In this document: positions 1 to 64,000 of the stretch, piece by piece
How positions within the stretch are numbered: position 1 is the first letter of the stretch
Layout of the letters: the number at the start of each line of letters is the position of its first letter
NCBI GenBank assembly: GCA_015062445.1
Contig: SUUQ01000002.1
Location: forward strand, 23,051-87,050
Direction of reading: 5' to 3'
Source of the DNA: Alphaproteobacteria bacterium
Lineage (GTDB): Bacteria > Pseudomonadota > Alphaproteobacteria > Rs-D84
DNA length: 64,000 nt
Notes under the pieces: generated by a model
What the model was told of the DNA's origin: nothing
Seen by the model: only the letters and a program-made list of their open reading frames with translations
Database searches by the model: none
Position numbers and translations under genes: made by a program

Positions 1-217
1 GAACATCGTGGACGAGGTTATACACGAACCCGCAGGCGGTGCGCACACAGACTGGCAGACAACCATGGAACTGCTGGCAACATCTGTTAGCAAGCATCTT
101 CGTGAACTGATGGAAATACCTGTATCAGAACTGCCGGGGCGCCGCATGGACAAATTCTTGGCCATGACCCGTGATGTCGAGATATACCAGCCCGAACACA
201 TTGGTGAAGAACACTAA
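1..217 (+). CDS. accA: acetyl-CoA carboxylase carboxyltransferase alpha subunit, C-terminal fragment (5' end lies outside the window)
   Basis: Translation ...DEVIHEPAGGAHTDW... matches the conserved AccA C-terminus (E. coli ...IPEPLGGAHRNPEA...); the ORF is open to the window edge. Confidence 0.6.
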   Translation, partial: NIVDEVIHEPAGGAHTDWQTTMELLATSVSKHLRELMEIPVSELPGRRMDKFLAMTRDVEIYQPEHIGEEH

Positions 218-294
218 AAAATCCCCACAATGGGGATTTTCTTAATTTTATCACTTGCATTTGGAAAGCAATTTCTATATAATACCCCCAGCAC

Positions 295-383
295 GGAGCG
301 TTGGCAGAGTGGTAATGCAGCAGATTGCTAATCTGTGACCGAGCTTTTTTGGTCCATAGGTTCGAGTCCTATACGCTCCGCCA
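295..383 (+). tRNA. tRNA-Ser (anticodon GCT), type II with long variable arm
   Basis: Hand-folded cloverleaf: 7-bp acceptor GGAGCGT/ACGCTCC, 3-bp D-stem GCA/TGC, anticodon stem GCAGA/TCTGT with loop TTGCTAA, long variable arm GACC..GGTC, T-arm ATAGG-TTCGAGT-CCTAT, discriminator G, CCA encoded. Confidence 0.85.
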
Positions 384-391
384 AAAATTCA

Positions 392-416
392 ACCCGACTT
401 TTGTCGGGTTTAATTT
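392..416 (+). terminator. rho-independent terminator after tRNA-Ser
   Basis: Hairpin cccgac-tttt-gtcggg followed by a T-rich run. Confidence 0.6.
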
Positions 417-541
417 TTGTTGTGGACGTAGGACGAGAACCGTAAAAGGTTCGATACGAAGTAGATTTGGGTAACGTAGTGCCCCCAAATCGTCACGAGT
501 GGATAGGGGTATCCCCGCCCGTTATACGGGAAGGGGAGTAC

Positions 542-572
542 AGTCCTATACGCTCCGCCAAAAATTCAACCC
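542..572 (+). repeat. 31-bp direct repeat duplicating the 3' end of tRNA-Ser plus 13 bp of downstream sequence (identical to 365-395)
   Basis: agtcctatacgctccgccaaaaattcaaccc occurs identically at 365-395 and 542-572; the second copy lacks the rest of the tRNA. Confidence 0.9.
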
Positions 573-597
573 ACCGAATGGTGGGCTAATTTTTTTG
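570..597 (+). terminator. rho-independent terminator after the repeat copy
   Basis: Hairpin cccacc-gaat-ggtggg followed by a T-run. Confidence 0.55.
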
Positions 598-765
598 CTT
601 CTTGACTTACCCCGCTTTCCTGTGCAACAATAACGGCATGACAATTCGTTTTATAAACTTTTACTGTTGTCACTAAGATTTCATATTCTGCAAACTGAAA
701 CTGTTTGCATTTTAATCACGTAATTATTAAAATTTCAATCACAAATAAACCCGAAAGGACACACA

Positions 766-2190
766 ATGACAATCAGATTATATAATACACTGACACGCAA
801 ACTAGAAGAATTCAAACCACTTGAACCCGGCAAAGTTGGATTTTACTCGTGCGGACCAACGGTTTATCATTATACCCACCTGGGAAATTTACGAACATTT
901 TTGCACAACGATTTTTTAAAGCGCATGTTTTTGGCAAATGGATATGATGTACGCCACATTATGAACATCACAGACGTTGGCCACCTGACAAATGACGAAG
1001 ACGATTCTGGCGAAGACAAAATGGAAAAAGGTGCCGCCCGTGAAAACAAATCCGTATGGGATATTGCAAAATTCTACAAGGGTGAATTCCTGCGTGATTT
1101 TAACGACTTGAACATGTTACCTCCAACAGTTATGCCACATGCAACGGATTATATTGCCGAACAAATCGAACTGGTACAGAAATTGCAAGACTTGGGTTAC
1201 ACTTATGAAATCCCGGGCGATGGCATTTACTATGACACATCCAAATTTGCTGCATACGGTGCATTAACCGGCGGATCAATATCTGGCAATCGTGCGGGTG
1301 CACGTGTTGGGTTTAATGATGCAAAACGCAATCCATCTGACTTTGCACTGTGGAAGTTTTCACCAACAGATGCCAAACGTCAAATGGAATGGGATAGCCC
1401 TTGGGGCATCGGATTTCCCGGCTGGCACGCAGAATGCAGTGCAATGAGCATGAAATTACTGGGCAATCACTTTGATATCCACACTGGCGGCGAAGACCTG
1501 TCCCATGTACACCATGCCAACGAAATCGCACAAAGTGAACCAATTACTGGCGCCCCATGGGTAAACACATGGCTACACTACAGTTTCTTGCTGGATAAAT
1601 CTGGTGAAAAAATGGCAAAGTCCAAGGGCGAATTCCTGGGCATGGACGCAGTACGAACACGTGGCTATGACCCGATGGTATACCGCTACTTTGTTGCGAT
1701 GGGACACTATCAGTCCCAACTGGCATTTTCATGGGAAACAATGGATGCAACTGCCAAAAGCTATGCCAACCTGGTCCGACGTGTATCTGAACTGTTGCCA
1801 TCAGAATCAGCACCAATAAACCAAGCCATTTACACCAAATGGCACGACGAGATGGTTGCCGTGATGTCTGACAATCTAAAGACTGCGACCGTATTGGTTT
1901 TATTACAAGACTTTATAAAATCTGGTGACATCGATAATGCAACGAAGTTGGCATTGGTAAAATTCACCGATGATCTGCTGGGGTTGCAATTCATTGACCG
2001 TGCAAAAAAAATCGTTGCACTGGAACAAGAAAACGCACCTGCAGACATTGTTGCACTGGCTGAATCCCGCATCTCTGCCAAGGCAAACAAAGATTGGGCG
2101 ACGGCCGATGCCTTGCGTGCCCAAATCGATGCAGCGGGCTGGACCGTACTGGATGGCAAAGACGGCTATAAATTAGTAAAAAAATCATAA
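766..2190 (+). CDS. cysS: cysteine--tRNA ligase
   Basis: 474 aa; class I HIGH-type motif (CGPTVYHYTHLGN) and KMSKS-type motif (KMAKSKG); overall CysS architecture. Confidence 0.93.
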   Translation: MTIRLYNTLTRKLEEFKPLEPGKVGFYSCGPTVYHYTHLGNLRTFLHNDFLKRMFLANGYDVRHIMNITDVGHLTNDEDDSGEDKMEKGAARENKSVWDIAKFYKGEFLRDFNDLNMLPPTVMPHATDYIAEQIELVQKLQDLGYTYEIPGDGIYYDTSKFAAYGALTGGSISGNRAGARVGFNDAKRNPSDFALWKFSPTDAKRQMEWDSPWGIGFPGWHAECSAMSMKLLGNHFDIHTGGEDLSHVHHANEIAQSEPITGAPWVNTWLHYSFLLDKSGEKMAKSKGEFLGMDAVRTRGYDPMVYRYFVAMGHYQSQLAFSWETMDATAKSYANLVRRVSELLPSESAPINQAIYTKWHDEMVAVMSDNLKTATVLVLLQDFIKSGDIDNATKLALVKFTDDLLGLQFIDRAKKIVALEQENAPADIVALAESRISAKANKDWATADALRAQIDAAGWTVLDGKDGYKLVKKS

Positions 2191-2197
2191 AAACTTA

Positions 2198-2226
2198 CCC
2201 GGCAATGCCGGGTATAATTTTTTTTG
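2198..2226 (+). terminator. rho-independent terminator of cysS
   Basis: Hairpin cccggcaatgccggg followed by a T8 run. Confidence 0.65.
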
Positions 2227-2293
2227 AATTAATGGCTTGAATTTTTGGCATTTTATGCTATATTTACCCCCGTTAACAATAGAGGAAATTTCC

Positions 2294-2860
2294 ATGAACT
2301 ATCCATATATGCCAAAATCAACTGCACTGTGGTTAATTGAAAACACGTCATTAACATTTGAACAAATCGCAGATTTCTGTGGTCTGCACGAACTGGAAGT
2401 CAAAAATATTGCAGATGCAGAAACATACAAATTTCAACCACTCAGTCCAATTTTAAGTGGACAAATTACACGTGCCGACATTGAACGTTGCGAGGCCAAT
2501 CCATCAGAACGTTTAACATTGCGTACAGAAATCATTGAATCACAAAAGGCACAAAATAAACGTGGCATCGGTTACACACCAAAAATCCACCGCCAAAATC
2601 GCTTGTTCGGTGTATGGTGGATTGTAAAGCACTATCCAGAATTATCAGACGGTCAAATTGCACGTCTGATGCACAGTACAAACCCAACCGTTGCATCAAT
2701 TCGCAACAAAACCCATGCTTCGTATGCCGAATTGGAAAAGGGCGGCGTCAGCCCAATCGTATTGGGTCTGGTTTCTGAATCCGCAATCCTAGAAGCGGTT
2801 GCCAAGGCCGAAAAACAGGCCGCTTCGCCAAAATCAAAATCCAAGAAAAAGAAAAAATAA
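2294..2860 (+). CDS. DUF1013-family protein (TrcR-like cell-cycle transcriptional regulator of alphaproteobacteria); start chosen at the internal ATG with an AGAGGAAA ribosome-binding site
   Basis: Motif MPKSTALWLIENTSLTFEQIADFCGLHELEV is typical of the alphaproteobacterial DUF1013/TrcR family; lysine-rich C-terminal tail; the longer ORF begins at 2237. Confidence 0.65.
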   Translation: MNYPYMPKSTALWLIENTSLTFEQIADFCGLHELEVKNIADAETYKFQPLSPILSGQITRADIERCEANPSERLTLRTEIIESQKAQNKRGIGYTPKIHRQNRLFGVWWIVKHYPELSDGQIARLMHSTNPTVASIRNKTHASYAELEKGGVSPIVLGLVSESAILEAVAKAEKQAASPKSKSKKKKK

Positions 2861-2921
2861 TCCCACTGCAATCATCTAACAAACAATTGCATAACGAAAA
2901 ACATATTGAAAGGGTGTTTGA

Positions 2922-5003
2922 ATGGCAAAAAAATTGGACCAGGCAACAAAATTATTAATTGACTCGTTACCAGAAAACTTGCAAAAACTGGCAATGAACG
3001 CAGTTGAAAATGGTTACATATCCCGTATGGACTTTAATGCCGCCACCGAAGCGGACGAAGTCCCAGAATCAGAACACGACGAAGTTCTGGACTTTTTTCA
3101 GCAAGACCTCGAGGTAGAAATCCTGGAAACAGACAATTACCCCCAGGATTTAAGTCGTTATTACGACACCGATGATGACGAACCACGTGACAAGACACGC
3201 AACCTGTTGAACGCAGATGCAGAACAGGTTGACGTAAATGATGACGAATACGAACATTATGCCAAGCAGCTGGAACGCAGTCAAACCGGCTCGCTGGTAC
3301 TGGGGGTCCAAGACTCTGTTCAATCATATCTAAAGCAAATTGGTACTGTGCAATTATTAACGGCCGCCGGTGAAGTCGCCATCGCACAACGTATCGAGGC
3401 CGCATCACGTCTGATGGTATACGGTCTGTGCGAAAGCCCGATGACAATCAAGGCAATGCTGGATTGGTACCAACAACTACTGAACGAAGACATTCGCCTG
3501 CGTTACATTGTCAATCTGGAAGTTATGTATTCCAGTGAATCTGAACAAAAATCACTGGCTGCACTGTCCGAGGCCTTAAAATCCAAAGGTGTTGAACACG
3601 TTGACGAACTGGACGACGACGATTTGGACGACCTGCAGGACGTATCTGCCGCCGATGACGAGTCCGAAGAAGATGAAGATCTGGACGAAGACGGCGAAAA
3701 GAAAGAAGACGCCCCACGCAGTACATCTGGTGTTCCAATCCCAGTGATGGAAGAATCGTTAAGGCCAATGATTTTGGATTTGTTCGCTAAAATCAAACGC
3801 ATATTCAACAGCATGCAGAAATTACAAACAAAACGTTTAGACAACTTATTGGTATCAAACGAACCAGATGCTGCATTAGAAAAAAAATATACCAAGCTGC
3901 GCCTTGAACTGTTTGAACACGTCAGCAAAATCCGTCTGAACGACGACCGCATATCTGAAATTCTTGAACAGTTAACCAAACGTGACCAACTGTTGATGGG
4001 GCTTGAAGGCAAACTGTTACGTTTGGCAATGGCCTGCAAAATCAAGCGAGAATCATTCTTGTCAGAATATGTCGGCAACGAACTGAACCGCAACTGGGTA
4101 AAAAAATTGGCCAAGCACAAAGATTCCGCCTGGGTGAATTTCGCAAAGAAACACGAAGCAGACATCTTAAAAATCCAAGAAGATTTAACCGCCATTGCAA
4201 ACGAAACCGGCCAACCAACATCAGAATACAAGAAAGTCGTTGAACTAGTACGTCGTGGTCAAATCGAAGCGGCACGTGCAAAACGTGAAATGATCGAAGC
4301 TAACCTGCGTCTGGTTATTAAATTCGCAAAAAAATCCAGTAATCGTGGTCTGGGGCTGGACTTTTCCGACCTGGTCCAAGATGGCAACATTGGTCTGATG
4401 AAGGCAGTTGATAAATTTGATTATCGTTTGGGCAACAAATTTTCAACCTATGCCACCAACTGGATACAACAAGGCATTTCACGCAGCATTGCAGACCAGG
4501 CACGCACCATCCGTATACCTGTGCACATGATTGATAACATTCACAAGATCCAACGTGCAACACGTCAATTCATGCATAAATACGGTCGCCAACCAACTGC
4601 CGAAGAATTATCCAAAATAATTTATTTGCCAGTTGACAAGATTCACAAGGCAATGAAAGTCAACCTGAAACCAATCTCACTCGAAGCCCCCGTCGGCACC
4701 GAAGACGACAGTTCCAGAATTGAAATCATCGCCGATGAAACTGCCAAGAATCCATTTGCGTCAGCCGCACAAAAGAACCTGCGCGACATTGTCACACGCA
4801 TCCTGGCAGAACTGGATCCCAAGGAAGAAACTGTACTGCGTCAACGTTTTGGAATGAGCAAAAACAAACCACGTACCCTAGAAGAGGTTGGCGAATACAT
4901 TGGTGTTACCCGCGAACGCATACGCCAAATCGAACAAAAGGCACTGAATAAGTTAAAGCATCCCACACGTGCACGTAAACTGCGCAGCTTCCTAGAAGAC
5001 TAA
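2922..5003 (+). CDS. rpoD: RNA polymerase sigma-70 factor RpoD
   Basis: 693 aa with a long acidic N-terminal region; region 2 ([35 protein letters not shown]) and region 4 ([24 protein letters not shown]) are conserved. Confidence 0.95.
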
Positions 5004-5009
5004 TCTGAC

Positions 5010-5032
5010 ACCCCCCGCAACCGCGGGGGATA
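5010..5032 (+). terminator. rpoD terminator hairpin ccccgcaaccgcgggg
   Basis: Perfect 6-bp GC stem with aacc loop directly after the rpoD stop codon. Confidence 0.6.
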
Positions 5033-5341
5033 ATAATTGAATATGCACATTAAAAATATATTTGAAAAAAATCCATAAATCTGCTATGATAGTAGACGTC
5101 AATGGGTGTTCCATTGTCGGGGTGTGAAGACCCCTTACAGGCGGCGGAATATACACCTGATGACGCAGCCAATGCGTTTTTTTATTATGTTCCGTTGATA
5201 ACAACTCCTGACCCCGGTCAGGAGGGTTGTGAATATATTGAATAAGCACACAATTCCTGTAATTGTCTTCAACCTCCTGGCCACCGTTAATTTGGTGGTT
5301 CTTTTTATACCTGAAACACAAAAAAAGGGGGTGCAAACCAA

Positions 5342-6295
5342 ATGCGTTATTTGATACTGATTATTATATTCTGTTGCACATATGCGGATACTGCCACACT
5401 GCACGTTGACGACAAAACATTTTCCCTGCAACCCGCCAAATATACCGCCCCTTCGTTGCACGTATTGCTTAACAACGCACTTTGGCATGGTCTGCTAACC
5501 GAATGGCCAATAAATAACACACTGCATGTAAATTATAACAATCGCACATATAATTTATTTGAATGCGAAACAGTATTCCAGGACACCACCAACTATACAT
5601 TCGATTCAAACGGCTGGATAACAGGTGTCCCGGGCTATGTATACATCAAAAATACGGGTACCCAGTATATCAACACCGAACACATTCCTACATTGACCAC
5701 ACGAACCGAAATCGCCCTGCGATTTGATGACAATGAAGACATGGGACTTGATAATGCCGAACACATATTTGGCTGTGTAAACCTGCAATCCAACCCATGG
5801 TCGACATACGGACTTAATTTTGGTATTGCTGACACACGACGATATACACTATATCCATGGCTGTGCCAATACGCAAAAGAAGGTGGCCTGGAGTATTGTT
5901 CTGTGTCATACATAATCATTACCCCAGAACAAAAAACAACACATCAAACAGTTGTTTTGGATGCAAAAAATTCCGTTTTCAGGTATGGCGATACTGTCCG
6001 CTCTATATCCCCCCGCACAACAACAGAAAATTTACCTATGTATGTATTTGCAAAAAATGTTTTAGACCCAGATGCAGCAACCACACATCCGGCAATATAT
6101 TCCAAAACTGGCAGCATGTATGTCTATGCCGTCCGCATTTACGAGGATGATAAACTGGTAAAATACTTAGTTCCGGTTCCACGTTGCATGCGTATTGGCG
6201 ACACTGTTGCCCCGGAAAATGGTTTATGGGATTTAATTGAACGTAAATTCTATGGCCCCATGGGAACAGGAAAATTTATCTGGGGATACGATTAA
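5342..6295 (+). CDS. hypothetical Sec-secreted protein (317 aa), no recognisable family
   Basis: Signal-peptide-like N-terminus MRYLILIIIFCCTYA; long ORF with a GGGGG ribosome-binding site; no conserved motif recognised. Confidence 0.6.
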   Translation: MRYLILIIIFCCTYADTATLHVDDKTFSLQPAKYTAPSLHVLLNNALWHGLLTEWPINNTLHVNYNNRTYNLFECETVFQDTTNYTFDSNGWITGVPGYVYIKNTGTQYINTEHIPTLTTRTEIALRFDDNEDMGLDNAEHIFGCVNLQSNPWSTYGLNFGIADTRRYTLYPWLCQYAKEGGLEYCSVSYIIITPEQKTTHQTVVLDAKNSVFRYGDTVRSISPRTTTENLPMYVFAKNVLDPDAATTHPAIYSKTGSMYVYAVRIYEDDKLVKYLVPVPRCMRIGDTVAPENGLWDLIERKFYGPMGTGKFIWGYD

Positions 6296-6301
6296 AAAAT
6301 C

Positions 6302-6325
6302 CCCGCAACCGCGGGGTGTTTTTAT
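6302..6325. terminator. bidirectional terminator hairpin ccccgcaaccgcgggg (same stem-loop as at 5012-5030)
   Basis: Same 16-nt stem-loop with a T-run on the plus strand and an A-run on the other side; lies between convergent genes. Confidence 0.6.
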
Positions 6326-8247
6326 ATATGACTTTTCAATGCAATATAAATCTGTCCGGGCTCTGTCTTGACCAAGGTTGCCGCAACCTTATCTGAATTA
6401 TCGGTCTGCTGTGCCATTGCCAAGATTTTATCAAAACTGCGCACGAATTGCGTTGCCTGCGACCGGAACACCGCATCATTTTTCATCATTTCCTTTACTC
6501 GTTTTTTGTCGGCCGCTCGCAACATTTTCGCCAACCATTTTGAAAAGATTGTCTTGTCCCCGCCATGATATTTTTTCCAAACAACATCTGGTATCTCTGC
6601 CCCTGCGGCACGTGTCAAATCCATTGCCTGTTCATGCAGTTTCTCGAACATCTTTTCACTTTGCGCCAAGAAGTCTTGACTGCTGATATGTCCAAACGAC
6701 TCTGCTGGTCCCGACTTAATTGCATCCATTGGTGCCGATGCCCGTGCCACCATCATTTGCTTATTCAACGTCTGCATCGTGTTCACCGCCTTTGCATAGT
6801 CTGACATTAAATCAATCATTTGCTGGCGGGACACACCTGCCAAATCCTCTAACTTAATCGCAGAATCAGAAATCGCACCTGTTGATTCAGCGACCGTTTC
6901 CTTCATCTGCATCAATTTTTCATGCAAACTGTTAACAATATTTTCCAGTGTCGCACTGGCTTCAACACTACCACGTGACAAATCGGGCAGGGCCGCATAG
7001 TATTTTTCAATCAATGCAGACAACGGCTGCAATTGCGCAGTTGTTTCATTTGACATTTTAATAAGATTCTCGGACTGACCGGACAGTTGCGTATGCGCCG
7101 TATTCATTTCCATTAACGTTTCACGTACACTGCCTGCCATTGTCTTAACCGATTCCGAGAACGCATTGGCTGCAGTCTTGGTATTTTCCAACGTATGATT
7201 AGCAACCCCTGACACCGTCTGCAATTCCGACACCACACCGGTCGCAAACTCTTTAACCTCTTTATTAAACCTGTTTGTTAACGTCACCATTTCACTTGAA
7301 ATATTTCTTACTTGCTCCTCTGTCGTGGCCGCTGTTCCCATCAGTGTTTTTGCCACACGGGTTAAATTTTCAGCTTGGGTCGCAATTGACGATTCCGACA
7401 GTCTCAACTGCACCCCAACCGCATTCGCAGTTGTCGTCAGCGAATTCATCTGTCCCGTCAACTGTTTTTGTGACACACGACCAAACGTCTTCAGTTTTTC
7501 CAAATATTCGCCCAGCAATCTATCATTACGTATCATTGTGTCTTCATAGTTTGCCGACGATTTTTTCACTTCATCAAACCCATTCGCAGTCGACTGTGCC
7601 AGCTCGCTCAGCTTTTGTCTTGTCGCATCCGATTCTGCTGCAATACTTCTCATCTGTTCAGCATTGTTACTAAATTCATGCTGCATAATTTCTGACAAAT
7701 TTTTACCGTTTTCAATCCATGCTTCTATCTGAGTTTGTATTTGCGCCGACCGTTCTGTCGCATCCTGAGAAGTTACATCAATCCTTGCCATTAACTCATT
7801 AACTGTATTTGAAAAATTTTCCGTCGCAACCGCCACATCCTGCCACGATTGCGACCGCACAACATCTCCCAAACCTGCAACGGTATTATCCAACCGCCCA
7901 GACATATTTGCAATTTTATGCACCGCTTCTTCAGCCAGACCAACCAACTGCTCGTTCTGCACCCCCAACGCATCTTTCAATTCGTTTGCGGACACAATTT
8001 GTGCATTCAGTGTATCACGCATTGTCTGAAAACTGCGTTCTATTTTACCAATTTCATCTGCCAAAATCGTATTCAGCACACGTGTTGCATCTGCTATTTT
8101 GGCACGTTCTGGCCGCGTCATAATCGTCAGCACAGACTCCATAACTCGCTGCGACTTTCTGGACACCCAAAACAACACCCCCAGCATCACCAACACCAAA
8201 CCACCACATACACCAGTGGCAACAATTAAAAACTGTGTAATATCCAT
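6322..8247 (-). CDS. membrane-anchored coiled-coil protein (641 aa), function unknown
   Basis: N-terminal transmembrane helix (IVATGVCGGLVLVMLGVLFWV) followed by roughly 550 aa of heptad-like Q/E/A/L-rich sequence; no enzymatic motifs. Confidence 0.7.
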   Translation of the reverse strand: MDITQFLIVATGVCGGLVLVMLGVLFWVSRKSQRVMESVLTIMTRPERAKIADATRVLNTILADEIGKIERSFQTMRDTLNAQIVSANELKDALGVQNEQLVGLAEEAVHKIANMSGRLDNTVAGLGDVVRSQSWQDVAVATENFSNTVNELMARIDVTSQDATERSAQIQTQIEAWIENGKNLSEIMQHEFSNNAEQMRSIAAESDATRQKLSELAQSTANGFDEVKKSSANYEDTMIRNDRLLGEYLEKLKTFGRVSQKQLTGQMNSLTTTANAVGVQLRLSESSIATQAENLTRVAKTLMGTAATTEEQVRNISSEMVTLTNRFNKEVKEFATGVVSELQTVSGVANHTLENTKTAANAFSESVKTMAGSVRETLMEMNTAHTQLSGQSENLIKMSNETTAQLQPLSALIEKYYAALPDLSRGSVEASATLENIVNSLHEKLMQMKETVAESTGAISDSAIKLEDLAGVSRQQMIDLMSDYAKAVNTMQTLNKQMMVARASAPMDAIKSGPAESFGHISSQDFLAQSEKMFEKLHEQAMDLTRAAGAEIPDVVWKKYHGGDKTIFSKWLAKMLRAADKKRVKEMMKNDAVFRSQATQFVRSFDKILAMAQQTDNSDKVAATLVKTEPGQIYIALKSHI

Positions 8248-8340
8248 TTGTTTTTCTCCCCTTGGCCGACAAAGGCCGTTATAAAACTTGCAGTTATATT
8301 AATTTTATACTAAAATCCTATTAACAATGCAAGGGCAGAA

Positions 8341-10950
8341 ATGATAAAAAAGACAATACTTTCATTTGACCAAAATCGTGCTGCGAATCCGAACGATAAC
8401 GTTTGGGTCCAGGCCAATGCGGGCACCGGCAAAACCAGTGTCTTGGTTCAACGTTTATTACGCATACTATTCCGCACACCCGACTGCACCCAGTCCGGTA
8501 TTTTATGCCTGACATACACAAATGCAGGGGCTGGTGAAATGCGAAACCGTATTCTGCGTGCACTACGTGAATGGGCCACTGCGTCCGACAACGATTTGCG
8601 TGAATTACTGGATGGCATCACGATTAACAAACCTGTTACCGATGCCGACATCGCACACGCACGTGAAATATTCTTTTACTACATCGACAATCCAAATATA
8701 CTAAAGATAAAAACCATCCACGGTTTTTGCGAAGAAATTTTACACAGATTCCCAATCGAAGCCGGACTGTCACCGTCCTGGACACTGGTATCAGATGCAT
8801 CACAACGCGTCTTGCTGCAAGAAACGTTTGACAGAATGATAAACTCTCCCAAACACAACGACAATGTCTACAGCGCATTTGAACACATTGTTGGACGTGT
8901 GTCCGAAAACTATATGACCGAACTATTAAGCATCCTTAGTAACCAGTACAAACAGTTTTTTCAAGTTAAAGACTTTCACAAATATCGCAAACACTTTATT
9001 GATACGACGTATAATTTTTTAGACTTATCAAACAAACCAAACACCGATTTTGACCCAGAAAAACTAAAAAACATTATAAATTGCGCCAAAAGCGATAAAA
9101 AGCCGGCACAGTACTTGGACAAAATTATCAACTTTACCCAACAATACATTAACAATACTATAAATTTCGAAAAATACAAAACCGCATATCTAACCAACGA
9201 ACAAACAAAACGTTCCACAGTTTCAAAGAAAGAATACCTAGTCGACGAACAAAACAGGATTTTTGAAATAAACCAACACAACATCAACCTTCGATTATTC
9301 AACGACACCATCGCCCTGTTTGATTTATCTGCTGCATTTGCCAACGAATACAAACAAATGAAACACAGCCGCAACGTATTGGACTTCGAAGATTTGATTT
9401 TATATACCAGAAAACTGTTTTCGAACCCAGAAACGATGGGATGGGTATTGTCACAGCTGGATTTATCGCTGTCGCATATACTGGTCGACGAAGCCCAAGA
9501 CACATCACCATTACAATGGGACATACTGCGAATGCTGGCCGGCGATTTCTTTGCCGACGGCGACACTCCCACAGACACTCACTCCATGTTTGTGGTCGGC
9601 GACACCAAACAATCAATCTATGGATTCCAGGGCGCAGACCCAAACGCATTTGCCACCAGTCGCACAACAATTGCAAGCCAAATTCAAAATAATATGCGAA
9701 CAATCCAAGAAATTCCTTTAACACAAAGTTTCCGTTCAACCAAAGCGATTTTAGGCACAGTCGACAAATTCTTTTCAGACACTGACGTAATTAATATATC
9801 AAACTTTTCAAACAACACACACAAGTGTTTTCGCACAGATGCCCCAGGTGCCGTTGAAATCCACAAACTTATATCCAAACAAACAGACGAAGTTACCGTA
9901 ACCGAATATGTTCGCACAGTTGCAGACAAGATAAAATCATTAATCGACAGCGGCAAATATGCCGCCAAAGACATAATGGTTCTGGTCCAGCAACGACACC
10001 CAATGGCCGCACCATTAGTTTCTGAATTAAAACGCAAAAACATCGAAGTCGCCGGCAGCGACAGAATTATTCTGCCCAACTTTCCTGCAATTCGAGATTT
10101 GTTAAACCTGGTTCGTTTCTGCATTACACCAGACGACGATTTCAGTTTATGTTGCGTGTTAAAAAGCCCAATGTTCTATTTGACCGAACGTGATATTTTT
10201 GATTTGTGTCAAATTAAAAACGATGCAAAAAACGCATCCAAAACACCAAATCAAAAACCAATCACCAGGACTATTTTTTCAATATTATCTGAAACACATC
10301 CAGACATATATAAACAACTGACCACCATCCAAAAATGGTCAAAAAGCATGGCGCCGTATACATTTTTTTCAAATGTCTTAGACACAAATCACACACGTGA
10401 AAATTTTGTTGCCGCCCTGGGCAACCAGGTAATCGACCCATTGGAAGAATTTATGACAATCTGTCTGGCATACGAACGCACACAACCCGGCACATTATAC
10501 CATTTTATTAAATGGTTTATAACCGGGGGCAGCGAAATCAAACGTGACATGGACGCATCCAGCGGTGTCCGTATTGTCACCGTACACGGCAGCAAAGGTC
10601 TGGAATCGCCAGTTGTATTTTTAATCGACACAATTCGCACACCAACAAACGATGACATTTTACAAATACCATCATCTGACCCAGACATGCCAGTCTGGCT
10701 GTGGGCACCACGTGGCGAAGGCAGTCAAAAACACCAATCGGCGGCAAACAACGCAATGTCGGACCATTTGGCCGAATACTATCGTCTGTTATATGTCGCA
10801 ATGACACGTGCCCGTGACGAATTGTACATATACGGCCACACACCAAACAAGAACCCACCAGACAACGCATGGCACACACATCTGTGGCGCGTATTTGGCA
10901 ACGACACACCGTCAGAACACATCAGGATTACAAATGACGACATTAAATAA
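8341..10950 (+). CDS. addA: AddA-type (UvrD/RecB family) helicase-nuclease, helicase portion; continues after a frame shift
   Basis: Walker A NAGTGKTSVL; UvrD-like motifs (DFEDLILYT, LVDEAQDTSP, VGDTKQSIYGFQGAD, TVHGSKGLESPVVF, LLYVAMTRARDEL); the ORF stops just after helicase motif VI. Confidence 0.8.
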   Translation: MIKKTILSFDQNRAANPNDNVWVQANAGTGKTSVLVQRLLRILFRTPDCTQSGILCLTYTNAGAGEMRNRILRALREWATASDNDLRELLDGITINKPVTDADIAHAREIFFYYIDNPNILKIKTIHGFCEEILHRFPIEAGLSPSWTLVSDASQRVLLQETFDRMINSPKHNDNVYSAFEHIVGRVSENYMTELLSILSNQYKQFFQVKDFHKYRKHFIDTTYNFLDLSNKPNTDFDPEKLKNIINCAKSDKKPAQYLDKIINFTQQYINNTINFEKYKTAYLTNEQTKRSTVSKKEYLVDEQNRIFEINQHNINLRLFNDTIALFDLSAAFANEYKQMKHSRNVLDFEDLILYTRKLFSNPETMGWVLSQLDLSLSHILVDEAQDTSPLQWDILRMLAGDFFADGDTPTDTHSMFVVGDTKQSIYGFQGADPNAFATSRTTIASQIQNNMRTIQEIPLTQSFRSTKAILGTVDKFFSDTDVINISNFSNNTHKCFRTDAPGAVEIHKLISKQTDEVTVTEYVRTVADKIKSLIDSGKYAAKDIMVLVQQRHPMAAPLVSELKRKNIEVAGSDRIILPNFPAIRDLLNLVRFCITPDDDFSLCCVLKSPMFYLTERDIFDLCQIKNDAKNASKTPNQKPITRTIFSILSETHPDIYKQLTTIQKWSKSMAPYTFFSNVLDTNHTRENFVAALGNQVIDPLEEFMTICLAYERTQPGTLYHFIKWFITGGSEIKRDMDASSGVRIVTVHGSKGLESPVVFLIDTIRTPTNDDILQIPSSDPDMPVWLWAPRGEGSQKHQSAANNAMSDHLAEYYRLLYVAMTRARDELYIYGHTPNKNPPDNAWHTHLWRVFGNDTPSEHIRITNDDIK

Positions 10951-11389
10951 TATCATATCTGACTTTATCCAAATCCAACACGCAACATCTGCTGGCATCA
11001 ATATGCACAGCAAACTGCGCCAGATTATAATCGACAACAACACACATGTCGGCGACAAACAGATAATTCAAAAAATATTATCCACACCATCATTACCAGA
11101 CTTTTTTGGCCCAACATCAAAAACCGAAGTCCCAATTGCTGGCACGATACACAACCGCTTTATCAGTCGTCGCATAGATCGCCTGAACATTAATCATGAC
11201 ACAAAAACCATATCTATTTTGGATTACAAGACCGATACAAATCGTCACCAGTTTTACAACGATTATATCAATCAAATAAATGAATATGCCACTTTATTGC
11301 ATAACATATATCCAAACTATCGCATTTTAGGTTACATTTTGTGGACTCATGATTTTTCACTGGAAAACATCCAAATAAAACCATTATAA
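10928..11389 (+). CDS. addA: AddA C-terminal PD-(D/E)xK nuclease domain in the +1 frame relative to 8341-10950; a frameshift or pseudogene junction lies near 10.90-10.95 kb
   Basis: RecB-family nuclease motifs GTIHNRFISRRIDRL ... ILDYKTD; overlaps the upstream ORF in a different frame. Confidence 0.6.
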   Translation, partial: LQMTTLNNIISDFIQIQHATSAGINMHSKLRQIIIDNNTHVGDKQIIQKILSTPSLPDFFGPTSKTEVPIAGTIHNRFISRRIDRLNINHDTKTISILDYKTDTNRHQFYNDYINQINEYATLLHNIYPNYRILGYILWTHDFSLENIQIKPL

Positions 11390-11396
11390 TTCAGCC

Positions 11397-13049
11397 ATGT
11401 TAACAGGATTACACATATCTAACATCGTATTAATCGAACGACTGAACCTGGATTTTGGTTCGGGGCTGAACGTACTAACTGGCGAAACAGGGGCGGGCAA
11501 AAGCATCCTGCTAGACGCACTATCGCTGGCACTGGGTGCCCGATCAGACACAGGTTTAATACGTCACGGTTGTGATGCCGCTTCTGTAATCGCAGAATTT
11601 GACACAATCCCAACTGATGCCTATGATACATTATCAGAATTCGACATTGATACATCTGACGGATTAATTCTGCGCCGTACACTGTCCCCAGACGGCAAAA
11701 GTCGTGCCTGGATTAATGACATACCCGTATCAATAAAGACGTTAAAATCCATTGGCGACATTTTGGTTGAAATTCATGGTCAATTTGCAAATCACACATT
11801 ATTAAACCAATCTACACATCGTAGCACACTGGACAGCTTTGCACAAAAGAACATCATTGGCTTTGATGAACTGCTGTCTGCCACACGTGATGCATACAAA
11901 AAATATCACACTGCACAGCAAAAGCTGTCGCAATTACAAGAAACATTATCTCGCAGTGCATCTGAACGTGATTTTCTGGAACACAATGTCAACGAACTGC
12001 GTCAACTGAATCCACAACCTGGCGAAGAAGATGAACTTTCGACAAAACGCACCAACATGATGAACGCAGAAAAAAATGCCGCCATTATTTCGGATGCACA
12101 CCAAAGCTTGACACCACACGGCACATCATTGGAAACATTGTTATTCAACACAGCCCATATCCTGGAACGAATTCGTGGTGAAATCAATCCATTCCAAGAC
12201 CAAATTGACAAACTGTACGAACTGGCATCATCTGTCGCAGAAATCGCAGACTCGCTGGAACCGGATGCCACAGACACAGACGACATGGACACGATCGAAG
12301 AACGTTTGTTTGCAATTCGTGCTGCCGCACGCAAACACCGCGTCTCTGCAGACGAACTGCCAGAACTGTTATCAAAAATGGAATCCCAGCTAAATGCAAT
12401 TGACAATTCTGATGCGGAACTGCACCGATTGGACACAGACGTAAAAAAATATCGTGCAGAGTTTGATTCCTGCGCAAAAAAACTGTCCGTATTGCGAGCC
12501 GATGCCGCAGATAAGTTACGAACAATGTTACTGGCAGAATTGCCAGATTTGAAACTGGGAAACGCAGACTTTTCGACAGAAATTTCTGACACATCACCAT
12601 CTGGCACGGGTACAGACGACATAACGTTTATGATACGCACAAATCCCGGATCGCCATTTGCACCGTTACATCGTGCAGCATCTGGGGGCGAATTGGCACG
12701 ATTGATGTTGGCAATGCGTGTTGTTTTGGCTGGCACAGACGATTGTCACACATTTGTGTTTGATGAAATTGACACAGGTATCAGTGGTGCCACCGCATCT
12801 GCCGTTGGGGCACGCCTTAATCGCCTGGCGGCGGCCAATCAGGCACTGGTCATAACGCATTCCGCCCAGGTTGCGGGCTATGCCGACAAACACTTCAAGA
12901 TTTCAAAATCGGTCGCTGACAACAAAACAACAACGTCCGTCCATGAAATAACTGCGGACGAACGTTTACACGAAATTGCCCGAATAATCAGCGGTTCCGA
13001 AATAACCCCCGAATCAATCACAATGGCAAAAACGCTTATAAAAGGATAA
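11397..13049 (+). CDS. recN: DNA repair protein RecN
   Basis: 550 aa; N-terminal SMC-like Walker A LTGETGAGKSILLDAL; coiled-coil middle; C-terminal ABC signature and Walker B (LAGTDDCHTFVFDEIDTGISG). Confidence 0.92.
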   Translation: MLTGLHISNIVLIERLNLDFGSGLNVLTGETGAGKSILLDALSLALGARSDTGLIRHGCDAASVIAEFDTIPTDAYDTLSEFDIDTSDGLILRRTLSPDGKSRAWINDIPVSIKTLKSIGDILVEIHGQFANHTLLNQSTHRSTLDSFAQKNIIGFDELLSATRDAYKKYHTAQQKLSQLQETLSRSASERDFLEHNVNELRQLNPQPGEEDELSTKRTNMMNAEKNAAIISDAHQSLTPHGTSLETLLFNTAHILERIRGEINPFQDQIDKLYELASSVAEIADSLEPDATDTDDMDTIEERLFAIRAAARKHRVSADELPELLSKMESQLNAIDNSDAELHRLDTDVKKYRAEFDSCAKKLSVLRADAADKLRTMLLAELPDLKLGNADFSTEISDTSPSGTGTDDITFMIRTNPGSPFAPLHRAASGGELARLMLAMRVVLAGTDDCHTFVFDEIDTGISGATASAVGARLNRLAAANQALVITHSAQVAGYADKHFKISKSVADNKTTTSVHEITADERLHEIARIISGSEITPESITMAKTLIKG

Positions 13050-13053
13050 GAAA

Positions 13054-13437
13054 ATGGAAAAATATTATGTTTATGCTGTAGACAACCATGGTTTTTTTGC
13101 TCAGTCTGTAGCATTAAAAAACAAAGCAGATAGGCTTAAGCAGGTTACAGTATCGCATTTTCCAGACATCCCTATTGGCACAAAGTTCAAGGTCTATGAC
13201 ACAAAAGGCTCGTTTGGGATAACACTGGCATATTCATACAAAGTCAATAATATGCGATACGTTGATCTGCCGTGGCGTCCAACAAATCATGGCATTAAAA
13301 AGTTTTGGAATAATTTAAGTTTTTTTGATCGTGTTCGTCTGAACGCTGATATTAAACAAGCGCTAAGACAGCATGGTGTCGTGCCCGCATTAAACAAAAA
13401 CACAAATCTGCGTTTGTTTTTGGGCAAAACACATTAA
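13054..13437 (+). CDS. hypothetical protein (127 aa), translationally coupled to recN
   Basis: Starts 5 nt after the recN stop with an AAAAGGA ribosome-binding site; no known motif. Confidence 0.5.
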   Translation: MEKYYVYAVDNHGFFAQSVALKNKADRLKQVTVSHFPDIPIGTKFKVYDTKGSFGITLAYSYKVNNMRYVDLPWRPTNHGIKKFWNNLSFFDRVRLNADIKQALRQHGVVPALNKNTNLRLFLGKTH

Positions 13438-13440
13438 TAT

Positions 13441-13466
13441 AAATAAATGCCCGTCTGGGCGTTTAT
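13441..13466. terminator. bidirectional terminator between convergent genes
   Basis: Imperfect hairpin aaataaatgcccgtctgggcgtttattta flanked by A/T runs. Confidence 0.45.
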
Positions 13467-14699
13467 TTATATTTTCATAACACCATCTGCGAATTCGATT
13501 GTAGCAGGTATGCCTGCATCCGCCCGCCCAATAATATTATTGTCTTTATCACGTACAATTGCATAGCCACGCGACAAAACACTTTTATAGCTAAGCGATT
13601 GCAACATCTGCCCCAAATGATTTACCGCTTGCCCCAGCGCCATCATACGATTTTGCAGAATATTTGGGAATGTTGAAACCATATGTATTTTTTGTTTTGC
13701 GATATCAACCTTGGCATTAACCAAGACATTCATTGTCCGCCCCAAATCATCCAATCTTTGCATATGTTCCATAACCAGTTGTTTTGGACTTTTAACATTT
13801 ATCGCTTCCATGCGCTGTTTTGCATTATTCAATCGTGCGACAAAGTTTCCACTTAATCGCATCCACAAATTATCTATATCCTGACTCAGTGCCAATTTTG
13901 TTGGCACCAAGACTTCTGCGGCCCCCGTTGGTGTTGGTGCACGATAATCGGCTGCAAAATCAATTAACATCCAGTCTGGTTCATGTCCCACCCCCGATAT
14001 CAGTGGTATATGACTGGCTGCGGCGGCACGCACGACAATTTCTTCTGAAAAGGGCAGTAAATCTTCCAGTGCCCCGCCACCACGTGCCACGATAATAACA
14101 TCAACATTGTTCATACGATTAAAGTATTCTATACCTGCAGCAACCTCTGTGGCGGCAGACACCCCCTGGACAGTTGCAGGATACAGCAATACATGCACAG
14201 GAAAACGTTCCCGCAATCTATTCTGAATATCCTGGAATGCAGCACCTGTTGGACTGGTTACGATACCGACCCGCTGCGGCAACTTTGGCAGTGGTTTTTT
14301 TCGTGCAGTGTCAAACAACCCTTCGGCGGCCAATTTACGTTTTCTTTCCTCCAGCATTTTCAAGATTGCCCCGACACCCGCCATTTCGATTTCACTGGCA
14401 ATAATCTGATAGTTACTGCGGGCAGGGTACGTTGTAAACCGTCCTGTCAAAATAACTTCCATACCTTCTTCCAGTTTGAATGCAATTGGGGTTCCCCGCC
14501 ATACTATAACCGAGATTGCCGCCCCAGCATCCTTAATTGTCATATAAACATGACCAGACGATGCACGTGTTATTTGCGACAGCTCCCCCCGAATTTTGAT
14601 TCTTGGGAACGCAGTTTCAACAACACCTTTTAACAGCGCCGATGCATCTGAAACACTAAATACAGTATTTCCATCAATTACAGGTTCTGGCTTTTGCAT
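13467..14699 (-). CDS. xseA: exodeoxyribonuclease VII large subunit
   Basis: 410 aa; N-terminal OB-fold region and the conserved core VIIVARGGGALEDLLPFSEE typical of XseA. Confidence 0.9.
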   Translation of the reverse strand: MQKPEPVIDGNTVFSVSDASALLKGVVETAFPRIKIRGELSQITRASSGHVYMTIKDAGAAISVIVWRGTPIAFKLEEGMEVILTGRFTTYPARSNYQIIASEIEMAGVGAILKMLEERKRKLAAEGLFDTARKKPLPKLPQRVGIVTSPTGAAFQDIQNRLRERFPVHVLLYPATVQGVSAATEVAAGIEYFNRMNNVDVIIVARGGGALEDLLPFSEEIVVRAAAASHIPLISGVGHEPDWMLIDFAADYRAPTPTGAAEVLVPTKLALSQDIDNLWMRLSGNFVARLNNAKQRMEAINVKSPKQLVMEHMQRLDDLGRTMNVLVNAKVDIAKQKIHMVSTFPNILQNRMMALGQAVNHLGQMLQSLSYKSVLSRGYAIVRDKDNNIIGRADAGIPATIEFADGVMKI

Positions 14700-14705
14700 A
14701 GTAAA

Positions 14706-15233
14706 TCACCGCTTATCTAGTTCTTTTTTTACACGTTTAATAAAATCTATTTTTTTCATTCCGCCAACCCCGGACATTGGCTTATTAATTGGTTGTCCAA
14801 TTTCATATGGCACGGTCAAGCCCACAAATTGATCACCTGTGGCATCAAAGATTAACCCTGTACTGCGCTCGCGCAAGAATACCACCGTTCCATGTTCCCA
14901 TTGTCCCATTTTTATTGCCATTGGTTCCCACACAGCCGCACCACCGTATAATTCATACACACACGCCGAAGACAGCGCGCACATCCCTTTGGCCCATGGC
15001 TGAACATCATTAAACTGCCGTCTATCAAAAAACTTATTTCTAAAGGCAGTATTCGCATATAATTTTCGCAGCGCCACCACGATTTCATGTAAAGAATAAG
15101 GCACTTCTGCCCTGTATGCCACAGCCGTATCTATTTTATCGGCCCGTGCCAGAATTTTTTGTGTTGCCGCATCATAAGATTTCTTAACATCAACCATACC
15201 GACCAGTATAACACAGCACACTGTTTTATTCAA
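14706..15233 (-). CDS. hypothetical protein (175 aa)
   Basis: ORF tightly packed between xseA and tsaD on the same strand; no recognised motif. Confidence 0.5.
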   Translation of the reverse strand: MNKTVCCVILVGMVDVKKSYDAATQKILARADKIDTAVAYRAEVPYSLHEIVVALRKLYANTAFRNKFFDRRQFNDVQPWAKGMCALSSACVYELYGGAAVWEPMAIKMGQWEHGTVVFLRERSTGLIFDATGDQFVGLTVPYEIGQPINKPMSGVGGMKKIDFIKRVKKELDKR

Positions 15234-15234
15234 A

Positions 15235-16356
15235 CTATAATTCGGTCAATGGCCATCTGGGTCGTGGTGCGATTAGTGTTTTTACAACATTACCAATTCT
15301 GAAATTTTCTAATCCCGCCCACGCAATCATTGCACCATTATCAGTACATAAATTCATTGGCGGCGCTGCAAACACCATCTTGTTTCTCTGTGCCAATTTT
15401 TCAATTGCATTGCGAATTGCGCTGTTTTTTGCAACCCCGCCAGCTACCACCAACGTTTGTGGCGCCAACGTCCGCACACGTTCATCTTTCAACGCATTTG
15501 TTAATCTGTTGATTATACAGTCAACCACTGCCGCCTGAAAAGACGCACAAAAATCATCAATATATTCATCTGTCAGTTCACCAGTATTTTTCGCCAAGAA
15601 CGTACGTGCTGCGGTTTTTATACCGCTGAACGAAAAATCACACCCTGGTTTATCACACAGTGGCCGTGGGAATTTGAATGCTTTTTGATTTCCATTTTGC
15701 GCCCGTTTATCAACAATTGGTCCACCTGGATACCCCAGCCCCAGCATTTTTGCCACCTTATCAAATGCTTCACCGGCGCTGTCATCCAATGTCTGACCAA
15801 TCATTTCGTATTGCCCCACACCCCGCACCAATAAAATTTGACAATGTCCACCAGATGCCAGCATCAACAGATACGGAAAACGCACCACCACATCACCAGC
15901 GCTTCCATCTGCCAATGTTGCTTTTAATCGTGGCACCAACGCATGTCCTTCCAGATGATTAACAGCGACCAGTGGTTTATTTGTTGCCTGCGCAATACCT
16001 GTTGCCGCCATCCACCCGACCAGAACCCCACCGATTAACCCCGGCCCCGCAGTCGCCGCAACAACATCTATATCATCAATTGTTTTTTCTGCCTTGTTCA
16101 GTGTTTGTTTAATAACATCATCAATGGCCAGTATATGCGCACGTGCAGCCAGCTCTGGCACCACACCACCATATTTTTGATGTTCTGGAATCTGCGAATA
16201 AATAATATGCGCCAGTATATTTCTGTCACTGTCAACAATTGCCGCCGATGTTTCATCACAAGACGACTCAATCCCCAGACACAAAACAGGCCGTTCACTG
16301 TGCGCATCAGACTTTGTTATTCCCATATCCATAACGATAATTTTTTCATCTGTCAT
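15235..16356 (-). CDS. tsaD: tRNA N6-adenosine threonylcarbamoyltransferase TsaD (Gcp); the true start is probably an internal Met about 10 codons in
   Basis: LGIESSCDETSAAIV N-terminal motif, HxxxH metal-binding region (VNHLEGHAL) and overall Kae1/TsaD layout. Confidence 0.9.
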   Translation of the reverse strand: MTDEKIIVMDMGITKSDAHSERPVLCLGIESSCDETSAAIVDSDRNILAHIIYSQIPEHQKYGGVVPELAARAHILAIDDVIKQTLNKAEKTIDDIDVVAATAGPGLIGGVLVGWMAATGIAQATNKPLVAVNHLEGHALVPRLKATLADGSAGDVVVRFPYLLMLASGGHCQILLVRGVGQYEMIGQTLDDSAGEAFDKVAKMLGLGYPGGPIVDKRAQNGNQKAFKFPRPLCDKPGCDFSFSGIKTAARTFLAKNTGELTDEYIDDFCASFQAAVVDCIINRLTNALKDERVRTLAPQTLVVAGGVAKNSAIRNAIEKLAQRNKMVFAAPPMNLCTDNGAMIAWAGLENFRIGNVVKTLIAPRPRWPLTEL

Positions 16357-17041
16357 TTTTTATATCCACCAATACGATTCCCAGGTTATGTTTATTTTTC
16401 TGTCTTTGTTTCATATATTGTTTAACATCAACATCAATAACTTTTCCATGTTCACTGGACGCATGCCTCAGCATACCATTTGGCAGCCACAGCCCCATAT
16501 GAACAATCGCCAAATCAGTTCCGATTTTATCACGAATTTTTGGATTGTCAGCAACAAACAACACAATCATTGTTTTTTTCAGATTTACTTCCTTTGCATT
16601 TTCGTATGTAATATATTCAACATCCACAGATTGTATCGGCACATCATAATCGATTCCATGCACGACCTTGAACCAGTTCTTTTTATCAATTACGACTGTA
16701 CGCACATTGACCGGGGCATAATTTTTACTAACATTTTGGACCAAATCCGCATTATTTTTCATCCAATCAGATTCGATAAAATGATTTCGTGATAAAAAAC
16801 CAACCTGTCCATTTTTATATCTTATTTTATTCAGTCTATTTACATCTGCATCTGCCAGCACAGTCTCAACAAATGTGGTGCAATCAAATGCGTCTTCACG
16901 GACCAGTGGATCCATATCTGGCCACATTTCCTCGCCCAGCGGCGAATTTAGATACGGCATTTCCAAATAAGATTGACCGGGCAGGTCACCTTGCACAGAC
17001 ACACACCCGGTCAACAACAAAAGTCCCAAAATACGTCGCAT
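16346..17041 (-). CDS. putative lipoprotein, possibly a DUF1460/transglutaminase-like amidase-fold protein
   Basis: Lipobox LLTGC after a signal peptide; a DCTTFVETVLA cysteine motif is reminiscent of the amidase/transglutaminase-like fold; the family call is tentative. Confidence 0.5.
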   Translation of the reverse strand: MRRILGLLLLTGCVSVQGDLPGQSYLEMPYLNSPLGEEMWPDMDPLVREDAFDCTTFVETVLADADVNRLNKIRYKNGQVGFLSRNHFIESDWMKNNADLVQNVSKNYAPVNVRTVVIDKKNWFKVVHGIDYDVPIQSVDVEYITYENAKEVNLKKTMIVLFVADNPKIRDKIGTDLAIVHMGLWLPNGMLRHASSEHGKVIDVDVKQYMKQRQKNKHNLGIVLVDIKNDR

Positions 17042-17047
17042 AATATG

Positions 17048-17353
17048 TTACATACTTTCCTTCATCTGCATACCTGTATGACACAGTCTTACTGCATCCT
17101 GCACCATAACCTCGTTACTATCTGGCAGTGTTGCGATTTTATCAACACATGCCACCAATACATCAATATTTTTATCTGCCCCTGTAATGATTCTAACTGC
17201 TGCGACACGTCTATCCATTGATGCCGCCCGCCAGTCTTTTATGGATCCTGTTTCTAAATCGCTGCTGCGTTGCGCAAAGAAAAACACAATCATCGTCATC
17301 AGCAACACGGCCACTCCGACAAAAATCTTAAAGTACTTCTTAACAAAATTCAT
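17048..17353 (-). CDS. small membrane protein (101 aa), hypothetical
   Basis: N-terminal transmembrane helix FKIFVGVAVLLMTMIVFFF; same strand as neighbouring operon genes. Confidence 0.45.
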   Translation of the reverse strand: MNFVKKYFKIFVGVAVLLMTMIVFFFAQRSSDLETGSIKDWRAASMDRRVAAVRIITGADKNIDVLVACVDKIATLPDSNEVMVQDAVRLCHTGMQMKESM

Positions 17354-17718
17354 CGTTTATTCTCCCTGCTTTCACGTTTAATTTTATTGATTATATTATT
17401 TTCCATCTGTTCAAACATTTCATATGGCACTTCGTGACAAACAACCCTGTCGACGATTAACTTTGAAGACTTATTCGTATGCAACAGACCACTTGCAGAT
17501 TTTGTACACACGACATCCTGTCCACAAACACGATAAATTGTCGTCCATATTGGCGACAAAACCTCTGTATTTTGTTGCGAATTACGCATCAGTTTTTTTG
17601 CCATTGCCAACGTTGGGCAAATCCAGACATTTGCATCCTGTCTATCCCACTGTGCCCCCACTGAATGAATCTTTTTTTCATTCCCCAGCATATATCCCGT
17701 CAGATTTTTAATTCTCAT
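17350..17718 (-). CDS. hypothetical protein (122 aa)
   Basis: 4-bp overlap with the downstream gene (operon-like packing); no motif recognised. Confidence 0.45.
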   Translation of the reverse strand: MRIKNLTGYMLGNEKKIHSVGAQWDRQDANVWICPTLAMAKKLMRNSQQNTEVLSPIWTTIYRVCGQDVVCTKSASGLLHTNKSSKLIVDRVVCHEVPYEMFEQMENNIINKIKRESRENKR

Positions 17719-17730
17719 ACATTTACACCT

Positions 17731-18078
17731 TTATTCACAGCGAACCAGCCACACATCATAATCTGGGTGCTGCAGTGGATTTTGTCCAGGTTCATTTCGA
17801 TTCATCCAACCGCCAAATATTTGACCTTTATCCATTTCTGTGATTTCTATGAAAACAAAGTGATTTTCTGCATCGAACGGGTCTGTCTGCATACAAGCCC
17901 GCACGTTTACAAACAATTTTTCGAATTGAACTTCTTGATTAACAGGCACTATAACCTCATGCACTTTACCTGCATCTTTATTCATCACTCTTATTACCGC
18001 ATTATCACGATTAACATATGCCATCACAGCATTTGGCATCAACAACAACCCCAGAACTAAACAGAACAATCGTTTCAT
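17731..18078 (-). CDS. secreted small protein, possibly DUF2155 family (common in alphaproteobacteria)
   Basis: Signal peptide MKRLFCLVLGLLLMPNAVMA; size and the ...FVNVRACM..FVFIEI... pattern resemble DUF2155; tentative. Confidence 0.5.
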   Translation of the reverse strand: MKRLFCLVLGLLLMPNAVMAYVNRDNAVIRVMNKDAGKVHEVIVPVNQEVQFEKLFVNVRACMQTDPFDAENHFVFIEITEMDKGQIFGGWMNRNEPGQNPLQHPDYDVWLVRCE

Positions 18079-18129
18079 ACTGACTTATGTTATCGTACTA
18101 TTGGTCTGATGTCAACCACCCTGATTTTT

Positions 18130-19370
18130 TTATTATCCCCATCAACAATTTGCGCTAAAAAAATTCCCCTCTCGGCGGGGTGGGGGTGCAGTGCTGGTCC
18201 CCAGCAACCACAATCCCTATTCATCGCCAATGACAAACATTACACATAAACCGGGAATACAGACAATCCCCACCCCCGTCATACCGGCGCAGGCCGGTAT
18301 CCATTGTGTTTTTCCCCACCCCCTCATGTCATCCCGTGGCTTGACCACGGGACCCAGGTGTATCCTTTTTTTCTTACCTTGACCACATAATTGGCAAGGT
18401 CTAAAACACCCCACCCCCTCATGTCATCCCGTGGCTGGACCACGGGACCCAGGTGTATACCTTTTTTTTCCCCCCCTCATGTCATCCCGTTTCTAGAACT
18501 GGCAATAATATACACATAATAATATTTTTGTTCAAATCTGATAAAACAATGATGCATTACCTGGGTTCCGTGGTCCAGCCACGGAATGACAAAACACTTA
18601 ACACATTTTATAAAACATAATTATCACCCAGAACTCCGTCATACCGGCATCGGACCACTCCCAGCCCCCGTCATACCGGCGCAGGCCGGTATCCATTGCA
18701 AGCCACCCAACCCCCACAAAAAAGAGTCGTGCAAAAAATTCCTCTCTCGGCGAGGTGGGGGTGCAGTGCTGGTCCCCAGCACCCACAATCCCTATTCATC
18801 GCCAATGACAAACATTACACATAAACCGGGAATACAAACAATCCCACCCCCGTCATACCGGCGCAGGCCGGTATCCATTGTGTTTTTTTCCCCCCCCTCA
18901 TGTCATCCCGTGGCTGGACCACGGGACCCAGGTGTATGCCTTTTTTTACTTCAACACCAAACAAAAAAAAACAACAAATGTAAAAACTCATGTCATCCCG
19001 TTTCTAGAACTGGCAATAATATACACATAATAATATTTTTGTTCAATCTCATAAAACAATGATGCATTACCTGGGTTCCGTGGTCAGGCCACGGAATGAC
19101 AAAACACTTAACACATTTTATAAAACATAATTATCACCCAGAAACCCGTCATACCGGCGCAGGCCGGTATCCATTGCAAGCCACCCAACCCCCACAAAAA
19201 AGAGCCGTTCAAAAAATTCCCCTCTCGGCGGGGGGGGGCAAAAAGCACCTTGCCATCCAACGCAAAAAAATCCATCAACTGGGGGGCTGGGCCAATATGC
19301 ATCGCCGGAAAAGTGGGAATACGCAATGCAATATCAAAACCCAGCCGCCCAGTTGATGGACCGGACCATG
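18130..19370. repeat. intergenic mosaic of nested palindromic MITE-like repeats (families A to D); contains no real genes
   Basis: Repeated modules: A cgtcataccggcgcaggccggtatccattg (18273, 18670, 18848, 19148); B ctcatgtcatcccgtggctggaccacgggacccaggtgtat (18330, 18413, 18895); C roughly 160-bp element (18477-18640, 18988-19145); D roughly 120-bp element (18155-18262, 18735-18838). Confidence 0.9.
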
Positions 19371-19374
19371 CGAT

Positions 19375-22248
19375 TTAGTCTATCGCATGGTATGTGGTGC
19401 CGTTGTATTTTACATTCAGTCCGCTGCCTGCACCAGCTGCCAGACTACCATAGCAAATCGTATCGTTCCACAGGACATTAATCGCCGGGGCTGTACGGGC
19501 AGATGTATACAGCGGTATCTGTAACCCTGTGCCAAGGTGGATGTGCGTAATGCCAGATTCGCAGAATTGGCCACACTGGTTATCTGATGTCAGATTATAC
19601 CCATCGTCACATTCCCACGGACACGTATTGGACGATGCGGTGCCGGTGTAATAACTGTTGTCGGGTTTGTTTGTGCATTCTTCACACCCCGGCGTATCGC
19701 TATAGGCATGAATATCAAAAGTTCCGATTTTGCACGTGTACGATTTAACCGGCTGATTACAATCTGTCGGTGTGCATGATGTATCGGTTGCAGACTTGTA
19801 ATCACGCCATTTGCACGTTCCCGGTGTACACGTGAGACAGGTATAAGATTCACTGTTTTCGGGTTGTGAACACGATAACTGGGAACCAGTGTTTGTTTTG
19901 GATTCATAGCAATATGCATCGCTGATACTGCCACCATCTGATGATGGGTATGCCGTTGGACATGCCGGGCATGTTGTGCCAGATACATAGTAATTTGCAC
20001 TGGCGGTAACGGTTTTTGGTTCTTTGATACAGGTTTCATTTGATGTGGTACCTGATGTGGTGCCGTTATAGTATTTTATGTACGTATCCCCTGTACATGA
20101 ACATGCGTTCCATTCCGTTACAGATGCACATCCCGATGGGACATCACCATTATTTTGTGTACAGCCACGTGTTATGTTTGTATAGCATGAATTAATGCTG
20201 GTGGCACCCGCAGAACTGTTTGGGTATCCACTGGGGCATGATGTACGATTATTATCCCCGGGGCAATAGTATCCAGCTTCGCATTTGGCACATAAATCAC
20301 CACTTTTATAATACCCGGCTGAACATGTTACAGTCCACGGACCATACGACCAATCACCACAACTGGACGTACCAGTGCATGCCGATGACGATGTCGAGCA
20401 TGCAGGACTGCTGCTGCGATAGCATGTACGTGATTTTGAACGTGTACGTGAACCGCCGGTTATTGTTTCTGTATCGGTACCACTGTCACCATATGACACA
20501 CCTGTACACGATGCACATGATGAACCAGATTGATAATACCCCGCATCACAGCACCATGGGCAATTGCTTTCCACTGCGTACATGCTTGATGGTGTTGAAT
20601 AACTGGTATAATATGAATTCGCGGGTTTATTTGTACAGGCAGTACATGAATTGTACCAATTATTATACCATATCGGGTCGGACGCATAGTATCCAGTACG
20701 ACACCATGAATAGTATGTAAAGTTATAGCCCGATGGTCCATTATAACATTGTGTTTCGTTCAAATATTGTACACGTGTAGAATCACTTAAATACCAATCA
20801 CAAATACAGTCAGACGAACTGGCACCATGGGTATAGTCGGACCAACTGCCACTGGATAAACTGTAGATACTGCTGGGGGTTGGGGAGCCGGATTTAACAG
20901 TTGTTGAACATGCGGCCCGATGTGTCCCGCCGGTACAGAAATATCCACTGCCACAGGCCGAGCATGACGATTGACCCGTTGATGTATTATAATACCCGGG
21001 GGGGCACCAATTTCGTCCCTGGACACCGCCATTATACGTCCATGTGCCACCGGGACAGTAATAGCCCGCCTCGCACAATGAACATGATGTTCCATTCAAA
21101 TAGTATCCAGCTGAACAGCTGTATGATTTTGGTTTTTTTGTTGCGGTTGTACATGTACATGAAGAACTGGCCACACTGCATCCGCCAAAGTTGGTACAGG
21201 AACCATAGCTGCCACAGGAACCCCAACTGCCACAGGACCCCCAACTGCCACAGGAACCCCAGCTGCCACAGGAACCGAAACTGCCACAGGCCCCCCAATT
21301 GCCACAGGAACCATTCGTCCATTCACTGTATGATGTAGCAGTTGACGAGCACCCCGAACACGTGTCACCAGCCGAATAACAACCATCTGTATAAGAACCT
21401 TTACAGTCTACGTATTTTGTACGACTGCGAGAGTATGTTCCATATTGTGTGCCATACTTGGTACCATAACGTGTTCCATAACGGGTGCCATATTGTGTAC
21501 CGTATTTTGTACCATATTTGGTACCAGAACATGTAGTGGCATTATACGTACAATCATATCCTGTTGGGCACGGTTCATATACACCGCAACTGACACTGCA
21601 CGATTCGCTGCAACTGGTGCTGCATCCCTGGCTGCAGGTCTCAGAGCAAGTCTCTGAACACGACGCACTGCATCCCTGGCTGCACGACAGACCGCTTTCG
21701 GTTTCTGTTGTTGTACTTAAACGCGATGAATTGCTGCGGGTGTTACAGTGTGTTGTACATGTTGGAGAATATGAACAACTGTCGGGGTAATATGCCTGGA
21801 TGGCATCGGGGGTATACGTATATCCGCCCGATTGGTATGATGAACAACTTTTATAACATGTACTGTAATCGGTGCCTGAACAAGAACCATCATATCCAAC
21901 CGATTCGCCGCAATCACATAAGTCCACCAGCCCCCCTTCGCAACATCCTGTTTTCGTATTACATGTTTTACCAAGTATACAATCAATATCAGATGTGCAT
22001 CCAATACAGTCTAATCCTACAGTGTCGCGTTGGCATGTGCGGCTTGTCCGGTCACAATATTCATCAGATTCACATTGGCTGTCGCGCAGACAGGATGCGC
22101 CAATCAATGCGGATGCCGGTGTTGATATTATTGCCGGCACCAAGAACGAAAACGCAACCAGAACCACCTGCAGTGTCGTAAACAAACGGTGGTTTAAAAA
22201 CAACATAACGGAGAGACAAAATGTTGCGGAAAAGTGGGAAAAATTCAA
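19375..22248 (-). CDS. giant (957 aa) secreted, extremely Cys/Ser/Thr/Gly/Tyr-rich repeat protein with eukaryote-like (ephrin-receptor/GCC2_GCC3/TNFR-like) C-x2-C...GYYC modules; the start may be the internal Met at 22206
   Basis: Signal peptide ...VVLVAFSFLVPAIISTPASA; modules such as CSAGYYLNGTSCSLCEAGYYCPGG and CTNKPANSYYT..CPWCCDAGYY; low-complexity runs (YGTK)x8, (GSCGSW)x6 and SCSETCSETCSQGCS encoded by 12-bp and 18-bp DNA tandem repeats. Confidence 0.75.
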   Translation of the reverse strand: MNFSHFSATFCLSVMLFLNHRLFTTLQVVLVAFSFLVPAIISTPASALIGASCLRDSQCESDEYCDRTSRTCQRDTVGLDCIGCTSDIDCILGKTCNTKTGCCEGGLVDLCDCGESVGYDGSCSGTDYSTCYKSCSSYQSGGYTYTPDAIQAYYPDSCSYSPTCTTHCNTRSNSSRLSTTTETESGLSCSQGCSASCSETCSETCSQGCSTSCSESCSVSCGVYEPCPTGYDCTYNATTCSGTKYGTKYGTQYGTRYGTRYGTKYGTQYGTYSRSRTKYVDCKGSYTDGCYSAGDTCSGCSSTATSYSEWTNGSCGNWGACGSFGSCGSWGSCGSWGSCGSWGSCGSYGSCTNFGGCSVASSSCTCTTATKKPKSYSCSAGYYLNGTSCSLCEAGYYCPGGTWTYNGGVQGRNWCPPGYYNTSTGQSSCSACGSGYFCTGGTHRAACSTTVKSGSPTPSSIYSLSSGSWSDYTHGASSSDCICDWYLSDSTRVQYLNETQCYNGPSGYNFTYYSWCRTGYYASDPIWYNNWYNSCTACTNKPANSYYTSYSTPSSMYAVESNCPWCCDAGYYQSGSSCASCTGVSYGDSGTDTETITGGSRTRSKSRTCYRSSSPACSTSSSACTGTSSCGDWSYGPWTVTCSAGYYKSGDLCAKCEAGYYCPGDNNRTSCPSGYPNSSAGATSINSCYTNITRGCTQNNGDVPSGCASVTEWNACSCTGDTYIKYYNGTTSGTTSNETCIKEPKTVTASANYYVSGTTCPACPTAYPSSDGGSISDAYCYESKTNTGSQLSCSQPENSESYTCLTCTPGTCKWRDYKSATDTSCTPTDCNQPVKSYTCKIGTFDIHAYSDTPGCEECTNKPDNSYYTGTASSNTCPWECDDGYNLTSDNQCGQFCESGITHIHLGTGLQIPLYTSARTAPAINVLWNDTICYGSLAAGAGSGLNVKYNGTTYHAID

Positions 22249-22391
22249 TTCAAAATATGCCGAAAAAAAACCACCGTTTAGATTCGGCAGTCGTTTTTCC
22301 TTTCTATGCCATACATACTAGTACTTTCCGCGTATTTTATGCAAGTGTTTTTTATTTGATATTCCCCACCACAGGCCAGGGCACACAACAC

Positions 22392-22416
22392 AAAAAAAAC
22401 GTGCCCATTGGACACG
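22392..22416 (-). terminator. rho-independent terminator downstream of rnpB
   Basis: On the minus strand: hairpin cgtgtcc-aat-gggcacg followed by T8. Confidence 0.6.
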
Positions 22417-22417
22417 T

Positions 22418-22755
22418 ATCACGTCAGACAAACGTATAAGCCGGATTCTGTTCTGCCCAGAATCCGTGTTATAAACACCGAATCGGGGCAGTGGACATGA
22501 TTAATCTGCATATCACATTACTGTTATATGTCATGCCTTCTACCCGCCCCCGCCTGGGACATGCATTGGGGGCCTATTTGAAGTTGCTGCACGCAGAGAT
22601 TGCCCGTTTCACTCGAACTTAATCGTTTCGTCACTGTTGCTCTAATCGTCGGGTCACCCCGCCTGGTATATTAGCCAGTGCGTCGTCCCATGCAGTCCGG
22701 ACTTTCCTCTAACTACCATCGGTAATCAGCCATGTCCAGTTCATCTGACCTGGAC
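22418..22755 (-). ncRNA. rnpB: RNase P RNA (bacterial type A); ends approximate
   Basis: Minus strand contains the universally conserved P4/CR-I stretch AGAGGAAAGTCCGGACTGC and CR-V ACAGAATCCGGCTTATA, plus AGAGCAACAGTGA (P10/11-like); a P1 helix (GTCAGATGAAC / GTTTGTCTGAC) links the two ends; GC-rich relative to its surroundings. Confidence 0.82.
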
Positions 22756-22782
22756 AAATATTATCACCTTTTACAGTTTTTT

Positions 22783-22810
22783 CAATAAAAAACCGCCCCA
22801 AAACGGGGCA
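22783..22810 (-). terminator. terminator of the 22815-23903 gene
   Basis: Hairpin gcccc-aaaac-ggggc followed by a T-run on the minus strand. Confidence 0.55.
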
Positions 22811-22814
22811 ATCT

Positions 22815-23903
22815 TTATCTGTTTTTGCCATAAAAATGATTTATCCTGTGCAAGAACGCATAAAACATACCATATGTGTTAACCATCGCACAATCTTTCC
22901 ACAGCGGGTTATCCATATACCACAACCCAATCAACTTGCCATGTGTATACGGCGATATTTTGCCATAATTTTCTGTTTCCCAACGTGCATTACCGGCATG
23001 CAACAACAGATAATCACTGAAGGTTCCTGGATTTTTGTACGTTCCCAAACACCAGTTTGCCGAATAAACAGGCATCTTGTCACCATACTGAGATTTCAAA
23101 AACCGGGGCAGGGCATCATGGCGTACCACCTCGCCAACACCAGACACTGAAAATCCCCCCATTAAATTCGCAAAATAATCTATTTTTTTAAAATCACCAT
23201 GCGAATAAACATCACATGTCACTTCTTGTGGCATCATACAGGGACCTGTCGTAAAGTTTATCGCAGTCAGCGACCGTGCACCCGACATCACATTGTCCAG
23301 AATATGCCGGGTCATTAAGCTTTCCCGGGCAGGTTGCACACCACCAAAGAACAATCCATTTTTATGCGCATGCTGTCCCCGGAATAAATTCTCTCTCTTT
23401 GCCATCAATTGCCGACTATTTTTCTTTATCGCCGCCAACTTTTTTTGCGGTTCAGGTTTCGACACCAGCAGATTATGCGCACGATTATATATTGGATTTT
23501 TTGGAATTTTTTTCTTTTTTGAAAAATCTACACCGATATTGCGATTTATATCAATCAATGCCCCCGACTGTTTATCCAGTGTTTCTGGCATCTTGTTTTG
23601 CATACCCCATCCATTAACGACATGAACCAAAACAAAAGTAAACCGCCTTGAAATTTCTGGTTTGAAATATGGTGCCCACTCTTTCAAAAATAAATTTTGT
23701 GCAGCACTGCCATAAAACCCCTGAATACCATTAACCCCAGAAATCATCAGAACCACATTTGGCCCATTTCCAACAATCGAATACGGAATATCAAATTTGT
23801 GCTGACTGTCCACACACCACAGCAACTCGCCAACATTACTGGCATTTTTGTAAAATTTTTCTGTTGCCTGTCCCCAGTTTTCTGAAAAGAAATTTTGAAT
23901 CAT
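22815..23903 (-). CDS. hypothetical protein (362 aa), possibly a degenerate M14/DUF2817-like carboxypeptidase-fold protein
   Basis: Long ORF; the segment LMISGVNGIQGFYGSAAQ resembles the SGxHGxE zinc-binding region of M14-like proteins but with H->N and E->Q; tentative. Confidence 0.55.
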   Translation of the reverse strand: MIQNFFSENWGQATEKFYKNASNVGELLWCVDSQHKFDIPYSIVGNGPNVVLMISGVNGIQGFYGSAAQNLFLKEWAPYFKPEISRRFTFVLVHVVNGWGMQNKMPETLDKQSGALIDINRNIGVDFSKKKKIPKNPIYNRAHNLLVSKPEPQKKLAAIKKNSRQLMAKRENLFRGQHAHKNGLFFGGVQPARESLMTRHILDNVMSGARSLTAINFTTGPCMMPQEVTCDVYSHGDFKKIDYFANLMGGFSVSGVGEVVRHDALPRFLKSQYGDKMPVYSANWCLGTYKNPGTFSDYLLLHAGNARWETENYGKISPYTHGKLIGLWYMDNPLWKDCAMVNTYGMFYAFLHRINHFYGKNR

Positions 23904-23928
23904 CGCATGAACCTTGTGTTGGCTCTCT

Positions 23929-24765
23929 CTACATAACTTTGCCCTGTGTCGGATAGAAAGTCAATTGAATTTTCTGCCATTTTTCAAATTCATTTTCTGG
24001 CAACATACGGAATGGCTGACACGTATTTATCGCCGACCGAATTGTTTCCAACACATACGCAAATGCCGGATCATCATCCGCACGGGCCGCCGATTCGAAC
24101 CAAACATCACGCACAGTTCCATTTTTTCGCATTGTCAGATGTGCCACCGCACGAATATCTGCGATATCAGGCCGTTTAGTATCAATAACCCAGCATCGTG
24201 TCATTGCCACACGCAGCGCATCAACAACCGATATTGTCAACGTACGTTCCAGGGATAAAACCTCGCGATTTACACGAACGACTTTCTTTTTCTTTGGGGC
24301 CGGCATGGTCTCGACCGGTTTTGATTCTGGCTCTTCCTGTTTTGGCTCTGTTTTTTGTTCTGGCTGTTTTTCTGGCTCTGTCTTTTCTTCTTCCTGTGGT
24401 GTCTCGACAGGTTCTGGCTTTGGTTCTTCGACCAGTGTCGGCTGTTCAATCTCAACCGGTTCAGATTCCTCTTCGATTGGCTGTTCATCCTGTTGTTCTG
24501 GTTCCGGCTCTGCCACTGGGGCAGGTGTTTCTTCTTCTGGCTTGGATTCTGCGACCTGACCGACGTTGTACAGTTTGGTTTCATCGCCACTGACCACAAC
24601 ATCATTCAAATCGATTTCCATGATTTCGATTCTGTCTGGTGCGACCATCATTGCACGGTTCATAACAACAACAAAAGACGTCACCATAATCGCCAGTAAT
24701 GCCAAGTGTCCACCAACTGACATCAACAGATTTTCCCACGAAAATTGCCGCCACCATTTATTCAT
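23929..24765 (-). CDS. tolA: Tol-Pal system protein TolA (TonB-like), with a Pro/Glu-rich spacer
   Basis: N-terminal transmembrane anchor, PE/EP-rich repeats (EPEPEQQDEQPIEEESEPVE...), folded C-terminal domain; directly downstream of tolQ-tolR. Confidence 0.8.
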   Translation of the reverse strand: MNKWWRQFSWENLLMSVGGHLALLAIMVTSFVVVMNRAMMVAPDRIEIMEIDLNDVVVSGDETKLYNVGQVAESKPEEETPAPVAEPEPEQQDEQPIEEESEPVEIEQPTLVEEPKPEPVETPQEEEKTEPEKQPEQKTEPKQEEPESKPVETMPAPKKKKVVRVNREVLSLERTLTISVVDALRVAMTRCWVIDTKRPDIADIRAVAHLTMRKNGTVRDVWFESAARADDDPAFAYVLETIRSAINTCQPFRMLPENEFEKWQKIQLTFYPTQGKVM

Positions 24766-24771
24766 TTTGCA

Positions 24772-25170
24772 TTACTCCGGCTGTGTTCTCAGTCCAACCT
24801 TCTGGAATCCAGTGTCTTTCAGTTTACCCATAATGGCCATGACTGCACCATAATCTGCATGTGTATCGCCACTTATCATGATGGTCAATTGTGGATTTTC
24901 TTCACGCATTGCGATTGCTTTTTTTACAATTTCATCACGTGTCAGTTCCATTTCGCTCAGAAAATATCTGCCATTTGAATCGACACTGATTTGAATTGCA
25001 TGATCACTGCCGGTCATTGCAGATGCCCCCGCCCGTGGCAGTTCTAAATCAATTCCAGTTGTCATCATTGGTGTTGTCACCATAAAGACCGCCAACAAAA
25101 CGGTCATAACATCAATCATTGGGGTTAATTGAATTCCCGCATCTGATTGTCTGCGTCTTATACGTGCCAT
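24772..25170 (-). CDS. tolR: biopolymer transport protein TolR/ExbD
   Basis: 132 aa; LTPMIDVMTVLLAVFMV transmembrane/motif typical of ExbD/TolR. Confidence 0.88.
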   Translation of the reverse strand: MARIRRRQSDAGIQLTPMIDVMTVLLAVFMVTTPMMTTGIDLELPRAGASAMTGSDHAIQISVDSNGRYFLSEMELTRDEIVKKAIAMREENPQLTIMISGDTHADYGAVMAIMGKLKDTGFQKVGLRTQPE

Positions 25171-25182
25171 ATCAGAAAATCC

Positions 25183-25674
25183 TTATTTTTTTGATTGCAT
25201 TTCACGACGTACATCGTCCAGTCTGTCATACAGTTCATCTGCACGTTTTGCAAAATATTGATGCGCAATCGCCGCTGGCACTGCCGCAATCAGCCCCAAC
25301 GCAGTCGTCCCCAACGCAACTGCCAACCCGGGGGCAATAACGCCAATACTGACCGACTGATTAATCCCGATTGACGCAAACGAATCCATAACCCCCCACA
25401 CAGTTCCGAACAACCCAATAAAAGGCGAAATATATGCCACCATTGCCAAGAACCACAAATTTTTATCAAACGGCCGCACCAGTCTGTCAACAATAACCGA
25501 CAAATTATCATTTTGCTTGATTTTAACAGGATTTTTCTTATTCATATGCCACAGGCGAAATTTTTCAATAATAACCGCCCACGACAGCACACTGAAAACA
25601 ACCAACACAATTGACACAGCCAGTGTCATAACATCACCTGTAAACAGGTTTAACATAGAAAAACTTTTTTCCAT
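25183..25674 (-). CDS. tolQ: Tol-Pal system protein TolQ (MotA/TolQ/ExbB proton channel)
   Basis: 163 aa with three transmembrane segments; the conserved ...IAPGLAVALGTTALGLIAAVPAAIA... region. Confidence 0.88.
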   Translation of the reverse strand: MEKSFSMLNLFTGDVMTLAVSIVLVVFSVLSWAVIIEKFRLWHMNKKNPVKIKQNDNLSVIVDRLVRPFDKNLWFLAMVAYISPFIGLFGTVWGVMDSFASIGINQSVSIGVIAPGLAVALGTTALGLIAAVPAAIAHQYFAKRADELYDRLDDVRREMQSKK

Positions 25675-25703
25675 TATTCCTTTCCTTTTTCTGTTTTTTT
25701 ATT

Positions 25704-26078
25704 TTATACCAAACCCGCAATAAACTGTTCTGGGATTCGTTTTGGGCGCATATCCGCCCCCAAATACGCAACTTTAAGATTTATTATAGCACATTCTTTC
25801 CCATCTTTCACGAACTTTTGTTCAATTTTTACAACTGCAGCCCCCACGTCCAGCATTTTTGTTTCAACGACAAACTCATCCGCCGCCCGCAGTGGTTGAA
25901 TATACTTGATATTTAGTTCCCGAATAACAAATCCAATATCATCACCGACAACCACATGCCCACGCAACCAATTCATACGTGCTCGTTCTGCAATTTCCAA
26001 ATACCGTGCATGATACACAATACCTTCGGCATCTGTATCGGCATATGCAATCGTAAACGGGAAAACATGAGTCTTCAT
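25704..26078 (-). CDS. ybgC: Tol-Pal-associated acyl-CoA thioesterase YbgC (hotdog fold)
   Basis: 124 aa; motif YADTDAEGIVYHARYLEIAERAR of 4HBT thioesterases; position upstream of tolQRA. Confidence 0.85.
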   Translation of the reverse strand: MKTHVFPFTIAYADTDAEGIVYHARYLEIAERARMNWLRGHVVVGDDIGFVIRELNIKYIQPLRAADEFVVETKMLDVGAAVVKIEQKFVKDGKECAIINLKVAYLGADMRPKRIPEQFIAGLV

Positions 26079-26683
26079 TTTTCAAAGTCCTTTGCATCAA
26101 TATTCAATTCATTCTTCAGTCTTTCTGAAACCCGACATTTAACCTCGTCAAAAACATCACGCATAACAGGTTCAAAATCGAAAAAAGTTGCAAAATCTGG
26201 ATTAAAAAACATTTTCCAGTAAAAGTTATCTGCAAAACTGCCAATATACAACAAATCCTGGGTACACAAATGCTGAATCGCCGTATCCAAAACATCCAGT
26301 GCCTTGACCAGTTTTGATTCTGCACTGTCACGTGCATCATATTCATCAAAACATTCCTGAAATTCATCGCTGTCCAACAGTTCAACAATTTGTTTTATCG
26401 CCGCAGATTCATCAGCATGTTTTTTTGCACGAACCGCATCTGTCTGCTCATGCAGTGGCACATCATGTGCAATTGCCTCGGGCAAGTCATGCAACATGCA
26501 TAACTGATAGACACGCTCCATATTAACCTGTGTTTTCAGATAAGGTCGCAAAACCATCGCCATCATTGCCATATTCCACGAATGCGATGCGACCGCCTGT
26601 GGTCTGCCATCACTCATCCGTGTCAAACGATATTCGCACTGTAATTTTTCTGCAATTTGAAAAAAATCAACGATATTTTTCAT
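26075..26683 (-). CDS. HD-domain phosphohydrolase (YfbR-like 5'-deoxynucleotidase family)
   Basis: H...HD motif (SHSWNMAMMAM ... MLHDLPEAIAHD) and a downstream conserved D. Confidence 0.7.
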   Translation of the reverse strand: MKNIVDFFQIAEKLQCEYRLTRMSDGRPQAVASHSWNMAMMAMVLRPYLKTQVNMERVYQLCMLHDLPEAIAHDVPLHEQTDAVRAKKHADESAAIKQIVELLDSDEFQECFDEYDARDSAESKLVKALDVLDTAIQHLCTQDLLYIGSFADNFYWKMFFNPDFATFFDFEPVMRDVFDEVKCRVSERLKNELNIDAKDFEK

Positions 26684-26688
26684 AGCGA

Positions 26689-27717
26689 CTATTTTTCCAA
26701 CCCTAAATGCCGATACCCTGCATCTGTAATAACACGACCACGTGGGGTACGCTGAACAAATCCCAACTGCATCAAATACGGTTCAATAACGTCTTCAATT
26801 GTATCCGACGGTTCTGACAGTGCCGCCGCCAAGTTTTCAATTCCAACTGGCCCCCCCGCATAAAAATTAATAATTGTATTCATATATTCACGATCAATTT
26901 CATCCAAACCACATTCATCAATATGCAGCTGGAACAGGGTAGTTTTAATTGTATCTGCGGCAATATGTTTTCGGTTTAACGCAGACGCAAAGTCCCGTGC
27001 ACGTTTCAACAACCGATTTGCAATTCTTGGTGTTCCTCGTGCAGATTTTGCCAACATTAATGCACCATCTGCATCAATTGGCATCCCCAAGATATTCGCA
27101 CTGCGCATAATAATTTTTGCCAAATCATCTGGCGCATAGAATGTCAATCGCAGATCAATACCAAATCTGTCCCGCAACGGATTGGACAGCAATCCTGTTC
27201 GTGTCGTTGCCCCAACCAACGTAAACGGGGGCAGGTCGATACGCACACTTTTTGCACTGGGCCCTTCGCCCAGCATGATATCCAACTTAAAGTCTTCCAT
27301 TGCGGAATACAACACTTCTTCAATTGCCGTTGGCAGACGATGAATCTCGTCAATAAACAAGACATCCATCGGTTCCAATGCCGTCAATATTGCCGCCAAA
27401 TCCCCCTGTTTGGTCAGCATTGGTGCAGACGTTGCCCTGAAATTTGTCCCCAGTTCATTTGCCACAATATGCGCCAACGTAGTTTTTCCTAACCCCGGCG
27501 GCCCATACAACAGCACATGATCCATTGCTTCGCCACGATTTCGTGCCCCAGATATAAACACAGACAAATTCTGTTTCAAACTGTCATGTCCGATAAAATC
27601 CCCCAGCGAACGTGGCCGAATTGTTGCGGCCATATCATCTGGTATATTTGCATCCAAGAAACGTTCTTTATTTTGCATATTATAACAACTTGTCTTCTTC
27701 GTTTTCACGTCCCACAT
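26689..27717 (-). CDS. ruvB: Holliday junction branch-migration ATPase RuvB (the likely start is the internal Met near 27678)
   Basis: Walker [23 protein letters not shown], Walker [11 protein letters not shown], sensor and C-terminal winged-helix regions. Confidence 0.95.
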
Positions 27718-28339
27718 ATGCCTTTAGATCATTATACATTTGTCGCAAATCTGCGGGTTGGGCATATGTTTCATCCGCTCCTTTGACACGAATTGTTTCC
27801 AGGTCAATTTGTGCCTGTTTTTTCAAGATTTGTGTTAAATGTCCTGCGAATGCACGTGATTCATCAGATTCCATTGCCCCCTGCAGCAACAATCCCCGAT
27901 TTGGTCGTGGCGACAAAAATGAAAAATCTGCCACAGACGCATCAGGTGACACCAGTGCAAATCCAGACACTTCTGGCCGTCGCATCATCGACTGCAACAC
28001 ATACCATGCCCCCAGCTGATTTCCCGCCAACCAAATTTTATCACTATCATCATGCTTATTTTGAATCCAGTCAATAATTGTTGCGATATCCAGCATATTA
28101 TCCGCTGTCGAACCAACAACCCCCTCGGAATTTCCAACCCCACGATAGTTAAATCTGACGACCGAGAACCCTATATCCATAAACGCACGAAACATTGCGT
28201 ACGACACCCGATCGTTCATATGATATTTCTGCCGTGGATTTCCACTCAGCACAACAGCCAACGGGGCCCCTGGCTGGGCAGATTTATGGTACACAGCATG
28301 CAGTTTTCCTGCTTCACCTGTAATAACACAATCAATCAT
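27680..28339 (-). CDS. alpha/beta-fold hydrolase
   Basis: 219 aa; [14 protein letters not shown] and a nucleophile-elbow-like [11 protein letters not shown] segment. Confidence 0.65.
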
Positions 28340-28419
28340 CTTCCTTCACCTTTTTCTTTAATCTTGATACTAAACGTTAGAACAAAGTCCCCACAATTTT
28401 CAATAAAAATATTTTTGTT

Positions 28420-28449
28420 TTGACACAAATATCAAAAATGTTTTATCAT
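28420..28449 (+). promoter_or_regulatory. putative sigma-70 promoter for the 28482-29402 gene
   Basis: TTGACA (28420-28425), 18-bp spacer, TATCAT (28444-28449). Confidence 0.4.
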
Positions 28450-28481
28450 TCAACTAAACGGACAACCCAAAAGGCATCATT

Positions 28482-29402
28482 ATGTTAAAACCAATATTAC
28501 TGTCTGCATTTGCAATACTGTACGGATTTTCGACCCATGCCGCCGAAGAAGTGGTATATGAAAACTTTCAAACCGTGTACACACAAACACCGGTTCAGTC
28601 ATATTATGCATATCCCGAAGATCCGAATTTTGTTCCAGAAACCGAATTCATGGAACGTGCCGACAGTCTGGACTATGACGACAACATCATTGCGGCCCGT
28701 CAATCCGAAGAAGCGACTCATCCTGGGGTAATGTTTGCGGACAAACCAATGGTAATCTGCCGTAATTTTGGTTGCACTCGTTTGAACGACCGGATAACCC
28801 GTTCATTTTTATTCAACAGCATATCCAACATGTTCATGATGAATGCCCATTCACGTGTTTATATATGCGAAGCGGACCCGTTTTCTCGTGACTGTCTGCA
28901 ATCTGGCATATCATTTCCGGTTCGCAGTGGCATTGCCAATGCCATGGTTAAAATCCCCAAGGCCACCATCTCACAGGTCAGCATGTCCACAGGCCTGTCC
29001 AAAGCAACAGTGAACATGACCTATGAATTTCTGGTCAATGGTATAAATCGTGTATGTGAACCAACAATTATGGACATCATGGTTCCTGTAAATTCCGAAG
29101 CAATCTTGTCAAACCGTGAATTTGCCTGCAACATGACCAGTGACGGCATCAGCAGTGTTTCATTAATCGTCAGCTTGGACTACATTGACCTGGACTATGG
29201 CATTTTGGGCGGATATTATTCTCTGGGCATGCAGGGACCAACCACGGGTGGTGGCACAGGTTACGCACTGTTCAAGACTGAATTTGCAACCAACAATTTA
29301 CAGTTCCGCGCCACATCATACGAAGAAGACATGATTGGGCCAAATAATGCCATGCGAACAATCCAACCTGGCGAATACGCAGTTGAACCATTAAAGAAAT
29401 AA
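28482..29402 (+). CDS. hypothetical Sec-secreted protein (306 aa)
   Basis: Signal peptide MLKPILLSAFAILYGFSTHA; several Cys; no family recognised. Confidence 0.6.
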   Translation: MLKPILLSAFAILYGFSTHAAEEVVYENFQTVYTQTPVQSYYAYPEDPNFVPETEFMERADSLDYDDNIIAARQSEEATHPGVMFADKPMVICRNFGCTRLNDRITRSFLFNSISNMFMMNAHSRVYICEADPFSRDCLQSGISFPVRSGIANAMVKIPKATISQVSMSTGLSKATVNMTYEFLVNGINRVCEPTIMDIMVPVNSEAILSNREFACNMTSDGISSVSLIVSLDYIDLDYGILGGYYSLGMQGPTTGGGTGYALFKTEFATNNLQFRATSYEEDMIGPNNAMRTIQPGEYAVEPLKK

Positions 29403-29421
29403 AAAGATTGTATTATTCTGA

Positions 29422-30069
29422 ATGAATAAGACCATACTGATTATTGATGATGACGACATTTTACGGAAAACATTGGCCCACGCACTGCGGGCCGATGGTT
29501 TTAATGTATTAACTGCCCAATCTGCCGAAGACGGCGCAGACGTTCTTTCGCGCATATTTGTCGATGCAATTATCCTGGACAGGATGATGACTGGCACTGA
29601 CGGCCTGACATTTTTACAAACTTTGCGCAAATCCGGGAATCAAACCCCTGTGATAATGTTGACTGCAATGGGCGGGGCCGAAAACAGCATTGACGGTCTG
29701 TCCAGTGGCGCAAACGATTATTTGGCCAAGCCATTTCAAATCCGTGAATTAATACTGCGCCTGAACAATGTATTACAACGCAGTCCGCACACACAAATAC
29801 AAACACCAACCGGCCTGTTATACACGGACAATGAATTTTTCATATCATCCCCTGATGCCGCCGGTCCACGAATACTGGCATTATCTGGCGAAGAAAAGAA
29901 ATTATTGCAAAATTTAATTACTCCGACTGGCAATATTGTCCCTGCGGCCCCCATGGTTGCAAAACGCTTGCGAAGTAAATTAAATTTAGTATTATCACAC
30001 CTAGACATAATAACAATTCGGGGTCGTGGATACAAATTGGTTGATACATCCACCGCACCGACAACATAG
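29422..30069 (+). CDS. OmpR-family two-component response regulator
   Basis: Receiver domain (IIDDDD ... D52-like ILDRMMTG ... KPF); C-terminal winged-helix region with RGRGYKL. Confidence 0.85.
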   Translation: MNKTILIIDDDDILRKTLAHALRADGFNVLTAQSAEDGADVLSRIFVDAIILDRMMTGTDGLTFLQTLRKSGNQTPVIMLTAMGGAENSIDGLSSGANDYLAKPFQIRELILRLNNVLQRSPHTQIQTPTGLLYTDNEFFISSPDAAGPRILALSGEEKKLLQNLITPTGNIVPAAPMVAKRLRSKLNLVLSHLDIITIRGRGYKLVDTSTAPTT

Positions 30070-30084
30070 ACAGGACCACAAGAC

Positions 30085-31365
30085 ATGAGATTGACACCAC
30101 GCAGTTTTTTATGGCGTACCATATTAATGATATTGTTGCCACTGGTTATCGCCCAGGTAATCGTTGCCAACGCATTTTTTGGCAATCACTGGTCACGTGT
30201 CCACGACACACTGGCCCGGACATTGGCGGGCGAAATCGCAACCATGACAAACTTTATTGACGAAGGCAACACAGATGCTGTTGAAAAAATGGCACGTGAC
30301 ATTGGCATTAACGTCAGCATAAACGACACATTAAATCGCCCAAAAAACAATGATAATCGTGCCCACGAAACGGGTCGCCTGGCATCCGAATTATCCAAGC
30401 GGCTTCAACGTCCTGCCCAGATTTACATGGATCGTGGCAAACGTCTGGTATTCATTGACGTACCAACCCGCGACAACCAAATTGCGACATTTGGTACATC
30501 ATTGTATCGCATATATTCCACCAGCACCGAAGTATTTATAATATGGTTAATTGGCTCTATATTAATTGTATCCATTTTGGTTACACCATTTATCATCATG
30601 CACACCCGCAGCATTCGTCGCATTGCCCATGCGGCCAGTCGTTTTGGTCGTGGTCTGGACGCACCTGGATTTGTTCCAACCGGTTCAAAAGAAATTCGCG
30701 AAGCCGCCACATCCATGATAACGATGAAGGAACGTCTGGACAGATACAATCGCACTCGCACAGACATGCTAAATGCTGTCAGTCACGATTTGAAATCACC
30801 ATTAACACGCATGCGTTTGGCGATTGAAACCAACACCGCCAATAACGCAGATCTGATACGTGACATTGATCGTATGACAGAAATGGTAAATGGCTACCTG
30901 GCATTTGCCCGTGGCGAAACACCTGAAATCGAACAGGCAACCGAACTGCCCCCGATGTTAATTCGCATTGCCCGTGATGCGGCCCCGGACAAGAATATCA
31001 TCACCCACTTTCCGGACACACCGGTTCAGTTTTATGCCCGTCCAATGGCACTGGCACGTGCATTCAGCAACATAATCGAGAATGCCGCCCGTTACGCAAT
31101 CAAGACAATCAGAATTACCGAACGTGACAGTGACGACATGGTTGAAATCACAATCGAAGACGACGGTCCTGGCATTCCCGACGGTCGCAAGAAAGATGCC
31201 TTGCGTCCATTTGTCCGTCTGGACGATGCCCGTGGCACCGACACTGGCGGCACAGGTCTGGGGCTGTCCATTGCCCAAACAGTCATTGAAAACCACGGTG
31301 GTCAACTGTTCTTGACCGACAGTGAATTGGGTGGTCTGTGCGTTAAAATCGTATTACCAATTTAA
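30085..31365 (+). CDS. EnvZ-like sensor histidine kinase
   Basis: Two transmembrane segments; H-box MLNAVSHDLKSPLTRMRL; N, G1 and G2 boxes (NIIENAARYA, DDGPGIP, GTGLGLSI). Confidence 0.88.
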   Translation: MRLTPRSFLWRTILMILLPLVIAQVIVANAFFGNHWSRVHDTLARTLAGEIATMTNFIDEGNTDAVEKMARDIGINVSINDTLNRPKNNDNRAHETGRLASELSKRLQRPAQIYMDRGKRLVFIDVPTRDNQIATFGTSLYRIYSTSTEVFIIWLIGSILIVSILVTPFIIMHTRSIRRIAHAASRFGRGLDAPGFVPTGSKEIREAATSMITMKERLDRYNRTRTDMLNAVSHDLKSPLTRMRLAIETNTANNADLIRDIDRMTEMVNGYLAFARGETPEIEQATELPPMLIRIARDAAPDKNIITHFPDTPVQFYARPMALARAFSNIIENAARYAIKTIRITERDSDDMVEITIEDDGPGIPDGRKKDALRPFVRLDDARGTDTGGTGLGLSIAQTVIENHGGQLFLTDSELGGLCVKIVLPI

Positions 31366-31404
31366 TTTTATTCTCAGAAAATTCAAACCAAGGGTTATTA
31401 TAAA

Positions 31405-33066
31405 ATGAATTTATATAAATATGTATCAGATGCAATAAATGCGACATTGGGAACCCCAGTAAATCTAGAAGTTCCCCGCAATCGTGATTTTGGCGACTTT
31501 TCAACAAACGCAGCCATGGTTATGGCAAAATCAGCAGGGAAAAGCCCCCGTGAACTGGCATCCGAGATTGCAACCAAACTGGCAAATTTGCCATTCGTTG
31601 CCGATACATCCATTGCCGGCCCTGGCTTTATCAACATAAAATTGAAGGACGATTTTCTGATAGCACCTGAAAAATATAACATAGTGACGCCAAAGTCAGA
31701 GTCATTTGTTGTCGACTTAGACTATGGCAGCTATAATATTGGCAAGGCCTTGCATATTGGGCATTTGCGTACAACAGTTGTTGGCGACACTTTCAACCGT
31801 ATTGCACGTGCATTAGGACACAAAACAAAATCTTACAATCACATGGGCGACTGGGGACGTCCAATGGGATTGATTATTGCGTGGATTCTGGAATACGGCA
31901 TGCCGAAAAATGCAGATGACATCAATGTTATATATCCTGCATCGTCTGCTCGTGCTAAAGAAGATAAAGCATGGCTGGAACGGGCACAAAAAATTACTGT
32001 TGATTTGCAAAATGGCAATCCAGAATATTTAAAGATATACAACGAATTCGCACCGATGTCATTGGCACAAATTTCAGACATTTTGGTACGTCTCAATATC
32101 TTGCCGTTTGATGAAAACAAAGGGGAACGTTTGGTTGCAGAATATGTGCCTGCGGTTCAAAAGATTTTAGAAGAAAAACAGTTATTGGTTAGCGATGCTG
32201 GGGCTGTAATTATTCCTGTAAAGCAGGAAACAGATACAGCACCGATGCCACCAGTTTTGTGGCGGTCCAGCACGGGGGCACAAACATACGCAGCGGCGGA
32301 TTTGGCGGCAATTTATTATCGCACAACAACCGACAAACCAAATGATATTATTTATTTCACAGATAATCGTCAGAATTTACATTTTACCCAGGTATTCCGT
32401 GCAGCAAAGATGGCAGGAATGGATTCTGCAAACCTGCAACATATTGGTTTTGGTACAATAACTGGGGCAGATGGTAAGCCGTTCAAAACACGTGATGGCG
32501 ATGTGCCAAGTCTGCATCAAATGGTTGATATGGTTGCAGATTCTGTACGGGCACGTGCGACCGAATCTGGCAAAGAATTGTCTGATAAAACCATTGAAAT
32601 AATTGCTTTGGCGGCATTAAAGTTTAATGATTTAATGCATGATGTTAAATCGGACTATGTTTTTGATGTGGATTCTGTAACACAATTCGAAGGTCGAACA
32701 GGGCCATATATCTTGTATACAGCGGTGCGATTAAATGCTGTTGTGAAAAAAGCAAAGGACATGCATGTCTTGGCCAACACAGACATTAAAACATTGCAAT
32801 CCGAAGAACGTAATTTATTATTACGTGCAATGGATTTTGAACGTGTTTTAGAAAATGCATTCGCACAACGTGCAACCGACATGATTGCGAACTATACATA
32901 CGATTTATGCCAATTAATAAACACATTTTATCACAACTGTCCGATATTACGTGATGACGTTCCAGAAAACGTACGGGCAGGGCGTCTGCATATTGTTCAG
33001 ATTGCACGTGCGACACTGTTGATGGCCATCGACCTGATGGGACTGATAGTGCCAGACGAAATGTGA
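31405..33066 (+). CDS. argS: arginine--tRNA ligase
   Basis: 553 aa; ArgS N-terminal add-on domain, HIGH motif (ALHIGHLRT) and the characteristic C-terminal anticodon-binding domain ending ...VPDEM. Confidence 0.92.
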   Translation: MNLYKYVSDAINATLGTPVNLEVPRNRDFGDFSTNAAMVMAKSAGKSPRELASEIATKLANLPFVADTSIAGPGFINIKLKDDFLIAPEKYNIVTPKSESFVVDLDYGSYNIGKALHIGHLRTTVVGDTFNRIARALGHKTKSYNHMGDWGRPMGLIIAWILEYGMPKNADDINVIYPASSARAKEDKAWLERAQKITVDLQNGNPEYLKIYNEFAPMSLAQISDILVRLNILPFDENKGERLVAEYVPAVQKILEEKQLLVSDAGAVIIPVKQETDTAPMPPVLWRSSTGAQTYAAADLAAIYYRTTTDKPNDIIYFTDNRQNLHFTQVFRAAKMAGMDSANLQHIGFGTITGADGKPFKTRDGDVPSLHQMVDMVADSVRARATESGKELSDKTIEIIALAALKFNDLMHDVKSDYVFDVDSVTQFEGRTGPYILYTAVRLNAVVKKAKDMHVLANTDIKTLQSEERNLLLRAMDFERVLENAFAQRATDMIANYTYDLCQLINTFYHNCPILRDDVPENVRAGRLHIVQIARATLLMAIDLMGLIVPDEM

Positions 33067-33165
33067 TGCGGTACAATAATACCGTACTGATTTTTCTTGA
33101 CATTTCTGCGGGGTTATTGCATAATAGCCCCGCTTTAATTTAAAAACTTAAAAAGGTAAAACAAA

Positions 33166-33639
33166 ATGGCAGCGACAAAATCGTTAAAAAAGTGTGAATT
33201 GGATGCCAAATGGTATCTGATTGACGCAACTGATTGTACACTGGGACGTTTGGCGGCATACACTGCAAACATCCTGCGTGGCAAGCACAAGCCAACATGG
33301 ACACCAAACATGGACTGTGGTGACCACGTTGTAATCATCAACGCAGACAAAGTTGCGTTATCTGGTCACAAGGCAGACAAAGATCGTTTCTTCTGGCACA
33401 GCTTGTGGACAGGTTCATTGAAATCACGCACACTGGGTCAGATGCGTTCTGAAAAGCCAGAAAAACTGGTATTCAACGCAGTAAAACGCATGATGGGCCG
33501 CCGCACAGCAGTTGCATTGGCAAATCAACGTTTAACAAAATTACATGTTTATGCCGGCAGCGAACACAAACACCAGGCACAAAATCCTGTTGTTATTGAT
33601 TTTGCTGGCTTGAACCGCAAAAACAAAAGGGGCGAATAA
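33166..33639 (+). CDS. rplM: 50S ribosomal protein L13
   Basis: 157 aa; ...[32 protein letters not shown]... is classic L13. Confidence 0.95.
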
Positions 33640-34130
33640 TGGCAGAAGCAAAGAAAACAGCAGCAAAGACAGTTAAAAAGGCTGCCCCTGCAAAGAAAAC
33701 AACCACTGCAAAAAAATCCGCACCGGTTGTTGCACCAAAATTGAATGACACAACATATGCAACTGGCAAACGCAAAGATTCCGTTGCCCGTGTATATTTG
33801 ATGCCTGGCAAAGGCAACATCATCGTTAACGGCAAACCATCTGCTGAATACTTCCGCCGTGCAGTATTGCAGATGATTATCGCCCAACCATTTGGCATTA
33901 CAAATCGTGAAACATCATATGACATTGTTGCCATGGTCGAAGGTGGCGGTTTATCTGGTCAGGCAGGTGCCGTAAAACACGGTATTTCCAAGGCATTGGA
34001 AAAAATCGAACCAGAATTACGTGCTGCATTAAAGTCTGCGGGCTTCTTGACACGCGACAGTCGTGTTGTTGAACGTAAACACTACGGTTTTCGCAAGGCA
34101 CGCCGTTCTACACAGTTCAGCAAACGTTAA
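33639..34130 (+). CDS. rpsI: 30S ribosomal protein S9
   Basis: C-terminus ...[18 protein letters not shown] is the S9 signature; the start overlaps the rplM stop (TAATG). Confidence 0.95.
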
Positions 34131-34251
34131 TTTATATACGTTCAGAACAAAAACAAAAAATCCCGTCATTCGGGATTTTTTTATTATTGCTTTCATTGAA
34201 AAACATTGTATAATCACACGGCAATCTAAAGTTAAGATTTAGGGGAAACAC

Positions 34252-35559
34252 ATGTTTACAAAAGAAAAAATCAAAGATTTACACTATTCTATTAACGGCA
34301 CAATTCCTGCCGATAAAATTCAGGCCACAGCCGATGAAATTCTGCTGGAATACGGCAAAAAGGTTAAAATGCCGGGCTTTCGCCAGGGCAAAGTGCCATT
34401 AAACATCCTGCGTCAGAAATACAATGCATCTGCATACGGCGAAGCGATTGATAAATTAATGAACACAGATCTGAACGAATACACCGCCGACAAAAAAATT
34501 CGTCTGGCCGGTGCGCCACAGGCAGATTTGTCCAAATGGGAAATCGGTCATGATGCAGAATATACACTGGAATTTGACATTTTGCCAACACTGCCAGAAA
34601 TCGATTTAGGAAAATTCACAATTACAAAAAAAGTCGCTGATTTAGACGAAGCAGAGGTTGACACAGCCCTGGAAAACATCCGCAAATCACGCAGTATCGC
34701 AGAAAAACAAGACGAAAATTATACTGCCGTCAACGGTGACGTTGCTGTGATTGATTTTACGGGCTTTTTGGGCGACACAGAGTTCGAAGGTGGCGCAGCG
34801 AAAAAACATCATCTGATTTTAGGTTCTGGCTCTTTCATTCCTGGGTTCGAGGATCAAATTATCGGCCACAAAATTGGCGACAAATTTGACGTGAATGTAA
34901 AATTCCCATCTGACTATCATGCCGCCAACCTGGCAGGTCAGGATGCGCGCTTTGCGGTTGAGATTCACGAAATTCGCAAACACATTTTGCCAGAATTAAA
35001 CGATGAACTCGCAAAACAAGTGGGTCAAGAATCTGTTGACGCACTGAAACATCACATTCGCAATATTTTAACAGAACAATACAATGACGCATCTCAACGT
35101 GAAATGCGCAACGAATTGTTAGACATCTTGGCCGACAAAGTAAAACTGGATTTACCAGGAACATTGGTTGAACAAGAATACAACATGGCAAAATCCGAAT
35201 TCGACCGTGGACACAGCCATTGTCATGACGAAAAATGCGATCACAAATGGGATGAAAAAACCGAACGTCGTGATGCAGAACGTCGTGTAAAACTGGGGTT
35301 AATCCTGGCAGAGTGGGGCACCCAAAACCAGGTCGAAGTTTCCCGCGATGACTTGCAACAGGCAATTTGGGCCGAAGCTGCACGTTACCCAGATCCAAAA
35401 CAGGTATTTGAATTCTATAACAAGAATCAAAATGCCCTGGCAATGTTGCGTGGCATGTTATTCGAACGCAAAGCCCTGGATGCCATGTTAACACATGTCA
35501 AGACCAAAGAAAAAAAGGTCGCTGCAGACGAGCTGTTCAAACAAGCATCTGTACGTTAA
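34252..35559 (+). CDS. tig: trigger factor
   Basis: 435 aa; N-terminal ribosome-binding GFRQGKVP motif, central FKBP-like PPIase domain (GDVAVIDFTGF..GSGSFIPGFEDQIIGHKIGD). Confidence 0.92.
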   Translation: MFTKEKIKDLHYSINGTIPADKIQATADEILLEYGKKVKMPGFRQGKVPLNILRQKYNASAYGEAIDKLMNTDLNEYTADKKIRLAGAPQADLSKWEIGHDAEYTLEFDILPTLPEIDLGKFTITKKVADLDEAEVDTALENIRKSRSIAEKQDENYTAVNGDVAVIDFTGFLGDTEFEGGAAKKHHLILGSGSFIPGFEDQIIGHKIGDKFDVNVKFPSDYHAANLAGQDARFAVEIHEIRKHILPELNDELAKQVGQESVDALKHHIRNILTEQYNDASQREMRNELLDILADKVKLDLPGTLVEQEYNMAKSEFDRGHSHCHDEKCDHKWDEKTERRDAERRVKLGLILAEWGTQNQVEVSRDDLQQAIWAEAARYPDPKQVFEFYNKNQNALAMLRGMLFERKALDAMLTHVKTKEKKVAADELFKQASVR

Positions 35560-35618
35560 CAAAATTAAGAACGCATCGACCTGGTGCGTTCTTTTTTCTA
35601 AAACACGGATTTAACACA

Positions 35619-36560
35619 ATGAAAGCATATTTGGATATCTTAGATAACATTTTCAGAAAATGTGGCGATATTCGTCACAACCGCACAGGCATCCCTGACA
35701 TTGGTCTGGGACATGGCGCAACATTTGAACACGATATGGAAATGGGATTCCCACTGATTACGACCAAGAAAATGGGACTGAAAAACATTGCCACCGAACT
35801 GGAATTCTTTTTACACGGAATCACCGACAAGAAATGGCTGCAAGACAGAAAATGTAACATATGGAATGAATGGGCAAATCCAGTCAAGGTACAACAATTG
35901 TATAATATGTATCTGCCAACTGCATCCGACACAACAGGATTATTGCACAAAATCATGGATAACGAACGTGACCTGGGGCCAATTTACGGATTCCAATGGC
36001 GACACTTTGGTGGCGAATACCAATGGAACCCCGAACGCATTAAAAAAGATCCAACTGATAACTTTAATCCACAAAAACCTGGCATTGACCAGGTTGCCAA
36101 TGCCATTGACAAATTAAAGCACAACCCGAGCGACCGCCGCATTATTGTATCTGCATGGAATCCGACTGATTTTCCATACATGGCGCTGCCGCCGTGCCAC
36201 ATGATGCACCAGTTAATTGTTCGCAACGGCAAACTGAACCTGATATGGACCCAACGTTCCTGTGACATGTTCCTGGGGATTCCATACAACATTGCCAGTT
36301 ATGCATTATTACTGTTACTGTACGCCAAAGAAGCAGGGCTGAAACCAGGAATTCTAAAAGGCGAACTACACGATGCCCACATTTACACAAATCACCTGTC
36401 CCAGGTTGCATTACAGTTACAACGCAAGCCATTACCATTACCGACCGTTGAAATCCCAGATAAAAACTGGAACGGCATGTTAAATTGGCATGCAAACGAC
36501 GGATTCAAATTACACAACTACGTATGTCACGATCGTCTGCGTGGCGAAGTCGCCCGATAA
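35619..36560 (+). CDS. thyA: thymidylate synthase (ThyA type)
   Basis: 313 aa; R-HFGGEYQW, ...SAWNP...MALPPCHMMHQLIV (active-site Cys), ...DAHIYTNH... Confidence 0.92.
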   Translation: MKAYLDILDNIFRKCGDIRHNRTGIPDIGLGHGATFEHDMEMGFPLITTKKMGLKNIATELEFFLHGITDKKWLQDRKCNIWNEWANPVKVQQLYNMYLPTASDTTGLLHKIMDNERDLGPIYGFQWRHFGGEYQWNPERIKKDPTDNFNPQKPGIDQVANAIDKLKHNPSDRRIIVSAWNPTDFPYMALPPCHMMHQLIVRNGKLNLIWTQRSCDMFLGIPYNIASYALLLLLYAKEAGLKPGILKGELHDAHIYTNHLSQVALQLQRKPLPLPTVEIPDKNWNGMLNWHANDGFKLHNYVCHDRLRGEVAR

Positions 36561-36565
36561 AAGAA

Positions 36566-36590
36566 CCGCCACAAATGGCGGTTTTTTTAC
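36566..36590. terminator. bidirectional terminator between thyA and the convergent minus-strand gene
   Basis: Hairpin ccgccacaaatggcgg followed by T8. Confidence 0.6.
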
Positions 36591-36603
36591 TACTTTTTTT
36601 CCA

Positions 36604-38784
36604 TTAAAACATCGGTGGAAAACATTCACCTGTCTCTTCGGCACAGCATGCATATTCGCCGCCACCAACATCTGTTAAATATTCTCCCGCACAGCACCCA
36701 TCTGCATCTGGTGCATTACCATCGGCACAGTTTTCTACAACTTCTTCTGACACAAAATCTTCGGCATAAATTTCTGGTTCAGAAACATTTTCCACCACCG
36801 GTTCTGCAAATTCAACCACCGGCAGTTTTGCAGACACTGCTTCCTCAGACACAATCTCATCATCTGTATCCGATTCAAACTCCGCATCTGCCACAAACAT
36901 CTTTTCATTTTGCGACACATTATATGCTGGTTTAGCAGCCAATATTTCTGCCTCGCTTGGTATTTTTTTAACTGGCTCTGGCACAACTTCTTCTGCGACT
37001 TCTACCACATCCACCAAAACGGGTGTTGGTTCTGGTGTAACCTCGACCGGCAAAGGTTTAACATCTGCAACTGGTTGCACCGGTTCAGCCGGTGTTGCCA
37101 CCACAGTTTCTGGCACAACATCCTCTACCACAACCGCCACAGATTCAACAGCAACCGGTTGTTCTGGTTCATCATCAAGTTCCACTTCCTCTGGCACTGC
37201 GTCTTTCTTATCCTCAACAGTCGCAACCTCTACAACCTCTGCAACCTCTGTAACTGCCGGATTCTTTTCTGCCAACTCTGGCATCGAGTCATTTGTCATT
37301 TTTTGCTGATACACCCACAGTGTAAACACCGACAGCACAATCAGCAAAATCAGCATTACATAATACAACATTGTTGGCTTCTTGCGAATACCATTAACAT
37401 CTTCGACTGGTGCGACACCTGTTATTGGCGACACAGGCCTAAACTCTGAACTGATTGGCGCAGGCGCAATTTCTGGCATTGATGCCACCTGTGGTCCAGG
37501 TTCCACAACAGGTTCTGACGACAAGCTGGGCACAATCGGCGCAGGGGATTCATATGATTGCTCTGACAAGACTGGCACATCCGGTTGCTGCGACAATGTC
37601 GACAACAGTTCAGAATCAATCTGTTCAGACGGCTGCTCGACAGATCTCAAATTATCCAGCACAGAATCATTAACTGGCTGAATATAATCATCTGCACCAT
37701 CATTTGGCTCTGCCATTTCTGCTACTGCAAAATCATCCGTTACGGGCGACACAAATCTCAGCGGCTCTACCGTCTGTGATTGTTCTGCCACCTGGTTGTT
37801 TGCCACCGGTGCCACAGGCACATCAAAATCAATTGGTTTGAACGCAATTTCATCATCCAAAATATTTGGATTTTTATCAAACAGTGGTTTTACTTCATCA
37901 TCTGCCATTTCAATTGCCTTTGTTTCTGTGCTTATTTCATCATTTTTTACATTCATTGGGACCGGCGCAGGTTCAACCACCGCCACATCACCATGGACAG
38001 TTTGGGCCGGCATCACATCATATTTCGGTGCAACAATTGGCAAATCCGCATTTTCATCTGCCCCAGCATCCCCAGCACCTCTTTCATCCAGCAATCGCAA
38101 AACATAGATTGCCTGTTCTTTATCATCTTCTGCGGCGCTTAATCTAACCTTGGCATTATCCAGTCTTTTATTTGCCCGCCCCAGTTTATCTGTCACCGTA
38201 TCAATTTGCGATTCGACTTTCAGTATCTTAGCAGCCGACTGTTTTGTTGGTTCTTTACCGACATTTCGACGATAATCTGCCAGTTTGACCCGCAGTTTTT
38301 TTAACTTTTCTTGTAATTCTGCGATTGTTTCTGTTGTTTTTTCGATTGTCTCGCGTGATTTTTCTGCGGTTATTTCTGCATCCGCCAGTCTTTCATATGC
38401 CGCCCGTCGATTTGCGCCCAGCAAGAATCGACCAATTTTGTTTAACACCTCATCGTCAATTGCCGCCATTTTATTTGCCGCAATCAGTGCATCATATTCT
38501 GCCAGTCCTGTATACTCGATATCCAGTTTTTGATATTTATTATCCTTTTTAGGGCGCACAGTTTCCAAATCCACCCCATAATCATTGGCCAAGATATCGT
38601 CCCACTTTCTACTGCCGATTGGGTTTATTATCAACATTGCATTCGGTTTAACATCATTGATTGTTGTGTCCAGCACGAACACCAACTTATCATCTGCATC
38701 GAAATAGGCACGAAATGTAAGTCCTGCGATATTAAAATCTGCACGTGTCAGTGTTTGATAAAGATTTTCTCTCTCGTTTGGCAT
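36604..38784 (-). CDS. large (726 aa) repetitive acidic protein: N-terminal globular and coiled-coil region, one central transmembrane helix, Pro/Glu/Val-rich repeats, C-terminal Cys cluster
   Basis: Coiled-coil ...TIEKTTETIAELQEKLKKLRVKLADYRR...; TM LYYVMLILLIVLSVFTLWVY; PEV-rich low complexity (VVPEPV, PEPTPVLVDVVEV...); tail ...GCCAGEYLTDVGGGEYACCAEETGEC. Confidence 0.65.
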   Translation of the reverse strand: MPNERENLYQTLTRADFNIAGLTFRAYFDADDKLVFVLDTTINDVKPNAMLIINPIGSRKWDDILANDYGVDLETVRPKKDNKYQKLDIEYTGLAEYDALIAANKMAAIDDEVLNKIGRFLLGANRRAAYERLADAEITAEKSRETIEKTTETIAELQEKLKKLRVKLADYRRNVGKEPTKQSAAKILKVESQIDTVTDKLGRANKRLDNAKVRLSAAEDDKEQAIYVLRLLDERGAGDAGADENADLPIVAPKYDVMPAQTVHGDVAVVEPAPVPMNVKNDEISTETKAIEMADDEVKPLFDKNPNILDDEIAFKPIDFDVPVAPVANNQVAEQSQTVEPLRFVSPVTDDFAVAEMAEPNDGADDYIQPVNDSVLDNLRSVEQPSEQIDSELLSTLSQQPDVPVLSEQSYESPAPIVPSLSSEPVVEPGPQVASMPEIAPAPISSEFRPVSPITGVAPVEDVNGIRKKPTMLYYVMLILLIVLSVFTLWVYQQKMTNDSMPELAEKNPAVTEVAEVVEVATVEDKKDAVPEEVELDDEPEQPVAVESVAVVVEDVVPETVVATPAEPVQPVADVKPLPVEVTPEPTPVLVDVVEVAEEVVPEPVKKIPSEAEILAAKPAYNVSQNEKMFVADAEFESDTDDEIVSEEAVSAKLPVVEFAEPVVENVSEPEIYAEDFVSEEVVENCADGNAPDADGCCAGEYLTDVGGGEYACCAEETGECFPPMF

Positions 38785-38804
38785 TTATTTTATTCCCCGT
38801 TTAA

Positions 38805-39398
38805 TTATTTTTTCTTTGGGGGCGTAAATTGATACGCCTGCTTGCAGTGTTCATAGCAATATGGTTTACCCACAAAAACCGTTTCACCACAGAAATGGAA
38901 ATGTTCTGAATCTGGATCGCCGATTGGCCATCTGCATTGATTCGGCTTCAGATTTGCCATTTCCAGCGAGTGTTGCACGATACGCTGGTGCGCTGCCAAT
39001 GCCTTGGCACTGGTTTTTGACACTGCTGGTTTAGGTTCCGTTTTTTTTACATCTGCAACCTTTGCTGTCGCAGATTTTTCTGTTTTTACTTTTTTTTCTG
39101 TCTGCTTTCCCCCAGCTTTTGCCACTGATTTTTTCTCGGTCATAACCTTTGCGACAGCTTTTTTATCTTTTCCTGACTTGCTGCCGGTTGCCGACTTTTT
39201 AGTTGCCACTTTGGCATCTTTTTCTGTGTTTTCCGCTGGCGCACCACCGGCTTTGGCATTCCAGCCCAAACGATTCAGTTTCCCAACGATTGCATTTTTT
39301 GACATTCCCAACCGCTTACCGATTTCGGACGTAGACAACCCCTTGCCAGTTAATGCCTTTAATTTTTTCAGTGCGATATTATCCCAACCTTTGCTCAT
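38805..39398 (-). CDS. gcrA: cell-cycle regulator GcrA
   Basis: N-terminal helix-turn-helix (LTGKGLSTSEIGKRLGMSKNAIVGKLNRLGW), lysine-rich linker, conserved C-terminal CRWPIGDP...FCG...GKPYC. Confidence 0.88.
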   Translation of the reverse strand: MSKGWDNIALKKLKALTGKGLSTSEIGKRLGMSKNAIVGKLNRLGWNAKAGGAPAENTEKDAKVATKKSATGSKSGKDKKAVAKVMTEKKSVAKAGGKQTEKKVKTEKSATAKVADVKKTEPKPAVSKTSAKALAAHQRIVQHSLEMANLKPNQCRWPIGDPDSEHFHFCGETVFVGKPYCYEHCKQAYQFTPPKKK

Positions 39399-39471
39399 TT
39401 TACAAAACCCTTGTTATACTTTATAATATCAGCATAGCACAGTTCCGATTCGAAAGGCAAGGAAGAAAAAT

Positions 39472-39942
39472 ATGAATTCATACATCTTTTTTACAATTTT
39501 ACTGGCGATTGCAGCATATTTATCGATCTGCATATCGATATCTGATTTTCGCCATCGCATTATCCCAGACATATACCTGTTTCCACTGATGTTAATTGGA
39601 TTAATACTGACCGGATACTATTCATACCCGATTGACATATACACTGGGATAATTGGTGGCACATTTGGATACCTGGTATCATTGGTTATGGGCATCATAT
39701 TTACCCAGATACACCGTCGCAGCACCACAGACACCCCCGCACCAATTGGCATGGGCGACATCAAGTTGATTGGTGTTGGCGGAATGTGGCTGGGGGTATT
39801 TGGTCTGTCATTGGCATTAATTATTGCATGCATATTTGGCACGATATGGGCCCGTATTCAGGGCCAACGTTATGTACCATTTGCACCATTCTTTTTATTT
39901 GGTGGATTTTTATCTTTAATTGGCATGCTGTTTTTGATATAA
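39472..39942 (+). CDS. cpaA: A24-family prepilin peptidase (CpaA/TadV-like); no pilus genes follow it
   Basis: 156 aa polytopic protein with the two catalytic Asp regions (IIPDIYLFPL ... GMGDIKLIGVGGMWLG). Confidence 0.75.
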   Translation: MNSYIFFTILLAIAAYLSICISISDFRHRIIPDIYLFPLMLIGLILTGYYSYPIDIYTGIIGGTFGYLVSLVMGIIFTQIHRRSTTDTPAPIGMGDIKLIGVGGMWLGVFGLSLALIIACIFGTIWARIQGQRYVPFAPFFLFGGFLSLIGMLFLI

Positions 39943-39963
39943 TACGCATACAGGGACCTGGAT

Positions 39964-40875
39964 ATGAGAGTTAAATTATCAACATTGCTATGCACATTTT
40001 TTGCCCAATTATCGATATTCTGTGGGCTGTCATACGGTTCAGACACACCATTTTCCAAGTACGGCACAATCCAGAACGTCCAGAATTATTCATCAAATCC
40101 GTTTTGGTCACCAAACGCACCGTACAATCAGCGTATGCCAACTGCCGTCTATGCAACGGGTCCAGACGTTGAAACATCTGAATGCCAGCGAATTGTATCA
40201 TCATTAATAACAACAACCTGTGCGATGCAGAACAATTGTATTGAACTGCAGTTATCTGACATTCGTCCCACAATAATGCTACAGTTATCTCGCATGCCTG
40301 GGGGCAATTATGCAACGGCCTGTCTGGGGTATATTGAACCGACATTTAATGAATACATTGAACAATTCAGCATTGCTGTACCCACGGGTGTCACGGCCTT
40401 TCCGACTGGTTCTGTACCAAATCCCAGTGCCACAGAATCTGAATACCAGATTCAAAACCCATATGAAATTCAGTTGATGGATTGGCAAACTGACGTCATT
40501 GAACGCAAACTGGAACTGCAACAACTGCAATCAATGAATGGGGCAGGGAACGAACATATTGAACGTGCGTCATTTCCCACAACATACGCAGATTTATCAT
40601 TCAGCGAACGCATGGCAAACTCTGCGGCTGGCTATGAACCATACCGGGATAAAAGTGCATATAAACCAATTGAAATTGAATCCCAGGAAGAATACCTGAA
40701 CCGCCAGCAGACATTATCCAACTACAACGCAACAGGCAAAGGCACAAAAAACACCAATTCGGATTTATGCAAAAAAAATCCAAATCACCCAGATTGCAAG
40801 GCAGAAACACCAAAACCACAACTGGTTGAAAATGAACTGCCCACGGTCAAAGACGAAATCTTATTCATACTATAG
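39964..40875 (+). CDS. hypothetical Sec-secreted protein 1 of a four-gene secreted-protein operon (303 aa)
   Basis: Signal peptide MRVKLSTLLCTFFAQLSIFCGLSYG; 22 nt after cpaA; no family recognised. Confidence 0.6.
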   Translation: MRVKLSTLLCTFFAQLSIFCGLSYGSDTPFSKYGTIQNVQNYSSNPFWSPNAPYNQRMPTAVYATGPDVETSECQRIVSSLITTTCAMQNNCIELQLSDIRPTIMLQLSRMPGGNYATACLGYIEPTFNEYIEQFSIAVPTGVTAFPTGSVPNPSATESEYQIQNPYEIQLMDWQTDVIERKLELQQLQSMNGAGNEHIERASFPTTYADLSFSERMANSAAGYEPYRDKSAYKPIEIESQEEYLNRQQTLSNYNATGKGTKNTNSDLCKKNPNHPDCKAETPKPQLVENELPTVKDEILFIL

Positions 40876-40887
40876 GAACACGGTACA

Positions 40888-41901
40888 ATGAAACGCCTGG
40901 CAATATTTTTATCAACATTCATCACATTACATTGTGCAAATGCAGATTTGCTGACTGACTGTATGACAAAAATATCAAACGACCCAAATTTCAGCAACAC
41001 AATGACATCAGAAATATTTCCAAATGCTTCTGAATTATCTCAAGAATACGCAACTCAACGCAAAAATAAAATTATGGGCCTAATTGCTAGCGAGTTTATT
41101 ATACACTGTATGGAAAATATAGACACACACGTAAAGTGTGCAAATGGCAAGGTTTGGTACACCCGGGACGGAAAAACATACGCATTTCAATTTAAAATGC
41201 CTGAATTGTTTCAATATACAGATATACCCGTTGGAATAATGATATATAACAAAACCAATCTTAATATTGGTGAAGTAATAACACTTTCTGATATACCTAA
41301 ATTATATTGGCCAACAGAATGTTCCGACCATGTGATTTGGGATAACCTGAACAATAAAGCCGCCGTCAACGTTGCCGGTCAAAAAGTATTTTCTCAATAC
41401 GGCGGTTCCGACAACGAATTCTTCCTAGACTTTGAAGAGGGCAATAATCGAAGGGCTTTCCCGGGATTGGTTCTTATGGACAAAACATCCTCATCATCCG
41501 AAGCAATTGTTTCGTTTACAAATTTTTACACAGCCGTTAATTCAGCTGAACAGTTTGCAACAGCTCTCAACGGCACTTCTTGCTCAAACGATAACCTTGC
41601 TGTTTATGTAGTTGGACTAGATGTAAAACCATTGTCAACCAAAGACAAAACCGGCTGGGGAATAGTTGCCAGTGTAGTAGGAGGATCAGCTGCAGTTGTT
41701 GGCGTAAGTTCCGCATTGGCCGCTGCTGGTGCCACCAGTGGACTTTTGACAGCTGCAGCAGTCAGTGGCACCGTACCCGTAGTTGGCTGGATCGTCGCCG
41801 GTGTATTGGGGGCTACTGCTACGGTAATCTCACTTGTTCCGACAGAAATAAGAGACATTCAACAAGTCATGGTTCTTGACGGTCCATACATCATCAAATA
41901 A
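40888..41901 (+). CDS. hypothetical Sec-secreted protein 2 with a C-terminal glycine-zipper hydrophobic region (337 aa)
   Basis: Signal peptide MKRLAIFLSTFITLHCANA; about 60-aa G/A/S/V-rich segment (GWGIVASVVGGSAAVVGVSSALAAAGATSGLLTAAAVSGTVPVVGWIVAGVLGATATVISLV) with repeated small-xxx-small patterns. Confidence 0.6.
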   Translation: MKRLAIFLSTFITLHCANADLLTDCMTKISNDPNFSNTMTSEIFPNASELSQEYATQRKNKIMGLIASEFIIHCMENIDTHVKCANGKVWYTRDGKTYAFQFKMPELFQYTDIPVGIMIYNKTNLNIGEVITLSDIPKLYWPTECSDHVIWDNLNNKAAVNVAGQKVFSQYGGSDNEFFLDFEEGNNRRAFPGLVLMDKTSSSSEAIVSFTNFYTAVNSAEQFATALNGTSCSNDNLAVYVVGLDVKPLSTKDKTGWGIVASVVGGSAAVVGVSSALAAAGATSGLLTAAAVSGTVPVVGWIVAGVLGATATVISLVPTEIRDIQQVMVLDGPYIIK

Positions 41902-41908
41902 ATACAAA

Positions 41909-43543
41909 ATGAGATATTTTTTCATCTTGTTTTCAATGTTTTGCATTTCTGCCCATGCGGCGGAAACACCGTGTGCATCGGGGGTATTTTCTGATGCACT
42001 GGCGGCAAATTCTGGGGCAATATCTGAATCTGATTCAGAATCAACGGTCCAGGAATGGGTTCGCCAAACTTTTGCAACAAAAGACACATTAGAACGTGTT
42101 CTGGCATGCCCAGAAATTGCCAACACCGCACCAACACAACCAATTATATTTTCGCCAATCACATACACATTCCCGGGCGGTCGCAACATCACTGTAAATT
42201 ATGAAACGGTGCCAAAATTACTGCAACAACGTATGGCGCTGACCACAAAACAGACCACCCCCGCCAGTCCCAAAATCGGCGAATCCAATGACGGAACCAT
42301 TTGGACAAACACAGACCCGGCCTGGTACGGAATTATGGTTGTCGAACATGGTTCATTATCCGAATTTGTTGGCCCAGACAAGAACAATACCATTTCGTTG
42401 GAATACATTCGGGACAACATTGACACCCTGTATCCTCGTGGTGGCACATGCACCAATCGCACTGCATTGGCAAACGACAACTATGCGATAAACCGTGCCG
42501 TTGCACAAACTGTTAACCTGGACGACGACACAAACGATTACTACGTTGCCGGCGATCGGAATTTGGAATGGATTGGCTATACAGAAATTGCACTGGACGT
42601 TATATTAACGGTTGCGACCATGGGCGGATACACCGCCGTCCTGGGTGCGACCAAGGCCGCCCGTGCATCACGTGCACTGCGTGGTCTGGGGTCAACAATC
42701 AAAACATTGTCCAAAACAGACGATGTTGTTAAATATGTCCGTGCCACCCAGGATGCTGCCCGCCTGACCAAAGAAATTGACGCACTGGACAAAGTCGCCG
42801 ATGCCACAAAAATCGCAGACAAAACTGCCGAGTTAAACCGAATTAATGACAGCATTCGCACCCTGGAATCAACCGATGATGTAAAAAAGTATCGTGATGC
42901 CACAAAAACGTATTCTGACCTGAACAAATATCGTCACAGTTTACGTGGCATGCGCATTGCCCACCGTGGCAATGTCATTGCACGTGCGGCCCGTGCAGCC
43001 CGTGCAACAAAATCCGCCATGACTGGCAACAGTTTAATAAAACACGCACGCAAACTGGGCCGTTCCAGCAGTTTTTCAAACCGCGTACGTGATTGGCTGT
43101 TTGATTCAACACTTCGCAATGCCGGGACGGTTGCCAAGGTTGGGGCAGGGACCAGCTTGGCATATGCCATAATAAAATTCGGCGGCGACCTGTATGATTT
43201 TACCGAAACCACCACAGACGAATACACCAGTGGCATTGACTTTGCCCCATTATTATTACTGTCTGCAGACGACCTTAGTGGCAGTGAAAATGTTGTAAAC
43301 TATGGCATGTGGCTGATGTGGATGGGCGATTCCACCAATCCGGCCGATGACGATGCCGCATATCTGCAGGCGATGGATTTTGCCGCCAAATTTCACCAGG
43401 ATTTAAATGAAATTCAAAACGGTCAAAGCACACCGTGCAACGTTGATATATTTGTTGTCCGCCCTGTTTTACAGAACCCCGGGACAGACAACAGCGCACT
43501 GTATTATTTGATAATGAACGACACCCCATGGACAACGAATTAA
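41909..43543 (+). CDS. hypothetical Sec-secreted protein 3 (544 aa) with an internal tandem roughly 36-aa repeat
   Basis: Signal peptide MRYFFILFSMFCISAHA; repeat TLSKTDDVVKYVRATQDAARL / TLESTDDVKKYRDATKTYSDL; the ATG at 41909 is 8 nt after the upstream stop. Confidence 0.6.
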   Translation: MRYFFILFSMFCISAHAAETPCASGVFSDALAANSGAISESDSESTVQEWVRQTFATKDTLERVLACPEIANTAPTQPIIFSPITYTFPGGRNITVNYETVPKLLQQRMALTTKQTTPASPKIGESNDGTIWTNTDPAWYGIMVVEHGSLSEFVGPDKNNTISLEYIRDNIDTLYPRGGTCTNRTALANDNYAINRAVAQTVNLDDDTNDYYVAGDRNLEWIGYTEIALDVILTVATMGGYTAVLGATKAARASRALRGLGSTIKTLSKTDDVVKYVRATQDAARLTKEIDALDKVADATKIADKTAELNRINDSIRTLESTDDVKKYRDATKTYSDLNKYRHSLRGMRIAHRGNVIARAARAARATKSAMTGNSLIKHARKLGRSSSFSNRVRDWLFDSTLRNAGTVAKVGAGTSLAYAIIKFGGDLYDFTETTTDEYTSGIDFAPLLLLSADDLSGSENVVNYGMWLMWMGDSTNPADDDAAYLQAMDFAAKFHQDLNEIQNGQSTPCNVDIFVVRPVLQNPGTDNSALYYLIMNDTPWTTN

Positions 43544-43607
43544 ATTCTCATTGTCAAAGTCAAAAATATTATTTATAATACAGACAACGAAAACAGGGGG
43601 ACAAGAA

Positions 43608-43925
43608 ATGAGAAAAATATTTTCAGCACTAATAATCCTTGCGACCTGCATCTGCACTGCAAATGCATACCAGGTATTATCATCCAAAGAACTGGGCCGG
43701 AACGAGGCAAAAAATCAAAACGTCACCGTTAAATGTACCACCGACACGGGCAAAGTATCGAATCAGACATGTACACTTCGCCGTTATGCAAAATGTACTG
43801 GCAATGGCACGGCCAAGAAATGCAACGGCTGGCAACCATGGCGTGATTTACGCAATCCATCCCAGCAGTTTTCAGATTGGAAATCCGCGGCTTCTGCATG
43901 CTGTCGTGCCAAAGGGCTGCGATAA
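43608..43925 (+). CDS. small Cys-rich Sec-secreted protein 4 (105 aa)
   Basis: Signal peptide MRKIFSALIILATCICTANA; 8 Cys in the mature part; GGGGG ribosome-binding site. Confidence 0.55.
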   Translation: MRKIFSALIILATCICTANAYQVLSSKELGRNEAKNQNVTVKCTTDTGKVSNQTCTLRRYAKCTGNGTAKKCNGWQPWRDLRNPSQQFSDWKSAASACCRAKGLR

Positions 43926-43945
43926 GACAATAAAATTACGACAAA

Positions 43946-43972
43946 AACACCCGCCAAACGGCGGGTTAAATT
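43946..43972. terminator. terminator hairpin between the secreted operon and the tRNA block
   Basis: acccgccaaacggcgggtt followed by a T-run. Confidence 0.55.
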
Positions 43973-43973
43973 T

Positions 43974-44050
43974 TGGTGGATGTGATTGGACTCGAACCAA
44001 CGACCTCTTCGATGTGAACGAAGCGCTCTAACCAACTGAGCTACACATCC
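43974..44050 (-). tRNA. tRNA-Val (anticodon CAC)
   Basis: Reverse complement folds as GGATGTG..CACATCC acceptor, anticodon stem CTTCG/CGAAG with loop TTCACAT, T-arm GTTGG-TTCGAGT-CCAAT, CCA encoded. Confidence 0.85.
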
Positions 44051-44116
44051 ATTTATAAAAAAATCGCCCAAACACTGGCGAATTGTGGCTTGCCACACGA
44101 AGCCTTTGGCGAAGTG

Positions 44117-44203
44117 TGGTGGGGATAGTGGGACTTGAACCCACACGGTCGCAATGACCAAAGGATTTTAAGTCCTCAGCGTCTACCATTCCGCCATATC
44201 CCC
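44117..44203 (-). tRNA. tRNA-Leu (anticodon TAA), type II
   Basis: Acceptor GGGGATA/TATCCCC, anticodon loop CTTAAAA, long variable arm, T-arm GTGGG-TTCAAGT-CCCAC, CCA encoded. Confidence 0.85.
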
Positions 44204-44223
44204 TGGGACCCAACAACAACTAT

Positions 44224-44299
44224 TGGTGGAGCTGATGGGACTCAAACCCACGACCTCTACGATGCGAACGTAGCGCTCTATCAGCTGAGCTACAACCCC
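44224..44299 (-). tRNA. tRNA-Ala (anticodon CGC)
   Basis: Acceptor GGGGTTG/CAGCTCC with the G3:U70 Ala identity pair, anticodon loop TTCGCAT, discriminator A, CCA encoded. Confidence 0.85.
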
Positions 44300-44308
44300 A
44301 ATAAAAAA

Positions 44309-44395
44309 TGGTGCGGATAAGAAGACTCGAACTTCCATGGTATTGCTACCACTAGTACCTGAAACTAGCGCGTCTACCAATTCCGCCATATCCGC
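44309..44395 (-). tRNA. tRNA-Leu (anticodon CAG), type II
   Basis: Acceptor GCGGATA/TATCCGC, anticodon stem CTAGT/ACTAG with loop TTCAGGT, long variable arm, CCA encoded. Confidence 0.85.
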
Positions 44396-44462
44396 AGGCG
44401 ACAACTATACTATATCAATTTTAGAATCTTTGCAACAAGAAAAAACAAAAATATTTATTTTT

Positions 44463-45041
44463 TCAGTCATTCAGCGCTTCTTCCAGTTCCCGATCTGGCA
44501 AAACCCACATTATTGCAATTGCAACATATATGACTACGGCCGCATACGGTGCCACAAAAGACAGCGCAATCGCAACCATCAGCGCCAATATCGATACCCG
44601 TTCCCGCAAACCTTGTCGCAATGTCCGCACAATCAGTGCATTCCCGTGATGCGCCCGAAACAGCACATGTTCCAGCAATCTGTATGACAAAATCACCATC
44701 AGCAACACCCCACCATATGTTGCCACTGGCACAGGCGCAACCTGATTTTCATCAACCCACGCAGTCACAAACGGAATCAACGTCAACCAAAACAAGAAAT
44801 TCAAATTTGCCCATAAAATTCCGCTGTTTACCCGCCTGGTTGCCGCCAGCAAATAATGATGATTAATCCAGAAAATTCCGCCATAAACGAAACTCAGCAC
44901 ATATGTCAACAGCATTGGCATCATCTCGCCAAACACACCCCACGATATCTGCCCAATTGGCACCCGCAATTCCAGCACCATGATTGTAATCATCACAGAA
45001 AACAATCCATCACTGAACGCCGCCAGTCTTTCCGTATTCAT
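44463..45041 (-). CDS. TMEM175/DUF1211-family membrane protein (putative K+ channel)
   Basis: N-terminal RLAAFSDGLFSVMITIMVLEL signature of DUF1211; six predicted transmembrane segments. Confidence 0.75.
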   Translation of the reverse strand: MNTERLAAFSDGLFSVMITIMVLELRVPIGQISWGVFGEMMPMLLTYVLSFVYGGIFWINHHYLLAATRRVNSGILWANLNFLFWLTLIPFVTAWVDENQVAPVPVATYGGVLLMVILSYRLLEHVLFRAHHGNALIVRTLRQGLRERVSILALMVAIALSFVAPYAAVVIYVAIAIMWVLPDRELEEALND

Positions 45042-45173
45042 TTTTCATTCCCGATTGTTATTTTTTTATAATGCCCAATTTGAACCGGCAACGCACCAGG
45101 TATAAAATCGCACTTTACTTTTGATTATTCACTTGCGTAAAAAATTATAAATTTGCTAGACTTGAAACCAGAG

Positions 45174-47816
45174 ATGAAGAAACTTCTATTTTTATTTGCA
45201 AACCTGCTGTTTTGCATCGGTTTTTCCGATGCGGCTGTTCGTGATGGCACGGCCATTTCACGCAACAACAGCACACAAACTCGCACTGCAACAACCGCCG
45301 TACGTTCTGCCAAGCCACGCACAACAATACTTTCTTCACGTGATTCTGCCACCACTACTTCATCCCGCTCTGGCACCAATACAACCGTCGTAAACAGAAC
45401 TGCAAGATCCACTGCAACAAACCGCACCAGACCTGCACGCAACACCGAACGCAATGCTGTTGCCCGCAGCACCACAACCACCACCCCTGCAATTGATATA
45501 TCCAACACCCGCACTGGTGCTGAATACGAACGTTGCAAGAACACATATTTTTCATGCATGGATCAGTTTTGCACACTAAAGAACGACGATTATCGTCGCT
45601 GTTCATGCAACGACCGTGTATTCAAACTGACCGAGGTTCGCAAGGTATTACAGGATGCCGGCGAACAATTAACCGTATTCACCGAAAACCTGGACACAGT
45701 CGGCATGACTGCCGCCCAGGCAGCCGCCATGCGTCAAGAAACCGAGGGGGAAAAAGCATTCACCGATGACAATTCTGCATCCAAGGCCCTGCTGAACGCC
45801 ATCATGAATTCGATTCGTGGCCAAGACAGTTCCGTTGGCGGCAAATATGCCGATTTGAACAGCATAAACATCGCCTTTGATACAGTAAATGCGTTTGGCA
45901 TGACAGATGTTGGCCAGGCCATTGCGGCCTATAACGGTAACGCATTGTATAATGCCGTCTATCCCCAGTGTCGCCAAGCCGTACGTGCCGATTGCAATGA
46001 CGCATCACTTCAACGTGCAATTACGGCATACCTGATGGCAATTGAACAAGACTGCAATACTGTACAAACTGCAATTGAAAACACCCAGAAACAATTAAAA
46101 TCCGCCATTCGTGAAGGCGGGGCAATGCTGGATTTGGCACGCATTGAAAACCGGCAAAAACATAACACATCCGACATACCAACCTGTATTAACGAAGTCG
46201 AAGCCGCCATCACCAGTGAAGAAGTTTGTGGTGCCAATTATCACAAATGTTTGGACAATGGTGAATTTATTGACATTTCTACGGGTGCACCAATTACTGG
46301 CGTTGAAAACTTTTATCAACTGGAAGAAATGTTAACTTTCAGCGACGGTATCGAAGCGGTCGATCAAAAGTTATCTAAAAACCCCAGCAATCGAACATTT
46401 GTATTTAATTTTGAAAAACGCGTCAAAAAATTTGCAGAACCTGCACTGGACAAATGCGTTGAAAATGCAGACTTGGTATGGTCTGAATACCTGGACAAGG
46501 CAATGTTATCAATATTCTATGCCCAAAAAGACAAGGTTGCCCAGATAAAGCAGGGCTGTTTTGACTATATTTCTGCCTGTTATATAAACAGCGACACAGC
46601 AATTACCGCAGCCATGGCAGGATTAAGTTCAGAAACTGCGGTTGTTTTGCAACCAGACAAAATTAAACTGAACGCCAAAATGTGTCAAGAATATGTAAAC
46701 TCGTGCGACAATATGTTTGCTGGCAACATAATTGCCGATTATATAAACAACCAAACCCAGACCGACACATTAACAGCATGTCGTGCCGCAGTAAAACAGT
46801 GCTTTGACAAGTACGGTGGCACAAATTATGAAAACTTTTATTATCCCTACAGTGGTTTGTTCGAACCCGGCTATGCACCAGATTGGTTCACATTATACGA
46901 CACAACAGAAAACAAAGAACGCTTGAAAAATGGCACGACATACGTATCCCGTTGTGCCGAGCAACTGACCAAGATTCCGGCCTGCAACAACACACAAATG
47001 ATTGAATCTGCATTTGGCGGGATGGATTATTATGCAACAAACACATACGGCATATCCGGCAAAGGCGCCAGAAACACCCGTGCCACAGGTGTTGCCACAG
47101 AAATATATAACCAGGTTTTATCGCAATTGGCGACACAATGCATGAACCTGCAGGGCCGCTTTGTTGAATACCAACACATTCAAACCAGCAAATACGATCC
47201 AACAGATTTCTGTAAATCAACATTTGATAAATCATTTGAATACAACCCACCGGGCACACCTGATTCTATATATAACCTGTACAGCATTGGTGCGGGCGAA
47301 GATATGTGTCCACGCGATTACAGATTACAGGTCGACACCCAATCATGGGGTGCATGTTTATGTTGGGAAAATGGTGCCCGCCGCAGCAAATGGGGACAAT
47401 CTGCAAAATGTGTAACAGGGCTGCCAGTTATGAAAAACCCGCTACACATCCAAATGAAAAACGACAAAAACGAAGACATCTGCACCAACACCAAGGGCGA
47501 ACAGGGTGTATGCGGAACGGTAAATGCTGCTAATGAAAAATACGAAACACCAGTATTGATTTTACAATTTGCAGACGACACCGAATGCAATTCTGCAAAC
47601 ATGGATGTTGCCCAACATGAAGACAACACAGAAACAACTGATATCAACGAAGCAGTTGGTCCAAACTATAACATACGCGCATGGTGCACACAAACATGGG
47701 TAACCAAGCAAAACCAGGTCTGTCCACTGGGCACAACATCTATCACAGACCCCAAAAACAGCAAGGTATACTGTATGAAAGGCGAAGTCCAGGTTAAGCA
47801 TATTCCTGGAATTTAA
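45174..47816 (+). CDS. large (about 880 aa) Sec-secreted Cys-containing protein with an N-terminal Thr/Arg/Ser-rich low-complexity region; the ORF is also open from a TTG at 45153
   Basis: Signal peptide MKKLLFLFANLLFCIGFSDA; low-complexity TTAVRSAKPRTT...TTTTTPA; more than 40 Cys spaced through a long non-repetitive domain; no family recognised. Confidence 0.65.
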   Translation: MKKLLFLFANLLFCIGFSDAAVRDGTAISRNNSTQTRTATTAVRSAKPRTTILSSRDSATTTSSRSGTNTTVVNRTARSTATNRTRPARNTERNAVARSTTTTTPAIDISNTRTGAEYERCKNTYFSCMDQFCTLKNDDYRRCSCNDRVFKLTEVRKVLQDAGEQLTVFTENLDTVGMTAAQAAAMRQETEGEKAFTDDNSASKALLNAIMNSIRGQDSSVGGKYADLNSINIAFDTVNAFGMTDVGQAIAAYNGNALYNAVYPQCRQAVRADCNDASLQRAITAYLMAIEQDCNTVQTAIENTQKQLKSAIREGGAMLDLARIENRQKHNTSDIPTCINEVEAAITSEEVCGANYHKCLDNGEFIDISTGAPITGVENFYQLEEMLTFSDGIEAVDQKLSKNPSNRTFVFNFEKRVKKFAEPALDKCVENADLVWSEYLDKAMLSIFYAQKDKVAQIKQGCFDYISACYINSDTAITAAMAGLSSETAVVLQPDKIKLNAKMCQEYVNSCDNMFAGNIIADYINNQTQTDTLTACRAAVKQCFDKYGGTNYENFYYPYSGLFEPGYAPDWFTLYDTTENKERLKNGTTYVSRCAEQLTKIPACNNTQMIESAFGGMDYYATNTYGISGKGARNTRATGVATEIYNQVLSQLATQCMNLQGRFVEYQHIQTSKYDPTDFCKSTFDKSFEYNPPGTPDSIYNLYSIGAGEDMCPRDYRLQVDTQSWGACLCWENGARRSKWGQSAKCVTGLPVMKNPLHIQMKNDKNEDICTNTKGEQGVCGTVNAANEKYETPVLILQFADDTECNSANMDVAQHEDNTETTDINEAVGPNYNIRAWCTQTWVTKQNQVCPLGTTSITDPKNSKVYCMKGEVQVKHIPGI

Positions 47817-47842
47817 AACGGTTTCAACAGCGCACAAAAAAA

Positions 47843-47866
47843 ACGCCAAATTTTGGCGTTTTTTTT
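47843..47866. terminator. bidirectional terminator between convergent genes
   Basis: Hairpin aaacgccaaaatttggcgttt with T-runs on both sides. Confidence 0.6.
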
Positions 47867-49022
47867 ATTTACCTTGAATCCCTTGGGCAATCAGTTTGGC
47901 TGCCCCCCCATCATCACGCCGCCACAAATCATCTGCAGACTTTAATTCGCGAATCATTTTTTCACGTTTTGCAGGTATTGTTAACTGTTGAACCGCATTC
48001 AGCACATTTTCTGCATTGGCCGCCCCACCCAAAAACTCAGGAAACACAGCACGTTTCAACAATATATTAACCAAAGACACCCACTGCACACGGATAATCT
48101 GTCGCCCAATCCAGGTTGTAATTGGATTCATTTTATACACGACAATTGTTGGCACATGCAACATCGCCAATTCTGCAGATACAGTACCACTGGCAACAAT
48201 TGCGATATATGTTTTTGCATACAAATCATATCTATCCGCAGCCGGCACCAATATTGGTTTCACCTTCCAATGTTTAATCTGTTGACGCACAAAATTTTCG
48301 GTTGTTTCGACTGTGGGTATAACAAATTTATACCCCATATACCCATTGCGATACAAACGTTCCACAACGTCACGCATTATCGGCATTAAACGTTTTACTT
48401 CGCCAATTCTGCTGCCTGGAACCAGTGTGATAATTTTTTCTGATTGCGACTTCTGCACTTTGTACTGCCCCACCAAACCGTCTGCAATCGGATGCCCAAC
48501 TGCCACTGTATCCAAACCATATTTGGTAAAATAGGGCACTTCGAAATCAAAAAACGCATACAGTTTATCAAATATTTGTGCATATTTTTTTGCACGTCCT
48601 GACCGCCATGCCCACACCTGTGGTGCCACCACATGATGGAAACGCAGCCCCTGTTCGATTAATTTTTTTCCGTCTGGATGTTTTCTGATTTGCTTGATAA
48701 CACTTTTTGCAAACCCCGGTGCATCAACAGAAACAACAACATCAGGTTTTTGTTCGATAATTGCATTAACAGTCTGCTTAATCCGCCGTGTCAGTGTTTT
48801 TGCATGCCCCAGAACTTCTACAATACCCATCACAGACAAATCAGCCATCGGGAATATTGACTTCAGTCCTGCCCGCTGCATATTTTCACCACCGATACCT
48901 ATAAATTCTGCATTTGACATCTGGGCCATAATACGTCCGCCCAACACATCACCAGACACTTCGCCTGCGATTATGAAAACACGTTGCTTTTTATTCTGCA
49001 TTTTTAGATGTACCGATACCAC
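47865..49022 (-). CDS. lpxB: lipid-A-disaccharide synthase
   Basis: N-terminal VFIIAGEVSGDVLGGRIM motif; GT-B fold length; directly downstream of lpxA. Confidence 0.9.
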   Translation of the reverse strand: MVSVHLKMQNKKQRVFIIAGEVSGDVLGGRIMAQMSNAEFIGIGGENMQRAGLKSIFPMADLSVMGIVEVLGHAKTLTRRIKQTVNAIIEQKPDVVVSVDAPGFAKSVIKQIRKHPDGKKLIEQGLRFHHVVAPQVWAWRSGRAKKYAQIFDKLYAFFDFEVPYFTKYGLDTVAVGHPIADGLVGQYKVQKSQSEKIITLVPGSRIGEVKRLMPIMRDVVERLYRNGYMGYKFVIPTVETTENFVRQQIKHWKVKPILVPAADRYDLYAKTYIAIVASGTVSAELAMLHVPTIVVYKMNPITTWIGRQIIRVQWVSLVNILLKRAVFPEFLGGAANAENVLNAVQQLTIPAKREKMIRELKSADDLWRRDDGGAAKLIAQGIQGK

Positions 49023-49800
49023 GTTTTGAACGATTTTCTATAAAATCAATTGCATCCATGGCATATTTATTATTTTTTACTTCTTTGCGTACTTTTGCCA
49101 AACGTTCTGACACAGTACCATCACCACCACGGAACACAGCAGCATAGACAGAATGAATCGCATGCATATCTTCGTTTGTAAAACCATGTCGCATCAGTCC
49201 AACACGATTAATCGTACGATACACAGCCCGATTACCATCATATATTGCATACGGCAGCACATCATTTCCAACCCCTGACATACCACCAATAAATGCATTA
49301 CGTCCGATACGTGCGAACTGCAGCACCATCGTGCCACCGGACAGAATTGCAAAATCTTCAATTTCAACATGTCCTGCAACCTGAACCAGATTTGACATCA
49401 CAACACTGTTTCCCACCTTGCAATCGTGTCCTACGTGTGCATTAACCATAATCTGACAGTCATCACCAATAACCGTCCCATCAGATGCAGGTGTTCCCGA
49501 ATGAATTGTTGCATATTCACGAATTCTGCATCGTTTACCGATACGCAGTCCCGTCATCGTTGCTTCGTCTTGCCATTTCAGGTCTTGACTCATAACCCCC
49601 AGCACTGCAAAAGGATAAACAATTGAATCGTCACCAATTGATGTTTTTCCATCTATTACAACATGAGAAACCAGTTCAACCCGATCCCCCAGAACCACAT
49701 TTGGTCCAACTATACAATACGGGCCAATTTTGCAATCTGCCCCCAGTTTTGCGCCATCATGAATAATCGCTGTTGGATGTATCGCCATAATAAAACTCAC
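48991..49800 (-). CDS. lpxA: UDP-N-acetylglucosamine O-acyltransferase
   Basis: IHPTAIIHDGAKLGADCKIGPYCIVG hexapeptide-repeat left-handed beta-helix N-terminus and a helical C-terminal domain typical of LpxA. Confidence 0.9.
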   Translation of the reverse strand: MSFIMAIHPTAIIHDGAKLGADCKIGPYCIVGPNVVLGDRVELVSHVVIDGKTSIGDDSIVYPFAVLGVMSQDLKWQDEATMTGLRIGKRCRIREYATIHSGTPASDGTVIGDDCQIMVNAHVGHDCKVGNSVVMSNLVQVAGHVEIEDFAILSGGTMVLQFARIGRNAFIGGMSGVGNDVLPYAIYDGNRAVYRTINRVGLMRHGFTNEDMHAIHSVYAAVFRGGDGTVSERLAKVRKEVKNNKYAMDAIDFIENRSKRGIGTSKNAE

Positions 49801-49872
49801 TTTTTTTATACTATTAACGCAGTGAATAATACATTATAACGCACGAAAATGGTACTAAATAAATATAACCAA

Positions 49873-50943
49873 TTATAACAATGCCTTGAAATCCCGCCAG
49901 ATTTTATTCTGTGGCAAAATACCCCAGTATAAAATTCCCAGACCTACAATAACTGGCATCACTGTAATAACACCAAAGCACATCAGCACCAGCGCAAACA
50001 TCTTATATCCCGAAACCACATCAAATTTTTGTGCATGCCAGACAGACATTGCAAACATGACAAATGCCAATGCCAACGTCCCTAAAAATACTGGCACTGC
50101 CTCGGTAATAACGAACAGCACCATCCCAAACGCACACATAACCCGCATCAACCATTTCAGCTTAATAAACACCCCGTGCTTGATTTTACCACGTGCATTT
50201 ATATTCAGTACTGCAATTGACATCATGGCGACAACACCCAACACCAACACTGCAACAACATGCCCCAACATCAAGTTCCCCAATTGTCCAAACCTAAAGA
50301 ACTCCGGCTGCATCAAAATAGCCACAGCTGTCATCAACACAATCAGTATTATTCCCGCAACAGGTCTCATTTCTGCCTTGGCATATCGCCCCAAAACACC
50401 CCCCAGCATTAATGCACCCACCTGCAACAAGGGCCCCCACCAAACATGCACATCAGACAATGCCACAATTGCGATTACCCCCAGCACACACAACCACCAC
50501 CACCGGTTCATACGGGGCAGGGGCCGTGTCCGCAAATGCGACGAAACAAACAAACTGGCCAGGAACACAATCGTTGCAATCACCATCGGCAACACAGACA
50601 AGCTGTCCCGCAGCACCGCATAATTACCCCCAAACAAGACAATCCACACCCCTGTCAATCCAGCGGTCCACATTGACACATTCTTCAAAATATTTTTATC
50701 ATTCCATCCCAACCGTGCAACAATTGCATCACGGCACCAAAACACCACCACAAACAATGGCAATGCCAGCACCGCCCACCACAAGAACGCAGGTCCCATT
50801 AATGCAGCATTATTAAATGCACTGATTGCACTTTCTACGATAACAACATCATTTAACATACACTTGCCTTTTTCATTTGTTGCTTTATTATAAATACCTA
50901 TGAGCATAAAACAAGAAAATTTTACCCTGATGGGTGGTCGCAT
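49873..50943 (-). CDS. polytopic integral membrane protein of unknown function (about 10 TM; likely start at the internal Met at 50862)
   Basis: Highly hydrophobic; repeated W-rich TM segments; the longer ORF would overlap the divergent methyltransferase start. Confidence 0.6.
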   Translation of the reverse strand: MRPPIRVKFSCFMLIGIYNKATNEKGKCMLNDVVIVESAISAFNNAALMGPAFLWWAVLALPLFVVVFWCRDAIVARLGWNDKNILKNVSMWTAGLTGVWIVLFGGNYAVLRDSLSVLPMVIATIVFLASLFVSSHLRTRPLPRMNRWWWLCVLGVIAIVALSDVHVWWGPLLQVGALMLGGVLGRYAKAEMRPVAGIILIVLMTAVAILMQPEFFRFGQLGNLMLGHVVAVLVLGVVAMMSIAVLNINARGKIKHGVFIKLKWLMRVMCAFGMVLFVITEAVPVFLGTLALAFVMFAMSVWHAQKFDVVSGYKMFALVLMCFGVITVMPVIVGLGILYWGILPQNKIWRDFKALL

Positions 50944-51583
50944 AAAAATGCACAGATGTCATTACAACCCGACATCTGATGCGGTGTGGCTGGCTGCATT
51001 TGCCCCACACGGTGTTAAAACTGTACTGGACGTTGGCATTGGCACAGGCGGTGTATCACTGTGTTTATTGGCGAACAATCCATCTGCCCAGATTACAGGT
51101 CTGGACACATCTGAAGAAATGCTGTCTGCATGCAAAAAAAATGCTGCATTAAATAATTTTGATATTGAATTAATTAACGCAGACATTACCACATGGCGCA
51201 CATCTCGCACATTTGATCTGGTGATAACGAATCCGCCATATTTTAATGGCACCCCTGCAACGCACAATGCCCACCATAATGCAGATTTACCCAAATGGAT
51301 ATCACGTTGCATTGCCCGTGTTCGTCCGATGGGCACATTCTGCATCATAACTGATGCCGCCACTATATCCACCGTTATTGGCGAGATGTCGAAAAAGCTA
51401 GGCGACATAAATATCTTACCACTATTTGGCTCACGCAATGTCGCCGAGCGAGTATTAATTTCAGGTCGACTTGGCACACACGGTATCAGCATCATACATC
51501 GTGGTCTGTCCATGAACCAAGATGCCATATTACGTGACGGCTTGACTATTGATGAATTTTTGTCTACAGTATCGGGAACATGA
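50900..51583 (+). CDS. N6-adenine methyltransferase of the TrmN6/YfiC type (tRNA m6A37), NPPY motif
   Basis: SAM motif VLDVGIGTGGVSL, catalytic LVITNPPYF; N-terminus ...FTLMGGRIKMHRCHYNPTSDAVWLAAFAP parallels E. coli YfiC ...[29 protein letters not shown]. Confidence 0.75.
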   Translation: MSIKQENFTLMGGRIKMHRCHYNPTSDAVWLAAFAPHGVKTVLDVGIGTGGVSLCLLANNPSAQITGLDTSEEMLSACKKNAALNNFDIELINADITTWRTSRTFDLVITNPPYFNGTPATHNAHHNADLPKWISRCIARVRPMGTFCIITDAATISTVIGEMSKKLGDINILPLFGSRNVAERVLISGRLGTHGISIIHRGLSMNQDAILRDGLTIDEFLSTVSGT

Positions 51584-52857
51584 TAAACTTTATAACACGA
51601 TATTTTACATCGCTGTGGGCATTTATAACATCGCCATTTCGTGCGATATGGCGCATTATTGTCCGCATATTCCCCCCCCGGGAATTCACAGTAATGGACA
51701 CCCCTCGTGGCAACGTCTACACTTTTTCACAAAGCAGTTTTTGGCGTTTTACCCGTTTTTGTGGTAAAATTGGGTTAATATTGTGGGCTTCATGGTCAAC
51801 ATATGTATTCGTGTACCACCGTCCATTATTGCAAAAACGCACCCAGCAACTTGAAGAAGCACGCACCACCCACACCCGTCACATGTCAGACCTGCAAACA
51901 TATCTGACCAAGTACAATAATCTGGTTCGTGACCTGAACGTCATTGACGACAAAGTTTTAAACAGCACCAAACTGGACAACAAAGAAAAAGAAAAACTCA
52001 TGAACTCCCGCATCAAAACATGGGGCGAGCTGGACTTTTTACGCACCCGAATTGTTGAAATGCTGTCAAACGAAGAATTCACACCTGAATACACAAAACT
52101 GTCTGAATTATCTGCAGAATACGAATTAACCCGCGCAGAAAACGATGAATTAAAGAAACGCAATGCCCAAATTGTTGAATCAATGGCCCAGGTTATGGAC
52201 GCAGACAATATCATTGTTGACACGGTATCTGCATTAACCAAAGACAACACCGAAGAATTGCAGAAAAATATCAAACGCATAAATGGTACCTTGGCAACAT
52301 TGGGTTTAAGTCAAACAACATTGCTTCGTAATGCGAACAAGTATAGCAACCCATTGGTTGGCTCGGCATTTTCCCCGGTTGAATTTGACAAAGACCTGGA
52401 TGAAAAATATCAGAAACTGGCCGATGGTCTGGAACGTTGGAACGGTCTGCGTCGTCTGAACGAAATCCTGCCATTGGGCAAACCTGTTAATTCTCGCATA
52501 ACATCTAATTATGGCACCCGCAACGATCCATTTACTGGCAAACCCAAAAAGCATCGTGGCATTGACTTTGCAGGCAAAATAGGCACAGAATTGATGGCTG
52601 TTGCACCTGGCCGTGTTGTATCTGCGGGCGAACGTGTTGGCTATGGCACAACGGTTGAAATCGATCATGGACTGGGCTTTACGACCTTGTACGCACATTT
52701 GTCACAAATATTGGTATCACGTGGCGACTGGGTACGACCGGGAACCGTAATTGGACTGGCTGGTTCATCTGGCCGTTCGACAGGCCCCCACCTACACTAT
52801 GAAATTCGGTACAAAGGTTCCCCCTTTGACCCCACAAAATTTGTAAAGGAAGAATAG
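51580..52857 (+). CDS. M23-family peptidoglycan endopeptidase with N-terminal TM and coiled-coil region
   Basis: C-terminal LytM domain HRGIDFAG ... GTTVEIDHG..TLYAHL ... GSSGRSTGPHLHYEI; start overlaps the upstream gene (ATGA). Confidence 0.88.
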   Translation: MINFITRYFTSLWAFITSPFRAIWRIIVRIFPPREFTVMDTPRGNVYTFSQSSFWRFTRFCGKIGLILWASWSTYVFVYHRPLLQKRTQQLEEARTTHTRHMSDLQTYLTKYNNLVRDLNVIDDKVLNSTKLDNKEKEKLMNSRIKTWGELDFLRTRIVEMLSNEEFTPEYTKLSELSAEYELTRAENDELKKRNAQIVESMAQVMDADNIIVDTVSALTKDNTEELQKNIKRINGTLATLGLSQTTLLRNANKYSNPLVGSAFSPVEFDKDLDEKYQKLADGLERWNGLRRLNEILPLGKPVNSRITSNYGTRNDPFTGKPKKHRGIDFAGKIGTELMAVAPGRVVSAGERVGYGTTVEIDHGLGFTTLYAHLSQILVSRGDWVRPGTVIGLAGSSGRSTGPHLHYEIRYKGSPFDPTKFVKEE

Positions 52858-52861
52858 AACA

Positions 52862-53224
52862 ATGCTAGCATTCACAAACTCATCAGAAAAACAATCCCCA
52901 ACCGTTATTGGTGCGGGCTGTAAATTGACTGGCGACATCAAGACAGATCACACAGTCCAGATTCATGGCGAAATCATTGGGAACATAACAGCAGAAACTG
53001 TTGTAATTGGCCGTGGCGGTCATGTCGTTGGTGAAATCAATACACCGGTACTGTTCTTACATGGCAAACTGGATGGCCCAGCCACAGTAAACACCGCAAA
53101 CATATTCAGTGCCGCCCAAATGACTGGTACACTGTCATACAAAACCCTGAATATCACCAGCAACACTGGACTGGAATGCAAATTGGAAAAACGCAAAGAC
53201 AAAGAAAAGGACAAATCAAAATGA
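52862..53224 (+). CDS. bactofilin-family cytoskeletal protein
   Basis: 120 aa; repetitive beta-helical DUF583 pattern (VIGAGCKLTGDIKTDHTVQIHGEIIGNITAETVVIGRGGHVVGEI) with a K/E-rich tail. Confidence 0.85.
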   Translation: MLAFTNSSEKQSPTVIGAGCKLTGDIKTDHTVQIHGEIIGNITAETVVIGRGGHVVGEINTPVLFLHGKLDGPATVNTANIFSAAQMTGTLSYKTLNITSNTGLECKLEKRKDKEKDKSK

Positions 53225-53667
53225 ACAAGAATATATCGACAGTCTATATTGCATCAGATCACCGTGGTGTTGGGTTAAAATTATATTTAATCAACATGCT
53301 AAATGCTGCGGGCTATACCGTTGTCAACCTGGGGACAGACGACCCAAATTCCATGGTTGACTATCCAGATGTTGCATCTGGCCTGGCAAATGCCATGGCA
53401 GAAGACAAATTATCACGTGGCATAATCATTTGCGGCACTGGGGCAGGGGTCATGATTGCTGCGAACCGCTATCGTCACATACGTGCATCACGTTGCGACA
53501 ATCCGTCCCAGGCCCGTGAAGACCGTTTTCACGACGACACAAATGTTTTGGCACTAGCCGCCGATGACATTGATATCGAAGTCGCTTTTTTATGTGCCCA
53601 GGCATTTTTAGAAAGCCCATTTGATGCCATCGAACGTCGCATCCGCCGGGTTGAAAAAATCTCGTAA
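53221..53667 (+). CDS. rpiB: ribose-5-phosphate isomerase B
   Basis: IASDHRGVGLK ... GIIICGTGAGVMIAANR motifs of the RpiB/LacAB family; ATG at 53221 overlaps the bactofilin stop. Confidence 0.88.
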   Translation: MNKNISTVYIASDHRGVGLKLYLINMLNAAGYTVVNLGTDDPNSMVDYPDVASGLANAMAEDKLSRGIIICGTGAGVMIAANRYRHIRASRCDNPSQAREDRFHDDTNVLALAADDIDIEVAFLCAQAFLESPFDAIERRIRRVEKIS

Positions 53668-53699
53668 CAGTCCCCCAATTGGGGGATTTTTAATTTCTG

Positions 53700-54300
53700 C
53701 CGTGGCAATCCAGTAAATAGAAACCATACCCTCCACACTCATGTCATCCCGTGGCTGGACCACGAGACCCAGGTGTATACCTTTTCTTACTTTGTCATTG
53801 CAGGGCGAACCGTGGCAATCCAGTCTATTATTCTGCCTTGCCCCTCTGTCCTCATACCCATGCAGACCACCCCCTCATGTCATCCCGTTTCTAGAACTGG
53901 CAATAATATACACATAATAATATTTTTGTTCAAATCTGATAAAACAATGATGCATTACCTGGGTTCCGTGGTCCAGCCACGGAATGACAAAACACTTAAC
54001 ACATTTTATAAAATATAATTTTTATCCAGAACCCCGTCATACCGGCATCGGACCACTCCCACCCCCCGTCATACCGGCGCAGGCCGGTATCCATTGCAAG
54101 CCACCCAACCCCCACAAAAAAGAGCCGTTCAAAAAATTCCCCTCTCTGTGGGGAACATGCAGTGCCGGGGTGGTCTCAATCCCACCCCCGTCATACCGGC
54201 GCAGGCCGGTATCCATTGTGTTTTTCCCCCCCATGTCATCCCGTGGCTGGACCACGGGACCCAGGTGTATGCTTTTTTTTACTTCAACACCAAACAAAAA
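53700..54300. repeat. second intergenic cluster of the same palindromic MITE-like repeat families (A, B, C)
   Basis: Family B at 53737 and 54229; family C (roughly 160 bp) at 53873-54035; family A at 54058 and 54185; same orientation as the 18.1-19.4 kb cluster. Confidence 0.9.
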
Positions 54301-54336
54301 AAATCCCGCCAAATCGGCGGGATAATAACACTTTTA

Positions 54337-56733
54337 TCAGCGTTTTATAACAAAGTTTACCAATTTCTTTGGTACAACAATTGTTTTTACAATCTCCGCA
54401 TCGCCCAGTTTTGCCCCCGCCGCAGTTTTTGCCGCCGCAACAATTGCACTTTCGCCTGCATCTGCTGGCACGACAAATTCTGCCACACGTTTACCATTTA
54501 TTGACGCAACAACTGTCATTTCTGTTGCAATCAATTTAGACGGGTCAAATGTTGGCCACTGTTTGAACACCAGCATTTCAGAATTACCCAATTTTTCCCA
54601 CATTTCTTCGGTTAAATGCGGTGCGAACGGGTTCAGCATCTGCAACAATGTTTCATACGCAGGGCGGGGCATTTTACCTGCAAACGCATTGATAAATTCC
54701 ATCATTGCAGAAATCGCTGTATTAAAGCGCATATTTTCCAGACGTTCCGTCACATCTGCGATCAGTTTATGCACCAGACGTTCCTGTGCCGCGGTCATTT
54801 CATCATCTGTCAAATTATCTGCCAAGTTTTCCACACGTTTCAGGAATCGTTCCACACCACGCAGTGTATCTTCGGACCAGTTTGCACTTTGTTCCCATGG
54901 CCCCAGGTACAAGATTGCCATACGACATGCATCTGCACCGCTGCGTTCTACGACATCGGAACTGGGTACAGTATTACCGCGTGACTTTGACATCTTGGAA
55001 CCATCGGCCGCCATAATCAGACCATTGCTGGTACGTTTTTTATATGGTTCGACACCCGGTACAAATCCCAGGTCTGCCAATACCTTGTACCAAAAACGTG
55101 AATACAGCAAATGACGTGTTGTATGTTCCATACCGCCATTATAGTGGTCAACCGGCATCCATTTATCCAACTGTTCACGCGAACAAAACGCGTCATTATT
55201 TTTCGAATCCAAATACCGCATAAAGTACCACGAAGACCCCGCCCACTGTGGCATTGTATCTGTTTCACGTTTTGCCGCCGCACCACAGTGTGGACATTTT
55301 GTATTTACCCAATCCGTTGCACGGGCCAGGGGACCTTCGCCATCATCGGTTGGTTTATAGTCTGACATATATGGCTGCAGCAACGGCAATTCAGATTCTG
55401 GCACTGGCACCCAACCACACTTTTCGCAGTACACCAATGGAATTGGTTCACCCCAGTACATCTGACGTGAAAATCCCCAGTCTTTTAATTTATATTTGGT
55501 TGTACCACGTGCAAATCCGTGTTCTGTACCATATTTAATTGCGGCTGCAATTGCATCATCTTTGCCCATACCGTCCAAGAAAGAAGAATTTATATGTTCT
55601 CCGTCACCTTCCCATACCTGGTCTGGTTCGCCACCGGCCAAAACTGGAATAATATCCAGTCCGAACTTTTTCGCAAAGTCCCAGTCACGTCCATCGTGTG
55701 CCGGCACCGCCATAATCGCCCCAAATCCATAATCTGCCAAAACATAGTCTGAAATAAAGACCGGAATTTCACGTCCATTAAATGGATTTACGGCCTTGAT
55801 TCCTTGCAGTTCCACACCTGTTTTTTCTTTGGTAACATCTGTACGTTCGAACTCAGACTTGGCCCGTGCTGCGGCGATATATTCATTAACGGCATCAGTG
55901 TTTGTAATTTTACCTTCGTCCAGCCACTTTTTCACCAACGCATGTTCAGGTGCAATAACGCAGAACGTCACACCAAATATTGTATCGATACGCGTGGTAT
56001 AGACTGTCATCACATCATCACCGACACGGAAATTAACATCTGCGCCATGCGAACGTCCAATCCAGTTTATCTGTTCTGTTTTAACACGTTCTGGATAGTC
56101 CACCAATTTCAAATCATCGATTAAGCGGTCTGCATATTTTGTGATTGCCAGATTCCATTGCAGTTTCATTTTCTTTTCCACCGGCCCATGACAGCGTTCA
56201 CAACACCCGTCTTCTAACTCTTCATTGGTCAGGTTTGTTTTACATGCCGGGCACCAGTTCATTGGCAATTCAGACTTATATGCCAACCCCGCCCGAAAGA
56301 ACTGAATAAACATCCACTGCGTCCACTTAATAAACTCTGGATCTGACGTAGAAACCTTGGATTCTGGGTCAAACGATAACCCCATAATTGAAATATCACG
56401 TTCAAAAATCTTAATCAATTCCGCAACAGATTCGCTTGGATGCTTGCCAATTTTCGTTGCATAGTTTTCAGACGAGATTCCCATTGAATCATACCCAATT
56501 GGGAACAGAACATCGAACCCACGCATACGCCGCCACCGTGCCAACACATCCATACCTGTATACGGCAACATATGCCCCACATGCAATCCCGACCCTGATG
56601 GGAACGGAAATTCAATCAAATTATAGTACTTTGGTTTTGAACCGTCATTTTTTGGTGTAAAGGCACGTGCTTCCTGCCATTTTTTTTGCCATTTTGCCTC
56701 GCGTTCGTGAATTTTCTTCATATCGTCTGCCAT
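54337..56733 (-). CDS. leuS: leucine--tRNA ligase
   Basis: 798 aa; HIGH-type HVGH near the N-terminus (FPFPSGSGLHVGHMLPY), CP1 editing domain, KMSKS (SKMSKSRGN). Confidence 0.93.
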   Translation of the reverse strand: MADDMKKIHEREAKWQKKWQEARAFTPKNDGSKPKYYNLIEFPFPSGSGLHVGHMLPYTGMDVLARWRRMRGFDVLFPIGYDSMGISSENYATKIGKHPSESVAELIKIFERDISIMGLSFDPESKVSTSDPEFIKWTQWMFIQFFRAGLAYKSELPMNWCPACKTNLTNEELEDGCCERCHGPVEKKMKLQWNLAITKYADRLIDDLKLVDYPERVKTEQINWIGRSHGADVNFRVGDDVMTVYTTRIDTIFGVTFCVIAPEHALVKKWLDEGKITNTDAVNEYIAAARAKSEFERTDVTKEKTGVELQGIKAVNPFNGREIPVFISDYVLADYGFGAIMAVPAHDGRDWDFAKKFGLDIIPVLAGGEPDQVWEGDGEHINSSFLDGMGKDDAIAAAIKYGTEHGFARGTTKYKLKDWGFSRQMYWGEPIPLVYCEKCGWVPVPESELPLLQPYMSDYKPTDDGEGPLARATDWVNTKCPHCGAAAKRETDTMPQWAGSSWYFMRYLDSKNNDAFCSREQLDKWMPVDHYNGGMEHTTRHLLYSRFWYKVLADLGFVPGVEPYKKRTSNGLIMAADGSKMSKSRGNTVPSSDVVERSGADACRMAILYLGPWEQSANWSEDTLRGVERFLKRVENLADNLTDDEMTAAQERLVHKLIADVTERLENMRFNTAISAMMEFINAFAGKMPRPAYETLLQMLNPFAPHLTEEMWEKLGNSEMLVFKQWPTFDPSKLIATEMTVVASINGKRVAEFVVPADAGESAIVAAAKTAAGAKLGDAEIVKTIVVPKKLVNFVIKR

Positions 56734-56811
56734 TTGTATATTCCTATATTTTTTATGCTAACCTGGCGGATTTTACCGCCAAACATCAATGAATTCAAGC
56801 ATCTATTTTAA

Positions 56812-57540
56812 TTATTCTTTGAAAAAGTGTGCCAAGAATTCAACATTTCCACTGCCACCGTGGATTGGGGATTCTGTAATTCCACGCAATCGAAAACCAG
56901 ATTTTGCAAATGCATTAACCACCTGTTCGATTGCAAAGTCATGCCATTGTTGTGATTTTATAACCCCATTTGATTTTGCTGCAATTTCCCTAGGCACTTC
57001 GAACTGTGGTTTAATCAGTGCAATAATATCTTTTGCGCCCCATGGCGCCAGTGAATCTACAATATTTGTCAGCGAAATAAATGAAACATCTATCACGATT
57101 ATATCCACCACCGATTGCACGGCCAGGCCCCGAATATCGGTCTGTTCAATCGACACCACCCGAACATCATCTTTCAAGGATTGCGCCAACTGATTTGTAC
57201 CAACATCCACCGCATAGACACGCACCGCACCATTATTTAACAGAACCTCGGTAAAACCGCCGGTACTGGCCCCAACATCCAGACAAACCATACCCGCTGG
57301 ATTAATCTGAAAAGTATCCAACGCATGCGATAACTTCAAACTGCCACGTCCCGTGGAATAGGGCAAATCGCCACCACTTAACATATCTGATTCCAAAACA
57401 TCCTGACTGGGCTTTTTTGCGGTCATGCCATTAACCATCACCAGCCCAGACTTAATCGCCGCCACCGCCCGTGCCCGTGTCGAATATATATTTTGTTGAA
57501 CCAATGCCTGATCTAGTCTCATAATAGACCATGCTATCAC
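56812..57540 (-). CDS. tlyA: TlyA-family rRNA 2'-O-methyltransferase/hemolysin
   Basis: N-terminal S4 domain (MRLDQALVQQNIYSTRARAVAAIKSGLVMVNG), FtsJ-like SAM-binding domain (CLDVGASTGGFTEVLL). Confidence 0.88.
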   Translation of the reverse strand: MIAWSIMRLDQALVQQNIYSTRARAVAAIKSGLVMVNGMTAKKPSQDVLESDMLSGGDLPYSTGRGSLKLSHALDTFQINPAGMVCLDVGASTGGFTEVLLNNGAVRVYAVDVGTNQLAQSLKDDVRVVSIEQTDIRGLAVQSVVDIIVIDVSFISLTNIVDSLAPWGAKDIIALIKPQFEVPREIAAKSNGVIKSQQWHDFAIEQVVNAFAKSGFRLRGITESPIHGGSGNVEFLAHFFKE

Positions 57541-57605
57541 AGAAAAAATAAACTTGCCAACATTAATTATTTAAACTACTCTAAACACAAAAAAAGGATT
57601 TCACA

Positions 57606-57863
57606 ATGTTTACACAAGAACAGGGCACAAACGTTTTATACTGCAATGGCTGTATACATCATTGCAAATACGGTGCCAGTCCCTCTCGCACAGGTCCTGG
57701 TTATGCACTCAAATATGTACCAACCCTGAACGGGAAAAAAATATTAACCTACACAATGCAGGGTGGCCATACAACAGATATGACACTTTGCCAATCTGCG
57801 CCTGATGCATTACAATTGGCCGCAAAAATATCAAAACTGTGCGACAATTACAAAACACGATAG
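57606..57863 (+). CDS. small hypothetical protein (85 aa) with a CxxC...C cluster
   Basis: ORF in an otherwise decayed region; YCNGCIHHC possible metal-binding; weak. Confidence 0.3.
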   Translation: MFTQEQGTNVLYCNGCIHHCKYGASPSRTGPGYALKYVPTLNGKKILTYTMQGGHTTDMTLCQSAPDALQLAAKISKLCDNYKTR

Positions 57864-57879
57864 CCAGGGCGGGGCACAC

Positions 57880-58176
57880 ATGAATAAACAAGATAAAATC
57901 GACATACTGAAACGACAATTGCGCCATAAAACAACCCAGGGCAAAATTTTTAACATCTCGGGATACGGCTGCACCCTTGCATCAATCGCAGAAATTATAA
58001 ACAGTGTTTACCATGCCGCATCACAAAACACCGCCGAAGATTCCTGGGTTGCCCCGGCATACTTTGGTATGTTATTTATCATACTGGCACAAATGAGTTT
58101 TAATTCTGCCAACAATGCGTTGTCTGATGCCAAACGCACCCGAAAAAAAATCAACAATCTGCAAAAGCACAGATAA
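57880..58176 (+). CDS. small hypothetical protein (98 aa; start chosen at the internal Met)
   Basis: Ribosome-binding-site-like AGGGCGGGG upstream; C-terminal TM-like segment; weak; overlaps the minus-strand remnant ORF. Confidence 0.25.
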   Translation: MNKQDKIDILKRQLRHKTTQGKIFNISGYGCTLASIAEIINSVYHAASQNTAEDSWVAPAYFGMLFIILAQMSFNSANNALSDAKRTRKKINNLQKHR

Positions 58177-58560
58177 AAATCTAAAATTTCATGGTGCAGT
58201 GTCATAGTATTCATATTTCTCCCCAGAACAATAACCTTTAACCCTGCATCATAGTATCCGTTCGCTTGTGTGCCTTGATGGTAAATATTCCCAGTATCAG
58301 GACTGAATGTCCCCCTGTTCTGTGTGCTTTTTATTTGACTGGTTGTCTTGACTTGTTCCCATTTCTTGGCTACACTTAATCTTGAACTAGCAGGTGTGCC
58401 AGTATTTAGACTGGTTTTGAACATATCTGCTAGATTTTTTCTATCTCTACTTCGTGTAAGTAAAAACGATTTTGTTCTACACTTTTCTTTACGATTACTT
58501 CGCAAGTATAGTCTGCGATGTCCTCAGGTTTTTTCTTCACAAAATCAGCCCACCCCATAA
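58008..58560 (-). pseudogene. fragmented gene remnant (two frames), unidentified
   Basis: Minus-strand frames MGWADFVKKKPEDIADYTCEVIVKKSVEQNRFYLHEVEIEKI (58560-58432, stop) and a 165-aa ORF (58505-58008) are adjacent and out of frame with each other; no intact gene. Confidence 0.3.
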
Positions 58561-59107
58561 AAAAAATGTAAAAAATACCGCCCCATCGGCCATTTTTTCG
58601 CCGCAAACCCGCAGAAATCCGCCACTTTTTTCATTTTTTGATACCAGAGCAGGGCAAAAATCACATTTTTTGGCATTTTTTACCACTTCTAAGCATTTTT
58701 TTCAGCCCACATCTGTACCCACACAATAAACAGATAAATTAAATTATAAGTCTGATTACAAAAAGATATATTGCACTTTAACAGTAAAATATTAACTTAA
58801 ACAAAATCAGAAAACATCACACAACTTTACAACAAAGTTTTATTCAAACCAACGTTCATAAACCAATCCAAAGATATAAAACCACAACAGTATTGGCCAA
58901 AAGAAGAACCATAAAACAAAAAACAAAATTCTTTTCATATCGAAACACCATCTTTGTTATAATATAATTATATCAGAAATAATTCATATACACAAATTAA
59001 CCAAATCGATTTTCAGCGACCTGGGCATACAAATATACGTTCAGCACAATTCATCATCCCCACAGTGCATGTACACCAGAACAATTTTAACAGCCACGAC
59101 TCACCAT

Positions 59108-59352
59108 TGGCGATATATTATGTACACATTTGCGTATGCCCAGCACAGCAAACAATTCAGCGATATTATGTATACGTTTGCGTGCACCCACAGCACACCA
59201 AACTAAAAATTAGCCCTCACATCAAACAATTTAGCGATATTATGTATACGTTTGCGTGTGCCCCAGCAAACCAAACTTAAAAATTAGCGATATTATGTAT
59301 ACGTTTGTGTGTGCCCCAGCACACCAAACTATACATAATATACATTATGCGC
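59108..59352. repeat. four tandem iteron-like repeats of 55-70 bp (core gcgatattatgtatacgtttgcgtgtgccccagcacaccaaact) within a 1.1-kb A+C-skewed non-coding region
   Basis: Unit starts at about 59110, 59160, 59233, 59286; the last unit ends in a partial inverted copy (tatacataatata). Confidence 0.85.
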
Positions 59353-59658
59353 CTTTTGTATATCACTCCCCCATCATGAAAAAACACAATAAAAACCGCA
59401 CACGAAAACAAGTATTTTTCCACAAAAAAAATTCAGATTATTCACATAAAAAAAATAAACACACACCCCATACATATATCACTCACAACAACAAACCACA
59501 CTATAAAAAAATGCCGCACGCACCACAATAACAAAAAAATCACATAAAATCCATTTCCTTCTGCCCCACCAAACTATACATAACCACAATACCATCTACA
59601 TAAAAAAACAGGACACAACACTGCGCCCTGCCTTAACCTAACATGTTAACAAATCAAA

Positions 59659-60237
59659 TTAACGTTTTGTAATCTTTTTTATTTTTTTGATTTTATCCAG
59701 TGCATCATCTGCCACACCAGCGGCCAGTTTTGTTACCGTCTTGATACCTTTTTTCAACTCGCTGTCCTCAACTGCCGCCGTTGCAACTGGCTCAACATCT
59801 GAACAACAAAACGGACATTTTGTTGCAGAATTATTAATTGTCGATGTACAATACGGACACGCATGTGTATTCGCCGGTTTTTTATCACGCATTTTATTCA
59901 TCGTACGAACGAACAAGAATATTGCAAACATCGTTATAAAGAAACTGACCACAGAATTCAAAAACAACCCCATATTCAGTGTTGTTGCCCCTGCTGCCTG
60001 CGCCTGGGCAATTGTTTCATATGTTCCACCTGCTGGATTACTTAACACAAAGAACCACTGAGAAAAGTCAACCCCACCTATCAGCAATCCAATCGGCGGC
60101 ATAATAACATCCTTTACCAGTGAATTTACAACACTGGTCATAACACTACCAACAATGATACCAACCGCCATATCGATTGCATTACCACGTTGAACAAACG
60201 CACTAAATTCTTTAAATATATTTTTCTTTTTTGCCAT
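59659..60237 (-). CDS. mscL: large-conductance mechanosensitive channel MscL with a C-terminal zinc-ribbon-like extension
   Basis: N-terminal FKEFSAFVQRGNAIDMAVGIIVG... and two TM helices of MscL (about 135 aa); then CPYCTSTINNSATKCPFCCSD plus a K-rich tail. Confidence 0.85.
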   Translation of the reverse strand: MAKKKNIFKEFSAFVQRGNAIDMAVGIIVGSVMTSVVNSLVKDVIMPPIGLLIGGVDFSQWFFVLSNPAGGTYETIAQAQAAGATTLNMGLFLNSVVSFFITMFAIFLFVRTMNKMRDKKPANTHACPYCTSTINNSATKCPFCCSDVEPVATAAVEDSELKKGIKTVTKLAAGVADDALDKIKKIKKITKR

Positions 60238-60240
60238 TTT

Positions 60241-60861
60241 TTACTCCTTTTCTTGTTTATTCGAATAATCATCAATTGCGCGCAAAACCTTGCCCAATGT
60301 TTTACGCAAACTCTCATCACGCGTTTCGACTGTTATATCTGCCAACGCATACGTCTGATAACGTTCGTCGATTAATTGCTGCAAAATTTTACGGCTGTCT
60401 GTATTCAGCAACTGAGGCCGTGTATCACGCGCCCCAGTACGCCGAACCAACAAATCCAAATCCGCCCGCAACCACACAGACAGCGCCCGATTCAACACCA
60501 TTTCACGCACCGCCGGTGTTATAAATGCCCCTTCCCCAGTTGAAATTACCTTTAATGCCGGCGGTGTATCCAACAGGCGCTCAATCACCCGCTGTTCGAC
60601 ACGGCGAAATTCCTCTTCACCATACATTGCAAAAATATCTACAACACTACACCCCGCAGCAGCTTCTATTTCTTTATCAGAATCCACAAATGGAATCCCC
60701 AGTCGTCGTGCCAACGCACGTCCAACACTGGTCTTGCCAGCCCCCATCAGCCCAACCATAACCACAGGCCTGTCTATAAACTCTTCTTTTTCGTTTTTCA
60801 TAACGATATTTATCATATCAAATTTTCCCAAAAAAACAAGCCCATCCACCCGATTTATCAT
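60241..60861 (-). CDS. aroK: shikimate kinase (the likely start is the internal Met at 60801)
   Basis: Walker A VGLMGAGKTSVGRALARRLGIPFVDSD, LID and shikimate-binding regions. Confidence 0.85.
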   Translation of the reverse strand: MINRVDGLVFLGKFDMINIVMKNEKEEFIDRPVVMVGLMGAGKTSVGRALARRLGIPFVDSDKEIEAAAGCSVVDIFAMYGEEEFRRVEQRVIERLLDTPPALKVISTGEGAFITPAVREMVLNRALSVWLRADLDLLVRRTGARDTRPQLLNTDSRKILQQLIDERYQTYALADITVETRDESLRKTLGKVLRAIDDYSNKQEKE

Positions 60862-60945
60862 TTCTTGTTTTTATCCGTGGGATTTTTATGCTATAATATA
60901 ACACATAACTATCAAGATTCAATTAACCAAAAAGAGAGTACAACA

Positions 60946-62028
60946 ATGAAAAACATCACAGCATTAGCCACCATCATGATGATTGCAGGCATTTCACATG
61001 CGCACGCATTTGATGCGCACATTTACGCAAACACAATAACCACACACAACATCACCACACTGCAGCACACAATTACAAACACTGCTTTTGGTTCTTTTGG
61101 CGGTTCTATGGCGACAACATTGTCCAAGACCGCTACTTTAGCCCCCCAATCATCCAAAGCACCAAACAACAACGCAAAGATATACGGTTCCGCCCCTATT
61201 TACGGCGAATACAACGATGATGGCAGCGCTGGCCGCAGCGGCGGCGACAGATATAATTCAGACGCTACATTAACAGGCATGTGGTTCAATTGGCAACACG
61301 CATCTGAAAACACAAAATTTGACAGCTTTGAACGCCTGGATACAAAATTTGACAACGCCATGTTTGGTGTATCTGGAGGCCAAACAAAATTATGGAACGG
61401 CACATCCAAGTGGGGAATTTACGCTGGATATATCGATGGACACCAACAAAATTCAAACATTGACATATCTGAACAAGGTGGCTATGTCGGTATTTATAAC
61501 GGCAACAAATTTGGCAATCTGAACGTTTACACAACCATTAACGGTGGCGTTATTGACAATTCTGCCGACACTATATTAGGCACAGACGAATACACAAACA
61601 TGTGGGTTGGTGGCGCAGTTAAGACAACATACTCGTTTGCACTGGACGACACATTTTCGATAATCCCCGGATTGCACATTGGATACACCTGGGTCAAAGG
61701 CGAAAACTATACCGCCGCATCTGGTGACATTTTAAACAACGATGCATTTAGTGCATTTGAAATCACACCGTCAATTCGTGCTGTAAAACACATTGGCAAC
61801 GGATGGCACGGCGCATTAAGCAGCGCATATATCATAACAACCAACAACGGTGGCGACATATCAGTTAACAACATTGATGTCGACAATCTGGCCATGGGCA
61901 ACTTTATCGAATACAGCATATCACTGGAAAAGTCTGTCGCCCAATTTACATTTACCGCCAACATCGGTCGCCGTGACGGCGCCCGTGACGGCTGGATTGG
62001 CGGCATGAATATCAAATACGCATTTTAA
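60946..62028 (+). CDS. outer-membrane beta-barrel protein (autotransporter beta-domain-like); start at the internal Met with signal peptide
   Basis: Signal peptide MKNITALATIMMIAGISHAHA; alternating amphipathic beta-strands; C-terminus ...GWIGGMNIKYAF (terminal aromatic) typical of OMP/autotransporter barrels; the ORF is open from 60865. Confidence 0.65.
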   Translation: MKNITALATIMMIAGISHAHAFDAHIYANTITTHNITTLQHTITNTAFGSFGGSMATTLSKTATLAPQSSKAPNNNAKIYGSAPIYGEYNDDGSAGRSGGDRYNSDATLTGMWFNWQHASENTKFDSFERLDTKFDNAMFGVSGGQTKLWNGTSKWGIYAGYIDGHQQNSNIDISEQGGYVGIYNGNKFGNLNVYTTINGGVIDNSADTILGTDEYTNMWVGGAVKTTYSFALDDTFSIIPGLHIGYTWVKGENYTAASGDILNNDAFSAFEITPSIRAVKHIGNGWHGALSSAYIITTNNGGDISVNNIDVDNLAMGNFIEYSISLEKSVAQFTFTANIGRRDGARDGWIGGMNIKYAF

Positions 62029-62057
62029 TAACAAGTAAAAGCAACAAAGAAAAAATC

Positions 62058-62085
62058 CCGCAGTCGCGGGATTTTTTTTCTTCAG
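62058..62085. terminator. bidirectional terminator
   Basis: Hairpin atcccgcagtcgcgggat followed by T8. Confidence 0.6.
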
Positions 62086-62093
62086 AACCACCA

Positions 62094-63158
62094 TTATTCC
62101 ATATTCGTCAGACGTTCCAACTGATCCGCCGCAATTAACGCATCAATCATTTCGTCCAACCCCGCACCACCAGCCAAGATATCATCCAACTTATACAACG
62201 TCAGTTTAATACGATGATCTGTCACACGTTGTTCTGGGAAATTATACGTACGAATTTTTTCACTGCGATCACCTGACCCAACCATTGTCTTGCGTGACGC
62301 ATTGCTGGCCGATTCCTGTTCCATACGTTGTTTTTCATACAACTTGGACCGCAGAACCGACATTGCTGCGATTTTATTCTGCAGCTGACTGCGTTCATTT
62401 TGGCACGTCACAACAATACCAGATGGAAAGTGCGTAATACGAATTGCACTGTCTGTCTTATTAACATGCTGTCCCCCTGCCCCGGACGCACGGAAAATAT
62501 CGATACGAATATCTTTATCTTCGATTACAACGTCAATATCTTTGGCTTCGGGCATAACCGCAACCGATGCTGCACTGGTATGAATACGACCACCCGCCTC
62601 GGTTTCTGGTACACGTTGCACTCGATGAATCCCGGACTCGAACTTCATACGTCCATACGCACCTGCACCATCAATTTTGAAAACAATCTCCTTGTATCCA
62701 CGCAGCGATGTTGCATTTTCTTCGATAACTTCCACCTTCCAGCCCTGGCGCAACGCATAAGACTTATACTGATTATACAAATCTCCTGCAAACAACGCAG
62801 ACTCTTCACCACCAACCCCGGCACGAATTTCCATAATAACACTGTTATCATCTGCTTCGTCACGTGGCAGCAGTGCAATTTGCAAACTCTTTTCAATTTC
62901 TGGCAACGCATGGTTTAATTCATGCAGTTGCTCTGTTGCAATTTCACGCAGTTCTGGATCAGATTGCATTTCACGCGCATCATTAATTCCCGCCACCACC
63001 TGAAAATATTCGTTTATCAAAGGCAAGATTTCATTCAACCGTGAATACTCTTTAGACAGTCGTGTCAATTCATCACCACTGGCGGTACCAGAATTCATTT
63101 GCGCTTCTACATCTGCTGCACGCTTTTGAATATCCCGCAACTTTTCTTCAACTATCAT
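62094..63158 (-). CDS. prfA: peptide chain release factor 1
   Basis: GGQ motif (SGAGGQHVNKTDSAIRITH), the PAT-region tripeptide of RF1 class, 354 aa. Confidence 0.93.
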   Translation of the reverse strand: MIVEEKLRDIQKRAADVEAQMNSGTASGDELTRLSKEYSRLNEILPLINEYFQVVAGINDAREMQSDPELREIATEQLHELNHALPEIEKSLQIALLPRDEADDNSVIMEIRAGVGGEESALFAGDLYNQYKSYALRQGWKVEVIEENATSLRGYKEIVFKIDGAGAYGRMKFESGIHRVQRVPETEAGGRIHTSAASVAVMPEAKDIDVVIEDKDIRIDIFRASGAGGQHVNKTDSAIRITHFPSGIVVTCQNERSQLQNKIAAMSVLRSKLYEKQRMEQESASNASRKTMVGSGDRSEKIRTYNFPEQRVTDHRIKLTLYKLDDILAGGAGLDEMIDALIAADQLERLTNME

Positions 63159-63160
63159 AA

Positions 63161-64000
63161 TTATGCCACCTTTTTTATCAACTTAATCGCATCACCTACA
63201 GACACAGAAGACTGGTCACCTGTCTGCATATTTTTCATTGCAACAACTTGATTTTCAACTTCAGTTTCACCGATTATCAAACTGTATTTGGCACGTATTT
63301 TATCAGAATACTCAATTTGATTTTTGAATTTTTTATCCGCATCCAGATATGCCACAGACGCAACATTTGCATCACGCAACGCATTCAGAACCGACACTGC
63401 ATACGACAAATTTTCATTCCCCATACACAGCACCGCTGCATCCACAGGCGATTCAAATTGCGTCAAATCAATTGTCCCCGCTTCCATCAGCGCAACAAAA
63501 ATACGTGAAAATCCGATTGCTGCCCCAACACCAATTATTTTGGTCTTACTAAATTTCCCCGCCAGGTCCGCATAACGTCCACCGCCAGCTGCCGTCCCCA
63601 GCTCTGGATGACTTAACAACTTAAACTCAAAAACCAAACCGGTATAATATGCCAACCCACGCGTAATAGACAAATCTATCTCCGCATTTTTTACACCGAA
63701 CAATTCCAATGTTTTCATAAACTCATTCAGTTCTGAAATCGCCGCATCCAACTTGTCAGACTTGTTCAAGAAATCCGAATAACCGTTTATAAACACGGAC
63801 TTAATTTGATTTTCTTTTTTTGTGTCACCCAACGTATCCGCCAACCCTTCGGCAAAGTCATCTTCGCCCATTTTATCTTTTTTATCAATCAAAACGAACA
63901 CATCTTTTTTTTGCGCATCATTCATTTCCAAGTAATCAAATAACGCATCCCAGAATGGCCGCGAACCGACACGCACTGCGTTTTCACCGATAAATTCAGA
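63161..64000 (-). CDS. hisS: histidine--tRNA ligase, C-terminal two thirds (the 5' end lies beyond the window)
   Basis: Class II motif 3 region GGGRYADL, RGLAYYTGLVFE, and the C-terminal anticodon-binding domain; the ORF is open at the window edge. Confidence 0.85.
   Translation of the reverse strand, partial: SEFIGENAVRVGSRPFWDALFDYLEMNDAQKKDVFVLIDKKDKMGEDDFAEGLADTLGDTKKENQIKSVFINGYSDFLNKSDKLDAAISELNEFMKTLELFGVKNAEIDLSITRGLAYYTGLVFEFKLLSHPELGTAAGGGRYADLAGKFSKTKIIGVGAAIGFSRIFVALMEAGTIDLTQFESPVDAAVLCMGNENLSYAVSVLNALRDANVASVAYLDADKKFKNQIEYSDKIRAKYSLIIGETEVENQVVAMKNMQTGDQSSVSVGDAIKLIKKVA

Follow-up and report, generated by a model that had tools for sequence, protein, structure and literature searches.

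The two repeat-rich intergenic loci of the window (the whole 64-kb stretch of DNA analysed here) are very probably arrays of CGTC-class REPs (repetitive extragenic palindromes) arranged in a mosaic like the NIMEs (neisserial intergenic mosaic elements), with lineage-specific spacer modules between the hairpin units. CGTC-tagged REPs are an already known and very widespread hairpin repeat, and the array seen here is no new kind of element. It extends NIME-like arrays to a further lineage, where their turnover can be seen at strain level, and shows the reach of one exact sequence type across phyla.

Tagged hairpin units in two intergenic arrays

Fourteen tagged units, six of family A and eight of family B, are confined to two intergenic loci of the 64 kb, where they are separated by spacers of 18-188 nt and all carry a CCA tail (14/14); no unit with at most one stem mismatch was found elsewhere in the 64 kb. 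The units are richer in G+C than the spacers (0.65 versus 0.43), and a 24-nt profile spans 0.12-0.83. Additional G+C peaks lie inside module D, one of the spacer modules described below. The 27-nt family A unit (CGTCATACCGGCGCAGGCCGGTATCCATTG) is present in the window as six exact copies, every one on the + strand, as against an expectation by chance of 0; two half units accompany them:

18277..18303, + strand: A unit 1, CGTC / ATACCGGC / GCAG / GCCGGTAT / CCA, a CGTC-1 REP
18669..18695, + strand: A unit 2, exact copy
18851..18877, + strand: A unit 3, exact copy
19147..19173, + strand: A unit 4, exact copy
54067..54093, + strand: A unit 5, exact copy
54189..54215, + strand: A unit 6, exact copy
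18637..18648, + strand: A' half unit (CGTCATACCGGC; tag and left arm only), 32 nt 5' of the next A, read from the sequence
54035..54046, + strand: A' half unit of locus 2, read from the sequence

The A stem is a perfect 8 bp (ATACCGGC/GCCGGTAT) closed by a 4-nt loop, GCAG, and the CGTC tag precedes it in 6/6 units. RNA folding, the check proposed in the first-pass annotation, bore out the hairpin with -13.9 kcal/mol (-8.6 when folded as DNA). Throughout the window the A units are in direct orientation, none being part of an inverted dimer, and there are three A-then-B tandem pairs.

Family B was recognized as a 40-mer with five direct copies (at most one mismatch; starting at 18324, 18419, 18898, 53739 and 54231) for a chance expectation of 0, and with three inverted copies (18562-18591, 19072-19101 and 53960-53989), each of which shows a compensatory stem change. 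The direct units, and a degenerate third type of tagged unit, are:

18327..18356, + strand: B unit 1, tagged TGTC, with nine stem positions, a loop of 5 nt and a CCA tail
18422..18451, + strand: B unit 2, in a tags-outward pair with the inverted B at 18562-18591
18901..18930, + strand: B unit 3, direct copy
53742..53771, + strand: B unit 4, with one additional stem mismatch
54234..54263, + strand: B unit 5, direct copy
53793..53822, + strand: degenerate third tagged unit (TGTC ATTGC...GCAAT CCA), read from the sequence

The recurrence of palindromic families that tile the spacer, as first proposed, is thus confirmed by the counts. The TGTC tag is found in 8/8 B units, the loop is CTGGA, CTTGA or CCTGA, and the stem of direct B (ATCCCGTGG/CCACGGGAC) has nine positions, the first of which is a constant A.C mismatch, leaving eight paired. 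It becomes ATTCCGTGG/CCACGGAAC in inverted B, and ATCCTGTGG/CCACAGGAT and ATGCTTTGG/CCAAAGCAT in relatives, again with compensatory differences: the hairpin stems stay complementary through compensatory changes. Head-to-head (HH, i.e. tags-outward) pairs are formed by B units only across spacers of 110-188 nt. The degenerate unit has a right-half copy at 53700-53713, and the relative L097 carries a similar ATTGCGAG...GCAATCCAG unit.

The CGTC REP superfamily was described by Di Nocera, De Gregorio and Rocco in 2013 (PMC3733652). Its members have an unpaired terminal CGTC tag (the TGTC and CCTC variants being allowed), a short unpaired 3' tail with the consensus CCA, a stem of 8 bp (families 1 and 2) or 9 bp (families 3 and 4) with A-T complementarity at the first two positions, and a loop of 4 nt in family 1 or 5 nt in families 2-4 (PMC3733652). 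Family A has all of these features (CGTC tag, 8-bp stem starting from AT, 4-nt loop, CCA tail) and is a CGTC-1 REP. Family B shows one deviation, A.C at position 1; it is a TGTC-tagged unit of the CGTC-3/4 type, related to the Wolbachia units.

At locus 1 the array is a non-coding patchwork of about 1.1 kb, which adjoins a 957-aa, Cys-rich and internally repetitive ORF without Pfam match; locus 2 sits between the housekeeping genes rpiB and leuS. A diverged copy of the 3' end of the 957-aa gene was also seen in contig L130, beside another array. Both loci are downstream of genes, the strong terminators of which abut the stop codons and lie outside the arrays, as does a promoter-like site: the arrays occupy permissive DNA, bounded by genuine terminators and promoters.

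19264..19361, - strand: element E, a hairpin with a 21-bp stem, beginning 13 nt past the stop codon of the 957-aa gene; T7 follows on the - strand
53669..53688, + strand: intrinsic terminator of rpiB, at the edge of locus 2
54303..54323, - strand: intrinsic terminator of leuS, at the edge of locus 2

Element E (-28 kcal/mol as DNA, z -5.8), of which L001 and L130 have copies too, probably terminates the 957-aa gene and is separate from the REP mosaic, a reading preferred to that of a MITE because of its position 13 nt past the stop codon and of the T7. Its span, 19264-19361, falls within the range 18130-19370 initially delimited for the mosaic. A CRISPR-like array was ruled out by the irregular spacing, the presence of several unit types and the lack of cas genes.

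Spacer modules, composite blocks and their ORFs

Three modules, C, D and T, recur between the hairpins:

18137..18276, + strand: module D copy 1, 140 nt, 89% identical to 18712-18851
18712..18851, + strand: module D copy 2, 140 nt
18476..18591, + strand: family C copy 1, made of a B head TGTCATCCCGT (18480-18490), an AT-rich core of 83 nt and a full inverted B (18562-18591)
18987..19101, + strand: family C copy 2, with its inverted B at 19072-19101
53874..53989, + strand: family C copy 3, with its inverted B at 53960-53989
18699..18760, + strand: module T copy 1, 3' of A; on the - strand it contains a small hairpin resembling a terminator
19177..19238, + strand: module T copy 2, sequence repeat
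54097..54158, + strand: module T copy 3, sequence repeat

Module D is found also in L121, L130 and L132. Family C is about 116 nt long, its first 60 nt being 100% identical in the three copies; its ends are imperfect 11-nt terminal inverted repeats (TIRs; TGTCATCCCGT / ACGGAATGACA), and its AT-rich core contains a promoter-like match in every copy. Together with a constant stretch of about 170 nt on its 3' side, C makes up a 284-nt block over which the two loci are 96% identical. Among the copies seen none stands alone, and the same 170 nt or so follow each time. Because C is always carried by this larger block, it is not the autonomous family that the first-pass annotation had made of it; C and D are spacer modules or composite blocks between hairpins, not independent MITEs. 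The same annotation had described C as an element of about 160 bp ending in two half B units, derived from a B site that an insertion had split. The relation of the ends to B stands, the length does not, and the right end is a complete inverted B rather than half of one; as to the split, its simple form fails, the rest of B not following C in direct orientation.

Most of locus 1 consists of a tandemly duplicated composite of 480-575 nt. The second tandem copy lacks the A' half unit, hence a 32-nt indel between the copies, bounded by A heads. Blocks of 140-284 nt are common to different loci, and database searches with modules C, D and T gave no match beyond the host lineage.

Three ORFs of 158, 86 and 113 aa, all beginning with MTKHLTHFIK, run through these modules. 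That they, or any ORF of 86-158 aa there, are real small proteins, or that the region is an assembly artefact, is hardly credible. Gene callers do predict ORFs in the arrays, but these have no Pfam match, the 32-nt indel shifts the frame between copies, and non-synonymous changes occur near the start (HNYHPEL versus YNFYPEP). A protein-database probe with a predicted ORF, which revealed new loci and is too sparse for counting copies, returned five clusters only, all from the same repeat modules. The coding reading was dropped on these grounds; the ORFs are artefacts of the repeats, as had been suspected at first reading, and not genes. As for the mosaic itself, four independent assemblies made from different samples agree on it with 100% identity, and it is therefore not an artefact; contigs break at block edges. 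For annotation, this means that such arrays yield spurious ORFs, break metagenome assemblies and may mark rearrangement points between strains.

Distribution of the units and turnover of the arrays

The exact 26-mer core of A was found in at least 119 stretches from at least 94 assemblies (3e-4 expected), belonging to Alpha-, Beta-, Gamma- and Zetaproteobacteria, Desulfobacterota, Chloroflexota, Elusimicrobia and Binatia. Its flanks there are unrelated or lineage-specific; the core itself is not lineage-specific. These loci contain 243 perfect tagged hairpins, versus 0 in shuffled sequences, with 37 distinct stems and, in 227/243, a CCA tail. The A core is usually part of inverted heterodimers, and the pairs comprise 60 in HH, 10 in tags-inward (TT) and 15 in tandem (HT) orientation. 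This agrees with the organization published for CGTC REPs: mainly HH inverted dimers, negligible tandem pairs and no associated transposase (PMC3733652). A predominance of HH dimers is not what the window displays; since clustered exceptions are reported in Neisseria and Wolbachia (PMC3733652), we consider the HH dimer as the typical organization and not as a strict criterion. The absence of an associated transposase holds both in the window and at the 119 loci: no transposase recurs beside the A copies of the 94 genomes, nor does a RAYT gene flanked by units, and a search for recurrent gene families up to 2.5 kb from a unit at the 119 loci turned up nothing but five OmpA-like ORFs.

The nearest relatives of the host are gut MAGs. 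Within this gut-associated alphaproteobacterial lineage the modules were seen in at least five genomic contexts, the two loci of the window and at least three more (L124, L130, L132-134), which speaks for dispersed repeats, as initially proposed, rather than for a two-locus duplication. Differences between strains and relatives were also apparent. Strain L121 lacks 139 nt (18449-18587), the ends of the indel falling in B stems so that a single hybrid B hairpin is left; in L130 the loop of one B unit carries an insertion of about 35 nt; and the relative L097 has a mosaic at a site where the window has none. L001 differs from the window downstream of rpiB, and L124 downstream of leuS, both changing exactly at the arrays, although the repeats may have led to chimeric assembly at these junctions. 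Array content thus turns over between closely related strains via indels ending in hairpin arms. The L121 and L130 cases make the nested insertions first proposed plausible, while the qualifier "MITE-like" does not suit A and B, which have REP anatomy and neither TIRs nor target-site duplications.

Homology breakpoints were not enriched at the units (0.37 versus 0.41 at random positions) in a test that is crude because BLAST extends through shared units; recombination at hairpin arms is accordingly argued for by the two resolved indels only. Exact scans of metagenome contigs with a C-specific 30-mer and with B gave 0 matches, which is not evidence of absence because the JGI contig L123 holds both.

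Known systems and competing readings

Like other CGTC REPs, those of the window are intergenic between convergent or co-directional genes, belong to two families in one genome and are clustered as in Neisseria and Wolbachia. They differ by the direct orientation of all A units, the frequent A-then-B tandem hetero-pairs, the A.C mismatch of B, which departs from the A-T rule, and their host, an uncultured gut-associated alphaproteobacterium outside the PMC3733652 survey. The superfamily includes Neisseria dRS3 and Rickettsia conorii RPE-6 in CGTC-1, and R. conorii RPE-4 and units of Wolbachia wMel/wRi in CGTC-4; its hosts are mostly free-living bacteria (PMC3733652). The resemblance to the palindromic elements of intracellular alphaproteobacteria, noted at the outset, is thus real as regards the RPEs, with the difference that RPEs are often inserted in-frame within protein-coding genes whereas the units of the window are intergenic only. 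The implied link with intracellular life is unsupported, because CGTC REPs are mostly found in free-living bacteria, the A core is in at least 94 assemblies and the relatives are gut MAGs. Calling the units CGTC REPs avoids mislabelling them as genes, as MITEs or as a "Rickettsia-like" sign of intracellular life.

In NIMEs (Parkhill 2000; Bentley 2007), dRS3 hairpins of consensus ATTCCCN8GGGAAT form arrays in which they flank RS modules of 19-214 bp (PMC1797815). The present loci are likewise hairpin arrays with repeat-sequence spacers (18-188 nt) and a wave-like G+C profile peaking at the hairpins; syntenic arrays vary in length and content among strains (the 139-nt indel of L121; L001; L124), and one array adjoins a probable surface-protein gene. 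Unlike NIMEs, they alternate A and B where Neisseria has one unit type, the A stem is ATACCGGC and not ATTCCC, the spacers are unrelated to the Neisseria RS families, a handful of arrays is seen instead of hundreds of dRS3, and the dRS3-targeting phage recombinase is not known here. The array works like a NIME without being a member, and we count the mosaic as equivalent to E. coli BIME arrays in the same sense. GTAG-type REPs and REPINs have a GTAG tag and a RAYT transposase gene flanked by REPs, according to the account of Nunvar 2010 and of Bertels and Rainey 2011 given in PMC3733652. The analogy is plausible: both are short tagged hairpins, intergenic, frequently paired in inverted orientation so that a larger hairpin can form, and presumed single-strand DNA substrates. 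Membership does not follow, the tag being CGTC/TGTC instead of GTAG and no Y1 transposase being present in the window or beside copies elsewhere.

Once seeded, arrays would grow, shrink and swap blocks as their many short hairpin arms, direct and inverted, slip or recombine with one another, and homologous recombination between arrays may also exchange blocks. Arrival at new sites and spread between phyla would most likely involve an unlinked trans-acting enzyme reading the tag-plus-hairpin in single-stranded DNA, for which candidates are a RAYT-like HUH/Y1 transposase and a recombinase of the IS110 type, comparable to the dRS3-targeting one of Neisseria. We hold this mobilization step to be possible, and only tentatively so; the 64-kb window has no transposase or recombinase gene, and we know of no dedicated enzyme making or moving CGTC REPs. 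A further-reaching idea, that the 27-nt CGTC-1 unit is actively spreading or universally recognized, being kept identical in at least 94 genomes by unlinked mobilizing or copying machinery yet to be discovered, strikes us as unlikely. If true, the gut alphaproteobacterial population, with its strain-level presence or absence differences that end in hairpin arms, would be a natural system for catching this machinery, and a second, independent NIME-type case, outside Neisseria. Any putative benefit to the host (protection of RNA 3' ends, or hot spots of recombination by a variable surface-protein gene) would be secondary.

A quite different origin would make A, B, C and D four lineage-specific MITEs, i.e. 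non-autonomous IS-derived transposons nested by successive insertions. MITEs have TIRs of 15-30 bp, target-site duplications and independent copies with varied flanks. The TIRs of C point that way, as do the one B hairpin kept by the strain without the 139-nt C-containing segment, the insertion in the B loop of L130 and the detection of C, D and T in the host lineage only. However, the TIRs of C are imperfect and only 11 nt long, A and B, at 27-30 nt, have the tag-stem-loop-tail anatomy and lack TIRs, C is never independent of its constant right flank of about 170 nt, no target-site duplication was seen at A, B or C copies, and the window has neither a parent IS nor a transposase. The identity of the A core across several phyla (at least 94 assemblies), amid unrelated flanks, also speaks against it, and deletion between two direct 7-8-nt arms explains the 139-nt indel equally well. 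We judge this origin quite improbable.

Selection for a function, either as terminators, as stabilizers of mRNA 3' ends or as a WsnRNA46-like sRNA gene, is rather improbable. Both loci are 3' of genes, three A units with TGTGTTTTT on their 3' side have weak terminator-like scores, the T hairpin is terminator-like on the - strand and the C core has its promoter-like match in all copies; yet the flanking genes each have their own strong terminator beside the stop codon, outside the array, and at locus 1 the genes and the weak A sites are on opposite strands. No Rfam family reached its gathering threshold in either locus. The pair formed by B and inverted B matches Wolbachia WsnRNA46 (RF02625) with 38.6 bits (E ~1e-6), far under the gathering score of 65.3; the model and the pair have in common the arms TGTCAT..GG..GAC.C.GG.A.CCAG, while the interior of the pair has twice the length and no relation to that of the model. 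What is shared are the REP arms, to which the match is confined, and not a homologous sRNA gene. Sub-threshold matches to plant and animal miRNA precursors are meaningless, being produced by the long inverted pair. Finally, array content varies between near-identical strains, which makes a fixed function less likely.

The arrays could also be adaptive in the manner of NIMEs, kept as recombination substrates through which alleles of the neighbouring variable surface-protein gene are exchanged faster. We regard this as improbable: locus 2 lies between housekeeping genes, breakpoints are not enriched at units, and the L001 and L124 junctions, which depart from the window exactly at arrays and would otherwise favour it, may be chimeric assemblies. 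In its favour, locus 1 directly adjoins the 957-aa ORF, the diverged 3' end of that gene lies by another array in L130, and the same hypothesis has been published for Neisseria (PMC1797815).

Tagged hairpin units at two intergenic loci

The repeats described in the first-pass annotation as four MITE-like families (A to D) are real: six copies of the family A 30-mer were found without mismatch where none is expected by chance, and a search of the window with the family B 40-mer gave five copies with at most one mismatch each. All six A copies are on the + strand (four in 18277-19176 and two in 54067-54218), and inverted copies of family B are found at three places (18562-18591, 19072-19101 and 53960-53989). 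Family C is present in three copies, identical to each other over their first 60 nt, and family D in two 140-nt copies of 89% identity. Within the 64-kb window, all the repeats of families A-D are confined to two intergenic loci:

18137-19240: locus 1, with the stop of a 957-aa ORF on one side and the start of a DUF2155 gene on the other, both genes being on the - strand
53728-54300: locus 2, between the convergent genes rpiB and leuS

Locus 1 is largely made of two tandem copies of a 480-575-nt composite, and a 284-nt block is common to both loci (96% identity).

The family A unit reads CGTC / ATACCGGC / GCAG / GCCGGTAT / CCA, i.e. an unpaired tag, a perfect 8-bp stem starting with an A-T pair, a 4-nt loop and a CCA tail. 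The family B unit (TGTC / ATCCCGTGG / CTGGA / CCACGGGAC / CCA) has a stem of nine positions, the first of them always an A.C mismatch, and a loop of 5 nt; its inverted copies have ATTCCGTGG / CCACGGAAC, a two-sided change by which pairing is kept. When folded, a check proposed with the initial description, both units form the predicted hairpins, at -13.9 kcal/mol as RNA and -8.6 as DNA for A (matched by no shuffle) and -11.0 kcal/mol as DNA for B (z -2.9). A scan of the 64-kb window for the succession of tag, stem, loop and stem, with one mismatch at most, returned 13 units versus about 2 in shuffled sequences, and none outside the two loci; the 14th unit, a B at 53742, has two stem mismatches.

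Relation to the CGTC-tagged REPs

The repetitive extragenic palindromes (REPs) of the CGTC-tagged superfamily carry the tag CGTC, sometimes TGTC or CCTC, a stem in which A-T pairs come first (8 bp long in families 1-2, 9 bp in families 3-4), a loop that has 4 nt in family 1 and 5 nt in families 2-4, and a CCA tail; they are commonest in Alphaproteobacteria, occur mainly as tags-outward (HH) dimers and are without a dedicated transposase (Di Nocera et al. 2013, PMC3733652). On these features, family A matches CGTC-1, and family B matches the 9/5 type (CGTC-3/4); judged from their sequence, both are members of this superfamily. CGTC-1 has been equated with the Neisseria dRS3 and with RPE-6, a Rickettsia palindromic element of R. 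conorii, and CGTC-4 with RPE-4 and the units of Wolbachia wMel and wRi (PMC3733652). Through these equivalences the likeness to Rickettsia elements that had been proposed holds in substance; the intracellular lifestyle inferred with it is unneeded. In Rfam, a B...inverted-B pair resembles WsnRNA46 in its arm sequences (38.6 bits, below the threshold of 65.3; E ~1e-6), an independent pointer to a Wolbachia relationship of B.

The genes of the window are an ordinary alphaproteobacterial housekeeping set, GcrA and TrcR included. Among species-level genomes, a roe-deer caecum MAG comes closest (78% identical nucleotides across 4.4 kb, RpoD 91% identical), and the ATCCATTG tail variant is also found in Candidatus Enterousia and other gut MAGs. 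Compared to other CGTC REPs, the organisation is unusual: the A units are all direct, and there are A-then-B tandem pairs and B pairs with long spacers. The original observation is correct: the element is of a kind already known, not of a new class, and only its host is new. It deserves a record for the sake of annotation and of the puzzle of how CGTC REPs spread.

When one genome per species was scanned for exact matches to the 26-nt A core, at least 119 stretches were returned, where 3e-4 matches are expected by chance. The matches listed come from at least 94 assemblies, including 10 from cultured isolates (Microbulbifer, Sphingomonas, Formivibrio), and extend over Alpha-, Beta-, Gamma- and Zetaproteobacteria and, further, to Smithella/Syntrophobacter, Dehalococcoidia, Elusimicrobia and Binatia. 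The A unit is not confined to one lineage. Since the flanks of the core are unrelated between lineages, the conserved unit is the tagged hairpin alone. The 852 kb of sequence fetched around the matches hold 243 perfect tagged hairpins (0 in shuffled sequence) using 37 different, perfectly complementary stems, with a CCA tail in 227 and loops that are mainly GCAG, GAAG or GAAA. Adjacent units there are paired tags-outward in 60 cases, tags-inward in 10 and in tandem in 15, and the stems differ within 55 of the 60 tags-outward pairs.

The identical CGTC-1 core also sits inside longer, lineage-specific repeats, only the core being shared across phyla: in Gallionellaceae (L021, L044, L049, L054, L061, L077, L105, L111) it is followed by gatgattaacaaattcccacgtcagtgggacaa, and in one Dehalococcoidia chromosome (OY762444; L031, L069, L088, L091) it lies between ...ggcaaaccc and ggattccttgcc....

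Mosaic arrays and their spread

The 14 units are separated by spacers of 18-188 nt, and G+C averages 0.65 in units and 0.43 in spacers, which gives an alternating profile. In the intergenic mosaic elements of Neisseria (NIMEs), dRS3 hairpins flank 19-214-bp RS modules with a G+C wave, and arrays vary among strains at syntenic sites (PMC1797815); the window arrays resemble them in their hairpin-flanked spacers, G+C alternation and strain differences. Families C and D, presented earlier as families in their own right, are better read as spacer modules or composite blocks, the right flank of C being the same in every copy.

Strain L121 lacks window positions 18449-18587 (139 nt, most of 'family C'), and the junction falls within the arms, (T/C)CCGTGG, of two B units, with one hybrid hairpin remaining. 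Likewise, 32 nt with a CGTCATACCGGC head at either boundary are missing from the second tandem copy of locus 1. Contig L001 (~98% identical) has different DNA immediately 3' of the rpiB terminator, and L124 matches the window for 467 nt past leuS, then continues with another A/B segment and genes not in the window. In place of the window's plain 338-nt spacer, the relative L097 carries a mosaic of 600 nt in which five units have different stems, so that the arrays are a lineage trait without fixed positions. Unlike in the window, leuS is joined to an OmpA-family gene in L124 (6864-7030) and rpiB to element E, a hairpin set apart from the mosaic, in L001 (8112-8148); either the rearrangements at these junctions are real, with their breakpoints in the arrays, or the metagenome assemblies are chimeric across the repeats. 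On contig L130, a B hairpin (1101-1150) has ~35 nt inserted in its loop (tcccgtgg/ttcacacttcg...aaggca/agccacggga).

Had the repeats been restricted to the two loci, local duplication would have been suggested, as the first-pass annotation noted; the array modules were found in further genomic contexts. They lie by an OmpA-family gene (L124), by a tRNA and rpmG-rplU-rpmA (L130) and by adk-rpsA-polA (L132-134), all neighbours absent from the window. Locus 2 is identical in four independent assemblies, and three other contigs break off within it, in one case precisely where the 284-nt block has its edge. Two exact-pattern scans of metagenome contigs gave 0 matches, which is uninformative because JGI contigs (e.g. 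3300029305 Ga0307249_10003290) do carry the sequences.

The units are maintained by compensatory change, the arrays vary by indels ending in hairpin arms, and blocks are common to the loci. No transposase or recombinase was found in the 64-kb window, and no gene family recurs beside the A unit at the 119 loci listed, in agreement with the published lack of a dedicated enzyme (PMC3733652). In a global test, homology breakpoints were not enriched at units, so recombination at the arms is argued from the resolved indels only. By analogy with the GTAG REPs and their RAYTs (PMC3733652) and with the dRS3-targeting phage recombinase (PMC1797815), the leading candidate for the primary mechanism would, tentatively, be a trans-acting, unlinked enzyme whose substrate is the tagged hairpin in single-strand form; slippage and recombination would afterwards account for local expansion.

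Neighbouring genes and signals

The three ORFs starting with MTKHLTHFIK had been regarded as repeat artefacts, and this was borne out: they have no Pfam match, their protein-database relatives are solely repeat-derived and, because of the 32-nt indel, they drop their shared frame after 16 residues. A strong terminator adjoins the stop codon of both rpiB and leuS. Two further signals were located near locus 1:

18115-18087: promoter-like site of the DUF2155 gene
19361-19264, - strand: element E, a hairpin of 98 nt whose stem has 21 bp (-28 kcal/mol when folded as DNA, z -5.8)

The terminators, element E and the promoter-like site are all outside the arrays, which fill permissive space between real signals. 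Element E, without a match in Rfam, begins 13 nt past the stop codon of the 957-aa gene, with T7 after it; it is therefore probably the terminator of that gene. An identical copy (L001:8149-8246) ends its contig right after rpiB, oriented as for a convergent gene, and a diverged one (L130:~200-295) is 3' of a paralogue or orthologue of the 957-aa gene.

The 957-aa ORF (19375-22248, - strand), directly upstream of the array and adjoining it, is rich in Cys, Ser, Thr and Gly, has internal 18-nt tandem repeats at 21178-21321 (GSCGSW... and GTKYGT... motifs) and belongs to no Pfam family; its product may be a variable protein, either secreted or at the surface. In L130, another array has a diverged copy of the ORF's 3' end beside it.

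A stretch made of the last 17 nt of tRNA-Ser(GCT) and ~14 nt downstream recurs after 177 nt (365-395 and 542-572), and a different small hairpin comes after each copy; an integrated element may have left this repeat as a scar of its attachment sites. Just past the B hairpin with the loop insert in L130 (1285-1610), a duplicated tRNA fragment and two copies of another small hairpin repeat (gtcccacttcgcca(a/g)ggcttcgtgggac) precede a tRNA gene. Finally, the spacer by mscL (59106-59341) contains about two copies of a 74-nt unit (four 50-nt sub-copies) and an inverted 22-nt copy; gene callers predict different small ORFs there across strains (L122 versus L125/L126), so this spacer may also be variable.

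Follow-up and report, generated by a model that had tools for sequence, protein, structure and literature searches.

Organization of the locus

The stretch of DNA that we analyzed, hereafter called the window, spans 64 kb of an Rs-D84 alphaproteobacterial genome. On its forward strand lies the gene for an A24 prepilin-type peptidase (39472-39942; Pfam PF01478), followed in the same direction by four open reading frames (ORFs) coding for p1, a secreted three-part adaptor-like protein (39964-40875), p2 (40888-41901), which is "type a" of the interchangeable slot proteins described below, p3, a core scaffold candidate (41909-43543), and p4, a small basic secreted protein (43608-43925). The successive intergenic gaps measure 21, 12, 7 and 64 nt, and the co-directional, operon-like layout read by an earlier note on this DNA is borne out. 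The start of p3 was placed at an ATG; a TTG at 41876 is also open as a start.

Profile searches found no Pfam or NCBIfam family in p1 to p4. The N-termini of all four were judged by eye to be of the Sec/SPase-I type, and inspection of orthologues and of all slot types revealed the same basic n-region, hydrophobic h-region of 12 to 18 residues and small-x-small site, whereas a conserved lipobox was found in none of these proteins. The Sec signals described in the earlier note are real, but the cysteine of its C-x-x-A-N/H-A pattern is not conserved, as orthologues keep only the A-x-A site. Its term "orphan" does not hold: p3 has at least 924 relatives, p4 470 and p2 116. About one quarter of the window ORFs are also without a known family and often secreted, so that secreted proteins of this kind are not unusual in this genome. 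Our results support the view that p1 to p4 are an operon-like set of Sec-secreted proteins of no known family, specific to their lineage and carried, as the note had proposed, by a reduced genome associated with the host gut; neither a match to a known housekeeping family nor a known function in free-living relatives was found.

A site that is promoter-like by an 11/12 consensus match only (43551-43579, forward strand; TTGTCA, 17-nt spacer, TATAAT) precedes p4. The 105-aa p4 precursor has the eight cysteines counted previously, but two of them fall in the signal peptide; the other six are conserved in the 84-aa mature protein (residues 22-105). p4 has a pI of 9.9 and an invariant C-terminus (...CCRAKGLR), is found in 79 of 84 loci at 66-96% identity, and almost all of its relatives are about 105 aa long; no relative was found in the PDB. 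A bidirectional terminator-like hairpin (43949-43966; 7-bp stem with six G-C pairs, T-runs on both strands) separates p4 from a block of four tRNA genes on the reverse strand, tRNA-Val(cac), Leu(taa), Ala(cgc) and Leu(cag) (43974-44395; ARAGORN and Rfam), in agreement with what had been noticed before.

The peptidase, its control region and p3

The match of the peptidase to PF01478 is clear (E 7e-15, 55.7 bits versus a gathering cut-off of 26.5). It is a short aspartic peptidase of the TadV/CpaA type with five hydrophobic segments and without a methyltransferase domain, evolving at a dN/dS of about 0.2. Judging from its sequence it looks active, its catalytic Asp motifs, D25 (SISDFRHRIIPD; D25...IIPD) and GxGD96 (G93-M-G-D96), being at least 95% conserved among 71 orthologues. 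In the same 71 orthologues the gap to p1 is typically 15-36 nt. Upstream, a 73-nt intergenic control region (39399-39471, forward strand), recognized by a promoter match and by its conservation, separates the peptidase gene from a divergent gene named gcrA by NCBIfam, in an arrangement that is itself conserved. It contains a promoter-like site (39399-39427; −35 TTTACA, 17-nt spacer, −10 TATAAT; 11/12 match) and a GANTC site (39447-39451) embedded in a small palindrome. The region is nearly invariant over 69 loci, all of which keep the GANTC site, and its identity to the window reaches 82%, against 59% at lpxA third codon positions; an Rfam search of it gave no match. The short gap and the strongly conserved promoter region together form a signature of co-transcription. 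The link between the peptidase and the operon is nonetheless one of adjacency alone, in genomes whose synteny is generally conserved.

The mature part of p3 begins, after the signal peptide, with an N-domain (residues 19-226), followed by a hydrophobic segment (residues 227-245), a basic helical arm (residues 246-402), a weakly hydrophobic segment (residues 403-425) and a C-domain (residues 426-544). Median Kyte-Doolittle hydrophobicity is borderline for the first segment (1.79) and weak for the second (0.84). The arm carries the tandem repeat that had been reported, with a period of 52 rather than 36 aa (copies at 266 and 318; alignment score 56 versus 24.5 ± 4.7 in shuffles). Among 1.84 billion proteins p3 is represented by only 136 representative clusters, and it matched nothing in the PDB by fold or by sequence.

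An intact TadV-like peptidase heading the operon in 78 of 84 loci raises the question of its substrate. One answer would be a remnant or highly derived Tad/type IV pilus-like system, in which the peptidase processes either non-canonical operon substrates, such as p3 at the Gly406 that precedes its second hydrophobic segment, or small pilins whose genes lie elsewhere, and in which p1 to p4 are the fibre or its accessories. In line with this, G406 and K410 of p3 are at least 90% conserved within a segment of only 35% identity, and cleavage after G406 would release a fragment of about 138 aa, the size of a pilin. However, the residue at +5 from G406 is one other than Glu. When every ORF of 35 aa or more was screened by regular expressions and hydrophobicity for class III prepilin signals (G/XXXXE[YF] or KG/FTLIE), neither the window nor 84 related loci yielded a credible or conserved candidate that could serve the peptidase as a pilin-type substrate. 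The four proteins p1 to p4 all bear ordinary cleavable Sec signals and, as the earlier note had concluded, are not prepilins. The approximately 49 window ORFs lack Pfam matches to the Tad, type IV pilus and type II secretion families, Secretin, T2SSE, T2SSF, TadE and Flp included, the other ~93% of the genome lying outside this search, so that the 64 kb offer neither a secretin nor an ATPase nor a platform protein, and the absence of a pilin or secretin near the peptidase is confirmed. Moreover, the one lineage for which a published genome comparison mentions type IV pilus genes is a different one (PMC12306168). We judge a pilus-like system to be quite improbable.

Distribution and ancestry of the operon

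All 217 species genomes that encode p3 belong to uncultured gut Alphaproteobacteria (Ca. Enterousia/Rs-D84, ~1 Mb). Rs-D84 genomes, of about 1 Mb or less, lack flagella and most biosynthesis, and a partner-dependent lifestyle has been suspected (PMC12306168). Across 84 loci we found the peptidase in 78, p1 in 83, p3 in 84 and p4 in 79. The complete four-tRNA block follows the 3′ end of p4 in the same order and on the same strand in 13 of the 20 loci checked, and in partial or inverted form in four more. The ancestral order is gcrA, A24 peptidase, p1, slot gene, p3, p4 and tRNA-Val-Leu-Ala-Leu. In it the genes p1, p3 and p4 are fixed, and a single gene, the slot, has been swapped repeatedly together with the matching tail of its neighbor.

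The block of tRNA genes and the terminator adjoining four proteins of no known family had led to the proposal of a horizontally acquired, strain- or lineage-restricted island of orphan effectors at a tRNA hotspot. Insertions do occur around the tRNA block of relatives, where TMEM175 is present or absent and inserts of ~2-5 kb are seen in three loci (L006, L013 and L042). Yet operon and tRNA block keep their synteny throughout the lineage, hundreds of orthologues exist, the GC content of the operon (0.41-0.49) lies within the range of the rest of the window, no flanking integrase was found by Pfam search and no viral relatives were found in IMG/VR. These observations contradict acquisition at the tRNA genes and make such an island very improbable. 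The locus at 39472-43925 is the local copy of an operon ancestral to the order Rs-D84, and the tRNA block is its ancestral neighbor, not an insertion scar.

Values of dN/dS between 0.06 and 0.27 indicate that the operon genes are real and under purifying selection. p1 and p3 are 49-57% identical among loci in which housekeeping genes, wall enzymes included, reach 73-93%; this faster evolution is as expected for exposed envelope proteins.

p1 and the GH108 muramidase

Behind its signal peptide (residues 1-25), p1 consists of a conserved head (residues ~26-135; motif PFSKYGxIQNVQNYSSNPFW), a middle module (residues ~190-248; nt 40531-40707) and a type-specific tail (residues 249-303; nt 40708-40872). 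The module is homologous to the N-terminus of GH108 (PF05838) proteins. No GH108 domain is encoded in the window, its own operon included, but the homologous operon of 27 out of 79 related loci codes for a secreted GH108 muramidase, with a Pfam score of, for example, 60.3 bits in L001; in L040 the score is 34.3 bits, alongside a weak PG_binding_3 match. The GH108 protein also matches phage endolysin profiles (E 5e-31). The enzyme occurs as a free protein that bears the p1 module, as full p1-GH108 fusions at five loci (L040, L054, L063, L064 and L066) and as a p3-GH108 fusion (P0269); another protein joins p1 to a p3 paralogue (P0322). These fusions argue for a functional linkage between the partners, and a muramidase fused behind the C-domain of p3 places that domain in the periplasm.

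Fusions of a muramidase to both p1 and p3 could also mean that p1, p3, p4 and an optional GH108 remodel the cell's own peptidoglycan, as an endogenous wall morphogenesis or division complex under GcrA/CcrM-type control, with the slot as a dispensable accessory. GcrA in Caulobacter is a cofactor of sigma-70 that favors promoters with methylated GANTC, and the conserved divergent gcrA, the invariant GANTC of the common control region, the presence of the cell-cycle regulator TrcR in the window and the retention of the operon in nearly all species of a lineage of ~900 genes all fit such a role. On the other hand, GANTC is neither depleted nor enriched in the window and no CcrM was seen in its 64 kb, most loci have no GH108, the housekeeping wall enzymes are far better conserved than p1 and p3, and it would be unusual for a division machine to exchange a cassette again and again along with the adaptor tail that matches it. 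We regard a wall morphogenesis complex as rather unlikely.

An exchangeable slot cassette

Behind its signal peptide, p2 has a globular domain of unknown fold, into which a Gly/Ala-rich hairpin is inserted (residues 255-316; nt 41650-41835), and it ends in a C-terminal strand (residues 317-337). The hairpin corresponds to the glycine zipper of about 60 residues that had been placed at the end of the protein; its actual length is 62 aa, 51 of which are A, V, G, S or T, but a tail of 21 residues follows it, modelled as a strand packed into the globular domain (pLDDT 94-97). The structure model is confident and matches no solved fold, and p2 gave no Pfam match at E ≤1, Gly-zipper families included.

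p2 is one of at least four interchangeable and unrelated slot genes (types a, b, c and d), which are mutually dissimilar in the profile comparisons run, except that type d is a paralogue of p3. Slot type is distributed almost randomly on the p3 tree (29 changes versus a shuffled mean of 34). Comparison with the nearest relative (L005) delimits an exchangeable cassette at 40710-41946 on the forward strand, which contains the p1 tail, the whole of p2 and the signal-peptide codons of p3. Both breakpoints are sharp: the cassette has no DNA similarity to L005 and its flanks are 81% and 93% identical, with a four-fold difference in dS between the left (0.83-0.93) and right (0.19-0.22) sides. No additional small ORF travels with it. 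The slot gene is entirely absent from one species (L067), from which we conclude that the cassette is dispensable. Only p2 and the p1 tail are mobile, and they are traded among Enterousia lineages rather than inserted at tRNA genes. Finally, the C-terminal tail of p1 changes in step with slot type: the similarity among tails is 1.93 where the slot type is shared and 0.58 where it differs, a difference of 1.35 against 0 ± 0.095 in shuffles.

Several unrelated cassette families turning over frequently at one locus, each with a matched adaptor tail, would suit a polymorphic toxin or bacteriocin-like module. The slot proteins would then be membrane-inserting or enzymatic effectors delivered to prey or competing cells, p1 would be an adaptor or chaperone for them, and GH108, with its endolysin-like profile, a wall-breaching co-effector. 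The Gly-zipper hairpins are compatible with this, as are a sub-threshold Gly-zipper_YMGG match in type c proteins (16-17.5 bits versus a cut-off of 28.9) and a faint match of p2 to the T6SS effector Bfe1 (15.9 bits versus 315). However, searches of Pfam, NCBIfam, PADLOC and PHROG profiles found no toxin or immunity match for p2 or for the other slot types (b, c and d), nor an immunity gene adjoining the cassette, and no T6SS, T5SS or T1SS genes are present in the locus or window. In addition, the modelled p2 hairpin, inserted within a folded domain, resembles an anchor more than a pore former that is set free, type d is a paralogue of the structural protein p3, and the dN/dS of p2 is as low as 0.06. 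A toxin module thus appears improbable.

Model and significance

Building on the observed conservation, synteny, gene fusions, cassette exchange, tail co-variation, purifying selection and secretion signals, we tentatively favor an envelope assembly peculiar to this lineage, which enlists a wall hydrolase and has an exchangeable subunit for specificity, a reading to which we give somewhat less than an even chance. The formation of one physical complex, its location and its role in cell-cell interaction are what we infer. The fixed core (A24 peptidase, p1, p3 and p4) would build an assembly in the periplasm or envelope. p3 would serve as the scaffold, with N- and C-terminal halves that would both be periplasmic and flank the basic helical arm, and p4 would be a small, basic, disulfide-rich partner. 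p1 would act as a three-part adaptor, with a head that belongs to the core, a middle module common to, and in some species fused with, the secreted GH108 muramidase that would open the cell wall, and a tail specific for the protein of the next slot. The slot proteins, each with a signal peptide and a Gly/Ala-rich hydrophobic hairpin, would be swapped by recombination together with the p1 tail. This exchangeable subunit most likely meets the outside world, whether in the form of partner cells, prey, phages or competitors, in keeping with an organism that is without most biosynthetic pathways and presumably lives at the expense of other cells. Against such an assembly stand the lack of any homologue of known function for p1 to p4, the tie of the peptidase to the operon by adjacency, the presence of GH108 in only 27 of 79 loci and its absence from the window's operon, the borderline and weak hydrophobic segments of p3, the dispensability of the cassette and the commonness of secreted proteins of no known family in this genome.

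A bolder and improbable version would be an undescribed cell-cell apparatus of obligately partner-dependent Alphaproteobacteria, with a fixed scaffold (p3, the p1 head and p4), a recruited muramidase and a plug-in tip or payload drawn from several unrelated families and matched to the adaptor tail, the whole matured by a TadV-like peptidase acting on non-pilin substrates, for instance p3, cut at Gly406 to release its pilin-sized C-terminal piece.

Bacteria of the Rs-D84/Enterousia lineage are widespread in the guts of humans, livestock, birds and termites. Because the operon is kept in nearly every species, evolves fast, recruits a hydrolase and exchanges one subunit along with its matched adaptor, it is a concrete, testable candidate for their interface with partners, prey, phages or competitors. 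It adds several protein families that have no relatives outside this lineage and a prepilin-type peptidase without an evident pilin; should the peptidase act on the products of its own operon, the known substrate range of A24 enzymes would be widened. Should the module turn out to be a wall-remodelling complex under cell-cycle control, that complex too would be new.

Comparison with known systems

The closest parallel for the peptidase is the Tad/Flp (type IVc) system, with which the locus shares a short A24 aspartic peptidase that has both Asp motifs and no methyltransferase domain and that heads an operon of exported proteins in an alphaproteobacterium. Unlike Tad loci, it lacks an Flp pilin and any TadE/TadF pseudopilin bearing a class III signal, neither a CpaC secretin nor a CpaF ATPase nor a TadB/C platform occurs in the operon or the 64-kb window, and the downstream proteins bear ordinary Sec signals and no homology to Tad components. 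The hairpin of p2 recalls SlyB/PCP, the Rickettsia 17-kDa antigen and the Pfam Gly-zipper families, which are likewise secreted Gram-negative proteins with a Gly/Ala/Ser/Val-rich segment of ~60 residues in small-xxx-small spacing; here, however, there is no lipobox, Pfam Gly-zipper matches are sub-threshold in type c and absent from p2 at E ≤1, and the p2 zipper is inserted into a 250-residue domain that matches no solved fold.

The GH108 enzyme, through its endolysin profiles, and its neighbors, small hydrophobic-hairpin proteins and a small Cys-containing secreted protein, evoke phage lysis cassettes (GH108 endolysin, holin and spanins). In contrast to these, the locus is chromosomal, syntenic across the order and under purifying selection, has no IMG/VR relatives and no other phage genes, and its GH108 is optional. 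Another analogy is offered by the peptidoglycan hydrolases dedicated to envelope-spanning machines (FlgJ, VirB1, EtgA and PleA), which, depending on the lineage, are either joined to a structural subunit or encoded on their own, just as the muramidase here is fused (p1-GH108, p3-GH108), separate with the same docking module, or absent from the locus. The enzyme is nevertheless a GH108 and not a GH73 or a lytic transglycosylase, and its partner proteins are unrelated to flagellar, T3SS and T4SS components, none of whose genes occur here.

Exchange of the slot may be compared with that at polymorphic cassette loci with matched adaptors, such as T6SS VgrG/adaptor/effector sets, CDI CdiA-CT/CdiI and the pilin-allele and accessory groups of Pseudomonas aeruginosa, whose pilA locus also resembles ours by its position next to tRNA genes. 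In all of them an exchangeable gene lies downstream of a conserved one whose C-terminal tail varies along with it, and recombination among close relatives brings frequent turnover. The present locus differs in lacking toxin and immunity domains as well as T6SS and T5SS genes, in having a slot type that is a paralogue of p3, and in its products, which appear to be anchored by Gly-rich hairpins.

Organization of the operon

The A24 prepilin-type peptidase gene (39472-39942, + strand, 156 aa, Pfam-confirmed) is followed on the same strand by four secreted-protein ORFs, p1 (39964-40875, 303 aa), p2 (40888-41901, 337 aa), p3 (41909-43543, 544 aa counted from ATG) and p4 (43608-43925, 105 aa), with intergenic gaps of 21, 12, 7 and 64 nt from the peptidase through p4. 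These five co-directional ORFs lie where the earlier note had placed them, and the terminator and adjoining tRNA genes that it described are both present, the former as a bidirectional terminator-like hairpin between p4 and the tRNA block (43949-43966) and the latter as Val-cac, Leu-taa, Ala-cgc and Leu-cag genes on the - strand (43974-44395). Promoter-like sites scoring 11/12 precede the peptidase gene (39399-39427, +) and p4 (43551-43579, +). We also confirmed that p1-p4 match no known family: Pfam and NCBIfam scans gave no credible match to any of them. Together with types b, c and d of the gene found between p1 and p3 in related loci (the slot), they yielded nothing above threshold in Pfam, NCBIfam, PADLOC and PHROG scans; profile searches with p1, p2, p3, p4 and types b and c found no significant PDB relative, and a literature search no description of p1-p4.

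Several features of the proteins required correction. The Cys of the proposed common signal-peptide motif is not kept in orthologues. The Gly/Ala-rich segment of p2 is real (residues 255-316) but not C-terminal, being followed by a 21-residue tail that packs into the globular domain in the p2 model. The tandem repeat of p3 is significant, with a period of 52 aa (copies at residues 266 and 318) instead of about 36 aa. The eight Cys of p4 are found in the precursor, two of them in the signal peptide, leaving six conserved Cys in a mature protein that is basic (pI 9.9) and has an invariant C-terminus.

In p3, a conserved N-domain of fixed length (58% identity) and a conserved C-domain (71% identity) lie on either side of a helical arm of basic character (34 K/R versus 17 D/E), in which a further copy of the 52-aa repeat is occasionally present. 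The hydrophobic segments beside the arm are borderline (median Kyte-Doolittle 1.79) and weak (0.84), and the arm may either cross the inner membrane or remain periplasmic. The p3 model is of mediocre quality (pLDDT 58) and gave no informative match in fold searches. One source names the p3 orthologue P0060 “cell fate regulator YmcA”, which looks like over-annotation since its sole support is an insignificant helical-bundle likeness of the arm to RicA/YmcA (Foldseek matches 6prh and 2pih, E 0.6-1.8).

The peptidase retains both catalytic motifs, as would suit a derived pilus-like system in which its substrates are non-canonical. Neither the window nor 84 related loci yielded a class III signal peptide, and the host order, Rs-D84, has no flagella, type IV pilus genes being named for a different lineage only (PMC12306168). 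We regard a pilus-like system as quite unlikely.

Distribution and synteny

The proteins are not the orphans that had been claimed: in a set of 5.8 billion proteins, at least 924 are related to p3, 470 to p4 and 116 to p2, and p3 is encoded in 217 species genomes. A search of 1.84 billion representatives with the p3 profile recovered 136 clusters only, which restricts the p3 family to this lineage. The MAGs that encode p3 relatives carry the labels Alphaproteobacteria or Candidatus Enterousia and stem from ruminants, horses, chickens, humans and termites.

Across the 84 loci the gene order is big726 (-, 76 loci), gcrA (-, 77), A24 (78), p1 (83), the slot gene, p3 (84), an optional GH108 gene, p4 (79), the tRNA block and cys887 (47). 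The full Val-Leu-Ala-Leu block follows p4 with order and strand kept in 13 of 20 loci checked, and is partial or inverted in a further four. The suggested check for GC deviation showed ordinary GC content in the operon, and IMG/VR contained no relative of p3 or p2, on which ground we rejected a phage or plasmid origin. Given this conserved synteny, ordinary GC and lack of IMG/VR relatives, the reading of the tRNA genes as an acquisition hotspot fails for the operon, and an acquired island is highly improbable. The picture of secreted, lineage-specific proteins of unknown family stands; that of a horizontally acquired set of orphans does not.

The spot that truly varies lies in and around the tRNA block, where insertions and deletions are real. 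A TMEM175-like channel gene (44463-45041, -) occurs in only ~17 loci and is missing from L005, the closest relative, and inserts of ~1-5 kb split or displace the block in L006 (12125-14100), L013 (12004-15963 and 16039-17152) and L042 (12248-17078).

Two large genes stand at the ends of the conserved gene order. The big726 gene (36604-38784, -), 20 nt downstream of gcrA and probably co-transcribed with it, encodes a 726-aa protein whose N-terminal half is coiled-coil and whose C-terminal half is extremely acidic (146 D+E), rich in Pro, Val and Glu, and Cys-rich at its end (...CCAGEY...CCAEETGEC...); a single strong TM segment spans residues 473-491. This protein is kept at only ~42% identity and has no family matches. 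The product of cys887 (45153-47816, +), a gene kept just past the tRNA block at ~57% identity, is a secreted protein of 887 aa that contains 33 Cys, matches no family and may be part of the same envelope theme as the operon.

A swappable cassette with a matched p1 tail

A p2 homologue is present in only 12 of the 84 loci, yet in nearly all of the 84 a single ORF of 277-619 aa separates p1 from p3. Initial clustering of 65 slot ORFs by blastp sorted them into four families, after which all 85 loci were re-typed by tblastn. Type c (41 loci) is Cys-rich with motifs WNDPGV...FCWNW...QCG; type b (17 loci, ~495 aa) ends in ...CDWNEDDIDMY...IRIDD; type d (11 loci) is a p3 paralogue (29% identity over 400 aa); and type a (10 loci) is the p2 of the window. 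Types a and b stand in tandem in three further loci (L018 at 6827-9816, L024 and L037). The slot gene is missing from L067 (9225-11593), where p1 is cut down to its head (197 aa), and the p1 of L084 (8563-9894) reaches 443 aa through an unclassified extension. Every slot type has a signal peptide and a Gly/Ala-rich hydrophobic segment. Profile-profile comparisons of a, b and c each with p3, and of a with b, detected no similarity, and a domain common to p2, p3 and the slot types, suggested by “C..D.YVV”-like motifs, was rejected (hhalign probabilities of 3-13%), with the exception of type d as a true p3 paralogue.

Slot types turn over often: at least 29 changes are required on the p3 tree, compared with a shuffled mean of 34, and the type matches that of the nearest neighbour in only 40 of 76 cases. 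L005, whose p3 is 89% identical to that of the window, carries type c, and the best p2 match (74%) is in L081, whose p3 is only 53% identical. The DNA of the window and L005 is collinear up to 40709 (81% identity), has nothing in common over 40710-41946 and resumes from 41947 at 92.8%. Between the two, dS drops from 0.83-0.93 on the left side of the cassette to 0.19-0.22 on its right side. We recognize in this a recombination junction, which coincides with the cassette and makes the ancestry of window and L005 mosaic over 39249-44451.

The left breakpoint falls within p1, at about residue 249, and p1 tail classes track the slot type, ending in ...GEILFIL with type a, ...LIDRIIAAFPK with b, ...C...C.LQGTY with c and ...KIVLSY with d. 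Per-residue similarity of the tails is 1.93 within and 0.58 between types, a difference of 1.35 where shuffled labels give 0 +/- 0.095; in the p1 head only a small phylogenetic effect (0.25) is seen. In terms of sequence, this co-variation is the signature of a putative adaptor with a tail matched to an exchangeable partner. Such turnover would also be compatible with a polymorphic effector module, a reading that we consider unlikely; the slot types lack PADLOC matches above threshold, as noted.

Muramidase links and the putative gcrA/peptidase control region

Between p3 and p4, 27 of 79 loci carry a gene for a secreted muramidase of the GH108 family (~350-380 aa), which also gives a weak PG_binding_3 match and a PHROG endolysin match; its N-terminal ~100 residues are homologous to p1 residues 190-283. 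GH108 was not found in the operon of the window. Full-length p1 is fused to GH108 in five loci, P0269 is a p3-GH108 fusion, and in P0322 and several loci p1 is fused to the p3-paralogue slot type. The p3-GH108 fusion places the p3 C-domain in the periplasm, and the fusions together argue, from gene architecture, that the muramidase would act jointly there with p1 and p3-type proteins.

Pairwise dN/dS of all five operon genes is 0.06-0.27. Median protein identity to the window, taken within the same loci, is 93% for LpxA, 87% for Tig, 83% for M23 and 73% for LpxB, and 74% for p4, 65% for GcrA, 57% for p3, 56% for A24 and 49% for p1. The operon genes are thus real genes that evolve fast, and the impression from identities of 55-65% that p3 is as conserved as housekeeping proteins was rejected against LpxA, Tig and M23.

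The divergent gcrA gene (38805-39398, -) lies upstream of the peptidase gene. Their intergenic region (39399-39471, 73 nt) varies hardly at all among 69 species and is 82% identical, compared with 59% at lpxA third codon positions (neutral-like sites), contains promoter hexamers and, in 69 of 69 loci, has GANTC inside a TCGAWTCGA-like palindrome. A CtrA box (TTAA-N7-TTAA) occurs in none of the 69 regions, and no Rfam match was obtained. GANTC depletion was discarded as a CcrM sign, none being seen in the window. The region may act as a control element of GcrA/CcrM type, serving the operon, gcrA or both. With the muramidase of relatives, it also lends itself to an endogenous wall-remodelling complex under cell-cycle control, which we hold to be possible, if on the unlikely side; cassette turnover and fast evolution point to a surface facing other organisms.

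Host lineage and interpretation

Enterousia is placed in the uncultured order Rs-D84, with genomes of ~1 Mb or smaller that are without amino acid, nucleotide and lipid pathways, and an obligate symbiont or parasite life is suspected (PMC12306168). The presence of Rs-D84 in flagellate-free higher termites as well means that it is not just an endosymbiont of protists (PMC11257099). L068, a closed chromosome among the p3-bearing genomes, measures 958,618 bp. Lineage-specific unknowns make up about a quarter of the window ORFs, the rest of the window being housekeeping (TolQ, RuvB, ArgRS, L13/S9, trigger factor, ThyA, LpxA/B, M23 peptidase, LeuRS, RpoD, TrcR and others).

Other observations concern these genomes. 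The alphaproteobacterial cell-cycle regulators TrcR (2237-2860, +) and GcrA are both kept in a very small genome. Cysteine makes up 10% (97 residues) of the product of a 957-aa ORF (19375-22248, -) that has no Pfam match. L001, from a genome of ~1 Mb, has a Cas9-like gene (HNH, RuvC_III, Cas9_RuvC) at 20670-21671, ~9 kb downstream of the operon.

We tentatively favour a lineage-specific envelope assembly, the function of which we infer. A fixed core of p3, the p1 head and p4 would recruit the muramidase, the exchangeable subunit would pair with the p1 tail, and all would be transcribed together with the TadV-like peptidase from the strongly constrained promoter beside gcrA. A surface facing other organisms would fit the suspected partner-dependent lifestyle.

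None of the known systems considered fits the operon, and the only family assignments that hold are A24 and, in relatives, GH108. On the basis of absent matches rather than a demonstrated new mechanism, we place the operon outside every known kind of system, and to the secreted proteins of the earlier note our analysis adds a swappable cassette with a matched adaptor tail and muramidase fusions.

Follow-up and report, generated by a model that had tools for sequence, protein, structure and literature searches.

A gap of about 2 kb separates tlyA from mscL in the window, the whole 64-kb stretch of DNA that was analyzed. Two small ORFs, a gene remnant, several non-coding elements, a dif site with an array of repeats beside it, and a terminator were located here:

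57606-57863, plus strand: ORF85, encoding a Cys-rich protein of 85 aa
57880-58176, plus strand: ORF98, an orphan of 98 aa with one hydrophobic stretch, WVAPAYFGMLFIILAQMSF
58170-58558, minus strand: putative remnant of a polyvalent-protein gene, frameshifted and truncated
58601-58680, minus strand: 80-nt non-coding element with phased A-tracts; cores TGCCCTRYTCTG and AAAAAATGGCGGATTTCTGCGG
58690-59060: AT-rich block, with sigma-70-like hexamers at 58934-58968 (plus strand) and a conserved palindrome/hairpin at 59001-59024, core AAATCGATTT
59106-59330, plus strand: array of four tandem units (termed iterons in the first-pass annotation), each a stem-loop followed by an inverted XerD half-site
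59163-59174, 59237-59248, and 59290-59301: half-site core ATATTATGTATA, with a degenerate copy at 59115-59126
59302-59329: dif-proximal stem-loop, linking the XerD arm of dif with the first inverted half-site
59328-59355, minus strand: dif site, with XerC arm AAGGCGCATAA, central region TGTATA, and XerD arm TTATGTATAGT
59356-59571: variable spacer next to the XerC arm of dif, G-poor (A+C-rich)
59572-59583, minus strand: orphan XerD arm TTATGTATAGTT, with the same orientation as dif, shortly after the mscL terminator
59605-59634, minus strand: intrinsic terminator of mscL, a 13-bp stem followed by a T-run

A hairpin equivalent to the mscL terminator also follows mscL in relatives. Enterousia is a member of the order Rs-D84, reduced-genome Alphaproteobacteria of the gut. 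Enterousia genomes are approximately 0.75-1.0 Mb in size (PMC12306168).

The first-pass annotation had found no intact gene over 2.1 kb, a description that the two plus-strand ORFs contradict. Homologues of ORF98 share 87-100% identity and occur in the same lineage only, and the ORF has no match in Pfam or PHROGs. Its dN/dS ratio against three diverged strains (L014 and L015 among them) is 0.08-0.19, compared to 0.14 for the neighbouring tlyA, and in L013 a terminator hairpin follows it directly. Judged from this sequence conservation, ORF98 is a real gene under purifying selection. ORF85 is present as an intact ORF in L014 and L015 with approximately 50-52% amino acid identity. It belongs to a family of domains of approximately 80 aa that was found in the Enterousia lineage only, in single, tandem, and fused forms, and that is usually divergent from tlyA. 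Paralogues were identified in 12 related loci, with invariant residues C13, G15, C16, C20, P39, and C79. Among 5.8 billion proteins the family forms only 16 clusters, none with a Pfam domain, and the AF2 model of ORF85 (pLDDT 65) showed no significant fold match.

Two overlapping minus-strand ORF fragments in different frames were indeed found at 58008-58606. By tblastn, the remnant shares 60% identity over 70 aa with a 361-aa protein in L024, which contains an ART-PolyVal domain (PF18760, E 3e-13) and a HELSH motif, and 75% and 59% identity with a similar remnant in L026. The segment at 58182-58526 is strain-variable, being present in L015 and absent from L013. These matches identify the minus-strand remnant as part of a 'polyvalent protein' gene from a mobile element.

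A dif site is approximately 28 bp long and has two arms of approximately 11 bp, inverted inner CATAA/TTATG motifs, and a 6-bp central region. Both this layout and the similarity to known dif are found at 59328-59355, which is identical to Escherichia coli dif at 22 of 28 positions, 20 of them contiguous. This is the top match in the window, compared to a highest score of 20/28 among 30 shuffles, and no other dif-like site occurs within the 64 kb. All 21 Ca. Enterousia species loci that span the interval between mscL and tlyA have a single copy of a 25-mer of dif there, with a constant orientation and 0-2 mismatches. One exact match was likewise obtained in every one of 95 metagenome stretches, among them contigs of 851, 595, and 380 kb. 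The sequence flanking dif is largely unalignable between species loci, and the site is conserved in non-coding DNA amid variable surroundings, as expected of dif. The usual chromosomal dif is present in a single copy at the replication terminus, near the GC-skew switch. Here, however, no sign change of the four-fold-site GC skew was seen over 59 kb leftward of the site (68 kb in contig L202) or over 10 kb rightward, and the replication terminus possibly lies beyond the scanned distances. No xerC, xerD, or ftsK genes and no tyrosine-recombinase motifs were found in the window and 39 related loci; the host XerC/XerD would presumably act at 59328-59355.

The non-coding DNA around dif is conserved to very different degrees. 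The 80-nt element is found in nearly all Enterousia loci with 75-93% identity, in one orientation and without exception on the side of dif that carries the XerD arm. The window and nearly all loci have one copy, L021 and L029 have two, and the element has neither a reading frame consistent across species nor an Rfam match. The AT-rich block shares 94-100% identity with L013 per 50-nt window (98-100% over 58750-58999), although the dS of ORF98 and tlyA beside it is 0.07-0.14; the block is conserved above the neutral level. It is partly conserved in L019, L021, L024, L026, L032, L033, and L034. The G-poor spacer shares only approximately 40-65% identity with L013 and appears unconstrained. The first-pass annotation was right that the plus strand is poor in G here (GC skew -0.68 and AT skew +0.41 at 59350-59649), but this is not a local oddity. 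Four-fold sites on both sides of the gap are skewed in the same direction: plus-strand values are -0.2 to -0.8 for genes on both strands and both sides, and the skew of the spacer equals that of the neighbouring genes (-0.63 to -0.74). The A+C richness thus reflects the genome-wide replication-strand mutational skew, which is visible because the spacer is unconstrained.

Reductive erosion had been offered as an alternative for the region. In its plain form, one or more genes would have decayed in place, and the repeats would be meaningless slippage products. The reduced genomes of the genus, the frameshifted remnant, and the unconstrained spacer at 59356-59571 agree with such a history. Yet dif and the half-sites, like the 80-nt element and the AT-rich block, are conserved across species or beyond synonymous divergence, well beyond the neutral level, and the interval in relatives has been expanded by insertions and is not shrinking. 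Plain erosion is therefore scarcely credible as an explanation.

The array is confirmed: four direct repeats lie at 59106-59330 at start-to-start steps of 48, 74, and 53 nt, and an inverted arm follows the last unit, at 59320-59341. The 25-nt repeat core has no second site in the 64-kb window, where the chance expectation is 0. The first copy is degenerate (62% identity). Each unit contains an inverted XerD arm and 3 nt of the dif central region, and the XerC arm is absent. By this match, the repeat core of the array is the XerD-binding arm of the neighbouring dif, inverted. The inverted 12-mer, TATACATAATAT, is exact in most units; mismatches to the array consensus occur at 4% of positions in this core versus approximately 16% in the flanks, so that the core is approximately 4-fold better kept. 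Homologous arrays of 1-7 units were found at 10 of the 22 species loci and at 41 of the 95 from metagenomes, in both sets always on the XerD side of dif. The nearest inverted half-site always lies 15-36 nt past the XerD arm of dif.

Together, the dif arm and the first unit form a hairpin (or cruciform) of approximately 52 nt at 59290-59341. The dif-proximal stem-loop has a folding energy as DNA of -9.3 kcal/mol (z = -3.4), compared to z = -1.4 to -1.8 for the distal units. Across nine species, 94% of its cells are paired, with compensatory changes at 3 pairs. In the metagenome loci, z < -2 was obtained for 14 of 20 distinct stem-loop variants despite their unrelated stem sequences. The outermost unit carries the degenerate half-site and the unit beside dif the strongest hairpin. 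The orphan XerD arm lies within a further copy of CACCAAACTATACATAA at 59567-59583. In 12 of 23 loci its exact 12-mer, usually after a GGA, is found on the XerC side at a distance of 230-367 nt from dif. The XerD arms in the array probably still bind XerD. A full inverted site that keeps an XerC-like arm is found in L023, where there is no prophage.

Hairpins of this kind could also belong to RNA. The units would then be tandem small RNAs or a structured leader read rightward from 58934-58968, with C-rich-loop hairpins and with the G-poor tail as a Rho-dependent terminator. In favour of this, a promoter-like TTCATA-18-TATAAT, with TG upstream of it, is found within highly conserved sequence, compensatory changes are seen in the hairpins, and C-rich, G-poor sequence follows downstream. 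However, Rfam gave no match at the gathering score, and even at E <= 10 only chance-level matches of snoRNA type. The best-conserved part of the unit is the dif-arm 12-mer and not the hairpin, the hairpins of units 2-4 are weak, and half of the species have no units; the G-poor composition equals the genome-wide skew. We consider this reading very unlikely.

The first-pass annotation compared the repeats to iterons of a plasmid or phage replication module that decayed after integration. Such a module, made up of iterons, an unwinding region rich in AT, and the decayed gene of a Rep protein, would account for direct repeats adjoining an AT-rich block (GC 28-32%) with phased A-tracts, for two one-mismatch DnaA boxes 22 nt apart in the spacer (59416 and 59438), and for a mobile-element gene remnant close by. 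These boxes, however, are not conserved in L013 and are at chance level (23 DnaA boxes in the window against an expectation of 24), and there are no CtrA boxes. The ORFs and remnants of the region have no Rep or initiator match in Pfam or PHROGs, and the 2.1-kb DNA has no plasmid match, its sole phage match being the 32-nt dif site. In addition, the repeat core equals the XerD arm of the adjacent dif, and both the AT-rich block and the A-tract element belong to the conserved backbone of the chromosome, also present in species without repeats. A replication module is highly improbable. For an iteron-type oriV, neither the adjacent Rep gene or remnant nor the enrichment of DnaA boxes was found. 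Relatives do carry a polyvalent-protein gene (L024) and Rep-bearing prophages at this locus, but the remnant itself is ART-PolyVal-like and not Rep. The iteron/Rep part of the earlier proposal thus falls away, and its mobile-element part survives: integrated elements shape the locus, as seen from the polyvalent-protein remnant and from Microviridae in five relatives.

The spacing between mscL and tlyA ranges from 0.6 to 9 kb among related loci. Microviridae prophages were identified at exactly this locus in five related species (L018, L022, L024, L029, and L036). All five encode a Phage_F capsid protein (E down to 2e-92) and a rolling-circle Rep (phrog_942), and have dif-like sites at their boundaries. 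The relatives thus contain integrase-less elements flanked by dif-like repeats, as expected of Xer-exploiting mobile elements (IMEX); the window holds debris and half-sites only. Free forms carry a matching attP (L103 and PQ007109). GenBank microvirus PQ007109 contains an exact 32-nt copy of window positions 59329-59360, and the free circular microvirus L103 has a stem-loop between two inverted dif-like sites. In total, 61 phage records, most of them of gut Microviridae, align with the dif portion of the query, and the repeat unit is absent from all phage records searched. A double inverted dif-like site, in which both copies have an XerC and an XerD arm and could pair into a forked hairpin as in a CTXphi-type attP, is present in L103, PQ007303, and L023 and at the junctions of L022, L024, and L036. 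The layout of site, stem-loop, and inverted site is shared by the array, the microvirus attachment region, and left prophage junctions.

Collectively, we consider it probable that the 2-kb gap is best explained as a whole as the dif locus of a Candidatus Enterousia chromosome that serves as a landing pad for small single-stranded DNA phages, and not as a plasmid or phage replication origin. In this proposal, dif would serve as the attachment site for IMEX, here Microviridae. Relatives and free phage genomes show such use of dif, and the interval between mscL and tlyA has consequently become a hypervariable repository of element debris, which in the window comprises the polyvalent-protein remnant together with the small genes ORF85 and ORF98. 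Each unit is probably a degenerate inverted dif-like site that has kept the XerD arm with the adjoining half of the central region and lost the XerC arm. The layout shared with microviruses and prophage junctions suggests that the array consists of the stacked remains of palindromic attachment sites. The youngest unit would lie beside dif and older units would decay outwards, with the XerD arms maintained, probably through continued XerD binding. The model needs a putative step in which the prophage body is lost and the palindromic junction is left. Ordinary XerC-first integration alone deposits no scars at the array, because the array is on the XerD side of dif, and the site adjoining the array has the five prophages on its XerC side. 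The prophage orientation fits exchange at a site on the non-packaged strand, and single-stranded integration is hypothetical here. Units within one array are alike, as local duplication would also give, and this similarity speaks against the scar model.

Alternatively, the array may be a selected host structure and not a set of scars, in which hairpin-linked XerD half-sites and the orphan arm load or hold XerD. Possible roles are control of Xer recombination, blocking or trapping of phages as they integrate, and unloading of SMC complexes, the last as known for XerD-only sites of Bacillus subtilis. The approximately 4-fold better conservation of the 12-mer core, which is identical across species with differing stems and spacers, would fit this role, as would the pairing kept by unrelated stem sequences, the presence of units in 41 of 95 loci, and the exact orphan XerD arm at a fixed place in 12 of 23 loci. 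XerD-only sites with a non-recombination function are also known (PMC9226527). On the other hand, approximately half of the species have no units, and of the closely related loci L025 and L027 only one has a unit. Between 0 and 7 units are present per locus, the distal ones are decayed, and none has the XDS layout. A selected structure is possible but in our view doubtful. An extended version appears unlikely: the half-sites and orphan arm would be a selected functional extension of dif in Rs-D84, a folded-DNA or multi-XerD structure governing Xer recombination or phage integration at a dif far from the skew-defined terminus, and microviruses would copy the palindromic layout to recombine as folded DNA. 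If true, the Xer system would work without the usual FtsK/KOPS positional control, and the phages would use an integron- or CTXphi-like folded-DNA route that is not described for Microviridae.

The preferred reading, a dif locus used by microviruses, can be compared with several known systems. In Legionella, the dif site of the dif/XerL system was recognised by integration of the mobile element LME-1 and by conservation amid varying neighbours, as an intergenic site of approximately 28-30 bp, and the distance from dif to the skew inflection is 89 bp to 79 kb in genomes of 3-4 Mb (PMC9765430). The Enterousia site is similarly a conserved intergenic site of approximately 28 bp with variable neighbours that is targeted by mobile elements. 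Unlike in Legionella, no inflection lies within 59-68 kb here, in a genome of approximately 1 Mb or less. XDS of Bacillus subtilis and Staphylococcus aureus are XerD arms outside dif that unload SMC independently of XerC; in these sites a XerD arm is followed by a degenerate central region and then by the inverted 5 innermost bp of such an arm, and the sites are scattered over the terminus region (PMC9226527). The Enterousia units are also XerD arms outside dif. However, they are tandem, directly beside dif, and without the inverted inner 5 bp, since after the central region they read TAATT, TAAAT, or TGAAT and not TTATG.

Integrons have a primary site followed by tandem imperfect palindromes whose structure is conserved and whose stem sequence is not. 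Their attC sites have a short conserved core, and the tyrosine recombinase acts on folded single-stranded DNA. By analogy only, dif and its array resemble such a primary site followed by tandem palindromes with a conserved core. They differ from integrons in having no integron integrase and no cassette ORFs, in units of only 48-74 nt, and in a core that equals the XerD arm.

The attP of CTXphi consists of two inverted dif-like sites that fold in single-stranded DNA. The same double inverted layout is found in L103 and PQ007303 and at the L022 and L024 junctions; in the window, no pairing extends beyond the XerD arms and 3 central-region nt. Most attP sites show the opposite of the units here, in which the XerD arm is retained and the XerC arm lost. 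At Vibrio cholerae dif1, the integrase-less elements CTXphi, RS1, and TLCphi insert at dif via the host Xer proteins, and in the resulting IMEX arrays dif-like sites lie beside the live dif, with the integration order readable from the distance to dif (PMC9226527). Unlike these IMEX, the Enterousia elements are Microviridae and not Inoviridae, and the window contains no body of an element; what it has are 48-74-nt units, located on the XerD side of dif. Among Microviridae, Enterogokushovirus carries a non-coding dif motif and integrates by XerC/XerD next to E. coli dif (Kirchberger and Ochman, 2020; PMC7062461). That paper makes no mention of hairpins, inverted motifs, or half-site arrays, and describes prophages flanked by one host-like motif and one phage motif (PMC7062461). 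Here, by contrast, the host is a reduced-genome alphaproteobacterium and some phages have a palindromic double site. The L018 and L029 prophages show the same layout of host-like and phage motifs as Enterogokushovirus.

The region between the tlyA and mscL genes is a dif/IMEX locus, a known kind of system in which mobile elements (IMEX) exploit the host Xer recombination machinery. It is flanked by the following genes:

56812-57522, minus strand: tlyA-type FtsJ/S4 rRNA methyltransferase, left flank of the region
59659-60237, minus strand: mscL, right flank of the region

On the minus strand, positions 59329-59353 read GGCGCATAA TGTATA TTATGTATAG (the dif 25-mer), with a XerC arm, a 6-bp central region and a XerD arm. 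No other site in the window lies within 7 mismatches of this sequence. The E. coli dif 28-mer also has its top window match here (22/28 positions, compared with 20/28 for the best among 30 shuffles). Relatives were retrieved by a TlyA protein scan with one genome per species, which yielded 24 loci (67–76% TlyA identity) from Candidatus Enterousia and unnamed Alphaproteobacteria MAGs of ruminant and other animal guts. Candidatus Enterousia, a genus of the order Rs-D84, has a genome size of ~0.75–1.0 Mb (PMC12306168). The gene order aroK-mscL-(gap)-tlyA-leuS is preserved in the retrieved loci, with gap lengths from ~0.6 kb to ~9 kb. All related loci spanning the gap contain the dif 25-mer with 0–2 mismatches and in a single orientation relative to the flanking genes; the DNA flanking dif is mostly unalignable among them. 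An exact-pattern scan of JGI metagenomes recovered 95 stretches with one dif copy apiece, on contigs of up to 851 (OIXQ01000001.1), 595, and 380 kb, and most of these stretches have mscL on dif's XerC side. Twelve metagenome contigs are 100% identical to the locus over 57400-59800 and are uninformative on within-species polymorphism. Sequence, conservation and the flanking of elements all identify the site as dif; its position relative to the terminus, within the range visible, does not. Neither xerC nor xerD was found in the window or in the related loci searched, and the sequence of the 28-mer suggests that XerC and XerD act on it. The dif of an uncultured gut genus with a reduced genome is thereby located.

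Microviridae use the Enterousia dif as an attachment site. A Microviridae prophage fills the gap in five related loci (L018, L022, L024, L029, and L036), and each encodes a Phage_F capsid (PF02305, E down to 2e-92) and a replication initiator (phrog_942, PF23343); the L024 prophage also encodes a pilot protein. The L018 and L029 prophages each lie between two direct dif-like sites. In L022, L024, and L036, the mscL-side junction begins with a XerC arm, an 11-nt centre, a XerD-like arm and a short stem-loop, after which come a XerD-like arm and a XerC arm, both inverted and separated by a 6-nt centre, with a perfect dif at the opposite end. The same double inverted site occurs in the free circular microvirus L103 (77-nt terminal overlap), and PQ007303 (L105) carries a palindromic version of the dif site. 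The coordinates of the paired inverted dif-like sites, including the short stem-loop between them, are:

L103, 3352-3416
L105 (PQ007303), 131-186
L022, 2894-2959
L024, 1213-1281
L036, 4800-4865

When the 2.1-kb region was searched against phages, the sole match was an exact 32-nt copy of 59329-59360 in bajarodmic virus 862 (PQ007109), where it is intergenic and follows the Rep gene. With an 85-nt query, the dif part was matched by 61 phage records, mostly Microviridae (rodent, cattle, lemur, and marmot gut), and the adjoining repeat-unit part by none of these 61. The exact dif 25-mer was not found in IMG/VR. A 17-mer of the repeat unit gave seven single matches in viral contigs, all of them large, which were judged to be due to chance. 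Microvirus integration at the E. coli dif via XerC/XerD has been demonstrated experimentally (PMC7062461). In the prophages described here, the left junction has a phage-type centre and the right junction a host-type centre, and the microviruses probably integrate by XerC-side exchange. Single-stranded (CTXphi-type) integration of the packaged strand is not claimed, because the L022 and L024 prophages are oriented as expected for an exchange at the site with its forward reading on the non-coding strand. The locus bears on how single-stranded-DNA phages become lysogenic.

Next to dif, the four tandem repeats that the first-pass annotation had described as iteron-like were confirmed at 59106-59330, as was the inverted arm following the last of them (59320-59341). 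The repeats are direct, with a spacing of 48, 74, and 53 nt and a degenerate first copy. Their 25-nt core occurs nowhere else in the window, and an extra 17-mer copy is present at 59567-59583. In dif orientation, each unit contains a stem-loop and then GTATACATAATAT, the reverse complement of the XerD arm plus the adjoining 3 nt of the centre. A diverged remainder of the centre follows (TATCGC in the window, TATAGA or TATGCA in other species), and A/T-rich sequence occupies the place where the XerC arm would be. This array of hairpin-linked XerD half-sites is a new variant feature of the known dif/IMEX system; a limited literature search retrieved no description of half-site arrays beside dif or of palindromic dif mimics in Microviridae.

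Half-site arrays are found beside dif in ~40–45% of the loci examined, with at least one unit in 41/95 metagenome loci. The window has four units, L018 seven, L013, L017, L027, and L028 three each, L021 two, and L019 and L022 one each; eleven species have no unit. L023 has a single full inverted site, including a XerC-like arm, without a prophage. The first inverted half-site is invariably located 15–36 nt past the XerD arm of dif. The sequence between half-sites folds as a hairpin, and the unit nearest dif has z scores of −3.1 to −4.9 in 6/9 species. In this hairpin, 94% of cells are paired and compensatory changes occur at three pairs, for example from GTGTGC/GCACAC in the window to GTATGC/GCATAC in L013. 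Among 20 distinct metagenome variants, 14 have z < −2, and their stem sequences are unrelated. In the window, folding is poor for the units farther from dif (z = −1.4 to −1.8), and the outermost one has a degenerate half-site. An orphan exact XerD arm, TTATGTATAGTT, was also identified in direct orientation on the XerC side, 230–367 nt from dif and past the mscL terminator, in 12/23 loci. In the window it is located at:

59572-59583: orphan XerD arm, directly past the mscL terminator

In metagenome loci of a more distant lineage (L108, L122, and L143; MscL ~50% identical), the order leuS ... mscL-aroK is kept and dif plus array is inverted relative to the flanking genes, an arrangement that recombination between inverted Xer sites could produce.

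The resemblance between the units and the phage junctions suggests that the array may represent the stacked remains of palindromic attachment sites like those of these phages, in which case the youngest unit would be the one adjoining dif. A derivation of the exchange suggests that a XerD-first reaction with a folded site would put the hairpin and the inverted arm where they are observed. What speaks against such scars is that the array lies on the XerD side, whereas the observed prophages lie on the XerC side of the array-abutting site. The tandem, direct arrangement of the units could also have been built by local duplication. Within arrays, divergence from the array consensus is 4% for the 12-mer, 16% for the 28 nt upstream and 15.6% for the 10 nt downstream. 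Under the attachment-site origin, the XerD arms have probably been retained because XerD still binds them; that the whole array is instead a XerD-binding structure selected by the host is considered less likely. We favour stacked phage attachment sites as the origin of the array.

The region had been proposed to be a replication module decayed after integration. This was a misreading of a real feature. The region fails the tests for an iteron origin. Searches for Rep or initiator proteins in Pfam or PHROGs found nothing for either small ORF or for the remnant in either frame, and the 2.1 kb had no blastn match among plasmids. Rfam returned nothing at the gathering score and nothing above chance at E ≤ 10. 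DnaA boxes occur at chance level and CtrA boxes are absent; together with the lack of a skew switch, this led us to reject an origin or terminus in the window. Iteron-like repeats in gene-poor gaps may be dif-derived, and a comparison with the dif consensus should precede any origin call.

The reported strand skew exists, with GC skew reaching −0.68 in 59350-59649, but it is not local. Across 52 genes from both strands, four-fold degenerate sites have a plus-strand GC skew of ~−0.25 for plus genes and ~−0.55 for minus genes, and of −0.63 to −0.74 in the genes neighbouring the region. The spacer is as G-poor as the four-fold sites of its neighbours and therefore reflects the genome replication-strand bias at unconstrained sites. 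Over the window and its L007 and L202 extensions, the sign of the skew is constant for 59 kb leftwards (68 kb in contig L202) and 10 kb rightwards, which places dif away from any skew switch within these ranges. The position of dif relative to GC skew is the main anomaly of the locus, and the limited literature search retrieved no account of it. An alternative contig (L203) shows mixed or positive skew left of ~−4.5 kb, with values that are not trusted; the change might mark a rearrangement or the terminus.

The gap was also thought to hold no intact gene. ORF98 (57880-58176, plus strand), however, is under purifying selection (dN/dS 0.08–0.19) and has its own terminator in L013. ORF85 (57606-57863, plus strand) represents a family of ~80-aa domains that is specific to this lineage, has four invariant cysteines and is found next to tlyA in single, tandem, and fused forms. 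A profile search retrieved 16 clusters only, all lineage-restricted, and no fold matched the AF2 model (pLDDT 65) at E < 0.1. In three species, an ORF85-type domain is fused to a ~190-aa C-terminal domain (motif AWEFGPCDSEIY, no Pfam match), and other species have a tandem pair of ORF85 domains. The fusions are:

L019, 9080-9906
L024, 9097-9898
L026, 9086-9898

The minus-strand remnants in two frames were correctly recognized, as overlapping ORF fragments span 58008-58606. The remnant at 58170-58558 matches a portion of the gene for an ART-PolyVal protein in L024, and a similar remnant is present in L026. A 345-bp piece (58182-58526) is absent from L013. A conserved element follows:

58601-58680, minus strand: non-coding 80-nt element that has phased A-tracts; its core, TGGCGGATTTCTGCGG, is nearly invariant

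Almost every Enterousia species has this element between dif and tlyA (the XerD side), and it is single-copy in nearly all loci, with a second partial copy across dif in L021 and L033. In the shortest loci it lies 90–180 nt upstream of tlyA. Tested as a coding sequence, it has no conserved reading frame, and judged by eye it does not fit a sigma-54 or sigma-70 promoter. An AT-rich block (58690-59060) shares 94–100% identity with L013 in 50-nt windows, and 98–100% over 58750-58999, although neighbouring synonymous divergence is 0.07–0.14. Within this block, a conserved palindrome or hairpin was observed at 59001-59024 (CCAAATCGATTTTCAGCGACCTGG, core AAATCGATTT); similar sequence is located downstream of the arrays in L017, L108, L122, and L143.

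Several further observations were made around the locus. Comparison with L013 revealed a sharp divergence breakpoint at dif and the array (54248-59060 vs. 59350-62077), with synonymous divergence of 0.14 for tlyA, 0.07 for ORF98, and 1.24 for mscL. This reflects either homologous exchange that ended at dif or a chimeric metagenome contig joined at the repeats. MscL (59659-60237) is extended at its C terminus by a zinc-ribbon-like tail containing two CxxC pairs (CPYC...CPFCC), and the extension is kept in relatives. Downstream of leuS, a G+C-rich (0.54) non-coding segment at 53770-54330 has overlapping spurious ORFs on both strands, with translations including PVIPAQAGIH and AGMTGGG motifs, and looks like a repeated palindromic element. 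About 5–6 kb past the right end of the window, contig L007 (913-2412) encodes a reverse transcriptase (RVT_1, 348 aa), preceded by a 108-aa ORF and adjoining rnhA; possible identities are a retron, a diversity-generating element or the remnant of a group II intron.

The half-site arrays beside dif, the CTXphi-like microvirus sites and the off-switch dif bear on the control of Xer recombination. XerD-only SMC-unloading sites (XDS) were considered and rejected, as the layout of the window half-site arrays does not match them, nor do the arrays fit a complete CTXphi-type attP. The double inverted sites of the gut microviruses and their prophages have a layout like that of the CTXphi attP. In Legionella, dif sites are found at up to 79 kb from the skew switch, but in genomes of 3–4 Mb (PMC9765430) compared with 0.75–1.0 Mb in the Enterousia genus. 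Overall, the Enterousia locus works like V. cholerae dif1, an IMEX landing site, and like the dif that enterogokushoviruses use in E. coli.
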